NCBI GenBank assembly: GCA_002269645.1
Contig: NIVC01000032.1
Location: 1,391,156 to 1,455,155 of the forward strand
DNA length: 64,000 nt
Origin: Macrostomum lignano
Lineage: Eukaryota
Direction: 5' to 3'
Below are positions 1 to 64,000 of the stretch, one piece after another. Made by a program: the position numbers and the translations under genes. The notes under the pieces are model-generated. The model saw only the letters and a list, made by a program, of their open reading frames with translations. It had not been told where the DNA came from and searched no databases. Position 1 is the first letter of the stretch, and the number at the start of each line of letters is the position of its first letter.

Positions 1-1497
1 GATGATAGATGACAGATTAGAGAGGTGAGAGAAAAGATTAGATAAAAGATAAGAGATGAGATGAGAGGAGAGAGCTGAGAAGAGACACAAACCTTGAGCG
101 GGCTGGATTGCTATAGTGAAGTTTCAAAGGATCAAAGGAATTGTTTCAAAGGCCGGATAGAGAGGTGAAATACATATTTCACCCCTACACTTCTACGGTA
201 AAATTACCCCTGCACTATTAATTTTAACGGTTTTCCTTAATTAACGGTTTTAATTTTAACGACTTCTGCTATCCAATTCTACTGTATTATTACAGTTTTG
301 CACTTAACTCATTACTATCGCAAAAACGAAAAATAAATCCGATAAAATCACTCACAAAAGTAGATAAACTTCGTTAACAGAAAATGTTCAATTTTTTTTC
401 AAACAAAATCTGAAGTAAATTATAACAAAATAATAGAAATATGTCAATGGTTTGGAATGTTTAAAACAATCTTTGAGATAAAATCGGTCTGGAATTTATT
501 GAAACCGGCATAAAAAACTGTGAGCTTGGAAATTATAGTGCTTATTAAATACTAGACAGTATAATTATAGTTTGAAAGATATAAGAAGCATAATACATGA
601 TAATATATACACCACGCAAAAAGTGAGTAAGATAAGCACTGAAAGATGCAGGTTAGCATAATTGCGCATCATATTTTAACAGTAAAACGAGTGAAATAAA
701 TAAATAATTCCGGAAAAAATTACTAATTAACCTGCTAACTATTTCGGCTGAAAGGAGATTCAATGTGACAAATATGAGAATATTTGCAACATATTTTAAT
801 TTGAAGGCACACACAATAAAGGAAAAAGTAATCAAGTTTTGAATTATGAGCAACAATGCTCGATAAAAACCTGCTATGCTTGCACAATAGATTGAGATTG
901 CAAATAGAATTTCTGTATAAATTATTACAGATAGTGCACCTGAATATTGCAAAAATAAATTATTGAATTAATAAATTATTGCTCTAAAAACTGCAGTTTT
1001 TTTAAATACGAAATTATTACAAGCAAAAATTTGAAGAAATGTTTAACTTGCTTAAAGCTGCAATATTCGGTTTATTTTTTGTTAAATTGGCTGAGCTCAA
1101 ATTGCTCATCAATAAGTTTTTAACAATTTTGACTCTCTGATGTGCCAGCGGCCCAGGCTCGATTTCAAGTGCAGTCGCATTAATCTGGGGCTAAATTGGA
1201 ATCTCGGCTTGGCTCTGCTCGTGCAATTAATGTCATTAAGAGCCAACCCCCCAAGGCACAGTGAAGTGTACATGCCTAACGATTAATAAAGTTAAGGCCG
1301 CTGTACACTCCTGTGTGTGTGTGCCTGTGCGTATGACTGCGTACGTATCCGCGCGCTTGTGTGCCTGCTCAGGGGAGTCGGCGGAATGGGGGCAGCAATG
1401 CCTCTCGCCGGTTGTGCGACAATGTCGCTTAAAGTGCGCCCGAGTGCATACAGCTCCCTGCCTCTAATAAAAAATCTCTTCAGTGCATTTTTCAAGC

Positions 1498-1888
1498 GAA
1501 TTGTCTATGGCCCAACCCACTGAGCTGTAACTCAGTTTGAAACCGGCACTGCAGATAAAGTTTGTTTTTTTACTTTAGTCATTGAATTGTCTATGGCCCA
1601 ACCCCACTGAGCTGTCACTCAGTTTGAAACCGGCACTGCAGATAAAGTTTGTTTTTTTACTTTAGTCATTGAATTGTCTATGGCCCAACCCCACTGAGCT
1701 GTCACTCAGTTTGAAACCGGCACTGCAGATAAAGTTTGTTTTTTTACTTTAGTCATTGAATTGTCTATGGCCCAACCCCACTGAGCTGTCACTCAGTTTG
1801 AAACCGGCACTGCAGATAAAGTTTGTTTTTTTACTTTAGTCATTGAATTGTCTATGGCCCAACCCCACTGAGCTGTCACTCAGTTTGA
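1498..1888. repeat. 87-bp tandem array downstream of RUN stop (4 full units + half), copy 1
   Basis: Unit GAATTGTCTATGGCCCAACCCCACTGAGCTGTCACTCAGTTTGAAACCGGCACTGCAGATAAAGTTTGTTTTTTTACTTTAGTCATT starts at 1498, 1584, 1671, 1758 and 1845. Confidence 0.95.
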
Positions 1889-2560
1889 CCCCAGCGAGGC
1901 GGCAGATTTTGGCCTCGGCAGCCGACTGGCAGAAGTCGATCGAAATTTTCTAGCAACAGCACCGGAGCTTTGCCGCTGCTCAGTTTGAGACGCCGGCATA
2001 GGCCAGTAGTTGCGGCGCCGATTGGCATGTTGCCGATGTTGCTGCTTTTGCACCAGCTGGAGCCGGTCAAGAAGACTGCATAGGCGGCTAACGAATTCAA
2101 ACTGGCTGGTGTACCCTGTCTCAGCAGGGCTAGCGGGCGATAGTTACGCTTGAGTAGGTCGGTGTTTGAGCACAGGTGCTTTAGCCAGGCTGACAAGAAA
2201 CCGGCACTGCAGATAAAGTTTGCTTTTTTACTTTAGTCATTAAATTTGAGCACAAATGCTAGGAAAGCAAATCCCATTAATCTCTTAACCATGCAATCTA
2301 ATCAAAACACTTATTGACAAACCACTAGGGTTGTAGCCTCCTCAAGACTCACGACTGAAAGGTTAGGGGTTCGTTTCCCGATCCCACTGAAACAATTTGT
2401 GTCCTTGAGAGCAAGACACTCAACTCTGCATTGCTTGAGTTCACCCAGCTGTAAAATGGGTGCCAGCATTAGCTGGGGGAATTGAGGGTGTGTGTGGCGA
2501 CCCCCCCCCCCAGTCCTTGGACTGAACAGCCTTTAGACTGCGCCACACAGTAGCTGCGGC

Positions 2561-2849
2561 CATACATGCGCAACCTTCAAAAATCGGTCGGCCGTGTGAC
2601 TTAGTTTTTATAAAAATGCGACGTAGTTTTTGGCCAAAAAATGCGACTTACATATAAAAAAACCCAAGCAAAATTAACGCAACTTTGGGTAAACAACAGG
2701 AGTAACTGTCTTATTAAGCCAACATGTCTCGTCAGCTACTTAGTACTACCACTTGAGTATCTGTTCGGGTGGGCATTTTTGCGACTTCTTTGTTTGGCTG
2801 CCAAATCGGTCGGCCGTCGGCCGACTCGGCCGACTGTTATGCATGTATG
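2561..2849. mobile_element. 289-bp MITE (hAT/P-like, 8-bp TSD) in RUN intron 3
   Basis: TIR CATACATGC...GCATGTATG, TSD GCTGCGGC at 2553-2560 and 2850-2857, and subterminal AAATCGGTCGGCCGT repeats. Copy 2 has the empty site with a single GCTGCGGC. Confidence 0.85.
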
Positions 2850-3747
2850 GCTGCGGCTGTGTCGGTTGCGCATCTGCCTATTATGGCAGGTGTAATCAAT
2901 TAACTATGCTTTTCTCCTAAACCTCCCATTCCATGTATCAAAGCTAATTTCCACTCACTTTAAACAGGCAACGACAAAGGCATCGAATCGGCCCTGTTCG
3001 CCATTTGATTCGCTTTTCGAAGCATTTATTTGACGCACAATGGCCGACAGCTTTGGACCAATCGGTACTGCGGAAATTTGGAAATGTAAAATCAATAGAT
3101 TGAGACGCAAAGCAATCGAACCCCCCTCGTTCGTGGGTTCTGAGACTCACCGCAACTGGCACAAGACTCTTCAACCAGCAGACACAGCGGCGAAGCCATC
3201 AGTCTGCTTTTCTTTAACAGCAGATTTCTCTGTTGAACAGTTCTAGCCTTGCTAACATTGCCGCCAAATTGGTTGACAAATTCGGCTGTGGACCAAGCGC
3301 TGGACATTGCTAAACCGTTGCTAACTAGACTGTACAATGAGCGGCACAGTAAACCTACAATAACAGATGAAGATTGACCGTTGCTAGGCAAACTGCAGAT
3401 CGATATCAGCTGTTCGACAGCAGACGCGGCTTGAGCAGACAATCGATTGAGTTGGCGAGTAGGCGATTCGGGAACTGGAAGGCGAGGTGGCGCAGCAGTT
3501 TGAGCCGGTTTGCTGGACACTGGCGAGCCGCAGAATTCCAAAGGCTGGCTGTCCTCGTCGTCGCCATAGAGACCAACTGACTGGGGTATTACCTGGTCTC
3601 GGGAAATATTGTTGAGCACGGCGGGGGGCGTTTGAGCACGGATTGATTGGTTAATTAGTCTTCAGGATGTCAAGTTAGTCTATAGGAAGTTATATCTATC
3701 TTTGGGATTTTTCAGTTAGCCAGTAGGAAATACGAGGAATTTTGTTA

Positions 3748-4228
3748 AAATTAGTCAGTGGGAATCATGGGGAATTTTTGAGAATTAGTCAGTGGGAATC
3801 ATGAGGAACTTTTTCAGAATTAGTCAGTGGGAATCATGGGAAAATTTTTTGGAATTAGTGAAAGGGAATCATGGGGAATTTTTTCAGAATTAGTCAGTGG
3901 GAATCATGAGGAACTTTTTCAGAATTAGTCAGTGGGAAATTGGAATCATGGGGAATTTTTTAGAATTAGTCAGTGGGAATCATGGGGAACTTTTTCAGAA
4001 TTAGTCAGTGGGAATCATGGGGAATTTTTTTAGAATTAGTCAGTGGGAATCATGGGGGACTTTTTTAGAATTAGTCAGTGGGAATCATGGGGAATTTTTG
4101 AGAATTAATCAGTGGGAAATGGGAATCAGGGGGGATTTTTGAGAATTAGTCAGTGGGAAATGGGAATCATGGGGAATTTTTTTATAATTAGTCAGTGGGA
4201 ATCATGGGGAATTTTAATCAGTGGGAAC
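3748..4228. repeat. 35-bp minisatellite (GAATTAGTCAGTGGGAATCATGGGGAACTTTTTTA) in RUN intron 1, copy 1
   Basis: Tandem degenerate units; 35-bp period measured in copy 2 (21281, 21316, 21351). Confidence 0.93.
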
Positions 4229-4911
4229 TATAGAGAATTTTTCTAGTTAATAAGAAGGAATCATCTGGGAATTATTTAGCCCGTGGGAATGATGGAGAAT
4301 GTATGTATGATCAGGGATACTGAAAGCAAGGTTCAGAGCCAGCTCAGAATAACAATTCTCACATGGAAGTCTTGCCCGATCAGGGAGAGCTTGCCGGGGC
4401 ACAGACAAGCACCTGCTAGCAGCATGATCGTCGCAGCTTGAGCAGCGAACTTTCTGACGCCTCCTGCTGCGTCCGCGACTTGACCTGGGAGCAGCAGCAG
4501 CAGCAGCAGCCGGAGCATCTGCACTTAGAAGCAGAGACGGCGCCAATTCCTCCGCTAGGTGGCCTTCTCCGCCTCGAACAGCGACTGCTTGCTGATTGCT
4601 GCTACTAGAGAAGTCAGGCAGATTGTGGAGACGCCAGCCGGCAACTCTTTGGCGTAGAAATGCCCAGATCTGGCAAATTTGAACAGCTGACAGCCGATCG
4701 AAGTAGTTGGTTGGATTCCAGCTTTTGATCGCTACTATTATTATTATCATTATGCCGAACTAATAACGATTGTGGATGTTGAAGAATTCTCAGATTTGAA
4801 GGCCGACGATCGGATTTCAGGCCGCGCCAAGTTGTACGCCTGGAGCAAGGCGGGGCGGCCTGTCTGGTCTGGCAAGGACATCTCGCTCGAGGCTCTGCCC
4901 GAAGTTGATGA

Positions 4912-7587
4912 ACGCCAGAACTACGGCCGCCGCTGAAGGACACACTTCGCCTGGTATACATCGCGTTTTTGCTTCACGGTGTGGGCATTCTGCTACCCTG
5001 GAATCTATTCATCAATGCCAAGGAGTACTTTGAGAACTACAAGCTCAACACGAACATCTCGCGCGAGGCGGACTACAGGCACAATTTTATGAACTACATC
5101 GGCCTCGGGTCTCAGCTGCCCAACATGCTCATGCTGGCTTGCAACGTCTTCTTTCAGCCGTTGACGACCAGCGAAGGACAGGAAAAAACTGGCAGCAAAA
5201 ATGCCGCACGTCGCATTATGCTGGTGATCCTGATCGAAGTTTGCGTCTGCGCCACCACCGTCATCATGGCCTTGGTGGACACGAGCGAATGCCGCGATTG
5301 TTCTTCGATGTCACGCTAATCAGTGTCATTGTGCTCAACTGTTGCACCGGCGTCTATCAGTCCTCGGCGTTCGGCATGGCGGGTGTGCTGCCCATGACCT
5401 ACTCCAGTGCGATCGTACTGGGTAAGGCGTCTATCGTGATGCTTCTCGTGCGTGTCGTAGGAATCAGGGGCGTCGCCACCGGGGGGGGGACATGTCACAG
5501 TAAAAGCTGTAGGGGGGTTATGCCAATGCTTTGTCCCCCTCACCCAACCTTGTGATCCGTTATGAAAATCAATAATTTTGCTTCAGGGTGACAAAATATA
5601 GTGCTGCAGCGCTTAAATGAGTGCCTGCGGCGCTAAAATGAGTGCCTGCGGCGCTAAATGAGTGCCTGCGGGCGCTAAAATGAGTGCCTGCGGCGCTAAA
5701 ATGAGTGCCTGCGGCGCTAAAATGAGTGCCTGCGGCGCTAAAATGAGTGCCTGCGGCGCTAAAATGAGTGCCTACGGCGCTAAAATGAGTGCCTGCGGTG
5801 CTAAAATGAGTGCCTGCGGCGCTAAAATGAGTGCCCGCCGCGCAAAATGAGTGCCTGTGGCGCTAAAATGAGTGCCTGCAGCGCTAAAATGAGTGCCTGC
5901 GGCGCTAAAATGAGTGCCTGCGGCGCTAAAATGAGTGCCTGCGGCGCTAAAATGAGTGCCTGCGGCGCTAAAATGAGTGCCTGCGGCGCTAAAATGAGTG
6001 CCTGTGGCGCTAAAATGAGTGCCTGCGGCGCTAAAATGAGTGCCTGTGGCGCTAAAATGAGTGCCCGCCGCGCCAAAATGAGTGCCTGTGGCGCTAAAAT
6101 GAGTGCCCGCCGCGCCAAAATGAGTGCCTACGGCGCTAAAATGAGTGCCTGTAGCTCTAAAACGAGTGCCTGTGGCGCTAAGATCAGTGCCTGAGGCGCT
6201 AAAACGAGTGCCTGCGGCGCCAAATGAGCGCTGACAACACCGATTCTGAAAATAATGTACATGTACATATAGAATTCTTGGCTCTGTCCCCCCAACCATA
6301 AAATCCATCGCGACCCCTGGTAGGAATCCCGCCCAGACCCCATGGTGACAAGGGAGATATTAGTTTATTAGCTAGTCACAGAACAGCTTTACATAAGTGC
6401 GCTGTTACTACTAATCCAAATCTCCGAGTATCTCTCTGGAGCCGGCACAGATATGGGGTGACGGAGGCCCACAAAATTTAGCAAACTTTTGCTCATCACT
6501 TTCCAGCAAGCTTAAACATGCCACTTAAAATTCACTTGAAGCACTGAAGCATTTTAACGTCGTTTTACGCAACGCAGGTAACAACATCTGCGGAACAGTG
6601 GTTGCCATTGTGAACATTGTTAGTCGGCTGGCATCTTCGCAGAATCTGCAAATGACCGCCGTTGGCTATTTCTCATTCTCTGTCGTACTGCTACTCATCT
6701 GCTTCTCCTCGCTCCTCATATTGCCGAAGCTGCCGTTCTATCGGCACTACCAGCAGCCGCCGTCGCAAACCATTCGTCTGAGAGGACCTGCGACAACTGA
6801 GCAGACGTCTTTCGAATCGGACGACTCAACTGAAACTTAAACGGATGCTGCGATGAGAATCTGGAAACTGTCAGGGCTTGTTGTGCTTTGTGCTGTATCC
6901 GAAGGGACCTGTGGCTGCGTGCTCCAGGTGAGCCAGCCGATTTTTTTAAAGAGTTTCCGATTTCCAAGTCCATTGAATTTGGTAAAACAGCTGTGTCGTC
7001 AAAGTTGAATTCATAACTTTGAACCACAATTTCAGATACTGGCAGAGATACCTGGCTGCCTTCAAAGAGTGCTGGGTTCACTGCCTCAGCGTCTGGTCGA
7101 CATTCTTCTGCACGTGGCCTGCTTTCCAGCCGTTCAATCGGCCATCCGTCCGGTCCAGCTGCTGTCCATAGAGGCCTGGTTCACCGACATCTTCGTGTTC
7201 CTCGGCTTCAACCTGTTCGCCATGCTGGGCAGTCTGGCGTCAAATTTTGTACAATTCCCAAAACCACGCTGGCTGGCACTGGCCGTGTGGATTCGAACCC
7301 TAATCTTCATACCGTTCTTCATCATGTGCAACTGTTTCCCGGACAACCGGGCCCCGGCATTCCCGGTGGTCATCGCTAATGACTACGTGTTCACGGCTGG
7401 CATGGTGTTGTTCGCTTTCACCGGCGGCTACTTCAGCGCCCTCTGCATGATGTACGCGCCAAGGGACGTGAAGAATCCAAAGCACGCGGCATTGGCTGGC
7501 ATGGTGTCGTCATTCTTCCTGGTCTCCGGCATCTTCTGCGGAGTGGCCTTCGGTGGAGTGCTGTTCAATGTGGTGCAGGCGCATTAG
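4912..7587 (+). pseudogene. ENT: Equilibrative nucleoside transporter (SLC29/ENT family), copy 1, with frameshifts
   Basis: Exons about 4912-5421, 6578-6927 and 7036-7587. Relative to copies 2 and 3 there are single-base indels near 5292, 6770-6840, 6898 and 7112. Confidence 0.75.
5465..6319 (+). mobile_element. Non-autonomous hAT-type element with internal 21-bp VNTR, ENT intron 1, copy 1
   Basis: TIR CAGGGGCGTCGC / GCGAC(AC)CCCTG, 8-bp TSD GTAGGAAT, core (GGCGCTAAAATGAGTGCCTGC)n. Confidence 0.88.
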
Positions 7588-8731
7588 GCCGCTTAGAAAA
7601 TTCCAAGTATATCAACTTATGGATGGAGCAAATAGTCAAGCTGCATAAAGCTCGTCACTCTTAATGTCTCGATGTTAAAAAATCTTAAAAATATGTTACT
7701 TTTTCTAGAGCAGCTAGCTGACGTATTTCTATATTACAACTTCTAGTTCCATAAGCTCAGATATAACTTTGTTATAGTGCGTCATAATTTCCGGTGTTGC
7801 AGTCGTTGATTTCTGGCTAGAGACAGATTATAACAATTTAGTAAGACCCCTTTAAATCAAATTGCTATTCGATTAGACGCTCCAGTACTTTCTGGTGACC
7901 CTATTTGTCATTGACGTTGGCTAATTTTATAGCTTCAATTTTTGGCCTCCATCTAGCTGGTTGAGTTTTGTCACGTCAACGAAGAAAACTTGTTTGCAGT
8001 TCAATTTTTGCGTATCTGTCACTCTTTTGGTGTATTTTTTGTTAAATTAAACTATATTTAGGCTGTAAGCTATCGTGATGAAACTATAACTCAGTACTTC
8101 AATACAATTAGTAAATATGTAATATCATGCAATGTCAATTAATTTGAATATGGTGATTAATGCGCAACAGCTAGAATTCATTGCTGCATACTGAGAATTA
8201 TAATACTTTACCAAATGTTTCTGCTGATTCTGGTTGCTGAATTTTGAAAGTCTGAGAGACCCTATAGATCAAACATTAGCTACTTAATAAGTAGTACGAG
8301 TATAAGCATGATTCAATTTTGATTGGTCAGTTGCGTTAAAATATACTGATATTCCTCTATATGTGCTACTCATATTGTTGAAGTAAGTAAGTAAAGCGTT
8401 TTTTATTATTTAATGACTTTCAAATTCAAATTGATATGACAAATATGCATTACCCCTGAGTTTACGTCCGCCAGCATTGCAAGTTAAGCCGAGTTGCTCC
8501 TGGTTAGTGCACACAGTTGAAGTTGCTATGCTTGTGTCCAGGGAGTCTTTCAGCGACCAGGTTTCGGCGTTCGACCACTGCCTCCTAGAACAAAGCCGCC
8601 CTCTGGCGGCTATAAGAATTTGACCCACAGGACCGCTTTTACAGCAGGAAACACGACGCCCATACAAGCTCTAATCAACATTGCGGACGTCAAGAACCAG
8701 ACCGCCGAGGTAGACGAACTGCTGGTGCCAT

Positions 8732-9386
8732 GAGAATCTCTCTCACCCTAAAAATCTCTCTCACCTTGAGAATCTCTCGCCTGGAGAATCTGTCACCTAG
8801 AGAATCTCTTACCGGGAGAATCTGTCACCTGGAGAATCTCTCATCTTGATCATCTCTCGCCTGGAGAATATCTCACCTTGAGAATCTCTCACCTGGAAAA
8901 TCTCTCACCTTGAGAATCTTTCCCTAAAGAGAATCTCTCACCTTGAGAATCGCTCACCTTGAGAATCTCTCAACTTGAGAATCTCTCACCTTGAGAACCT
9001 CTCACCATGATAATCTCTTGCCTGGAGAATCTGTCACCTGGAGAACCTCTCATCTTGTTAATCTCTCGCCTGGAGAATATCTCGCCTGGAGAATCTCTTA
9101 CCTGGAGAATCTCTCACCTGGAGAATCTCTCACCTGGAAAATCTCTCACCTGGAGAATCTCTCACCTGGAGAATCTCTCACCTGGGGAATCTCTCACCTT
9201 GAGAATGTCTCTCACCCTGATAATCTCTTGACTGGAGAATCTGTCACCTGGAGAATCTCTTACCTGGAAAATTTCTTATCTTGATAATCTCTCGCCTGGA
9301 GATTCTCTCACCTAGAGAATCTCTCACCTGAAAAATCTCTCACCTGGAAAATCTCTCACCTGGAGAATCTCTCACCTGGGGAATCT
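8732..9386 (+). repeat. 16-bp minisatellite (GAGAATCTCTCACCT[G/T])n upstream of carboxypeptidase, copy 1
   Basis: Tandem units; also at 26241-26895, 41704-42358 and expanded at 61221-62720. Confidence 0.93.
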
Positions 9387-9736
9387 GTAGAACCTGCCTT
9401 AAAATCCACCATTTTAACGAACTCGCAAGGCTTGTTATGAACAGCTAAACAGCAAAATTTAAAATTTAAAAAATTTTAATTTTTTAGATTCAATTAACAA
9501 AAGCCTATTCTGCGAGAAGAGAAATTATTACAAAGATGAAATTTCTTGTTTAACTAAGAGTTCGCAAAATTGTTTCAATGCCACATTCGACGCTAATTAT
9601 CGAGCAACAGGTGTTTTCGAGTCACATGACCTTAATTATGTAATTCTGTTTTATTTAAATCGATAACCTCTGAAACGGCTAAAAGGTTTAAAATTATTTC
9701 ATCCAGCTCGACACCTGCTGGCCGCCTGTTTCTACA

Positions 9737-15789
<6,053 letters not shown>

Positions 15790-15803
15790 TTGAAGATTTA
15801 CAT

Positions 15804-15809
15804 AATAAA
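15804..15809 (+). terminator. Putative polyadenylation signal of the carboxypeptidase gene
   Basis: AATAAA 14 nt after the TGA, also present in copies 2 and 3. Confidence 0.55.
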
Positions 15810-15853
15810 ATTAACTAACATTACAAAACAGTTTAAAATCTTAACAATGTAAT

Positions 15854-16104
15854 CAGTTGTCGGCAACCTTTTTACTTCAAGGGCCAAATATAAAAGTCTT
15901 GATGATTGCTGCGGGCCGGATGATAGATGACAGATTAGAGAGGTGAGAGAAAAGATTAGATAAAAGATAAGAGATGAGATGAGAGGAGAGAGCTGAGAAG
16001 AGACACAAACCTTGAGCGGGCTGGATTGCTATAGTGAAGTTTCAAAGGATCAAAGGAATTGTTTCAAAGGCCGGATAGAGAGGTGAAATACATATTTCAC
16101 CCCT
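15854..16104. mobile_element. Possible degenerate hAT-like remnant spanning the nominal cassette junction
   Basis: CAGTTGTCGGCAACCTTTTT...AAGGGCCA...GCGGGCCGGA resembles hAT left ends. No matching right TIR or TSD was found. Confidence 0.3.
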
Positions 16105-16534
16105 ACACTTCTACGGTAAAATTACCCCTGCACTATTAATTTTAACGGTTTTCCTTAATTAACGGTTTTAATTTTAACGACTTCTGCTATCCAATTCTAC
16201 TGTATTATTACAGTTTTGCACTTAACTCATTAGTATCGCAAAAACGAAAAATAAATCCGATAAAATCACTCACAAAAGTAGATAAACTTCGTTAACAGAA
16301 AATGTTCAAATTTTTTTCAAACAAAAACCTGAAGTAAATTATAACAAAATAATAGAAATATGTCAATGGTTTGGAATGTTTAAAACAATCTTTGAGATAA
16401 AATCGGTCTGGAATTTATTGAAATCGGCATAAAAAACTGTGAGCTTGGAAATTATAGTGCTTATTAAATACTAGGCAGTATAATTATAGTTTGAAAGATA
16501 TAAGAAGCGTAATACATGATAATATATACACCAC

Positions 16535-17389
16535 TTTTGGTTTTGTCTCGCATAGAGACGCCTAACCGCAGTCACTTCTGTGAAACTTGTCTCTGCCTGG
16601 CTGAAAGCTTGTAATGAGTGAGTAGGCTGGGTTGGAGGGTAATAGTGGATCGGGAGGGGCTGTGGGTAGCTGTATAGGAAGGCAGGCCTATACCTGTACC
16701 AAGGTGCTCTGACGGTATCCCTCAGGCGCCCTCTGAGCGTACAGCCAGCGACCCTATTAAAGCAGGAGTGTGCCAGAACCAGGACTGAGTCTGAGCAGGA
16801 CGAGACCGTTGGCACGATCATAATAGAAATGGCGGGTTGGCGAAGCAAAGGGTGAAATAGTCCCGGCGATTAGCCCTCCTGCCGCTTCAAAGATAAGAGA
16901 GTGTCTGTTGGCAAGAGTACCCGGGGTTTAGTAGGGGGGGAGGCTCCTTCGGGTTGCCACGGCCGTGGGGGCGGTCTTATGACCGGTGTTTTGGCCTTTC
17001 TAACCCAGGAGAAGGCACGGGCTCCCCTGAATGGTTCTCTCTTCCCCCTCTAGCCTCGGGGAGGTTTATGATTTGTACCCGGGGGTGGTGGGCGGTCGGC
17101 CCCAGCATGGTAGCCACGGCTCTAGGCCTTCGGGCCACCCCTAATAGGCATGGGTGTCTATCTAACCTGGTTTTTGGGCACGGGCTTCCTGACTGGTATG
17201 TCGTTCCGCTGTCACTGTCCCCCGGGGAGGTTTGGTTTTTTTGATACTGCCCTGTACAGTCCTCTATAGTCTAACTTGGCTTTTAGTGTACTTTAGTACA
17301 CTCCCTAATAGGAAACTCATTTAGTCTAGTGGCGTAAGAGCCTATTTCAATGGCTGAGGCGCCGGAGCACTTATCTTAGTTAGTTAGTT
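16535..17389 (+). mobile_element. 855-bp retroposon-like insertion unique to copy 2
   Basis: 13-bp TSD ATATATACACCAC (16522-16534 and 17390-17402), (TTAG)3 tail at the right end, and an empty site in copies 1, 3 and 4. Orientation is inferred from the tail. No RT homology recognised. Confidence 0.8.
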
Positions 17390-18282
17390 ATATATACACC
17401 ACGCAAAAAGTGAGTTAGATAAGCAGTGAAATAAATAAATAATTCCGGAAAAAATTACTAATTAACCTGCTAATTATTTCGGTTGAAAGGAGATTCAATG
17501 TGACAACAGCTTGCCGGTAAATAAGAAGATAGGGTAAGAGTAAAACACGACAACAGATATGAGAATGTTTGCAACATATTTTAATTTGAAGGCACACGAA
17601 ATAAAGGAAAAAGTAATCAAGTTTTTAATTATGAGCAACAATGCTCGATAAAAACCTGCTATGCTTGCACAATAGATTTGAGATTGCAAATAGAATTTCT
17701 GTATATATTATTACAGATAGTGCACCTGAATATTGCAAAAATAAATTATTGAATTAATAAATTATTGCTCTAAAAACTGCAGTTTTTTTAAATAAGAAAT
17801 TATTACAAGCAAAGATTTGAAGAAATGTTTAACTTGCTTAAAGCAGCAATTTTTGGTTTATTTTTTTGTTAAATTGGCTGAGCTCAAATTGCTCATCAAT
17901 AAGTTTTTACCAATTTTGACTCTCTGATGTGCCAGCGGCCCAGGCTCGATTCCAAGTGCAGTCACATTAATTTGGGGCTAAATTGGAATCTCGGCTTGGC
18001 TCTGCTCATGCAATTAATGTCATTAAGAGCCAACCCCCCAAGGCGCAGTGAAGTGTACATGCCCAACGATTAATAAAGTTAAGGCCGCTGTACACTCCTG
18101 TGTGTGTGCCTGTGCGTATGACTGCGTACGTATCCGCGCGCTTGTGTGCCTGCTCAGGGGAGTCGGCGGAATGGGGGCAGCAATGCCTCTCGCCGGTTGT
18201 GCGACAATGTCGCTTAAAGTGCGCCCGAGTGCATACAGCTCCCTGCCTCTGATAAAAAATCTCTTCAGTGCATTTTTCAAGC

Positions 18283-18845
18283 GAATTGTCTATGGCCCAA
18301 CCCCACTGAGCTGTAACTCAGTTTGAAACCGGCACTGCAGATAAAGTTGTTTTTTTACTTTAGTCATTGAATTGTCTATGGCCCAACCCCACTGAGCTGT
18401 CACTCAGTTTGAAACCGGCACTGCAGATAAAGTTTGTTTTTTTACTTTAGTCATTGAATTGTCTTTGGCCCAACCCCACTGAGCTGTCACTCAGTTTGAA
18501 ACCGGCACTGCAGATAAAGTTTGTTTTTTTACTTTAGTCATTGAATTGTCTATGGCCCAACCCCACTGAGCTGTAACTCAGTTTGAAACCGGCACTGCAG
18601 ATAAAGTTGTTTTTTTACTTTAGTCATTGAATTGTCTATGGCCCAACCCCACTGAGCTGTCACTCAGTTTGAAACCGGCACTGCAGATAAAGTTTGTTTT
18701 TTTACTTTAGTCATTGAATTGTCTATGGCCCAACCCCACTGAGCTGTAACTCAGTTTGAAACCGGCACTGCAGATAAAGTTGTTTTTTTACTTTAGTCAT
18801 TGAATTGTCTATGGCCCAACCCCACTGAGCTGTCACTCAGTTTGA
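18283..18845. repeat. 87-bp tandem array, copy 2 (6 units + half)
   Basis: Unit starts at 18283, 18369, 18456, 18543, 18629, 18716 and 18802. Confidence 0.95.
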
Positions 18846-21800
18846 CCCCAGCGAGGCGGCAGATTTTGGCCTCGGCAGCCGACTGGCAGAAGTCGATCGA
18901 AATTTTCTAGCAACAGCACCGGAGCTTTGCCGCTGCTCAGTTTGAGACGCCGGCATAGGCCAGTAGTTGCGGCGCCGATTGGCATGTTGCCGATGTTGCT
19001 GCTTTTGCATCAGCTGGAGCCGGTCAAGAAGACTGCATAGGCGAGCTAACGAATTCAAACTGGCTGGTGTGCCCTGTCTCAGCAGGGCTAGCGGGCGATA
19101 GTTACGCTTGAGTAGGTCGGTGTTTGAGCACAGGTGCTTTAGCCAGGCTGACAAGAAACCGGCACTGCAGATAAAGTTTGCTTTTTTACTTTAGTCATTA
19201 AATTTGAGCACAAATGCTAGGAAAGCAAATTCCATTAATCTCTTAACCATGCAATCTAATCAAAACACTTATTGACAATCCACTAGGGTTGTAGCCTCCT
19301 CAAGACTCACGACTGAAAGGTTAGGGGTTCGATTCCCGATCCCACTGGAACAATTTGTGTCCTTGAGAGCAAGACACTCAACTCTGCATTGCTTGAGTTC
19401 ACCCAGCTGTAAAATGGGTGCCAGCATTAGCTGGGGTAATTGAGGGTGTGTGGCGACCCCCCCTCCCAGTCCTCGGACTGCACAGCCGTACGCAGCCTTC
19501 AGACTGCGCCGCGCAAATAGCTGCGGCTGAGCTGTCGGTTGCACATCTGCCTATTATGACAGGTGTAATCTATTAACTATCAAATCACTCACTTCAAACA
19601 GGCAACGACAAAGGCATCGAATCGGCCCTGTTCGCCATTTGATTCGCTTTTCGAAGCATTTATTTGACGCACAATGGCCGACAGCTTTAGACCAATCGGT
19701 ACTGCGGAAATTTGGAAATGTTAAATCAATAGATTGAGACGCAAAGCAATCGAACCCCCCTCGTTCGTGGGTTCTGAGACTCACCGCAACTTGCACAAGA
19801 CTCTTCAACCAGCAGACACAGCGGCGAAGCCATCAGTCTGCTTTTCTTTAACAGCAGACTTCTCTGTTGAACAGTTCTAGCCTTGCTAACATTGCCGCCA
19901 AATTGGTTGACAAATTCGGCTGTGGACCAAGCGCTGGACATTGCTAAACCGTTGCTAACTAAACTGTACAATGAGCGGCACAGTAAACCTACAATAACAG
20001 ATGAAGATTGACCGTTGCTAGGCAAACTGCAGATCGATATCAGCTGTTCGACAGCAGACGCGGCTTGAGCAGACAATCGATTGAGTTGGCGAGTAGGCGA
20101 TTCGGGAACTGGAAGGCGAGACGGTGCAGCAGTTTGAGCCGGTTTGCTGGACACAGGCGAGCCGCAAAATTCCAACGGCGGGCTGTCCTCGTCGTCGCCA
20201 TAGAGACCAACTGACTGGGGTATTACCTGGTCTCGGGAAATATTGTTGAGCACGGGGGAGTTTGAGCACGGATTGATTGGTTAATTAGTCTTCAGGATGT
20301 CAAGTTAGTCTATAGGAAGCTATATCTATCTTTGGGATTTTTCAGTTAGCCAGTAGGAAATACGGGGAATTTTGTTAGAATTAGTCAGTGGGAATCATGG
20401 GGAATTTTTTAGAATTAGTTAGTGGGAATCATGGGGAATGTTTTTAGAATTAGTCAGTGGGAATCATAGGGAATTTTTTAGAATTAGTTAGTGGGAATCA
20501 TGGGAAAATTTTTTTAGAATTAGTCAAAGGGAATCATAGGGAATTTTTTAGAATTAGTTAGTGGGAATCATGGGAAAATTTTTTTAGAATTATTCAAAGG
20601 GAATCATGGGGAATTTATTAGAATTGGTCGAAGGGAATCATGGGGAATTTTTGAGAATTAGTCAGTGAGAATCATGGGAATTTTGTTTAAATTAGTCAGT
20701 GGGAATCATGGGGAATTTTTTAGAATTAGTCAGTGGGAATCATGAGGAACTTTTTTAGAATTAGTCAATGGGAATCATGGGGAATTTTTTAGAATTAGTC
20801 AGTGGGAATCATGAGGAACTTTTTTAGAATTAGTCAGTGGGAATCATGGGGAATTTTTTAGAATTAGTCAGTGGGAATCATGAGGGACTTTTTAAAAATA
20901 GTCAGTGGGAATTCATGGGAACTTTTTTAGAACTAGCCAACGGGAATCATGGGGAACTTTTTTAGAACTAGCCAACGGGAATCATGGGGAACTTTTTTAG
21001 AACTAGCCAATGGGAATCATGGGGAACTTTTTTAGAACTAGCCAACGGGAATCATGGGGAACTTTTTTAGAAATAGCCAATGGGAATCATGGGGAACTTT
21101 TTTAGAACTAGTCAACGGGAATCATGGGGAACTTTTTTAGAATTAGTCAACGGGAATCATGGGGAACTTTTTTAGAATTAGTCAGTGGGAATCATGGGGA
21201 ACTTTTTTAGAATTAGTCAGTGGGAATCATGGGTAACTTTTTTAGAACTAGTCAACGGGAATCATGGGGAACTTTTTTAGAATTAGTCAGTGGGAATCAT
21301 GGGGAACTTTTTTAGAATTAGTCAGTGGGAATCATGGGGAACTTTTTTAGAATTAGTCAGTGGGAATCATGGGGAACTTTTTTAGAACTAGCCAACGGGA
21401 ATCATGGGGAACTTTTTTAGAATTAGTCAGTGGGAATCATGGGGAACTTTTTTAGAATTAGTCAGTGGGAATCATGGGGAACTTTTTTAGAACTAGTCAA
21501 CGGAAATCATGGGGAACTTTTTTAGAATTAGTCAGTGGGAATCAGGGGGAACTTTTTTTAAAATTAGCCAATGGGAATCATGGGGGACTTTTTTAGAATT
21601 AGTCAGAGAGAATCAGGGGGAATTTTTGAGAATTAGTCAGTGGGAAATTGGAATCATGGGGAACTTTTTTAGAATTAGTCAATGGGAATCATGGGGAATG
21701 TTTTTATAATTAGTCAGTGGGAATCATGGGGAATTTTAATCAGTGGGAACTATAGAGAATTTTTCTAGTTAATAAGAAGGAATCATCTGGGAATTATTTA

Positions 21801-22481
21801 GCCCGTGGGAATGATGGAGAATGTATGTATGATCAGGGATACCGAAAGCAAGTTTCAGAGCCAGCTCAGAATAACAATTCTCACATGGAAGTCTTGCCCG
21901 ATCAGGGAGAGCTTGGCCGGTGGCACAGACAAGCACCTGCTAGCAGCATGATCGTCGCAGCTTGAGCAGCGAACTTTCTGACGCCTCCTGCTGCGTCCGC
22001 GACTTGACCTGGGAGCAGCAGCAGCAGCAGCAGCCGGAGCATCTGCACTAGAAGCAGAGACGGCGCCAATTCCTCCGCTAGGTGGCCTTCTCCGCCTCGA
22101 ACAGCGACTGCTTGGATTGCTGCTACTAGAGAAGTCAGGCAGATTGGTGGAGACGCCAGCCGGCAACTCTTGGCGTAGAAATGCCAGATCTGGCAAATTT
22201 GAACAGCTGACAGCCGATCGAAGTAGTTGGTTGGATTCCAGCTTTTGATCGCTACTATTATTATTATCATTATGCCGAACTAATAACGATTGTGGATGTT
22301 GAAGAATTCTCAGATTTGAAGGCCGACGATCGGATTTCAGGCCGCGCCAAGTTGTACGCCTGGAGCAAGGCGGGGCGGCCTGTCTGGTCTGGCAAGGACA
22401 TCTCGCTCGAGGCTCTGCCCGAAGTTGATGAACGCCAGAACTACGGCCGCCGCTGAAGGACACACTTCGCCTGGTATACAT
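18837..22481 (-). CDS. RUN-domain protein (RUSC1/2-like RUN domain), copy 2, up to 491 aa
   Basis: Exons 22481-21885, 20226-19785, 19701-19593 and 19164-18837 join in frame through GT-AG introns (donors GTGAGA, GTGAGT, GTGAGT). The spliced product has AVEQLI..LCRSLYSLVSNGL..LVEES..GRFDAFVVACLNAGFLSAWLKHL..LLKRNYRPLALL..LCSLLDRLQ, the block pattern of RUN domains. The true start is uncertain. Confidence 0.85.
20378..21750. repeat. 35-bp minisatellite, copy 2 (expanded, about 1.37 kb)
   Basis: Same unit. Confidence 0.95.
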
Positions 22482-25096
22482 CGCGTTTTTGCTTCACGGT
22501 GTGGGCATTCTGCTACCCTGGAATCTATTCATCAATGCCAAGGAGTACTTTGAGAACTACAAGCTCAACACGAACATCTCGCGCGAGGCGGACTACAGGC
22601 ACAATTTTATGAACTACATCGGCCTCGGGTCTCAGCTGCCCAACATGCTCATGCTGGCTTGCAACGTCTTCTTTCAGCCGTTGACGACCAGCGAAGGACA
22701 GGAAAAAACTGGCAGCAAAAATGCCGCACGTCGCATTATGCTGGTGATCCTGATCGAAGTTTGCGTCTGCGCCACCACCGTCATCATGGCCTTGGTGGAC
22801 ACGAGCGAATGCCCGCGATTGTTCTTCGATGTCACGCTAATCAGTGTCATTGTGCTCAACTGTTGCACCGGCGTCTATCAGTCCTCGGCGTTCGGCATGG
22901 CGGGTGTGCTGCCCATGACCTACTCCAGTGCGATCGTACTGGGTAAGGCGTCTATCGTGATGCTTCTCGTGCGTGTCGTAGGAATCAGGGGCGTCGCCAC
23001 CGGGGGGGGGACATGTCACAGTAAAAGCTGTAGGGGGGTTATGCCAATGCTTTGTCCCCCTCACCCAACCTTGTGATCCGTTATGAAAATCAATAATTTT
23101 GCTTCAGGGTGACAAAATATAGTGCCTGCAGCGCTTAAATGAGTGCCTGCGGCGCTAAAATGAGTGCCTGCGGCGCTAAAATGAGTGCCTGCGGCGCTAA
23201 AATGAGTGCCTGCGGCGCTAAAATGAGTGCCTGCGGCGCTAAAATGAGTGCCTGCGGCGCTAAAATGAGTGCCTACGGCGCTAAAATGAGTGCCTGCGGT
23301 GCTAAAATGAGTGCCTGCGGCGCTAAAATGAGTGCCCGCCGCGCCAAAATGAGTGCCTGTGGCGCTAAAATGAGTGCCTGCAGCGCTAAAATGAGTGCCT
23401 GCGGCGCTAAAATGAGTGCCTGCGGCGCTAAAATGAGTGCCTGCGGCGCTAAAATGAGTGCCTGCGGCGCTAAAATGAGTGCCTGCGGCGCTAAAATGAG
23501 TGCCTGTGGCGCTAAAATGAGTGCCTGCGGCGCTAAAATGAGTGCCTGTGGCGCTAAAATGAGTGCCCGCCGCGCCAAAATGAGTGCCTGTGGCGCTAAA
23601 ATGAGTGCCCGCCGCGCCAAAATGAGTGCCTACGGCGCTAAAATGAGTGCCTGTAGCTCTAAAACGAGTGCCTGTGGCGCTAAGATCAGTGCCTGAGGCG
23701 CTAAAACGAGTGCCTGCGGCGCCAAATGAGCGCTGACAACACCGATTCTGAAAATAATGTACATGTACATATAGAATTCTTGGCTCTGTCCCCCCAACCA
23801 TAAAATCCATCGCGACACCCCTGGTAGGAATCCCGCCCAGACCCCATGGTGACAAGGGAGATATTAGTTTATTAGCTAGTCACAGAACAGCTTTACATAA
23901 GTGCGCTGTTACTACTAATCCAAATCTCCGAGTATCTCTCTGGAGCCGGCACAGATATGGGGTGACGGAGGCCCACAAAATTTAGCAAACTTTTGCTCAT
24001 CACTTTCCCAGCAAGCTTAAACATGCCACTTAAAATTCACTTGAAGCACTGAAGCATTTTAACGTCGTTTTACGCAACGCAGGTAACAACATCTGCGGAA
24101 CAGTGGTTGCCATTGTGAACATTGTTAGTCGGCTGGCATCTTCGCAGAATCTGCAAATGACCGCCGTTGGCTATTTCTCATTCTCTGTCGTACTGCTACT
24201 CATCTGCTTCTCCTCGCTCCTCATATTGCCGAAGCTGCCGTTCTATCGGCACTACCAGCAGCCGCCGTCGCAACCGCATTCGTCTGAGAGGACCTGCGAC
24301 ACTGAGCAGACGTCTTTCGAATCGGACGACTCAACTGAAACTGTAAACGGATGCTGCGATGAGAATCTGGAAACTGTCAGGGCTTGTTGTGCTTTGTGCT
24401 GTATCCGCAAGGGACCTGTGGCTGCGTGCTCCAGGTGAGCCAGCCGATTTTTTTAAAGAGTTTCCGATTTCCAAGTCCATTGAATTTTGGTAAAACAGCT
24501 GTGTCGTCAAAGTTGAATTCATAACTTTGAACCACAATTTCAGATACTGGCAGAGATACCTGGCTGCCTTCAAAGAGTGCTGGGTTCACTGCCTCAGCGT
24601 CTGGTCGACATTCTTCTGCACGCTGGCCTGCTTTCCAGCCGTTCAATCGGCCATCCGTCCGGTCCAGCTGCTGTCCATAGAGGCCTGGTTCACCGACATC
24701 TTCGTGTTCCTCGGCTTCAACCTGTTCGCCATGCTGGGCAGTCTGGCGTCAAATTTTGTACAATTCCCAAAACCACGCTGGCTGGCACTGGCCGTGTGGA
24801 TTCGAACCCTAATCTTCATACCGTTCTTCATCATGTGCAACTGTTTCCCGGACAACCGGGCCCCGGCATTCCCGGTGGTCATCGCTAATGACTACGTGTT
24901 CACGGCTGGCATGGTGTTGTTCGCTTTCACCGGCGGCTACTTCAGCGCCCTCTGCATGATGTACGCGCCAAGGGACGTGAAGAATCCAAAGCACGCGGCA
25001 TTGGCTGGCATGGTGTCGTCATTCTTCCTGGTCTCCGGCATCTTCTGCGGAGTGGCCTTCGGTGGAGTGCTGTTCAATGTGGTGCAGGCGCATTAG
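22432..25096 (+). CDS. ENT: Equilibrative nucleoside transporter (SLC29/ENT family), copy 2; start codon not identified
   Basis: Exons 22432-22942, 24083-24434 and 24544-25096 join in frame (471 codons before the stop). ENT motifs: KDTLRLVYIAFLLHGVGILLPWNLFINAKEYF, GNNICG, TLACFPAV, FNLFAMLG, RTLIFIPFFIMCN, FAFTGGYFSALCMMYAP, AGMVSSFFLVSGIFCG. Confidence 0.92.
22986..23823 (+). mobile_element. hAT-type element with 21-bp VNTR, copy 2
   Basis: 12-bp TIR with one mismatch; TSD GTAGGAAT at 22978-22985 and 23824-23831. Confidence 0.9.
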
Positions 25097-27245
25097 GCCG
25101 CTTAGAAAATTCCAAGTATATCAACTTATGGATGGAGCAAATAGTCAAGCTGCATAAAGCTCGTCACTCTTAATGTCTCGATGTTAAAAAATCTTAAAAA
25201 TATGTTACTTTTTCTAGAGCAGCTAGCTGACGTATTTCTATATTACAACTTCTAGTTCCATAAGCTCAGATATAACTTTGTTATAGTGCGTCATAATTTC
25301 CGGTGTTGCAGTCGTTGATTTCTGGCTAGAGACAGATTATAACAATTTAGTAAGACCCCTTTAAATCAAATTGCTATTCGATTAGACGCTCCAGTACTTT
25401 CTGGTGACCCTATTTGTCATTGACGTTGGCTAATTTTATAGCTTCAATTTTTGGCCTCCATCTAGCTGGTTGAGTTTTGTCACGTCAACGAAGAAAACTT
25501 GTTTGCAGTTCAATTTTTGCGTATCTGTCACTCTTTTGGTGTATTTTTTGTTAAATTAAACTATATTTAGGCTGTAAGCTATCGTGATGAAACTATAACT
25601 CAGTACTTCAATACAATTAGTAAATATGTAATATCATGCAATGTCAATTAATTTGAATATGGTGATTAATGCGCAACAGCTAGAATTCATTGCTGCATAC
25701 TGAGAATTATAATACTTTACCAAATGTTTCTGCTGATTCTGGTTGCTGAATTTTGAAAGTCTGAGAGACCCTATAGATCAAACATTAGCTACTTAATAAG
25801 TAGTACGAGTATAAGCATGATTCAATTTTGATTGGTCAGTTGCGTTAAAATATACTGATATTCCTCTATATGTGCTACTCATATTGTTGAAGTAAGTAAG
25901 TAAAGCGTTTTTTATTATTTAATGACTTTCAAATTCAAATTGATATGACAAATATGCATTACCCCTGAGTTTACGTCCGCCAGCATTGCAAGTTAAGCCG
26001 AGTTGCTCCTGGTTAGTGCACACAGTTGAAGTTGCTATGCTTGTGTCCAGGGAGTCTTTCAGCGACCAGGTTTCGGCGTTCGACCACTGCCTCCTAGAAC
26101 AAAGCCGCCCTCTGGCGGCTATAAGAATTTGACCCACAGGACCGCTTTTACAGCAGGAAACACGACGCCCATACAAGCTCTAATCAACATTGCGGACGTC
26201 AAGAACCAGACCGCCGAGGTAGACGAACTGCTGGTGCCATGAGAATCTCTCTCACCCTAAAAATCTCTCTCACCTTGAGAATCTCTCGCCTGGAGAATCT
26301 GTCACCTAGAGAATCTCTTACCGGGAGAATCTGTCACCTGGAGAATCTCTCATCTTGATCATCTCTCGCCTGGAGAATATCTCACCTTGAGAATCTCTCA
26401 CCTGGAAAATCTCTCACCTTGAGAATCTTTCCCTAAAGAGAATCTCTCACCTTGAGAATCGCTCACCTTGAGAATCTCTCAACTTGAGAATCTCTCACCT
26501 TGAGAACCTCTCACCATGATAATCTCTTGCCTGGAGAATCTGTCACCTGGAGAACCTCTCATCTTGTTAATCTCTCGCCTGGAGAATATCTCGCCTGGAG
26601 AATCTCTTACCTGGAGAATCTCTCACCTGGAGAATCTCTCACCTGGAAAATCTCTCACCTGGAGAATCTCTCACCTGGAGAATCTCTCACCTGGGGAATC
26701 TCTCACCTTGAGAATGTCTCTCACCCTGATAATCTCTTGACTGGAGAATCTGTCACCTGGAGAATCTCTTACCTGGAAAATTTCTTATCTTGATAATCTC
26801 TCGCCTGGAGATTCTCTCACCTAGAGAATCTCTCACCTGAAAAATCTCTCACCTGGAAAATCTCTCACCTGGAGAATCTCTCACCTGGGGAATCTGTAGA
26901 ACCTGCCTTAAAATCCACCATTTTAACGAACTCGCAAGGCTTGTTATGAACAGCTAAACAGCAAAATTTAAAATTTAAAAAATTTTAATTTTTTAGATTC
27001 AATTAACAAAAGCCTATTCTGCGAGAAGAGAAATTATTACAAAGATGAAATTTCTTGTTTAACTAAGAGTTCGCAAAATTGTTTCAATGCCACATTCGAC
27101 GCTAATTATCGAGCAACAGGTGTTTTCGAGTCACATGACCTTAATTATGTAATTCTGTTTTATTTAAATCGATAACCTCTGAAACGGCTAAAAGGTTTAA
27201 AATTATTTCATCCAGCTCGACACCTGCTGGCCGCCTGTTTCTACA

Positions 27246-27415
27246 ATGAGTGTCAAAGTGAACTCAGCTTTTGCTTCGGCGCTGCTGGCCTTTGGTCTGC
27301 TGCTGCCCTGTCAACTGGGCCTGCCCACCACGAGAAATCAGGGGTGAGTGCTGGATTCTTCGGGACAGGTATGTGAGCTCATAGACAGACTGATAGACAC
27401 ACAGACTGACAGACT

Positions 27416-27466
<51 letters not shown>

Positions 27467-27506
27467 GGACACACAGACAAAAAGACAGACAGACAGACAG
27501 ACAGAC

Positions 27507-27595
<89 letters not shown>

Positions 27596-27596
27596 A

Positions 27597-27633
<37 letters not shown>

Positions 27634-27654
27634 CTAAGACAGACAGACAGTAAA

Positions 27655-27695
<41 letters not shown>

Positions 27696-27714
27696 CTAAG
27701 ACAGACACTAAGAA

Positions 27715-27755
<41 letters not shown>

Positions 27756-30700
27756 GTAAAAGACAGACAGAGTCACAAGCACCAGAGGTCGCTGACCATC
27801 GCAGCCCCAATCGACCCCCCAGCGACCGGCTAATCGTGTTCGTCCCCACGCGGCAGGCGCAGCTGGACTGGCTGGAACTGATCCACTCCCAGGCTGGGAA
27901 GCCTGGCGAAGTCGGCGAAAATGTACGTTGGATCAACGTAATATGTTTTAATTAAGATATCTTTTCAGCGAGAGAGGACTGAGATTCTAAGGCGAGATGC
28001 TCGATGATTCTCATAAGATTCTAACACAAGGGATAATTATGCTAGAGATTCTCAAGGGGAACGATACTCTATAGGTGAGATGTTTTCAAGGTGAGATATT
28101 CTCCAGGTGAAGGATTCTCAAGGTGAGAGATTCTCAAGGTGAGAGATTCTCAAGGTGAGAGATTCTCAAGGTGAGATATTCTCAAGGTGAGATATTCTCA
28201 AGGTGCGATATTCTCAAGGTGAGATATTCTCACGATGAGAGATTCTCAAGGTGAGAGATTCTCAAGGTGAGATATTCTCACGATGAGAGATTCACAAGGT
28301 GAGAGATTCTCAAGGTGAATGATTCTCAAGGTGAGAGATTCTCAAGGTGAGATATTCTTACGATGAGAGATTCTCAAGGTGAGAGTTTCTCAAGGTGAGA
28401 GATTCTCAAAGTGAGATATTCTCAAGGTGAGAGATTCTCCAGGTGAGATATTCTCAAGGTGAGAGATTCTCAAGGTGAGATATTCACAAGGTGAGGGATT
28501 CTCCAGGTGAGAGATTCTCAAGAAGAGATATTCTCAAGGTGAGATATTCTCAAGGTGAGGGATTCTCCAGGTGAGAGATTCAAACAAATAATATCGTCGC
28601 TTCTGCCCCGTCCTTCATCGCAGGTGAGATTCTGGTTCGGTCCGGGGCTGCTGAACCAAGAGACCATAGTCTTTGTTCCAGGCGGTGACTATGGCAGACT
28701 GGTGTCGGCCATACCCAGCAGTCAGGACACGTACTCTTGGTGGACGGTGCAGAAAGAAAATCTTGGCAAACTGGTTACCAGGGAGACGAGAGCAAACGCT
28801 GTTCGAAGGAGGAGTTCGGATATCAGCTCCGCGTATCGCACCTATCAGGAGGTGAGGTCTTTGTATTAGAGTTACAAAGTGTGACATCCGTGTCCAACAA
28901 AGTGGGAAATCCCTGTCTAACAAAGTGTGACTTCCGTGTCTAACAAAGTGTGACATCCGTGTCCAACAAAGTGGGAAATCCCTGTCTAACAAAGTGTGAC
29001 ATCCGTGTCTAACAAAGTGTGACATCCGTGTCTAACAAAGTGTGACATCCATGTCTAACAGAGTGGGACATTCGTGTCTAACAGAGTGTGACATCCATGT
29101 CTAACAGAGTGGGACATTCGTGTCTAACAGAGTGTGACATCCATGTCTAACAGAGTGGGACATTCGTGTCTAACAGAGTGTGACATCCGTGTCTAACAGG
29201 GTGTGACATCCGTGTCTAACAGAGTGTGACATCCGTTTCTAACAGAGTGTGACATCCGTTTCTAACAGGGTGTGACATCCGCGTCTAACCGAGTGTGAGA
29301 TGGACCGTCTCAAACCTGATAAATTAAATCGATCTCATGTTCCGCCTACAGATCCTGAACTTCCTAGACCAGACACAATCAACTTGCGGCTCATTCTGTT
29401 CCGTTGAAAAATTTGGCACCAGCTACGAAGGCAGAGACTTAAAATTAATTAAGGTAAATAAAAATAATCACTGATCGAATATTAATGTACTAGACAAAGC
29501 ATAAGTAGTATGAAGCGTAGAAAATCATCATTTTTTATCAGATTGGCGATGATCTGCCATCGAAGCGAATTATTTGGATTGACGCCGGCATTCACGCAAG
29601 AGAATGGATTGCTCCAGCCACTGCTCTGTACTTCATCGATAAGGTAAACTCTACCATCACTGCTCATGTCTACTCTACCCTTAGTCTACCATCACTGCTC
29701 ATGTCTACTCCACCCTTAGTCTACCATCACTGCTCATGTCTACTCCACCCTTAGTCTACCATCACTGCTCATGTCTACTCTACCCTTAGTCTACCATCAC
29801 TGCTCATGCCTACTCTACCATCACTGCTCATGTCTACTCTACCATCACTGCTAATGTCTACTCTACCCTTAGTCTACCATCACTGCTCATGTCTCATCAC
29901 TGCTCATGTCTACTCTACCATCACTGCTCATGTCTACTCTACCCTTAGTCTACCATCACTGCTCACGTCTACTCTACCCTTAGTCTACCATCACTGCTCA
30001 CGTCTACTCTACCCTTAGTCTACCATCACTGCTCACGTCTACTCTACCCTTAGTGTATAACCATCAGTGCTCATGTCTCACAACAATTGCAGATAGTCCA
30101 AGGCTACAAGTCGTCAGATTCAACTATAAAGTCGATGCTGGATAACTTTGCCTTCTATATCGCTCCTCTGCTAAATCCGGATGGATATGTGTACACTTTT
30201 ACTACGGTAAGTACGGTCTGGTGGCGGGTTGAATATTGGAAAAAGTAGTATCGTTTTGGTTCTGAGACTGGGTAGAGGTTAAATATTAGCTTGTTCTCAG
30301 TGAATGATGATGATACACTATGATACAAGCATGATGATCGTCAGTTCTCCTCGGCCAACACCCAGCGCTGACGGAAATTCTTAGGGGCGTCACCGTGGAC
30401 TTTATGGTGGGGGGACAAAGCCAAGAATTCAACATGTACTGAAGTACATGTACATGACTAAACTCGATCCTAAATTTCCATTATTGTGAGAATCGTGTTA
30501 TCAGCGCTCATTTTAGCGCCGCAGGCACTCATTTGGCGCCACAGGCACTCATTTTAGCGCCGTAGGCACTCATTTTAGCGCCGTAGGCTCTCATTTTAGC
30601 GCCGTAGGCACTCATTTTAGCGCCGCAGGCACTCATTTTAGCGCCGTAGGCACTCATTTTAGCGCCGTAGGCACTCATTTTAGCGCCGTAGGCACTCATT

Positions 30701-33483
30701 TTAGCGCCGTAGGCACTCATTTTAGCGCCGTAGGCACTCATTTTAGCGCCGTAGGCACTCATTTTAGCGCCGTAGGCACTCATTTTGGCGCCGTAGGCAC
30801 TCATTTTAGCGCCGTAGGCACTCATTTTGGCGCCGTAGGCACTCATTTTGGCGCCGTAGGCACTCATTTTAGCGCCGTGGGCACTCATCTTAGCGCCCTG
30901 AAGAAAATTATTGATTGCCACGAGTCACAAAGGTGGGGTGGGGGGACAGAGCATGATTGATATGCCCCCTATAGCTTATACTGGGGGGACGGACATGTTC
31001 CATCTGTCCCCCTGGCGGCCACGCGCCTGCACGCGCTCACACGGGGTGTACATGTACAGCGGCCCTAATCGCCAGGCCGGTTAATTTTCGCGCACACAAC
31101 ACTCGCACTCACTCAGAACCGATTTTGGCGCAAAACCCGATCAGCCCAAGCTGGCGGTTGTTATGGCGTCGATCCGAACAGAAACTTCGGCTACCATTGG
31201 GGCGGCCAGGGCACCAGCAGTAATCCATGCGCTGAGACGTTCAGAGGTTCCTCGGCGTTTAGCGAGCCGGAGACCAGAGCAGTGAGAGACAAACTGTTGG
31301 CTATCCGACTGAGAACGATTTCATTCATCACTATGCACTCCTACGGGCAGGACTGGATGGTGCCGTACGGGTGAGCCGACTGGGTGGGTTTTCATGAGAA
31401 AATTCATTCCGTACATAAACTTCTACACCCTGTGTGAGCGTGTGCATGAGTGCTGTGCCTGAGTACAGTATTGGTGCTTGTGTGCTCAGGAGTGTGCGGA
31501 ACGGGCAGAATTGCCTCTCACTATTGCTGATTGGTCGTGGGACAGCAGACAAGGTTTCAGTCAACAACAGACAAATAGATTTCATTTGTCTTTCATTTCA
31601 TTTGATTTAGAGTCAACAACAGATTAATAGATTTAGCAGTCAACAACAGACAAAGAGTTTAGCAGTCAACAACAGACAAATAGATTTCGCAGTCAACAAC
31701 AGACAAATAGATTTCAGTCAACAACAGACAAATAGATTTCGCAGTCAACAACAGACAAATAGATTTCGCAGTCAACAACAGACAAAGAGTTTTAGCAGTC
31801 AACAACAGACAAATAGATTTCGCAGTCAACAACAGACAAAGAGTTTTAGCAGTCAACAACAGACAAATAGATTTCAGTCAACAACAGACACATATAGATT
31901 TCAGTCAACAACAGACAAAGAGATTTCAGTCAACAACAGACAAATAGATTTCAGTCAACAACAGACACATATAGATTTCAGTCAACAACAGACACATATA
32001 GATTTCAGTCAACAACAGACACATATAGATTTCAGTCAACAACAGACAAATAGATTTCGCAGTCAACAACAGACAAATAGATTTCGCAGTCAACAACAGA
32101 CAAATAGATTTCGCAGTCAACAACAGACAAATAGATTTCAGTCAACAACAGACAAAGAGATTTCGCAGTCAACAACAGGCAAATAGATTTCGCAGTCAAC
32201 AACAGACAAAGAGATTTCGCAGTCAACAACAGACAAATAGATTTCGCAGTCAACAACAGACAAATAGATTTCAGTCAACAACAGACAAATAGATTTCGCA
32301 GTCAACAACAGACAAATAGATTTCGCAGTCAACAACAGACAAATAGATTTCGCAGTCAACAACAGACAAATAGATTTCGCAGACAACAACAGACAAATAG
32401 ATTTCAGTCAACAACAGACAAATAGATTTCGCAGTCAACAACAGACAAATAGATTTCGCAGTCAACAACAGACAAATAGATTTCGCAGTCAACAACAGAC
32501 AAATAGATTTCAGTCAACAACAGACAAAGAGATTTCGCAGTCAACAACAGACAAATAGATTTCAGTCAACAACAGACAAATCGATTTCGCAGTCGACAAT
32601 AGACAAATAGATTTCAGTCAACAACAGACAAATAGATTTCAGTCAACAACAGACAAATAGATTTCAGTCAACAACAGACAAATAGATTTCGCAGTCAACA
32701 ACAGACAAATAGATTTCAGTCAACAACAGACAAATAGATTTCGCAGTCAACAACAGACAAATAGATTTCAGTCAACAACAGACAAATAGATTTCGCAGTC
32801 AACAACAGACAAATATAGATTTCGCAGTCAACAACAGACAAATAGATTTCGCAGTCAACAATAGACAAATAGATTTCAGTCAACAACAGACACATATAGA
32901 TTTCAGTCAACAACAGGCAAATAGATTTCGCAGTCAACAACAGACAAATATAGATTTCGCAGTCAACAACAGACAAATAGATTTCAGTCAACAACAGACA
33001 AATTGATTTCAGTCAACAACAGGCAAATAGATTTCGCAGTCAACAACAGACAAATAGATTTCAGTCAACAACAGACAAATAGATTTCGCAGTCAAAAACA
33101 GACAAATAGATACCGGCTTCTCAGACCTCAGAAACCGACTCATTCCCACCACTAAAACCAGGTACGCTTACAACGTTAGCGTAGACAACTATGCTCAGAT
33201 GATGCGACCAGTGCAAGCTGCAGCAGACAAACTGAAATCGCTCGGCCGCAACTATGACATCGGCAACTCGGCCGTGGTCACCTATCCCGCAGCGGGAGCT
33301 TCAGATGACTACGCGGCAAGCATTGGGGTGCCCTATGCTCACACAATCGAATTGCCAGACACGGGTCAGTATGGCTTCCTACTGCCGCAGAGTGAAATAC
33401 CCAGAGTTGGCTTGGAGACGCTGGAGGCTCTCAAAGTCTATTTGGGGTATATTGCGGCCGCTAATCAGCCAAGGGATGAATGA
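27246..33483 (+). CDS. M14A carboxypeptidase B-like, copy 2
   Basis: Exons 27246-27343, about 27757-27922, 28624-28851, 29352-29453, 29542-29643, 30093-30206, 31117-31370 and 33162-33483. Confidence 0.93.
30382..31029 (-). mobile_element. Same diverged element, copy 2
   Basis: Near-identical to 12897-13544. Confidence 0.8.
31555..33111. repeat. 27/25-bp minisatellite, copy 2
   Basis: Same unit, about 1.55 kb. Confidence 0.95.
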
Positions 33484-35098
33484 TTGAAGATTTACATAAT
33501 AAAATTAACTAACATTACAAAACAGTTTAAAATCTTAACAATGTAATCAGTTGTCGGCAACCTTTTTACTTCAAGGGCCAAATATAAAAGTCTTGATGAT
33601 TGCTGCGGGCCGGATGATAGATGACAGATTAGAGAGGTGAGAGAAAAGATTAGATAAAAGATAAGAGATGAGATGAGAGGAGAGAGCTGAGAAGAGACAC
33701 AAACCTTGAGCGGGCTGGATTGCTATAGTGAAGTTTCAAAGGATCAAAGGAATTGTTTCAAAGGCCGGATAGAGAGGTGAAATACATATTTCACCCCTAC
33801 ACTTCTACGGTAAAATTACCCCTGCACTATTAATTTTAACGGTTTTCCTTAATTAACGGTTTTAATTTTAACGACTTCTGCTATCCAATTCTACTGTATT
33901 ATTACAGTTTTGCACTTAACTCATTACTATCGCAAAAACGAAAAATAAATCCGATAAAATCACTCACAAAAGTAGATAAACTTCGTTAACAGAAAATGTT
34001 CAATTTTTTTTCAAACAAAATCTGAAGTAAATTATAACAAAATAATAGAAATATGTCAATGGTTTGGAATGTTTAAAACAATCTTTGAGATAAAATCGGT
34101 CTGGAATTTATTGAAACCGGCATAAAAAACTGTGAGCTTGGAAATTATAGTGCTTATTAAATACTAGACAGTATAATTATAGTTTGAAAGATATAAGAAG
34201 CATAATACATGATAATATATACACCACGCAAAAAGTGAGTAAGATAAGCACTGAAAGATGCAGGTTAGCATAATTGCGCATCATATTTTAACAGTAAAAC
34301 GAGTGAAATAAATAAATAATTCCGGAAAAAATTACTAATTAACCTGCTAACTATTTCGGCTGAAAGGAGATTCAATGTGACAAATATGAGAATATTTGCA
34401 ACATATTTTAATTTGAAGGCACACACAATAAAGGAAAAAGTAATCAAGTTTTGAATTATGAGCAACAATGCTCGATAAAAACCTGCTATGCTTGCACAAT
34501 AGATTGAGATTGCAAATAGAATTTCTGTATAAATTATTACAGATAGTGCACCTGAATATTGCAAAAATAAATTATTGAACAGGGCTCTAAAACTGCAGTT
34601 TTTTCTAAATACGAAATTATTACAAGCAAAAATTTGAAGAAATGTTTAACTTGCTTAAAGCTGCAATTTTTGGTTTATTTTTTTGTTAAATTGGCTGAGC
34701 TCAAATTGCTCATCAATAAGTTTTTAACAATTTTGACTCTCTGATGTGCCAGCGGCCCAGGCTCGATTCCAAGTGCAGTCACATTAATTTGGGGCTAAAT
34801 TGGAATCTCGGCTTGGCTCTGCTCGTGCAATTAATGTCATTAAGAGCCAACCCCCCAAGGCACAGTGAAGTGTACATGCCCAACGATTAATAAAGTTAAG
34901 GCCGCTGTACACTCCTGTGTGTGTGCCTGTGCGTATGACTGCGTACGTATCCGCGCGCTAGTGTGCCTGCTCAGGGGAGTCGGCGGAATGGGGGCAGCAA
35001 TGCCTCTCGCCGGTTGTGCGACAATGTCGCTTAAAGTGCGCCGAGTGCATACAGCTCCATGCCTCTAATAAAAAATCTCTTCAGTGCATTTTTCAAGC

Positions 35099-35396
35099 GA
35101 ATTGTCTATGGCCCAACCCCACTAAGCTGTCACTCAGTTTGAAACCGGCACTGCAGATAATTTTTTTTACTTTAGTCATTGAATTGTCTTTGGCCCAACC
35201 CCACTGAGCTGTCACTCAGTTTGAAACCGGCACTGCAGATAAAGTTTGTTTTTTTTTTAGTCATTGAATTGTCTATGGCCCAACCCCACTGAGCTGTCAC
35301 TCAGTTTGAAACCGGCACTGCAGATAAAGTTTGTTTTTTTACTTTAGTCATTGAATTGTCTTTGGCCCAACCCCACTGAGCTGTCACTCAGTTTGA
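35099..35396. repeat. 87-bp tandem array, copy 3 (3 units + half)
   Basis: Unit starts at 35099, 35181, 35266 and 35353. Confidence 0.93.
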
Positions 35397-38216
35397 CCCC
35401 AGCGAGGCGGCAGATTTTGGCCTCGGCAGCCGACTGGCAGAAGTCGATCGAAATTTTCTAGCAACAGCACCGGAGCTTTGCCGCTGCTCAGTTTGAGACG
35501 CCGGCATAGGCCAGTAGTTGCGGCGCCGATTGGCATGTTGCCGATGTTGCTGCTTTTGCATCAGCTGGAGCCGGTCAAGAAGACTGCATAGGCGAGCTAA
35601 CGAATTCAAACTGGCTGGTGTGCCCTGTCTCAGCAGGGCTAGCGGGCGATAGTTACGCTTGAGTAGGTCGGTGTTTGAGCACAGGTGCTTTAGCCAGGCT
35701 GACAAGAAACCGGCACTGCAGATAAAGTTTGCTTTTTTACTTTAGTCATTAAATTTGAGCACAAATACTAGGAAAGCAAATCCCATTAATCTCTTAACCA
35801 TGCAATCTAATCAAAACACTTATTGACAATCCACTAGGGTTGTAGCCTCCTCAAGACTCACGACTGAAAGGTTAGGGGTTCGTTTCCCGATCCCACTGGA
35901 ACAATTTGTGTCCTTGAGAGCAAGACACTCAACTCTGCATTGCTTGAGTTCACCCAGCTGTAAAATGGGTGCCAGCATTAGCTGGGGGAATTGAGGGTGT
36001 GTGTGGCGACCCCCCCCCCCCCAGTCCTTGGACTGAACAGCCTTTAGACTGCGCCACACAGTAGCTGCGGCCATACATGCGCAACCTTCAAAAATCGGTC
36101 GGCCGTGTGACTTAGTTTTAATAAAAATGCGACGTAGTTTTTGGCCAAAAAATGCGACTTACATATTAAAAAAACCCAAGCAAAATTAACGCAACTTTGG
36201 GTAAACAACATGAGTAACTATGACTGTCTTATTAAGCCAACATGCCTCGTCAGCTACTTAGTACTACCACTTGAGTATCTGTTCGGGTGGGCATTTTGCG
36301 ACTTCTTTGTTTGGCTGCCAAATCGGTCGGCCGTCGGCCGACTCGGCCGACTGTTATGCATGTATGGCTGCGGCTGTGTCGGTTGCGCATCTGCCTATTA
36401 TGGCAGGTGTAATCAATTAACTATGCTTTTCTCCTAAACCTCCCATTCCATGTATCAAAGCTAATTTCCACTCACTTTAAACAGGCAACGACAAAGGCAT
36501 CGAATCGGCCCTGTTCGCCATTTGATTCGCTTTTCGAAGCATTTATTTGACGCACAATGGCCGACAGCTTTGGACCAATCGGTACTGCGGAAATTTGGAA
36601 ATGTAAAATCAATAGATTGAGACGCAAAGCAATCGAACCCCCCTCGTTCGTGGGTTCTGAGACTCACCGCAACTGGCACAAGACTCTTCAACCAGCAGAC
36701 ACAGCGGCGAAGCCATCAGTCTGCTTTTCTTTAACAGCAGATTTCTCTGTTGAACAGTTCTAGCCTTGCTAACATTGCCGCCAAATTGGTTGACAAATTC
36801 GGCTGTGGACCAAGCGCTGGACATTGCTAAACCGTTGCTAACTAGACTGTACAATGAGCGGCACAGTAAACCTACAATAACAGATGAAGATTGACCGTTG
36901 CTAGGCAAACTGCAGATCGATATCAGCTGTTCGACAGCAGACGCGGCTTGAGCAGACAATCGATTGAGTTGGCGAGTAGGCGATTCGGGAACTGGAAGGC
37001 GAGGTGGCGCAGCAGTTTGAGCCGGTTTGCTGGACACTGGCGAGCCGCAGAATTCCAAAGGCTGGCTGTCCTCGTCGTCGCCATAGAGACCAACTGACTG
37101 GGGTATTACCTGGTCTCGGGAAATATTGTTGAGCACGGGGGAGTTTGAGCACGGATTGATTGGTTAATTAGTCTTCAGGATGTCAAGTTAGTCTATAGGA
37201 AGCTATATCTATCTTTGGGATTTTTCAGTTAGCCAGTAGGAAATACGGGGAATTTTGTTAGAATTAGTCAGTGGGAATCATGGGGAATTTTTTAGAATTA
37301 GTTAGTGGGAATCATGGGGAATGTTTTTAGAATTAGTCAGTGGGAATCATGGGAAAATTTTTTGGAATTAGCCAAAGGGAATCATGAGGAACTTTTTCAG
37401 AATTAGTCAGTGGGAAATTGGAATCATGGGGAACTTTTTTAGAATTAGTCAGTGGGAATCATGGGGAATTTTAATCAGTGGGAACTATAGAGAATTTTTC
37501 TAGTTAATAAGAAGGAATCATCTGGGAATTATTTAGCCCGTGGGAATGATGGAGAATGTATGTATGATCAGGGATACCGAAAGCAAGTTTCAGAGCCAGC
37601 TCAGAATAACAATTCTCACATGGAAGTCTTGCCCGATCAGGGAGAGCTTGGCCGGTGGCACAGACAAGCACCTGCTAGCAGCATGATCGTCGCAGCTTGA
37701 GCAGCGAACTTTCTGACGCCTCCTGCTGCGTCCGCGACTTGACCTGGGAGCAGCAGCAGCAGCAGCAGCCGGAGCATCTGCACTAGAAGCAGAGACGGCG
37801 CCAATTCCTCCGCTAGGTGGCCTTCTCCGCCTCGAACAGCGACTGCTTGGATTGCTGCTACTAGAGAAGTCAGGCAGATTGGTGGAGACGCCAGCCGGCA
37901 ACTCTTGGCGTAGAAATGCCAGATCTGGCAAATTTGAACAGCTGACAGCCGATCGAAGTAGTTGGTTGGATTCCAGCTTTTGATCGCTACTATTATTATT
38001 ATCATTATGCCGAACTAATAACGATTGTGGATGTTGAAGAATTCTCAGATTTGAAGGCCGACGATCGGATTTCAGGCCGCGCCAAGTTGTACGCCTGGAG
38101 CAAGGCGGGGCGGCCTGTCTGGTCTGGCAAGGACATCTCGCTCGAGGCTCTGCCCGAAGTTGATGAACGCCAGAACTACGGCCGCCGCCGAGGGACACAC
38201 TTCGCCTGGTATACAT
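35388..38216 (-). CDS. RUN-domain protein, copy 3
   Basis: Exons 38216-37620, 37109-36668, 36584-36476 and 35715-35388, with the same splice sites and open frame. Confidence 0.85.
36072..36366. mobile_element. Same MITE, copy 3
   Basis: Same TIR and TSD. Confidence 0.85.
37261..37485. repeat. 35-bp minisatellite, copy 3 (short)
   Basis: Same unit. Confidence 0.9.
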
Positions 38217-40559
38217 CGCGTTTTTGCTTCACGGTGTGGGCATTCTGCTACCCTGGAATCTATTCATCAATGCCAAGGAGTACTTTGAGAACTACAAGCT
38301 CAACACGAACATCTCGCGCGAGGCGGACTACAGGCACAATTTTATGAACTACATCGGCCTCGGGTCTCAGCTGCCCAACATGCTCATGCTGGCTTGCAAC
38401 GTCTTCTTTCAGCCGTTGACGACCAGCGAAGGACAGGAAAAAACTGGCAGCAAAAATGCCGCACGTCGCATTATGCTGGTGATCCTGATCGAAGTTTGCG
38501 TCTGCGCCACCACCGTCATCATGGCCTTGGTGGACACGAGCGAATGCCCGCGATTGTTCTTCGATGTCACGCTAATCAGTGTCATTGTGCTCAACTGTTG
38601 CACCGGCGTCTATCAGTCCTCGGCGTTCGGCATGGCGGGTGTGCTGCCCATGACCTACTCCAGTGCGATCGTACTGGGTAAGGCGTCTATCGTGATGCTT
38701 CTCGTGCGTGTCGTAGGAATCAGGGGCGTCGCCACCGGGGGGGGGGACATGTCACAGTAAAAGCTGTAGGGGGGTTATGCCAATGCTTTGTCCCCCTCAC
38801 CCAACCTTGTGATCCGTTATGAAAATCAATAATTTTGCTTCAGGGTGACAAAATATAGTGCCTGCAGCGCTTAAATGAGTGCCTGCGGCGCTAAAATGAG
38901 TGCCTGCGGCGCTAAAATGAGTGCCTGCGGCGCTAAAATGAGTGCCTGCGGCGCTAAAATGAGTGCCTGCGGCGCTAAAATGAGTGCCTGCGGCGCTAAA
39001 ATGAGTGCCTACGGCGCTAAAATGAGTGCCTGCGGTGCTAAAATGAGTGCCTGCGGCGCTAAAATGAGTGCCTGCGGCGCTAAAATGAGTGCCTGCGGCG
39101 CTAAAATGAGTGCCTGTGGCGCTAAAATGAGTGCCTGCGGCGCTAAGATCAGTGCCTGAGGCGCTAAAACGAGTGCCTGCGGCGCCAAATGAGCGCTGAC
39201 AACACCGATTCTGAAAATAATGTACATGTACATATAGAATTCTTGGCTCTGTCCCCCCAACCATAAAATCCATCGCGACACCCCTGGTAGGAATCCCGCC
39301 CAGACCCCATGGTGACAAGGGAGATATTAGTTTATTAGCTAGTCACAGAACAGCTTTACATAAGTGCGCTGTTACTACTAATCCAAATCTCCGAGTATCT
39401 CTCTGGAGCCGGCACAGATATGGGGTGACGGAGGCCCACAAAATTTAGCAAACTTTTGCTCATCACTTTCCCAGCAAGCTTAAACATGCCACTTAAAATT
39501 CACTTGAAGCACTGAAGCATTTTAACGTCGTTTTACGCAACGCAGGTAACAACATCTGCGGAACAGTGGTTGCCATTGTGAACATTGTTAGTCGGCTGGC
39601 ATCTTCGCAGAATCTGCAAATGACCGCCGTTGGCTATTTCTCATTCTCTGTCGTACTGCTACTCATCTGCTTCTCCTCGCTCCTCATATTGCCGAAGCTG
39701 CCGTTCTATCGGCACTACCAGCAGCCGCCGTCGCAACCGCATTCGTCTGAGAGGACCTGCGACACTGAGCAGACGTCTTTCGAATCGGACGACTCAACTG
39801 AAACTGTAAACGGATGCTGCGATGAGAATCTGGAAACTGTCAGGGCTTGTTGTGCTTTGTGCTGTATCCGCAAGGGACCTGTGGCTGCGTGCTCCAGGTG
39901 AGCCAGCCGATTTTTTTAAAGAGTTTCCGATTTCCAAGTCCATTGAATTTTGGTAAAACAGCTGTGTCGTCAAAGTTGAATTCATAACTTTGAACCACAA
40001 TTTCAGATACTGGCAGAGATACCTGGCTGCCTTCAAAGAGTGCTGGGTTCACTGCCTCAGCGTCTGGTCGACATTCTTCTGCACGCTGGCCTGCTTTCCA
40101 GCCGTTCAATCGGCCATCCGTCCGGTCCAGCTGCTGTCCATAGAGGCCTGGTTCACCGACATCTTCGTGTTCCTCGGCTTCAACCTGTTCGCCATGCTGG
40201 GCAGTCTGGCGTCAAATTTTGTACAATTCCCAAAACCACGCTGGCTGGCACTGGCCGTGTGGATTCGAACCCTAATCTTCATACCGTTCTTCATCATGTG
40301 CAACTGTTTCCCGGACAACCGGGCCCCGGCATTCCCGGTGGTCATCGCTAATGACTACGTGTTCACGGCTGGCATGGTGTTGTTCGCTTTCACCGGCGGC
40401 TACTTCAGCGCCCTCTGCATGATGTACGCGCCAAGGGACGTGAAGAATCCAAAGCACGCGGCATTGGCTGGCATGGTGTCGTCATTCTTCCTGGTCTCCG
40501 GCATCTTCTGCGGAGTGGCCTTCGGTGGAGTGCTGTTCAATGTGGTGCAGGCGCATTAG
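38167..40559 (+). CDS. ENT: ENT family transporter, copy 3; start codon not identified
   Basis: Exons 38167-38677, 39546-39897 and 40007-40559. The N-terminal motif reads PPPRD here versus PPLKD in the other copies. Confidence 0.92.
38721..39286 (+). mobile_element. hAT-type element with 21-bp VNTR, copy 3 (about 13 units shorter)
   Basis: Same TIR/TSD, 566 bp. Confidence 0.9.
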
Positions 40560-42708
40560 GCCGCTTAGAAAATTCCAAGTATATCAACTTATGGATGGAG
40601 CAAATAGTCAAGCTGCATAAAGCTCGTCACTCTTAATGTCTCGATGTTAAAAAATCTTAAAAATATGTTACTTTTTCTAGAGCAGCTAGCTGACGTATTT
40701 CTATATTACAACTTCTAGTTCCATAAGCTCAGATATAACTTTGTTATAGTGCGTCATAATTTCCGGTGTTGCAGTCGTTGATTTCTGGCTAGAGACAGAT
40801 TATAACAATTTAGTAAGACCCCTTTAAATCAAATTGCTATTCGATTAGACGCTCCAGTACTTTCTGGTGACCCTATTTGTCATTGACGTTGGCTAATTTT
40901 ATAGCTTCAATTTTTGGCCTCCATCTAGCTGGTTGAGTTTTGTCACGTCAACGAAGAAAACTTGTTTGCAGTTCAATTTTTGCGTATCTGTCACTCTTTT
41001 GGTGTATTTTTTGTTAAATTAAACTATATTTAGGCTGTAAGCTATCGTGATGAAACTATAACTCAGTACTTCAATACAATTAGTAAATATGTAATATCAT
41101 GCAATGTCAATTAATTTGAATATGGTGATTAATGCGCAACAGCTAGAATTCATTGCTGCATACTGAGAATTATAATACTTTACCAAATGTTTCTGCTGAT
41201 TCTGGTTGCTGAATTTTGAAAGTCTGAGAGACCCTATAGATCAAACATTAGCTACTTAATAAGTAGTACGAGTATAAGCATGATTCAATTTTGATTGGTC
41301 AGTTGCGTTAAAATATACTGATATTCCTCTATATGTGCTACTCATATTGTTGAAGTAAGTAAGTAAAGCGTTTTTTATTATTTAATGACTTTCAAATTCA
41401 AATTGATATGACAAATATGCATTACCCCTGAGTTTACGTCCGCCAGCATTGCAAGTTAAGCCGAGTTGCTCCTGGTTAGTGCACACAGTTGAAGTTGCTA
41501 TGCTTGTGTCCAGGGAGTCTTTCAGCGACCAGGTTTCGGCGTTCGACCACTGCCTCCTAGAACAAAGCCGCCCTCTGGCGGCTATAAGAATTTGACCCAC
41601 AGGACCGCTTTTACAGCAGGAAACACGACGCCCATACAAGCTCTAATCAACATTGCGGACGTCAAGAACCAGACCGCCGAGGTAGACGAACTGCTGGTGC
41701 CATGAGAATCTCTCTCACCCTAAAAATCTCTCTCACCTTGAGAATCTCTCGCCTGGAGAATCTGTCACCTAGAGAATCTCTTACCGGGAGAATCTGTCAC
41801 CTGGAGAATCTCTCATCTTGATCATCTCTCGCCTGGAGAATATCTCACCTTGAGAATCTCTCACCTGGAAAATCTCTCACCTTGAGAATCTTTCCCTAAA
41901 GAGAATCTCTCACCTTGAGAATCGCTCACCTTGAGAATCTCTCAACTTGAGAATCTCTCACCTTGAGAACCTCTCACCATGATAATCTCTTGCCTGGAGA
42001 ATCTGTCACCTGGAGAACCTCTCATCTTGTTAATCTCTCGCCTGGAGAATATCTCGCCTGGAGAATCTCTTACCTGGAGAATCTCTCACCTGGAGAATCT
42101 CTCACCTGGAAAATCTCTCACCTGGAGAATCTCTCACCTGGAGAATCTCTCACCTGGGGAATCTCTCACCTTGAGAATGTCTCTCACCCTGATAATCTCT
42201 TGACTGGAGAATCTGTCACCTGGAGAATCTCTTACCTGGAAAATTTCTTATCTTGATAATCTCTCGCCTGGAGATTCTCTCACCTAGAGAATCTCTCACC
42301 TGAAAAATCTCTCACCTGGAAAATCTCTCACCTGGAGAATCTCTCACCTGGGGAATCTGTAGAACCTGCCTTAAAATCCACCATTTTAACGAACTCGCAA
42401 GGCTTGTTATGAACAGCTAAACAGCAAAATTTAAAATTTAAAAAATTTTAATTTTTTAGATTCAATTAACAAAAGCCTATTCTGCGAGAAGAGAAATTAT
42501 TACAAAGATGAAATTTCTTGTTTAACTAAGAGTTCGCAAAATTGTTTCAATGCCACATTCGACGCTAATTATCGAGCAACAGGTGTTTTCGAGTCACATG
42601 ACCTTAATTATGTAATTCTGTTTTATTTAAATCGATAACCTCTGAAACGGCTAAAAGGTTTAAAATTATTTCATCCAGCTCGACACCTGCTGGCCGCCTG
42701 TTTCTACA

Positions 42709-42878
42709 ATGAGTGTCAAAGTGAACTCAGCTTTTGCTTCGGCGCTGCTGGCCTTTGGTCTGCTGCTGCCCTGTCAACTGGGCCTGCCCACCACGAGAAA
42801 TCAGGGGTGAGTGCTGGATTCTTCGGGACAGGTATGTGAGCTCATAGACAGACTGATAGACACACAGACTGACAGACT

Positions 42879-42929
<51 letters not shown>

Positions 42930-42969
42930 GGACACACAGACAAAAAGACAGACAGACAGACAGACAGAC

Positions 42970-43066
<97 letters not shown>

Positions 43067-43067
43067 A

Positions 43068-43104
<37 letters not shown>

Positions 43105-43125
43105 CTAAGACAGACAGACAGTAAA

Positions 43126-43166
<41 letters not shown>

Positions 43167-43185
43167 CTAAGACAGACACTAAGAA

Positions 43186-43226
<41 letters not shown>

Positions 43227-46200
43227 GTAAAAGACAGACAGAGTCACAAGCACCAGAGGTCGCTGACCATCGCAGCCCCAATCGACCCCCCAGCGACCGG
43301 CTAATCGTGTTCGTCCCCACGCGGCAGGCGCAGCTGGACTGGCTGGAACTGATCCACTCCCAGGCTGGGAAGCCTGGCGAAGTCGGCGAAAATGTACGTT
43401 GGATCAACGTAATATGTTTTAATTAAGATATCTTTTCAGCGAGAGAGGACTGAGATTCTAAGGCGAGATGCTCGATGATTCTCATAAGATTCTAACACAA
43501 GGGATAATTATGCTAGAGATTCTCAAGGGGAACGATACTCTATAGGTGAGATGTTTTCAAGGTGAGATATTCTCCAGGTGAAGGATTCTCAAGGTGAGAG
43601 ATTCTCAAGGTGAGAGATTCTCAAGGTGAGAGATTCTCAAGGTGAGATATTCTCAAGGTGAGATATTCTCAAGGTGCGATATTCTCAAGGTGAGATATTC
43701 TCACGATGAGAGATTCTCAAGGTGAGAGATTCTCAAGGTGAGATATTCTCACGATGAGAGATTCACAAGGTGAGAGATTCTCAAGGTGAATGATTCTCAA
43801 GGTGAGAGATTCTCAAGGTGAGATATTCTTACGATGAGAGATTCTCAAGGTGAGAGTTTCTCAAGGTGAGAGATTCTCAAAGTGAGATATTCTCAAGGTG
43901 AGAGATTCTCCAGGTGAGATATTCTCAAGGTGAGAGATTCTCAAGGTGAGATATTCACAAGGTGAGGGATTCTCCAGGTGAGAGATTCTCAAGAAGAGAT
44001 ATTCTCAAGGTGAGATATTCTCAAGGTGAGGGATTCTCCAGGTGAGAGATTCAAACAAATAATATCGTCGCTTCTGCCCCGTCCTTCATCGCAGGTGAGA
44101 TTCTGGTTCGGTCCGGGGCTGCTGAACCAAGAGACCATAGTCTTTGTTCCAGGCGGTGACTATGGCAGACTGGTGTCGGCCATACCCAGCAGTCAGGACA
44201 CGTACTCTTGGTGGACGGTGCAGAAAGAAAATCTTGGCAAACTGGTTACCAGGGAGACGAGAGCAAACGCTGTTCGAAGGAGGAGTTCGGATATCAGCTC
44301 CGCGTATCGCACCTATCAGGAGGTGAGGTCTTTGTATTAGAGTTACAAAGTGTGACATCCGTGTCCAACAAAGTGGGAAATCCCTGTCTAACAAAGTGTG
44401 ACTTCCGTGTCTAACAAAGTGTGACATCCGTGTCCAACAAAGTGGGAAATCCCTGTCTAACAAAGTGTGACATCCGTGTCTAACAAAGTGTGACATCCGT
44501 GTCTAACAAAGTGTGACATCCATGTCTAACAGAGTGGGACATTCGTGTCTAACAGAGTGTGACATCCATGTCTAACAGAGTGGGACATTCGTGTCTAACA
44601 GAGTGTGACATCCATGTCTAACAGAGTGGGACATTCGTGTCTAACAGAGTGTGACATCCGTGTCTAACAGGGTGTGACATCCGTGTCTAACAGAGTGTGA
44701 CATCCGTTTCTAACAGAGTGTGACATCCGTTTCTAACAGGGTGTGACATCCGCGTCTAACCGAGTGTGAGATGGACCGTCTCAAACCTGATAAATTAAAT
44801 CGATCTCATGTTCCGCCTACAGATCCTGAACTTCCTAGACCAGACACAATCAACTTGCGGCTCATTCTGTTCCGTTGAAAAATTTGGCACCAGCTACGAA
44901 GGCAGAGACTTAAAATTAATTAAGGTAAATAAAAATAATCACTGATCGAATATTAATGTACTAGACAAAGCATAAGTAGTATGAAGCGTAGAAAATCATC
45001 ATTTTTTATCAGATTGGCGATGATCTGCCATCGAAGCGAATTGTTTGGATTGACGCCGGCATTCACGCAAGAGAATGGATTGCTCCAGCCACTGCTCTGT
45101 ACTTCATCGATAAGGTAAACTCTACCATCACTGCTCATGTCTACTCTACCCTTAGTCTACCATCACTGCTCATGTCTACTCCACCCTTAGTCTACCATCA
45201 CTGCTCATGTCTACTCCACCCTTAGTCTACCATCACTGCTCATGTCTACTCTACCCTTAGTCTACCATCACTGCTCATGCCTACTCTACCATCACTGCTC
45301 ATGTCTACTCTACCATCACTGCTAATGTCTACTCTACCCTTAGTCTACCATCACTGCTCATGTCTCATCACTGCTCATGTCTACTCTACCATCACTGCTC
45401 ATGTCTACTCTACCCTTAGTCTACCATCACTGCTCACGTCTACTCTACCCTTAGTCTACCATCACTGCTCACGTCTACTCTACCCTTAGTGTATAACCAT
45501 CAGTGCTCATGTCTCACAACAATTGCAGATAGTCCAAGGCTACAAGTCGTCAGATTCAACTATAAAGTCGATGCTGGATAACTTTGCCTTCTATATCGCT
45601 CCTCTGCTAAATCCGGATGGATATGTGTACACTTTTACTACGGTAAGTACGGTCTGGTGGCGGGTTGAATATTGGAAAAAGTAGTATCGTTTTGGTTCCG
45701 AGACTGGGTAGAGGTTAAATATTAGCTTGTTCTCAGTGAATGATGATGATACACTATGATACAAGCATGATGATCGTCAGTTCTCCTCGGCCAACACCCA
45801 GCGCTGACGGAAATTCTTAGGGGCGTCACCGTGGACTTTATGGTGGGGGGGACAAAGCCAAGAATTCAACATGTACTGAAGTACATGTACATGACTAAAC
45901 TCGATCCTAAATTTCCATTATTGTGAGAATCGTGTTATCAGCGCTCATTTTAGCGCCGCAGGCACTCATTTGGCGCCACAGGCACTCATTTTAGCGCCGT
46001 AGGCACTCATTTTAGCGCCGTAGGCTCTCATTTTAGCGCCGTAGGCACTCATTTTAGCGCCGCAGGCACTCATTTTAGCGCCGTAGGCACTCATTTTAGC
46101 GCCGTAGGCACTCATTTTAGCGCCGTAGGCACTCATTTTAGCGCCGTAGGCACTCATTTTAGCGCCGTAGGCACTCATTTTAGCGCCGTAGGCACTCATT

Positions 46201-49200
46201 TTAGCGCCGTAGGCACTCATTTTGGCGCCGTAGGCACTCATTTTAGCGCCGTAGGCACTCATTTTGGCGCCGTAGGCACTCATTTTGGCGCCGTAGGCAC
46301 TCATTTTAGCGCCGTGGGCACTCATCTTAGCGCCCTGAAGAAAATTATTGATTGCCACGAGTCACAAAGGTGGGGTGGGGGGACAGAGCATGATTGATAT
46401 GCCCCCTATAGCTTATACTGGGGGGACGGACATGTTCCATCTGTCCCCCTGGCGGCCACGCGCCTGCACGCGCTCACACGGGGTGTACATGTACAGCGGC
46501 CCTAATCGCCAGGCCGGTTAATTTTCGCGCACACAACACTCGCACTTACTCAGAACCGATTTTGGCGCAAAACCCGATCAGCCCAAGCTGGCGGTTGTTA
46601 TGGCGTCGATCCTAACAGAAACTTCGGCTACCATTGGGGCGGCCAGGGCACCAGCAGTAATCCGTGCGCTGAGACGTTCAGAGGTTCCTCGGCGTTTAGC
46701 GAGCCGGAGACCAGAGCAGTGAGAGACAAACTGTTGGCTATCCGACTGAGAACGATTTCATTCATCACTATGCACTCCTACGGGCAGGACTGGATGGTGC
46801 CGTACGGGTGAGCCGACTGGGTGGGTTTTCATGAGAAAATTCATTCCGTACATAAACTTCTACACCCTGTGTGAGCGTGTGCATGAGTGCTGTGCCTGAG
46901 TACAGTATTGGTGCTTGTGTGCTAAGGAGTGTGCGGAACGGGCAGAATTGCCTCTCACTATTGCTGATTGGTCGTGGGACAGCAGACAAGGTTTCAGTCA
47001 ACAACAGACAAATAGATTTCATTTGTCTTTCATTTCATTTGATTTAGAGTCAACAACAGATTAATAGATTTAGCAGTCAACAACAGACAAAGAGTTTAGC
47101 AGTCAACAACAGACAAATAGATTTCGCAGTCAACAACAGACAAATAGATTTCAGTCAACAACAGACAAATAGATTTCGCAGTCAACAACAGACAAATAGA
47201 TTTCGCAGTCAACAACAGACAAAGAGTTTTAGCAGTCAACAACAGACAAATAGATTTCGCAGTCAACAACAGACAAAGAGTTTTAGCAGTCAACAACAGA
47301 CAAATAGATTTCAGTCAACAACAGACAAATAGATTTCAGTCAACAACAGACAAATAGATTTCGCAGTCAACAACAGATAAATAGATTTCGCAGTCAACAA
47401 CAGACAAAGAGGTTTAGCAGTCAACAACAGACAAATAGATTTAGCAGTCAACAACAGACAAATAGATTTCGCAGTCAACAACAGATAAATAGATTTCGCA
47501 GTCAACAACAGAAAAAGAGTTTTAGCAGTCAACAACAGACAAATAGATTTCGCAGTCAACAACAGACAAATAGATTTCATTCAACAACAGACAAATAGAT
47601 TTTGCAGTCAACAAAAGACAAATAGATTTCAGTCAACAACAGACAAATAGATTTCGCAGTCAACAACAGACAAAGAGTTTTAGCAGTCAACAACAGACAA
47701 AGAGTTTTAGCAGTCAACAACAGACAAATAGATTTCAGTCAACAACAGACAAATAGATTTCGCAGTCAACAACAGACAAATAGATTTCGCAGTCAACAAC
47801 AGACAAATAGATTTCGCAGTCAACAACAGACAAATAGATTTCGCAGTCAACAACAGATAAATAGATTTCGCAGTCAACAACAGACAAAGAGGTTTAGCAG
47901 TCAACAACAGACAAATAGATTTAGCAGTCAACAACAGACAAATAGATTTCGCAGTCAACAACAGATAAATAGATTTCGCAGTCAACAACAGACAAAGAGT
48001 TTTAGCAGTCAACAACAGACAAATAGATTTCGCAGTCAACAACAGGCAAATAGATTTCGTAGTCAACAACAGACAAATAGATTTCAGTCAACAACAGACA
48101 CATATAGATTTCAGTCAACAACAGACAAAGAGATTTCAGTCAACAACAGACAAATAGATTTCAGTCAACAACAGACAAATAGATTTCGCAGTCAACAACA
48201 GACAAATAGATTTCGCAGTCAACAACAGCCAAATAGATTTCGCAGTCAACAACAGACAAATAGATTTCAGTCAACAACAGACAAATAGATTTCGCAGTCA
48301 ACAACAGACAAATAGATTTAGCAGTCAACAACAGACAAATAGATTTCGCAGTCAACAACAGACAAATAGATTTCGCAGTCAACAACAGATAAATAGATTT
48401 CGCAGTCAACAACAGACAAAGAGGTTTAGCAGTCAACAACAGACAAATAGATTTAGCAGTCAACAACAGACAAATAGATTTCGCAGTCAACAACAGATAA
48501 ATAGATTTCGCAGTCAACAACAGACAAAGAGTTTTAGCAGTCAACAACAGACAAATAGATTTCGCAGTCAACAACAGGCAAATAGATTTCGGAGTCAACA
48601 ACAGACAAATAGATTTCAGTCAACAACAGACACATATAGATTTCAGTCAACAACAGACAAAGAGATTTCAGTCAACAACAGACAAATAGATTTCAGTCAA
48701 CAACAGACACATATAGATTTCAGTCAACAACAGACACATATAGATTTCAGTCAACAACAGACACATATAGATTTCAGTCAACAACAGACAAATAGATTTC
48801 GCAGTCAACAACAGACAAATAGATTTCGCAGTCAACAACAGCCAAATAGATTTCGCAGTCAACAACAGACAAATAGATTTCAGTCAACAACAGACAAAGA
48901 GATTTCGCAGTCAACAACAGGCAAATAGATTTCGCAGTCAACAACAGACAAAGAGATTTCGCAGTCAACAACAGACAAATAGATTTCGCAGTCAACAACA
49001 GACAAATAGATTTCAGTCAACAACAGACAAATAGATTTCGCAGTCAACAACAGACAAATAGATTTCGCAGTCAACAACAGACAAATAGATTTCGCAGTCA
49101 ACAACAGACAAATAGATTTCGCAGACAACAACAGACAAATAGATTTCAGTCAACAACAGACAAATAGATTTCGCAGTCAACAACAGACAAATAGATTTCG

Positions 49201-52200
49201 CAGTCAACAACAGACAAATAGATTTCGCAGTCAACAACAGACAAATAGATTTCGCAGTCAACAACAGACAAATAGATTTCGCAGTCAACAACAGACAAAT
49301 AGATTTCGCAGTCAACAACAGACAAATAGATTTCGCAGTCAACAACAGACAAAAAGATTTCGCAGTCAACAACAGACAAATAGATTTCAGTCAACAACAG
49401 ACAAATAGATTTCGCAGTCAACAACAGACAAATAGATTTCGCAGTCAACAACAGACAAATAGATTTCGCAGTCAACAACAGACAAATAGATTTCAGTCAA
49501 CAACAGACAAATAGATTTCGCAGTCAACAACAGACAAATAGATTTCGCAGTCAACAACAGACAAATAGATTTCAGTCAACAACAGACAAATAGATTTCGC
49601 AGTCAACAACAGACAAATAGATTTCGCAGTCAACAACAGACAAAAAGATTTCGCAGTCAACAACAGACAAATAGATTTCAGTCAACAACAGACAAATAGA
49701 TTTCGCAGTCAACAACAGACAAATAGATTTCGCAGTCAACAACAGACAAATAGATTTCAGTCAACAACAGACAAATAGATTTCGCAGTCAAGAACAGACA
49801 AATAGATTTCGCAGTCAACAACAGACAAATAGATTTCGCAGTCAACAACAGACAAATAGATTTCAGTCAACAACAGACAAATAGATTTCGCAGTCAACAA
49901 CAGACAAATAGATTTCGCAGTCAACAACAGACAAATAGATTTCAGTCAACAACAGACAAATAGATTTCGCAGTCAACAACAGACAAATAGATTTCGCAGT
50001 CAACAACAGACAAAAAGATTTCGCAGTCAACAACAGACAAATAGATTTCAGTCAACAACAGACAAATAGATTTCGCAGTCAACAACAGACAAATAGATTT
50101 CGCAGTCAACAACAGACAAATAGATTTCGCAGTCAACAACAGACAAATAGATTTCAGTCAACAACAGACAAATAGATTTCGCAGTCAACAACAGACAAAA
50201 AGATTTCGCAGTCAACAACAGACAAAAAGATTTCGCAGTCAACAACAGACAAATAGATTTCAGTCAACAACAGACAAAAAGATTTCGCAGTCAACAACAG
50301 ACAAAAAGATTTCGCAGTCAACAACAGACAAATAGATTTCGCAGTCAACAACAGACAAAAAGATTTCGCAGTCAACAACAGACAAAAAGATTTCGCAGTC
50401 AACAACAGACAAAAAGATTTCGCAGTCAACAACAGACAAATAGATTTCAGTCAACAACAGACAAAAAGATTTCGCAGTCAACAACAGACAAATAGATTTC
50501 GCAGTCAACAACAGACAAATAGATTTCAGTCAACAACAGACAAATAGATTTCGCAGTCAACAACAGACAAATAGATTTCGCAGTCAACAACAGACAAATA
50601 GATTTCGCAGTCAACAACAGACAAATAGATTTCGCAGTCAACAACAGACAAATAGATTTCAGTCAACAACAGACAAATAGATTTCGCAGTCAACAACAGA
50701 CAAATAGATTTCGCAGTCAACAACAGACAAATAGATTTCGAAGTCAACAACAGACAAAAAGATTTCGCAGTCAACAACAGACAAAAAGATTTCGCAGTCA
50801 ACAACAGACAAATAGATTTCGCAGTCAACAACAGACAAATAGATTTCGCAGTCAACAACAGACAAATAGATTTCGCAGTCAACAACAGACAAATAGATTT
50901 CGCAGTCAACAACAGACAAATAGATTTCGCAGTCAACAACAGACAAATAGATTTCAGTCAACAACAGACAAATAGATTTCGCAGTCAACAACAGACAAAT
51001 AGATTTCGCAGTCAACAACAGACAAATAGATTTCGCAGTCAACAACAGACAAATAGATTTCAGTCAACAACAGACAAATAGATTTCGCAGTCAACAACAG
51101 ACAAATAGATTTCGCAGTCAACAACAGACAAATAGATTTCGCAGTCAACAACAGACAAATAGATTTAGCAGTCAACAACAGCCAAATAGATTTCAGTCAA
51201 CAACAGACAAAGAGATTTCGCAGTCAACAACAGACAAATAGATTTCAGTCAAAACAGACAAATAGATTTCGCAGTCAACAACAGACAAATAGATTTCAGT
51301 CAACAACAGACAAATAGATTTCGCAGTCAACAACAGACAAAAAGATTTCGCAGTCAACAACAGACAAAAAGATTTCGCAGTCAACAACAGACAAATGGAT
51401 TTCAGTCAACAACAGACAAATAGATTTCGCAGTCAACAACAGACAAATAGATTTCGCAGTCAACAACAGACAAATAGATTTCGCAGTCAACAACAGACAA
51501 ATAGATTTCGCAGACAACAACAGACAAATAGATTTCAGTCAACAACAGACAAATAGATTTCGCAGTCAACAACAGACAAATAGATTTCGCAGTCAACAAC
51601 AGACAAATAGATTTCGCAGTCAACAACAGACAAATAGATTTCGCAGACAACAACAGACAAATAGATTTCAGTCAACAACAGACAAATAGATTTCGCAGTC
51701 AACAACAGACAAATAGATTTCGCAGTCAACAACAGACAAATAGATTTCGCAGTCAACAACAGACAAATAGATTTCAGTCAACAACAGACAAATAGATTTC
51801 GCAGTCAACAACAGACAAATAGATTTCGCAGTCAACAACAGACAAATAGATTTCGCAGTCAACAACAGACAAATAGATTTCGCAGTCAACAACAGACAAA
51901 TAGATTTCGCAGTCAACAACAGACAAATAGATTTCGCAGACAACAACAGACAAATAGATTTCAGTCAACAACAGACAAATAGATTTCGCAGTCAACAACA
52001 GACAAATAGATTTCGCAGTCAACAACAGACAAATAGATTTCGCAGTCAACAACAGACAAATAGATTTCGCAGACAACAACAGACAAATAGATTTCAGTCA
52101 ACAACAGACAAATAGATTTCGCAGTCAACAACAGACAAATAGATTTCGCAGTCAACAACAGACAAATAGATTTCGCAGTCAACAACAGACAAATAGATTT

Positions 52201-52699
52201 CAGTCAACAACAGACAAAGAGATTTCGCAGTCAACAACAGGCAAATAGATTTCGCAGTCAACAACAGACAAATAGATTTCAGTCAACAACAGACAAATAG
52301 ATTTCAGTCAACAACAGACAAATAGATACCGGCTTCTCAGACCTGAGAAACCGACTCATTCCCACCACTAAAACCAGGTACGCTTACAACGTTAGCGTAG
52401 ACAACTATGCTCAGATGATGCGACCAGTGCAAGCTGCAGCAGACAAACTGAAATCGCTCGGCCGCAACTATGACATCGGCAACTCGGCCGTGGTCACCTA
52501 TCCCGCAGCGGGAGCTTCAGATGACTACGCGGCAAGCATTGGGGTGCCCTATGCTCACACAATCGAATTGCCAGACACGGGTCAGTATCGCTTCCTACTG
52601 CCGCAGAGTGAAATACCCAGAGTTGGCTTGGAGACGCTGGAGGCTCTCAAAGTCTATTTGGGGTATATTGCGGCCGCTAATCAGCCAAGGGATGAATGA
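42709..52699 (+). CDS. M14A carboxypeptidase B-like, copy 3 (GQYRFLLP variant)
   Basis: Exons 42709-42806, about 43228-43393, 44095-44322, 44823-44924, 45013-45114, 45529-45642, 46554-46807 and 52378-52699. Confidence 0.92.
45818..46466 (-). mobile_element. Same diverged element, copy 3
   Basis: Near-identical to 12897-13544. Confidence 0.8.
46991..52328. repeat. 27/25-bp minisatellite, copy 3 (about 5.3 kb)
   Basis: Same unit. Confidence 0.96.
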
Positions 52700-54315
52700 T
52701 TGAAGATTTACATAATAAATTTAACTAACATTACAAAACAGTTTAAAATCTTAACAATGTAATCAGTTGTCGGCAACCTTTTTACTTCAAGGGCCAAATA
52801 TAAAAGTCTTGATGATTGCTGCGGGCCGGATGATAGATGACAGATTAGAGAGGTGAGAGAAAAGATTAGATAAAAGATAAGAGATGAGATGAGAGGAGAG
52901 AGCTGAGAAGAGACACAAACCTTGAGCGGGCTGGATTGCTATAGTGAAGTTTCAAAGGATCAAAGGAATTGTTTCAAAGGCCGGATAGAGAGGTGAAATA
53001 CATATTTCACCCCTACACTTCTACGGTAAAATTACCCCTGCACTATTAATTTTAACGGTTTTCCTTAATTAACGGTTTTAATTTTAACGACTTCTGCTAT
53101 CCAATTCTACTGTATTATTACAGTTTTGCACTTAACTCATTACTATCGCAAAAACGAAAAATAAATCCGATAAAATCACTCACAAAAGTAGATAAACTTC
53201 GTTAACAGAAAATGTTCAATTTTTTTTCAAACAAAATCTGAAGTAAATTATAACAAAATAATAGAAATATGTCAATGGTTTGGAATGTTTAAAACAATCT
53301 TTGAGATAAAATCGGTCTGGAATTTATTGAAACCGGCATAAAAAACTGTGAGCTTGGAAATTATAGTGCTTATTAAATACTAGACAGTATAATTATAGTT
53401 TGAAAGATATAAGAAGCATAATACATGATAATATATACACCACGCAAAAAGTGAGTAAGATAAGCACTGAAAGATGCAGGTTAGCATAATTGCGCATCAT
53501 ATTTTAACAGTAAAACGAGTGAAATAAATAAATAATTCCGGAAAAAATTACTAATTAACCTGCTAACTATTTCGGCTGAAAGGAGATTCAATGTGACAAA
53601 TATGAGAATATTTGCAACATATTTTAATTTGAAGGCACACACAATAAAGGAAAAAGTAATCAAGTTTTGAATTATGAGCAACAATGCTCGATAAAAACCT
53701 GCTATGCTTGCACAATAGATTGAGATTGCAAATAGAATTTCTGTATAAATTATTACAGATAGTGCACCTGAATATTGCAAAAATAAATTATTGAACAGGG
53801 CTCTAAAACTGCAGTTTTTTCTAAATACGAAATTATTACAAGCAAAAATTTGAAGAAATGTTTAACTTGCTTAAAGCTGCAATTTTTGGTTTATTTTTTT
53901 GTTAAATTGGCTGAGCTCAAATTGCTCATCAATAAGTTTTTAACAATTTTGACTCTCTGATGTGCCAGCGGCCCAGGCTCGATTCCAAGTGCAGTCACAT
54001 TAATTTGGGGCTAAATTGGAATCTCGGCTTGGCTCTGCTCGTGCAATTAATGTCATTAAGAGCCAACCCCCCAAGGCACAGTGAAGTGTACATGCCCAAC
54101 GATTAATAAAGTTAAGGCCGCTGTACACTCCTGTGTGTGTGCCTGTGCGTATGACTGCGTACGTATCCGCGCGCTAGTGTGCCTGCTCAGGGGAGTCGGC
54201 GGAATGGGGGCAGCAATGCCTCTCGCCGGTTGTGCGACAATGTCGCTTAAAGTGCGCCCGAGTGCATACAGCTCCATGCCTCTAATAAAAAATCTCTTCA
54301 GTGCATTTTTCAAGC

Positions 54316-54703
54316 GAATTGTCTATGGCCCAACCCCACTAAGCTGTCACTCAGTTTGAAACCGGCACTGCAGATAATTTTTTTTACTTTAGTCATTGAA
54401 TTGTCTTTGGCCCAACCCCACTAAGCTGTCACTCAGTTTGAAACCGGCACTGCAGATAAAGTTTGTTTTTTTTACTTTAGTCATTGAATTGTCTATGGCC
54501 CAACCCCACTGAGCTGTCACTCAGTTTGAAACCGGCACTGCAGATAAAGTTTGTTTTTTTACTTTAGTCATTGAATTGTCTTTGGCCCAACCCCACTGAG
54601 CTGTCACTCAGTTTGAAACCGGCACTGCAGATAAAGTTTGTTTTTTTACTTTAGTCATTGAATTGTCTATGGCCCAACCCCACTGAGCTGTCACTCAGTT
54701 TGA
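54316..54703. repeat. 87-bp tandem array, copy 4 (4 units + half)
   Basis: Unit starts at 54316, 54398, 54486, 54573 and 54660. Confidence 0.93.
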
Positions 54704-57557
54704 CCCCAGCGAGGCGGCAGATTTTGGCCTCGGCAGCCGACTGGCAGAAGTCGATCGAAATTTTCTAGCAACAGCACCGGAGCTTTGCCGCTGCTCAGTT
54801 TGAGACGCCGGCATAGGCCAGTAGTTGCGGCGCCGATTGGCATGTTGCCGATGTTGCTGCTTTTGCATCAGCTGGAGCCGGTCAAGAAGACTGCATAGGC
54901 GAGCTAACGAATTCAAACTGGCTGGTGTACCCTGTCTCAGCAGGGCTAGCGGGCGATAGTTACGCTTGAGTAGGTCGGTGTTTGAGCACAGGTGCTTTAG
55001 CCAGGCTGACAAGAAACCGGCACTGCAGATAAAGTTTGCTTTTTTACTTTAGTCATTAAATTTGAGCACAAATACTAGGAAAGCAAATCCCATTAATCTC
55101 TTAACCATGCAATCTAATCAAAACACTTATTGACAATCCACTAGGGTTGTAGCCTCCTCAAGACTCACGACTGAAAGGTTAGGGGTTCGTTTCCCGATCC
55201 CACTGGAACAATTTGTGTCCTTGAGAGCAAGACACTCAACTCTGCATTGCTTGAGTTCACCCAGCTGTAAAATGGGTGCCAGCATTAGCTGGGGGAATTG
55301 AGGGTGTGTGTGGCGACCCCCCCCCCCAGTCCTTGGACTGAACAGCCTTTAGACTGCGCCACACAGTAGCTGCGGCCATACATGCGCAACCTTCAAAAAT
55401 CGGTCGGCCGTGTGACTTAGTTTTAATAAAAATGCGACGTAGTTTTTGGCCAAAAAATGCGACTTACATATTAAAAAAACCCAAGCAAAATTAACGCAAC
55501 TTTGGGTAAACAACATAAGTAACTATGACTGTCTTATTAAGCCAACATGCCTCGTCAGCTACTTAGTACTACCACTTGAGTATCTGTTCGGGTGGGCATT
55601 TTTGCGACTTCTTTGTTTGGCTGCCAAATCGGTCGGCCGTCGGCCGACTCGGCCGACTGTTATGCATGTATGGCTGCGGCTGTGTCGGTTGCGCATCTGC
55701 CTATTATGGCAGGTGTAATCAATTAACTATGCTTTTCTCCTAAACCTCCCATTCCATGTATCAAAGCTAATTTCCACTCACTTTAAACAGGCAACGACAA
55801 AGGCATCGAATCGGCCCTGTTCGCCATTTGATTCGCTTTTCGAAGCATTTATTTGACGCACAATGGCCGACAGCTTTGGACCAATCGGTACTGCGGAAAT
55901 TTGGAAATGTAAAATCAATAGATTGAGACGCAAAGCAATCGAACCCCCCTCGTTCGTGGGTTCTGAGACTCACCGCAACTGGCACAAGACTCTTCAACCA
56001 GCAGACACAGCGGCGAAGCCATCAGTCTGCTTTTCTTTAACAGCAGATTTCTCTGTTGAACAGTTCTAGCCTTGCTAACATTGCCGCCAAATTGGTTGAC
56101 AAATTCGGCTGTGGACCAAGCGCTGGACATTGCTAAACCGTTGCTAACTAGACTGTACAATGAGCGGCACAGTAAACCTACAATAACAGATGAAGATTGA
56201 CCGTTGCTAGGCAAACTGCAGATCGATATCAGCTGTTCGACAGCAGACGCGGCTTGAGCAGACAATCGATTGAGTTGGCGAGTAGGCGATTCGGGAACTG
56301 GAAGGCGAGGTGGCGCAGCAGTTTGAGCCGGTTTGCTGGACACTGGCGAGCCGCAGAATTCCAAAGGCTGGCTGTCCTCGTCGTCGCCATAGAGACCAAC
56401 TGACTGGGGTATTACCTGGTCTCGGGAAATATTGTTGAGCACGGGGGAGTTTGAGCACGGATTGATTGGTTAATTAGTCTTCAGGATGTCAAGTTAGTCT
56501 ATAGGAAGCTATATCTATCTTTGGGATTTTTCAGTTAGCCAGTAGGAAATACGGGGAATTTTGTTAGAATTAGTCAGTGGGAATCATGGGGAATGTTTTA
56601 GAATTAGTCAGTGGGAATCATGGGGAATGTTTTTAGAATTAGTCAGTGGGAATCATGGGAAAATTTTTTGGAATTAGCCAAAGGGAATCATGAGGAACTT
56701 TTTCAGAATTAGTCAGTGGGAAATTGGAATCATGGGGAACTTTTTTAGAATTAGTCAGTGGGAATCATGGGGAATGTTTTTATAATTAGTCAGTGGGAAT
56801 CATGGGGAATTTTAATCAGTGGGAACTATAGAGAATTTTTCTAGTTAATAAGAAGGAATCATCTGGGAATTATTTAGCCCGTGGGAATGATGGAGAATGT
56901 ATGTATGATCAGGGATACTGAAAGCAAGGTTCAGAGCCAGCTCAGAATAACAATTCTCACATGGAAGTCTTGCCCGATCAGGGAGAGCTTGGCCGGTGGC
57001 ACAGACAAGCACCTGCTAGCAGCATGATCGTCGCAGCTTGAGCAGCGAACTTTCTGACGCCTCCTGCTGCGTCCGCGACTTGACCTGGGAGCAGCAGCAG
57101 CAGCAGCAGCCGGAGCATCTGCACTAGAAGCAGAGACGGCGCCAATTCCTCCGCTAGGTGGCCTTCTCCGCCTCGAACAGCGACTGCTTGGATTGCTGCT
57201 ACTAGAGAAGTCAGGCAGATTGGTGGAGACGCCAGCCGGCAACTCTTGGCGTAGAAATGCCAGATCTGGCAAATTTGAACAGCTGACAGCCGATCGAAGT
57301 AGTTGGTTGGATTCCAGCTTTTGATCGCTACTATTATTATTATCATTATGCCGAACTAATAACGATTGTGGATGTTGAAGAATTCTCAGATTTGAAGGCC
57401 GACGATCGGATTTCAGGCCGCGCCAAGTTGTACGCCTGGAGCAAGGCGGGGCGGCCTGTCTGGTCTGGCAAGGACATCTCGCTCGAGGCTCTGCCCGAAG
57501 TTGATGAACGCCAGAACTACGGCCGCCGCTGAAGGACACACTTCGCCTGGTATACAT
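54695..57557 (-). CDS. RUN-domain protein, copy 4
   Basis: Exons 57557-56961, 56415-55974, 55890-55782 and 55022-54695, with the same splice sites and open frame. Confidence 0.85.
55377..55672. mobile_element. Same MITE, copy 4
   Basis: Same TIR and TSD. Confidence 0.85.
56567..56826. repeat. 35-bp minisatellite, copy 4 (short)
   Basis: Same unit. Confidence 0.9.
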
Positions 57558-60077
57558 CGCGTTTTTGCTTCACGGTGTGGGCATTCTGCTACCCTGGAAT
57601 CTATTCATCAATGCCAAGGAGTACTTTGAGAACTACAAGCTCAACACGAACATCTCGCGCGAGGCGGACTACAGGCACAATTTTATGAACTACATCGGCC
57701 TCGGGTCTCAGCTGCCCAACATGCTCATGCTGGCTTGCAACGTCTTCTTTCAGCCGTTGACGACCAGCGAAGGACAGGAAAAAACTGGCAGCAAAAATGC
57801 CGCACGTCGCATTATGCTGGTGATCCTGATCGAAGTTTGCGTCTGCGCCACCACCGTCATCATGGCCTTGGTGGACACGAGCGAATGCCCGCGATTGTTC
57901 TTCGATGTCACGCTAATCAGTGTCATTGTGCTCAACTGTTGCACCGGCGTCTATCAGTCCTCGGCGTTCGGCATGGCGGGTGTGCTGCCCATGACCTACT
58001 CCAGTGCGATCGTACTGGGTAAGGCGTCTATCGTGATGCTTCTCGTGCGTGTCGTAGGAATCAGGGGCGTCGCCACCGGGGGGGGGACATGTCACAGTAA
58101 AAGCTGTAGGGGGTTATGCCAATGCTTTGTCCCCCTCACCCAACCTTGTGATCCGTTATGAAAATCAATAATTTTGCTTCAGGGTGACAAAATATAGTGC
58201 CTGCAGCGCTTAAATGAGTGCCTGCGGCGCTAAAATGAGTGCCTGCGGCGCTAAAATGAGTGCCTGCGGCGCTAAAATGAGTGCCTGCGGCGCTAAAATG
58301 AGTGCCTGCGGCGCTAAAATGAGTGCCTGCGGCGCTAAAATGAGTGCCTACGGCGCTAAAATGAGTGCCTGCGGTGCTAAAATGAGTGCCTGCGGCGCTA
58401 AAATGAGTGCCTGCGGCGCTAAAATGAGTGCCTGCGGCGCTAAAATGAGTGCCTGTGGCGCTAAAATGAGTGCCTGCGGCGCTAAAATGAGTGCCTGTGG
58501 CGCTAAAATGAGTGCCCGCCGCGCCAAAATGAGTGCCTGTGGCGCTAAAATGAGTGCCCGCCGCGCCAAAATGAGTGCCTACGGCGCTAAAATGAGTGCC
58601 TGTAGCTCTAAAACGAGTGCCTGTGGCGCTAAGATCAGTGCCTGAGGCGCTAAAACGAGTGCCTGCGGCGCCAAATGAGCGCTGACAACACCGATTCTGA
58701 AAATAATGTACATGTACATATAGAATTCTTGGCTCTGTCCCCCCAACCATAAAATCCATCGCGACACCCCTGGTAGGAATCCCGCCCAGACCCCATGGTG
58801 ACAAGGGAGATATTAGTTTATTAGCTAGTCACAGAACAGCTTTACATAAGTGCGCTGTTACTACTAATCCAAATCTCCGAGTATCTCTCTGGAGCCGGCA
58901 CAGATATGGGGTGACGGAGGCCCACAAAATTTAGCAAACTTTTGCTCATCACTTTCCCAGCAAGCTTAAACATGCCACTTAAAATTCACTTGAAGCACTG
59001 AAGCATTTTAACGTCGTTTTACGCAACGCAGGTAACAACATCTGCGGAACAGTGGTTGCCATTGTGAACATTGTTAGTCGGCTGGCATCTTCGCAGAATC
59101 TGCAAATGACCGCCGTTGGCTATTTCTCATTCTCTGTCGTACTGCTACTCATCTGCTTCTCCTCGCTCCTCATATTGCCGAAGCTGCCGTTCTATCGCAC
59201 TACCAGCAGCCGCCGTCGCAACCGCATTCGTCTGAGAGGACCTGCGACACGACGCAAGGCGGCGCTAAGAACCGACTGCTCAATGAGCAGACGTCTTTCG
59301 AATCGGACGACTCAACTGAAACTGTAAACGGATGCTGCGATGAGAATCTGGAAACTGTCAGGGCTTGTTGTGCTTTGTGCTGTATCCGCAAGGGACCTGT
59401 GGCTGCGTGCTCCAGGTGAGCCAGCCGATTTTTTTAAAGAGTTTCCGATTTCCAAGTCCATTGAATTTTGGTAAAACAGCTGTGTCGTCAAAGTTGAATT
59501 CATAACTTTGAACCACAATTTCAGATACTGGCAGAGATACCTGGCTGCCTTCAAAGAGTGCTGGGTTCACTGCCTCAGCGTCTGGTCGACATTCTTCTGC
59601 ACGCTGGCCTGCTTTCCAGCCGTTCAATCGGCCATCCGTCCGGTCCAGCTGCTGTCCATAGAGGCCTGGTTCACCGACATCTTCGTGTTCCTCGGCTTCA
59701 ACCTGTTCGCCATGCTGGGCAGTCTGGCGTCAAATTTTGTACAATTCCCAAAACCACGCTGGCTGGCACTGGCCGTGTGGATTCGAACCCTAATCTTCAT
59801 ACCGTTCTTCATCATGTGCAACTGTTTCCCGGACAACCGGGCCCCGGCATTCCCGGTGGTCATCGCTAATGACTACGTGTTCACGGCTGGCATGGTGTTG
59901 TTCGCTTTCACCGGCGGCTACTTCAGCGCCCTCTGCATGATGTACGCGCCAAGGGACGTGAAGAATCCAAAGCACGCGGCATTGGCTGGCATGGTGTCGT
60001 CATTCTTCCTGGTCTCCGGCATCTTCTGCGGAGTGGCCTTCGGTGGAGTGCTGTTCAATGTGGTGCAGGCGCATTAG
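57508..60077 (+). CDS. ENT: ENT family transporter, copy 4 (1-nt deletion in exon 2 near 59196; 33-nt extra segment)
   Basis: Exons 57508-58018, 59032-59415 and 59525-60077. It reads ctatcgcac versus ctatcggcac elsewhere, and has an extra 59251-59283. Confidence 0.8.
58062..58772 (+). mobile_element. hAT-type element with 21-bp VNTR, copy 4 (about 6 units shorter)
   Basis: Same TIR/TSD, 711 bp. Confidence 0.9.
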
Positions 60078-61220
60078 GCCGCTTAGAAAATTCCAAGTAT
60101 ATCAACTTATGGATGGAGCAAATAGTCAAGCTGCATAAAGCTCGTCACTCTTAATGTCTCGATGTTAAAAAATCTTAAAAATATGTTACTTTTTCTAGAG
60201 CAGCTAGCTGACGTATTTCTATATTACAACTTCTAGTTCCATAAGCTCAGATATAACTTTGTTATAGTGCGTCATAATTTCCGGTGTTGCAGTCGTTGAT
60301 TTCTGGCTAGAGACAGATTATAACAATTTAGTAAGACCCCTTTAAATCAAATTGCTATTCGATTAGACGCTCCAGTACTTTCTGGTGACCCTATTTGTCA
60401 TTGACGTTGGCTAATTTTATAGCTTCAATTTTTGGCCTCCATCTAGCTGGTTGAGTTTTGTCACGTCAACGAAGAAAACTTGTTTGCAGTTCAATTTTTG
60501 CGTATCTGTCACTCTTTTGGTGTATTTTTTGTTAAATTAAATTATATTTAGGCTGTAAGCTATCGTGATGAAACTATAACTCAGTACTTCAATACAATTA
60601 GTAAATATGTAATATCATGCAATGTCAATTAATTTTAATATGGTGATTAATGCGCAACAGCTAGAATTAATTGCTGCATACTGAGAATTATAAATACTTT
60701 ACCAAATGTTTCTGCTGATTCTGGTTGCTGAATTTTGAAAGTCTGAGAGACCCTATAGATCAAACATTAGCTACTTAATAAGTAGTACGAGTATAAACAT
60801 GATTCAATTTTGATTGGTCAGTTGCGTTAAAATATACTGATATTCCTCTATATGTGCTACTCATATTGTTGAAGTAAGTAAGTAAAGCGTTTTTTATTAT
60901 TTAATGACTTTCAAATCCACTTATATGACACATATGCATTACCCCTAAGTTCACGTCCGCCAGCATTGCAAGTTAAGCCGAGTTGCTCCTGGTTAGTGCA
61001 CACAGTTAAAGTTGCTATGCTTGTGTCCAGGGAGTTTTTCAGCGACCAGGTTTCGGCGTTCGACCACTGCCTCATAGAACAAAGCCGCCCTCTGGCGGCT
61101 ATAAGAATTTGACCTACAGGACCGCTTTTACAGCAGGAAACACGACGCCCATACAAGCTCTAATCAACATTGCGGACGTCAAGAACCAGACCGCCGAGGT
61201 AGACGAACTGCTGGTGCCAT

Positions 61221-62720
61221 GAGAATCTCTCTCACCCTAAGAATCTCTCTCACCTTTGAAAATCTCTCTCACTTTGAGAATATCTCACCTGGAGAATCTC
61301 TCACCTTGAGAATATCTCGCCTGGAGAATCTGTCACCTAGAGAATCTCTTACCGGGAGAATCTGTCACCTGGAGAATCTCTCATCTTGATCATCTCTCGC
61401 CTGGAGAATATCTCACCCTGAGAATCTCTCACCTGGAAAATCTCTCACCTTGAGAATCTTTCCTAAAGAGAATCTCTCACCTTGAGAATCTCTCACCTTG
61501 GGAATCTCTCTCACCCTGAGAATCTCTCACCTGGAGAATCTTTCCCTTAGAGAATCTCTCAACTTGAGAATCTCTCACCTGGAGAATCTTTCCCTTAGAG
61601 AATCTCTCAACTTGAGAATCTCTCAACTTGAGAATCTCTCACCTTGAGAATCTTTCCTTAGACAATCTCTCACTTTGAAACTCTCTCACCTTGAGAATCT
61701 CTCACCTTGGGAATCTCTCACCCTGAGAATCTCTCTCACCTTGAGAATCTCTCACCTTGGGAATCTCTCACCCTGAGAATGTCTCACCTTGAGAACCTCT
61801 CACCCTGATAATATCTTGCCTGGAGAATCTGTAACCTGGAGAATCTCTCATCTTGTTAATCTCTCGCCTGGAGAATATCTCACATGGAGAATCTCTCACC
61901 GGGAGAATCTGTCACCTGGAGAATCTCTCATCTTGATTATCTCTCGCCTGGAGAATATCTCACCTTGAGAATCTCTCACCTGGAAAATCTCTCACCTGGA
62001 GAATCTCTCACCTGGAGAATCTCTCATCTAAAGAATCTCTCACCTGGAGAATCTCTCACCTTGAGAATCTCTCACCTTGAGAATCTCTCACCTGGAGAAT
62101 CTCTCACCTGGAGAATCTCTCACCTAGAGAATCTCTCACCTGGAGAATCTCTCAACTTGAGAATCTCTCTCACCTTGAGAATCTCTCACCTTGGGAATCA
62201 CTCACCCTGAGAATGTGTCACCTTGAGAACCTCTCACCCTGATAATATCTTGCCTGGAGAATCTCTCACCTGGAGAATCTCTCACCGGGAGAATCTGTCA
62301 CCTGGAGAATCTCTCATCTTGATAATCTCTCGCCTGGAGAATATCTCACCTTGAGAATCTCTCACCTGGAGAATCTCTCACCTGGAGAATCTCTCACCTG
62401 GAGAATCTCTCACCTAGAGAATCTCTCACCTGGAGAATCTCTCAACTTGAGAATCTCTCTCACCTTGAGAATCTCTCACCTTGGGAATCACTCACCCTGA
62501 GAATGTGTCACCTTGAGAACTCTCACCCTGATAATATCTTGCCTGGAGAATCTCTCACCTGGAGAATCTCTCACCGGGAGAATCTGTCACCTGGAGAATC
62601 TCTCATCTTGATAATCTCTCGCCTGGAGAATATCTCACCTTGAGAATCTCTCACCTGGAGAATCTCTCACCTGGAGAATCTCTCACCTGGAGAATCTCTC
62701 ACCTGAGGAATCTCTTATCT
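61221..62720 (+). repeat. 16-bp minisatellite, copy 4 (expanded to about 1.5 kb)
   Basis: Same unit, with internal higher-order duplicated blocks. Confidence 0.93.
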
Positions 62721-63071
62721 GTAGAACATGCCTTAAAATCCACCATTTTAACGAACTCGCAAGGCTTGTTATGAACAGCTAAACAGCAAAATTTAAAATT
62801 TAAAAATTTTTAATTAATTAGATTCAATTAAAAAAAGCCTAAGCTGCGAGAAGTGAATTTATTGCAAAGATGACATTTCTTGTTTAACTAAGCGTTCGCA
62901 AAATTGTTCAATGCTTTCATTCGACGCAAAAATTATCGAGCAACAGGTGTTTCGAAGTCGCGCATGACCTTTATGCCATTCTGTTTTATTTAAATAAATA
63001 ACCTCTGAAACGGCTAAAAGCTTTAAAATTATTTCATCCAGCTCGACACTTGCTGGCCGCCTGTTTCTACA

Positions 63072-63203
63072 ATGAGTGTCAAAGTGAACTCAGCTTTTGC
63101 TTCCGTGCTGCTGGCCTTTGGTCTGCTGCTGCCCTGTCAACTGGGCCTGCCCACACGACAAATCAGGGTGAGTGCTGGATTCTTCGGACAGGTATGTGAG
63201 CTC

Positions 63204-63296
<93 letters not shown>

Positions 63297-63346
63297 ACAG
63301 ACAGACAGACAGACACTAAGACAGACACTAAGACAGACACTAAGAA

Positions 63347-63381
<35 letters not shown>

Positions 63382-63405
63382 AGACAGACACTAAGACAGA
63401 CACTA

Positions 63406-63442
<37 letters not shown>

Positions 63443-63445
63443 CTA

Positions 63446-63490
<45 letters not shown>

Positions 63491-63660
63491 GCAGTAAAAG
63501 ACAGGCAGAGTCACAAGCACCAGAGGTCGCTGACCATCGCAGCCCCAATCGACCCCCCAGCGACCGGATAATCGTGTTCGTCCCCACGCGGCCAGGCGCA
63601 GCTGGACTGGCTGGAACTGATCACTCCCAGGCTGGGAAGCCTGGCGAAGTCGGCGAAAAT
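63072..63660 (+). CDS. M14A carboxypeptidase, copy 4, exons 1-2 only (gene continues past window)
   Basis: Exon 1 63072-63191 ([40 protein letters not shown]) ends at CAG/GTATGT. Exon 2 ends at 63660 (AAT/GTACGT) and carries two compensating indels. Confidence 0.75.
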
Positions 63661-64000
63661 GTACGTTGGATCAACGTAATATGTTTTAATTAGATATCTT
63701 TTCAGCGAGAGAGGACTGAGATTCTAAGGCGAGATGCTCGATGATTCTCATAGATTCTAACACAAGGGATAATTATGCTAGAGATTCTCAAGTGAACGAT
63801 ATTCTATAGGTGAGATGTTTCAAGGTGAGATATTCTCCAGGTGACAGATTCTCAAGGTGAGAGATCTCAAGGTGAGAGATTCTCAAGGTGAGAGATTCTC
63901 AAGGTGAGAGATTCTCAAGGTGAGAGATTCTCAAGGTGAGAGATTCTCAAGGTGAGAGATTCTTAAGGTGAGAGATTCTCCAGGTGAGAGATTCTCAAGG

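Follow-up and report, generated by a model that had tools for sequence, protein, structure and literature searches.

The window analysed here is a 64-kb stretch of Macrostomum lignano DNA made up of four tandem cassettes of 16–19 kb each. Every cassette carries an array of 87-bp repeats directly after the last exon of a minus-strand gene for a RUN-domain protein. The cassettes are about 96–99% identical by cassette-wide blastn, a comparison that yields rough figures only and is too noisy for a fine map of divergence; the flanks of the array are 99.7% identical between cassettes 3 and 4. The parts of the RUN gene referred to below are:

3151–3592, minus strand: RUN exon 2, cassette 1; model P0005 and homology with the paralogue put the start at 3592 (the start of P0001 is at 3580)
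2959–3067, minus strand: RUN exon 3, cassette 1
2207–2958, minus strand: RUN intron 3, cassette 1; donor aa/gtgagt at 2958
1880–2206, minus strand: RUN exon 4 (terminal coding exon), cassette 1; a frameshifted copy
18837–19164, minus strand: exon 4, cassette 2; frame intact, ends SLGSN-TGA, encodes P0003 exactly
35388–35715, minus strand: exon 4, cassette 3; intact, encodes P0001 exactly
54695–55022, minus strand: exon 4, cassette 4; intact, encodes P0001 exactly

The host gene and its models

The RUN protein of the window finds 100% matches among the M. lignano UniRef entries. It matches Pfam RUN (PF02759) with 45.6–51 bits against a gathering cut-off of 22 (E = 1e-11 to 2e-13), and the intact copies cover profile positions 2–124 of 131. 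Its closest relatives of solved structure are Iporin/RUSC2 and RUSC1. Exact look-up of P0001 and P0002 found no other genomic copies on record. Cassettes 2 and 3 do not differ at any of 322 positions in exon 4, as against 10 of 430 in exon 2 and 26 of 425 in intron 3; this pattern points to local homogenisation. Intron 3 contains a MITE-like insert (inverted repeats at 2552–2574 and 2836–2858) and a SINE-like stretch. Scanned against Rfam and for tRNAs, cassette 1 and the beginning of cassette 2 gave no match, either in the SINE-like stretch or in the 87-bp unit.

Two gene models were treated as prediction artefacts. P0005 (A0A1I8I309) splices over the entire array from a weak donor (ctggg/gtcaaa) 8 nt before the stop, which might suggest that the array is intronic. 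Its acceptor side, however, is antisense carboxypeptidase sequence of the neighbouring cassette, and its product of 739 aa, without a start codon, is made of translations of minisatellites and of minus-strand stretches that map opposite plus-strand transporter and carboxypeptidase genes. The second model, P0002, skips exon 3 and enters exon 4 at an internal acceptor, in a shifted frame.

A repeat unit joined from the two ends of one exon

Tandem Repeats Finder reports a period of 87 at 1498–1888 (4.5 copies, 99% matches, score 768) and homologous arrays at 18283–18845 (6.5 copies), 35099–35396 (3.5 copies) and 54316–54703 (4.5 copies), with 94–99% matches within the four. When the arrays are split unit by unit, the cassettes hold 4, 6, 3 and 4 collapsed units plus one full copy each, which bears out the differing unit numbers noted in an earlier, sequence-only reading of this DNA. 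The elements in cassette 1 are:

2197–2241, minus strand: authentic A segment; last 35 nt of intron 3 and first 10 nt of exon 4 (tgccggtttc)
1889–2196, minus strand: exon core absent from all units; C-terminal third of the RUN domain and tail
1845–1888, minus strand: authentic B segment; last codons, stop region and 35 nt of 3' flank, with a 7-bp hairpin ACTGAGT/GCTCAGT
1498–1844, minus strand: array, four units (1844–1758, 1757–1671, 1670–1584 and 1583–1498)
1071–1076, minus strand: candidate poly(A) signal AATAAA, the first canonical one beyond the stop, with about 420 nt between it and the array

Each 87-bp unit consists of 35 nt of intron 3, the first 10 bases of the exon and 42 nt that begin just before the stop. 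The intron part carries a branch-point-like ACTAAA followed by ttatctgcag. With the arrays masked, the two halves of the unit each find one unique source: the B half matches 1845–1888 at 44 of 44 positions and the A half matches 2197–2241 at 44 of 45, with a TC microhomology at the join. The single difference (aaaaaaGcaaac in the real copy, aaaaaaAcaaac in the array) holds in all four cassettes and all 17 units. The proposal that the unit is the RUN gene's own last exon minus its interior is upheld by this alignment. The layout proposed with it, A-B-A-B-...-A-[exon core]-B, had to be revised: in the sense direction of the minus strand the order is A-[core]-B-(A-B)n, so that the array lies downstream of the exon and not upstream of it. 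The core measures 308 nt in cassette 1 and 309 nt in the others; together with the TC microhomology, the loss amounts to 310 nt for cassette 1 and 311 nt for cassettes 2–4, and neither length is divisible by 3. Per unit, only 10 nt of the exon start and 7 nt of the exon end, stop included, are retained. A comparable split origin was sought in the other minisatellites of the cassette and none was found.

Two other ways of classing the repeat were considered and rejected. An RNA-mediated (processed) origin of the deletion does not agree with a lost segment that lacks GT...AG ends, nor with a unit that retains intron and flanking sequence. Nor is the unit a tandemly duplicated exon of the alternative or mutually exclusive kind, as the coding body has been lost, with 311 nt missing and a shift of the frame. 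The units run head to tail, their number varies among the paralogous cassettes and variant units are interspersed, which is how a minisatellite (VNTR) presents itself. The statement that no standard feature type names the array can therefore be replaced: it is a minisatellite with pseudo splice sites, and cases that involve donor sites have already been described (PMC1557585).

The copied acceptor is older than the array

The authentic exon-4 acceptor is the one used by the annotated proteins P0001, P0003 and P0004. Moreover, the paralogue P0007 (BOX15_Mlig004720g1; 36% identical) has an intron at the identical codon and in the same phase (ACL-AA/gt...ag/C), where it splits the Asn codon of ACL-N behind the second base. 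The copied acceptor is thus genuine, as had been claimed, and the gene is older than the array. Homology to the family of the paralogue (representative P0006) extends to residue 227 of P0001, far inside the core and beyond the frameshift site of cassette 1, and the alignment to the structural relatives crosses the junction between A and core without a break. The matching intron and the homology that reaches into the core together identify the exon as ancestral and the array as derived. The 3' flank of the paralogue carries a minisatellite of its own, unrelated to the present one.

A conceptual splice of exon 3 to an array acceptor gives a protein that ends in CLNAGFKLSDSSVGLGHRQFND followed by a stop, and our translation agrees on this point with the terminus foreseen in the sequence-only reading. 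All RUN models, however, end at the authentic exon, and no predicted protein uses an array acceptor. The truncated product would end at a residue aligned to about residue 141 of the 205-residue Iporin chain; about a third of the RUN fold, at its C-terminal end, would be missing, so that the product would probably not form a working domain. Neither this terminus nor the 28-aa module discussed below had a match among 5.8 billion proteins, even at E ≤ 10.

Variation of the array and loss of the reading frame

The arrays of the other three cassettes are:

18283–18801, minus strand: array, cassette 2; six units, 86- and 87-bp variants mostly alternating, with higher-order periods of 173 and 260
35099–35352, minus strand: array, cassette 3; three units of 87, 85 and 82 bp
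54316–54659, minus strand: array, cassette 4; four units of 87, 87, 88 and 82 bp

Only nine of the 17 units measure exactly 87 bp; the rest have 82, 85, 86 or 88 bp. Variation inside the array is concentrated in the A-rich tract, and several of the length variants are single-base changes in runs of A. Cassettes 3 and 4 have a distal 82-bp variant unit in common despite their different array lengths, and their distal units also share a C>T substitution in B. The acceptor is constant: ttatctgcag/tgccggtttcaaactgagt is intact in 17 of 17 units. Selection is one possible reading of this invariance; homogenisation of the array explains it equally well.

A unit of 87 bp is 29 codons long, and it had been described as open in the frame of the RUN stop and as ending in SN-UGA like the real terminus. 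This holds for the perfect units of cassettes 2–4 but not for cassette 1, where a 1-bp deletion between 2087 and 2086, found in that cassette only, shifts the frame, so that the protein ends in GQTE at the TGA at 1878–1876 instead of the canonical TGA at 1882–1880; in cassettes 2–4 the protein ends in SLGSN. Since only nine units keep the length of 87 bp, the 29-codon module is not conserved. Cassette 2 has no complete in-frame module, cassette 3 has one and cassette 4 has two; the whole array of cassette 1 lies out of frame. Programmed read-through is recognised by a conserved open frame past a leaky stop, and here eight of the 17 units are not multiples of 3. The idea that read-through adds 28-aa modules to the protein is thus not supported by the unit lengths or by the frame of cassette 1.

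The hairpin that was said to cover each stop does exist as a stem (ACUGAGU/GCUCAGU; 7 bp, −10.3 kcal/mol in a 32-nt context, z = −2.3), but it is modest and is inherited from the real exon end, and the folding of the whole unit is unremarkable (z = −1.2). Both types of substitution within the hairpin keep the stem, one being a G>T in the loop and the other a C>U that gives a G-U pair; these are two events and are not significant.

Discussion

The array that follows each RUN gene is probably a minisatellite born from the gene's own terminal exon by duplication and internal deletion, spread by unequal exchange and without a selected function. Read from the junctions alone, its formation may have begun with a replication error in which a 398-bp segment, bounded by points 35 nt before the exon-4 acceptor and 35 nt beyond the stop, was copied and inserted immediately behind the original; the join adjoins an AATT microhomology. 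The copy would then have lost its 311-nt interior at the TC microhomology, 3 nt upstream of the 7-bp hairpin. Two steps, a duplication and then a deletion, or a single event with two template switches would both account for this product. The resulting A-B unit was presumably amplified and reshuffled by unequal exchange or slippage, beginning before the 16–19 kb cassette multiplied and continuing independently in each cassette. In this way three to six complete copies of a 3' splice site (ACTAAA, a short pyrimidine tract and AG) would have come to lie downstream of the authentic one. We infer that the array is neutral and that its pseudo-acceptors are silent, or used at noise level only, the authentic upstream acceptor being transcribed first. 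The array looks like a replication accident, neutral in appearance, and nothing shows that it regulates the gene.

An unlikely alternative, although the one that survives best, is that the array belongs to the pre-mRNA and that its 3' splice sites are used, the number of units tuning the output of full-length RUN mRNA. Splicing could occur in cis from the exon-3 donor, to give the truncated protein, or by trans-splicing of a spliced leader, to give a cut 3' UTR. Each unit does contain a complete, invariant module of the authentic 3' splice site, and the array copies are free of the upstream AG that is present at −15 in the real acceptor. The candidate AAUAAA, found at an equal offset in all four cassettes (also at 17862, 34679 and 53895), lies beyond the array, which could therefore be within the terminal exon. 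Furthermore, 38.8% of M. lignano genes are trans-spliced (PMC5730564), so that partnerless acceptors, if in a 3' UTR, might attract the spliced leader, and IFI6 and CBS use the two nearest of their reiterated donors constitutively (PMC1557585). Against this, the truncated terminus is found in no annotated or predicted protein and would belong to a product that is probably not a working domain, the copy number drifts freely among near-identical cassettes, and the authentic acceptor lies upstream and is transcribed first. That the number of units actually sets the rate at which exon 3 or the spliced leader is joined, making the array a ladder of working 3' splice sites that copy number can tune, is distinctly improbable.

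It is also quite improbable that the array acts at the 3' end of the mRNA, with its repeated AGUAAA, A-run and hairpin serving as elements of polyadenylation or RNA stability and the number of units affecting the choice of the 3' end. Each unit carries an AGUAAA and then an A-rich run, about 50 nt after its copy of the stop region, and the hairpin in each unit is moderately stable. However, AGUAAA is a weak variant of the hexamer, it also occurs in intron 3 of the real gene, where it evidently does not act as a terminator, and the variation of the array falls mostly in exactly that A-rich tract.

The reverse order of events, in which an A-B satellite existed beforehand and either received the 311-nt core in one of its units or was captured by the gene as a splice site and stop, is largely refuted and has very little probability left. 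A core that lies between A and B is, it is true, also the layout expected of an insertion into one unit. Yet the reading frame and the RUN homology run on from exon 3 through the 10 bases of the A part into the core, and the paralogue, which has no such array, carries an intron of identical position and phase. Moreover, no further copy of the unit turned up in the 64-kb window, none was present in the 20 kb of the paralogue locus, and the A-B junction had no exact match in the metagenome contig collection. Just as small is the chance that the array, or the differences in copy number, result from long-read assembly errors in repetitive sequence. Several of the length variants are single-base changes within runs of A, a type of error typical of long reads, and the frameshift of cassette 1 could be one of them, but the array is present in four of four independent copies of the cassette, cassettes 3 and 4 share the 82-bp unit and the C>T substitution, and P0003 (cassette 2) and P0001 (cassettes 3 and 4) are also M. 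lignano UniRef proteins, annotated independently of the window. Finally, extension of the RUN protein by hairpin-aided read-through of the UGA, adding modules of 28 aa (VTAQWGWAIDNSMTKVKKQTLSAVPVSN), has in its favour the open frame of the perfect units in cassettes 2–4, with their SN-UGA end, and a 7-bp hairpin that overlaps the stop, but is close to excluded by the unit lengths and hardly credible, in that the first unit of cassette 2 has 86 bp and loses the frame at once, a UGA ends every module and would require a separate read-through each time, one open frame in an 87-nt unit is expected by chance in about 9% of cases ((61/64)^28 × 1/3), the stop lies inside the inherited hairpin rather than before it, and the module occurs in no database protein.

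The array provides an unusually clean record of the birth of a minisatellite, in which the progenitor, both joins and their microhomologies can be read side by side and four paralogous copies show how the array changed later. Should its sites be silent, as we expect, it is a neat, though ordinary, by-product of a genome of which 15% is simple or tandem repeat (PMC5730564). Should they be used, the number of units would throttle full-length RUN mRNA or release leader-capped fragments of the 3' UTR, and the locus would offer a natural system for testing how cells select between 3' splice-site modules that are identical and complete. Transgenesis is possible in M. lignano (PMC5730564), so the array could be used as a natural minigene to study competition between identical 3' splice sites, and between these and trans-splicing.

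Several known systems bear comparison with the array. With regard to the host, the RUN domain aligns best to those of the RUSC type (Iporin/RUSC2, PDB 6if2; RUSC1/NESCA, PDB 4giw), but the host protein, which is short, belongs to a set of several near-identical copies in a tandem cassette. The C-terminal SH3 domain of the RUSC proteins was sought in P0001, where only RUN was found, and a comparison of P0004 with solved structures returned RUN-domain chains only; the resemblance is thus limited to the RUN domain. With regard to position, SLC6A3/DAT1 carries a 40-bp VNTR in its 3' UTR, likewise a minisatellite of variable copy number that follows the stop codon in a protein-coding gene. The DAT1 unit, however, does not derive from the gene's own splice site and stop, and membership of the 3' UTR is only putative for the array described here. 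With regard to formation, the FoSTeS model invokes microhomologies of 2–5 nt, serial template switches and stimulation by palindromes (PMC2583991). The joins of the array resemble the products of FoSTeS/MMBIR in their microhomologies of 2–4 nt, in a duplication interrupted by a deletion and in the small palindrome beside one join; they differ in scale, which is tens to hundreds of bases here and kilobases to megabases there, and in that the present product was later amplified.

The closest parallels are the minisatellites that reiterate a splice donor, in intron 7 of human F7 (IVS7; 37 bp), intron 2 of IFI6 (6-16), IVS13 of CBS, LMNB2 and intron 4 of PDGF (PMC1557585). The first monomer of such a minisatellite spans an exon-intron boundary and the array runs on into the adjoining intron; as a class, the extra sites work when tested but are silent or seldom used in vivo. 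In F7, LMNB2 and PDGF the identical reiterated donors are silent, whereas IFI6 and CBS use no more than the two nearest (PMC1557585). As in the F7, IFI6 and CBS type, a VNTR here sets near-exact copies of an authentic splice site beside the real one (one base in 45 nt differs), the copy number is variable, and the most upstream, authentic site is expected to dominate. Unlike in those genes, the copied site is a 3' and not a 5' splice site, the unit is a chimera of two exon ends from which 311 nt were removed and not a contiguous segment, and the array is found past the stop codon of a terminal exon instead of in the following intron. The array is, in short, the acceptor-side counterpart of the donor-site minisatellites of F7 and IFI6, which have earlier been used for studies of splice-site choice.

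The exon-derived array and its setting

Repeat landmarks located with Tandem Repeats Finder recur at periods of ~15.9, 17.7 and 19.2 kb, so that the 64 kb resolve into four tandem cassettes, each with three genes: a zinc carboxypeptidase (Peptidase_M14) and an equilibrative nucleoside transporter, both on the plus strand, and RUN on the minus strand. Single cassettes measure 16-19 kb and hold ~10 minisatellites each, the copy number of which mainly accounts for the differences in length; cassettes 1, 3 and 4 are nearly identical and cassette 2 is diverged by 1-6% in its RUN half. In the carboxypeptidase intron, for instance, a 27-bp unit is repeated 49, 57 or 199 times, depending on the cassette. 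Common to all cassettes is also a set of nested inverted minisatellites, in which a 21-mer array (5600-6228) and a 16-mer array (8757-9386) each return as the reverse complement (13022-13412 and 10559-11096, respectively), symmetric about a central (AGAC)n tract of ~100 repeats (9874-10286).

Cassettes, 87-bp arrays (Tandem Repeats Finder), array segments and RUN exons, in window coordinates; a slash marks an exon-intron boundary
21-15938, cassette 1
15939-33632, cassette 2
33633-52848, cassette 3
52849-64000 (window end), cassette 4
1498-1888, 87-bp array, cassette 1
18283-18845, 87-bp array, cassette 2
35099-35396, 87-bp array, cassette 3
54316-54703, 87-bp array, cassette 4
A segment, aatgactaaagtaaaaaaacaaactttatctgcag/tgccggtttc (35 nt of intron and 10 nt of exon)
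B segment, aaactgagtgacagctcagtggggttgggccatagacaattc
3592 (or 3580) to 3151, minus strand, RUN exon 2, cassette 1
3067-2959, minus strand, RUN exon 3, cassette 1, donor aa/gtgagt at 2958
2206 to stop, minus strand, RUN exon 4, cassette 1

Each 87-bp unit joins the start of RUN exon 4, with its acceptor (A), to the stop region and 3' flank (B), and the proposal that it is a collapsed exon is well supported: once the arrays are masked, two separate sites still match the unit, 1845-1888 (44/44) and 2197-2241 (44/45). A split match was sought in the cassette's other minisatellites, none of which shows one. The array's A segment departs from the real one at a single base (G versus A at -16), a change shared by all 17 units of the four cassettes. 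The sense-strand layout is A-[core]-B-(A-B)n, where n is 4, 6, 3 and 4 in cassettes 1-4; the first reading gave it mirrored, whereas in the sense direction the array comes after the exon. Compared with the full exon, the units lack 310 nt between A and B in cassette 1 and 311 nt in the other three cassettes. A meets B at a TC (ccggttTC/aaactg versus ctggggTC/aaactg, the slash here marking the join), and the join between units, gacaattC/aatgac as against the real caaattT/aatgac, adjoins a shared AATT.

The RUN gene

The minus-strand RUN protein is 100% identical, over the aligned part, to UniRef entries of Macrostomum lignano, a free-living flatworm, and the splice junctions of the gene exactly reproduce the annotated proteins P0001 (cassettes 3 and 4), P0003 (cassette 2) and P0004 (a longer model). 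The Pfam RUN domain is matched at E = 1e-11 by the cassette 1 model and at E = 2e-13 by the intact copies (profile positions 2-124 of 131). The best relatives of solved structure are Iporin/RUSC2 and RUSC1, the alignment with which crosses the exon 3/exon 4 junction unbroken and reaches 46 residues into exon 4. An exhaustive HMMER search added one relative, a Macrostomum lignano paralogue family that is 36% identical (representative P0006). In its member P0007 (BOX15_Mlig004720g1) the intron lies at the identical place and in the identical phase (...GCC TGC CTC AA/gtgagc ... gtgcag/C TCC AAG, against ...GCC TGT TTA AA/gtgagt ... ctgcag/T GCC GGT in the window). The array therefore carries copies of a true 3' splice site of ancestral origin, and the gene is older than the array.

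Between cassettes 2 and 3, the few differences in the 861-nt coding sequence (12, of which four change an amino acid), set against those in intron 3 (26/425 aligned sites), suggest some purifying selection on the coding sequence, with the caveat of small numbers. In exon 2, 10/430 sites differ; exon 4 is identical (0/322; 18837-19164 and 35388-35715), which hints at local homogenisation and may reflect gene conversion near the array. The UniRef matches to the cassette gene are WormBase-derived entries only, and it has no GenBank (PAA) protein match whereas the paralogue has one; this points, weakly and indirectly, to a gene filtered out as repeat-associated or poorly expressed.

Other repeats lie in and around these genes. 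In the 20-kb paralogue locus, a long (GTCT)n tract occupies the homologous intron (9090-9660 of the locus) and a ~43-bp minisatellite lies ~120 nt past the stop (10400-10700), both unrelated to the 87-bp unit. Intron 3 of the RUN gene carries in cassettes 1, 3 and 4 a MITE-like insert (2552-2858; 23-nt terminal inverted repeats, 83% complementary), cassette 2 being short of ~330 bp at the corresponding place. The intron also holds, at about 2325-2480, a stretch resembling a tRNA-derived SINE (ggttcgtttcccgatccc ... cacccagctgtaaaatgggtgcc), for which ARAGORN and Rfam give no match. RUN intron 1 holds a 35-bp minisatellite (3749-4241; 20346-21763 in cassette 2) of ~7, 8, 13 and 40 copies among the cassettes, whose unit ends on the plus strand, upstream of the transporter gene, in a pyrimidine tract and AG (ctttttcag).

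Origin and turnover

Of the likely histories, the simplest is that the 398-bp A-core-B stretch was duplicated in tandem through microhomology and that the distal copy then lost its core; alternatively, a single replication event with two template switches could have produced both. FoSTeS/MMBIR is recognised by joins with 2-5 nt of microhomology, deletion-interrupted duplications and a stimulating effect of small palindromes (PMC2583991). In the array, 3 nt separate the A-to-B join from a hairpin downstream of it. This hairpin over the stop codon, pointed out in the sequence-only reading, was confirmed (7 bp, -10.3 kcal/mol; z = -2.3 over 32 nt) and stems from the end of the authentic exon; the whole unit folds no better than shuffled sequence (z = -1.2). 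An RNA-mediated origin of the deletion is excluded, as the deleted piece lacks GT...AG ends and the unit retains intron and flank sequence.

By either route, the A-B unit expanded afterwards. All four cassettes carry the unit with the same diagnostic G-to-A change, which indicates that it predates the divergence of cassette 2 from the others. The array has kept changing from then on: cassettes 3 and 4, with flanks 99.7% identical and a shared distal 82-bp variant unit, have three and four units, and a higher-order 86/87-bp repeat has formed in cassette 2. Such turnover is ordinary for this genome, 15% of which is simple or tandem repeat (PMC5730564).

Splicing and coding potential

On the sequence evidence, the array is probably a neutral VNTR with silent pseudo-acceptors. 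That its acceptors form a working ladder is unsupported and, in our judgement, improbable; the idea keeps a small chance because the organism trans-splices. The truncated product predicted from an array acceptor, ending ...CLNAGFKLSDSSVGLGHRQFND and a stop, was correctly derived; as its end aligns to about residue 141 of the 205-residue Iporin chain, about one third of the RUN fold, at its C-terminal side, would be missing. All RUN protein models sharing exons 2-3 end at the authentic exon, and neither the truncated terminus nor the read-through module had a match among 5.8 billion predicted proteins, even at E <= 10. AGUAAA occurs on the sense strand of every unit, and in each of the four cassettes the first canonical AAUAAA follows at an identical distance, 420 nt past the array, which may thus be inside or outside the 3' UTR.

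One public gene model, P0005 (A0A1I8I309; 739 aa), makes the array part of a 3.2-kb intron, whose weak donor (ctggg/gtcaaa) precedes the RUN stop by 8 nt and is spliced to antisense carboxypeptidase sequence in the next cassette (window 1886-1889 and 15478-15603, minus strand). The product combines translated minisatellites with minus-strand stretches across the plus-strand transporter/carboxypeptidase region of more than one cassette, and we regard it as a probable artefact of gene prediction in repeated DNA.

There is no sign that the array has a coding role, and read-through into 28-residue modules is close to excluded: past the real stop there are zero, one and two complete in-frame modules in cassettes 2, 3 and 4, respectively. 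The proposed 29 codons hold for the nine of 17 units that are 87 bp long, the others being 86 (five), 85, 88 and 82 bp (two); by arithmetic, one open frame in a 29-codon unit has a chance of ~9%. The RUN frame ending SLGSN at aaacTGA was confirmed in cassettes 2-4, but not in cassette 1, the copy at the coordinates first described: there, a T is missing between 2087 and 2086 (ttagc-cgcc versus ttagctcgcc), and the shifted frame ends GQTE at 1878-1876. The SLGSN frame is the ancestral one, since it extends the Pfam match from profile position 108 to 124 and homology with the paralogue continues to residue 227; the 1-bp deletion reflects either pseudogenisation or a fault in the assembly.

Comparison with known minisatellites

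The array neatly illustrates how a minisatellite is born and might serve as a natural minigene in studies of 3' splice-site choice. Minisatellites that repeat a donor site, with a first monomer across the exon-intron boundary, occur in IFI6/6-16, CBS, LMNB2, PDGF and F7; in F7, LMNB2 and PDGF the authentic upstream donor alone is used, and IFI6 and CBS additionally use the two nearest pseudo-sites (PMC1557585). The present array works alike in principle. However, it lacks one of their defining features, in that its monomer is not contiguous and does not continue into the intron; it also copies an acceptor, is a chimera of both exon ends and lies after the stop codon. Thus, it is neither a member of the donor-site group nor categorically new.
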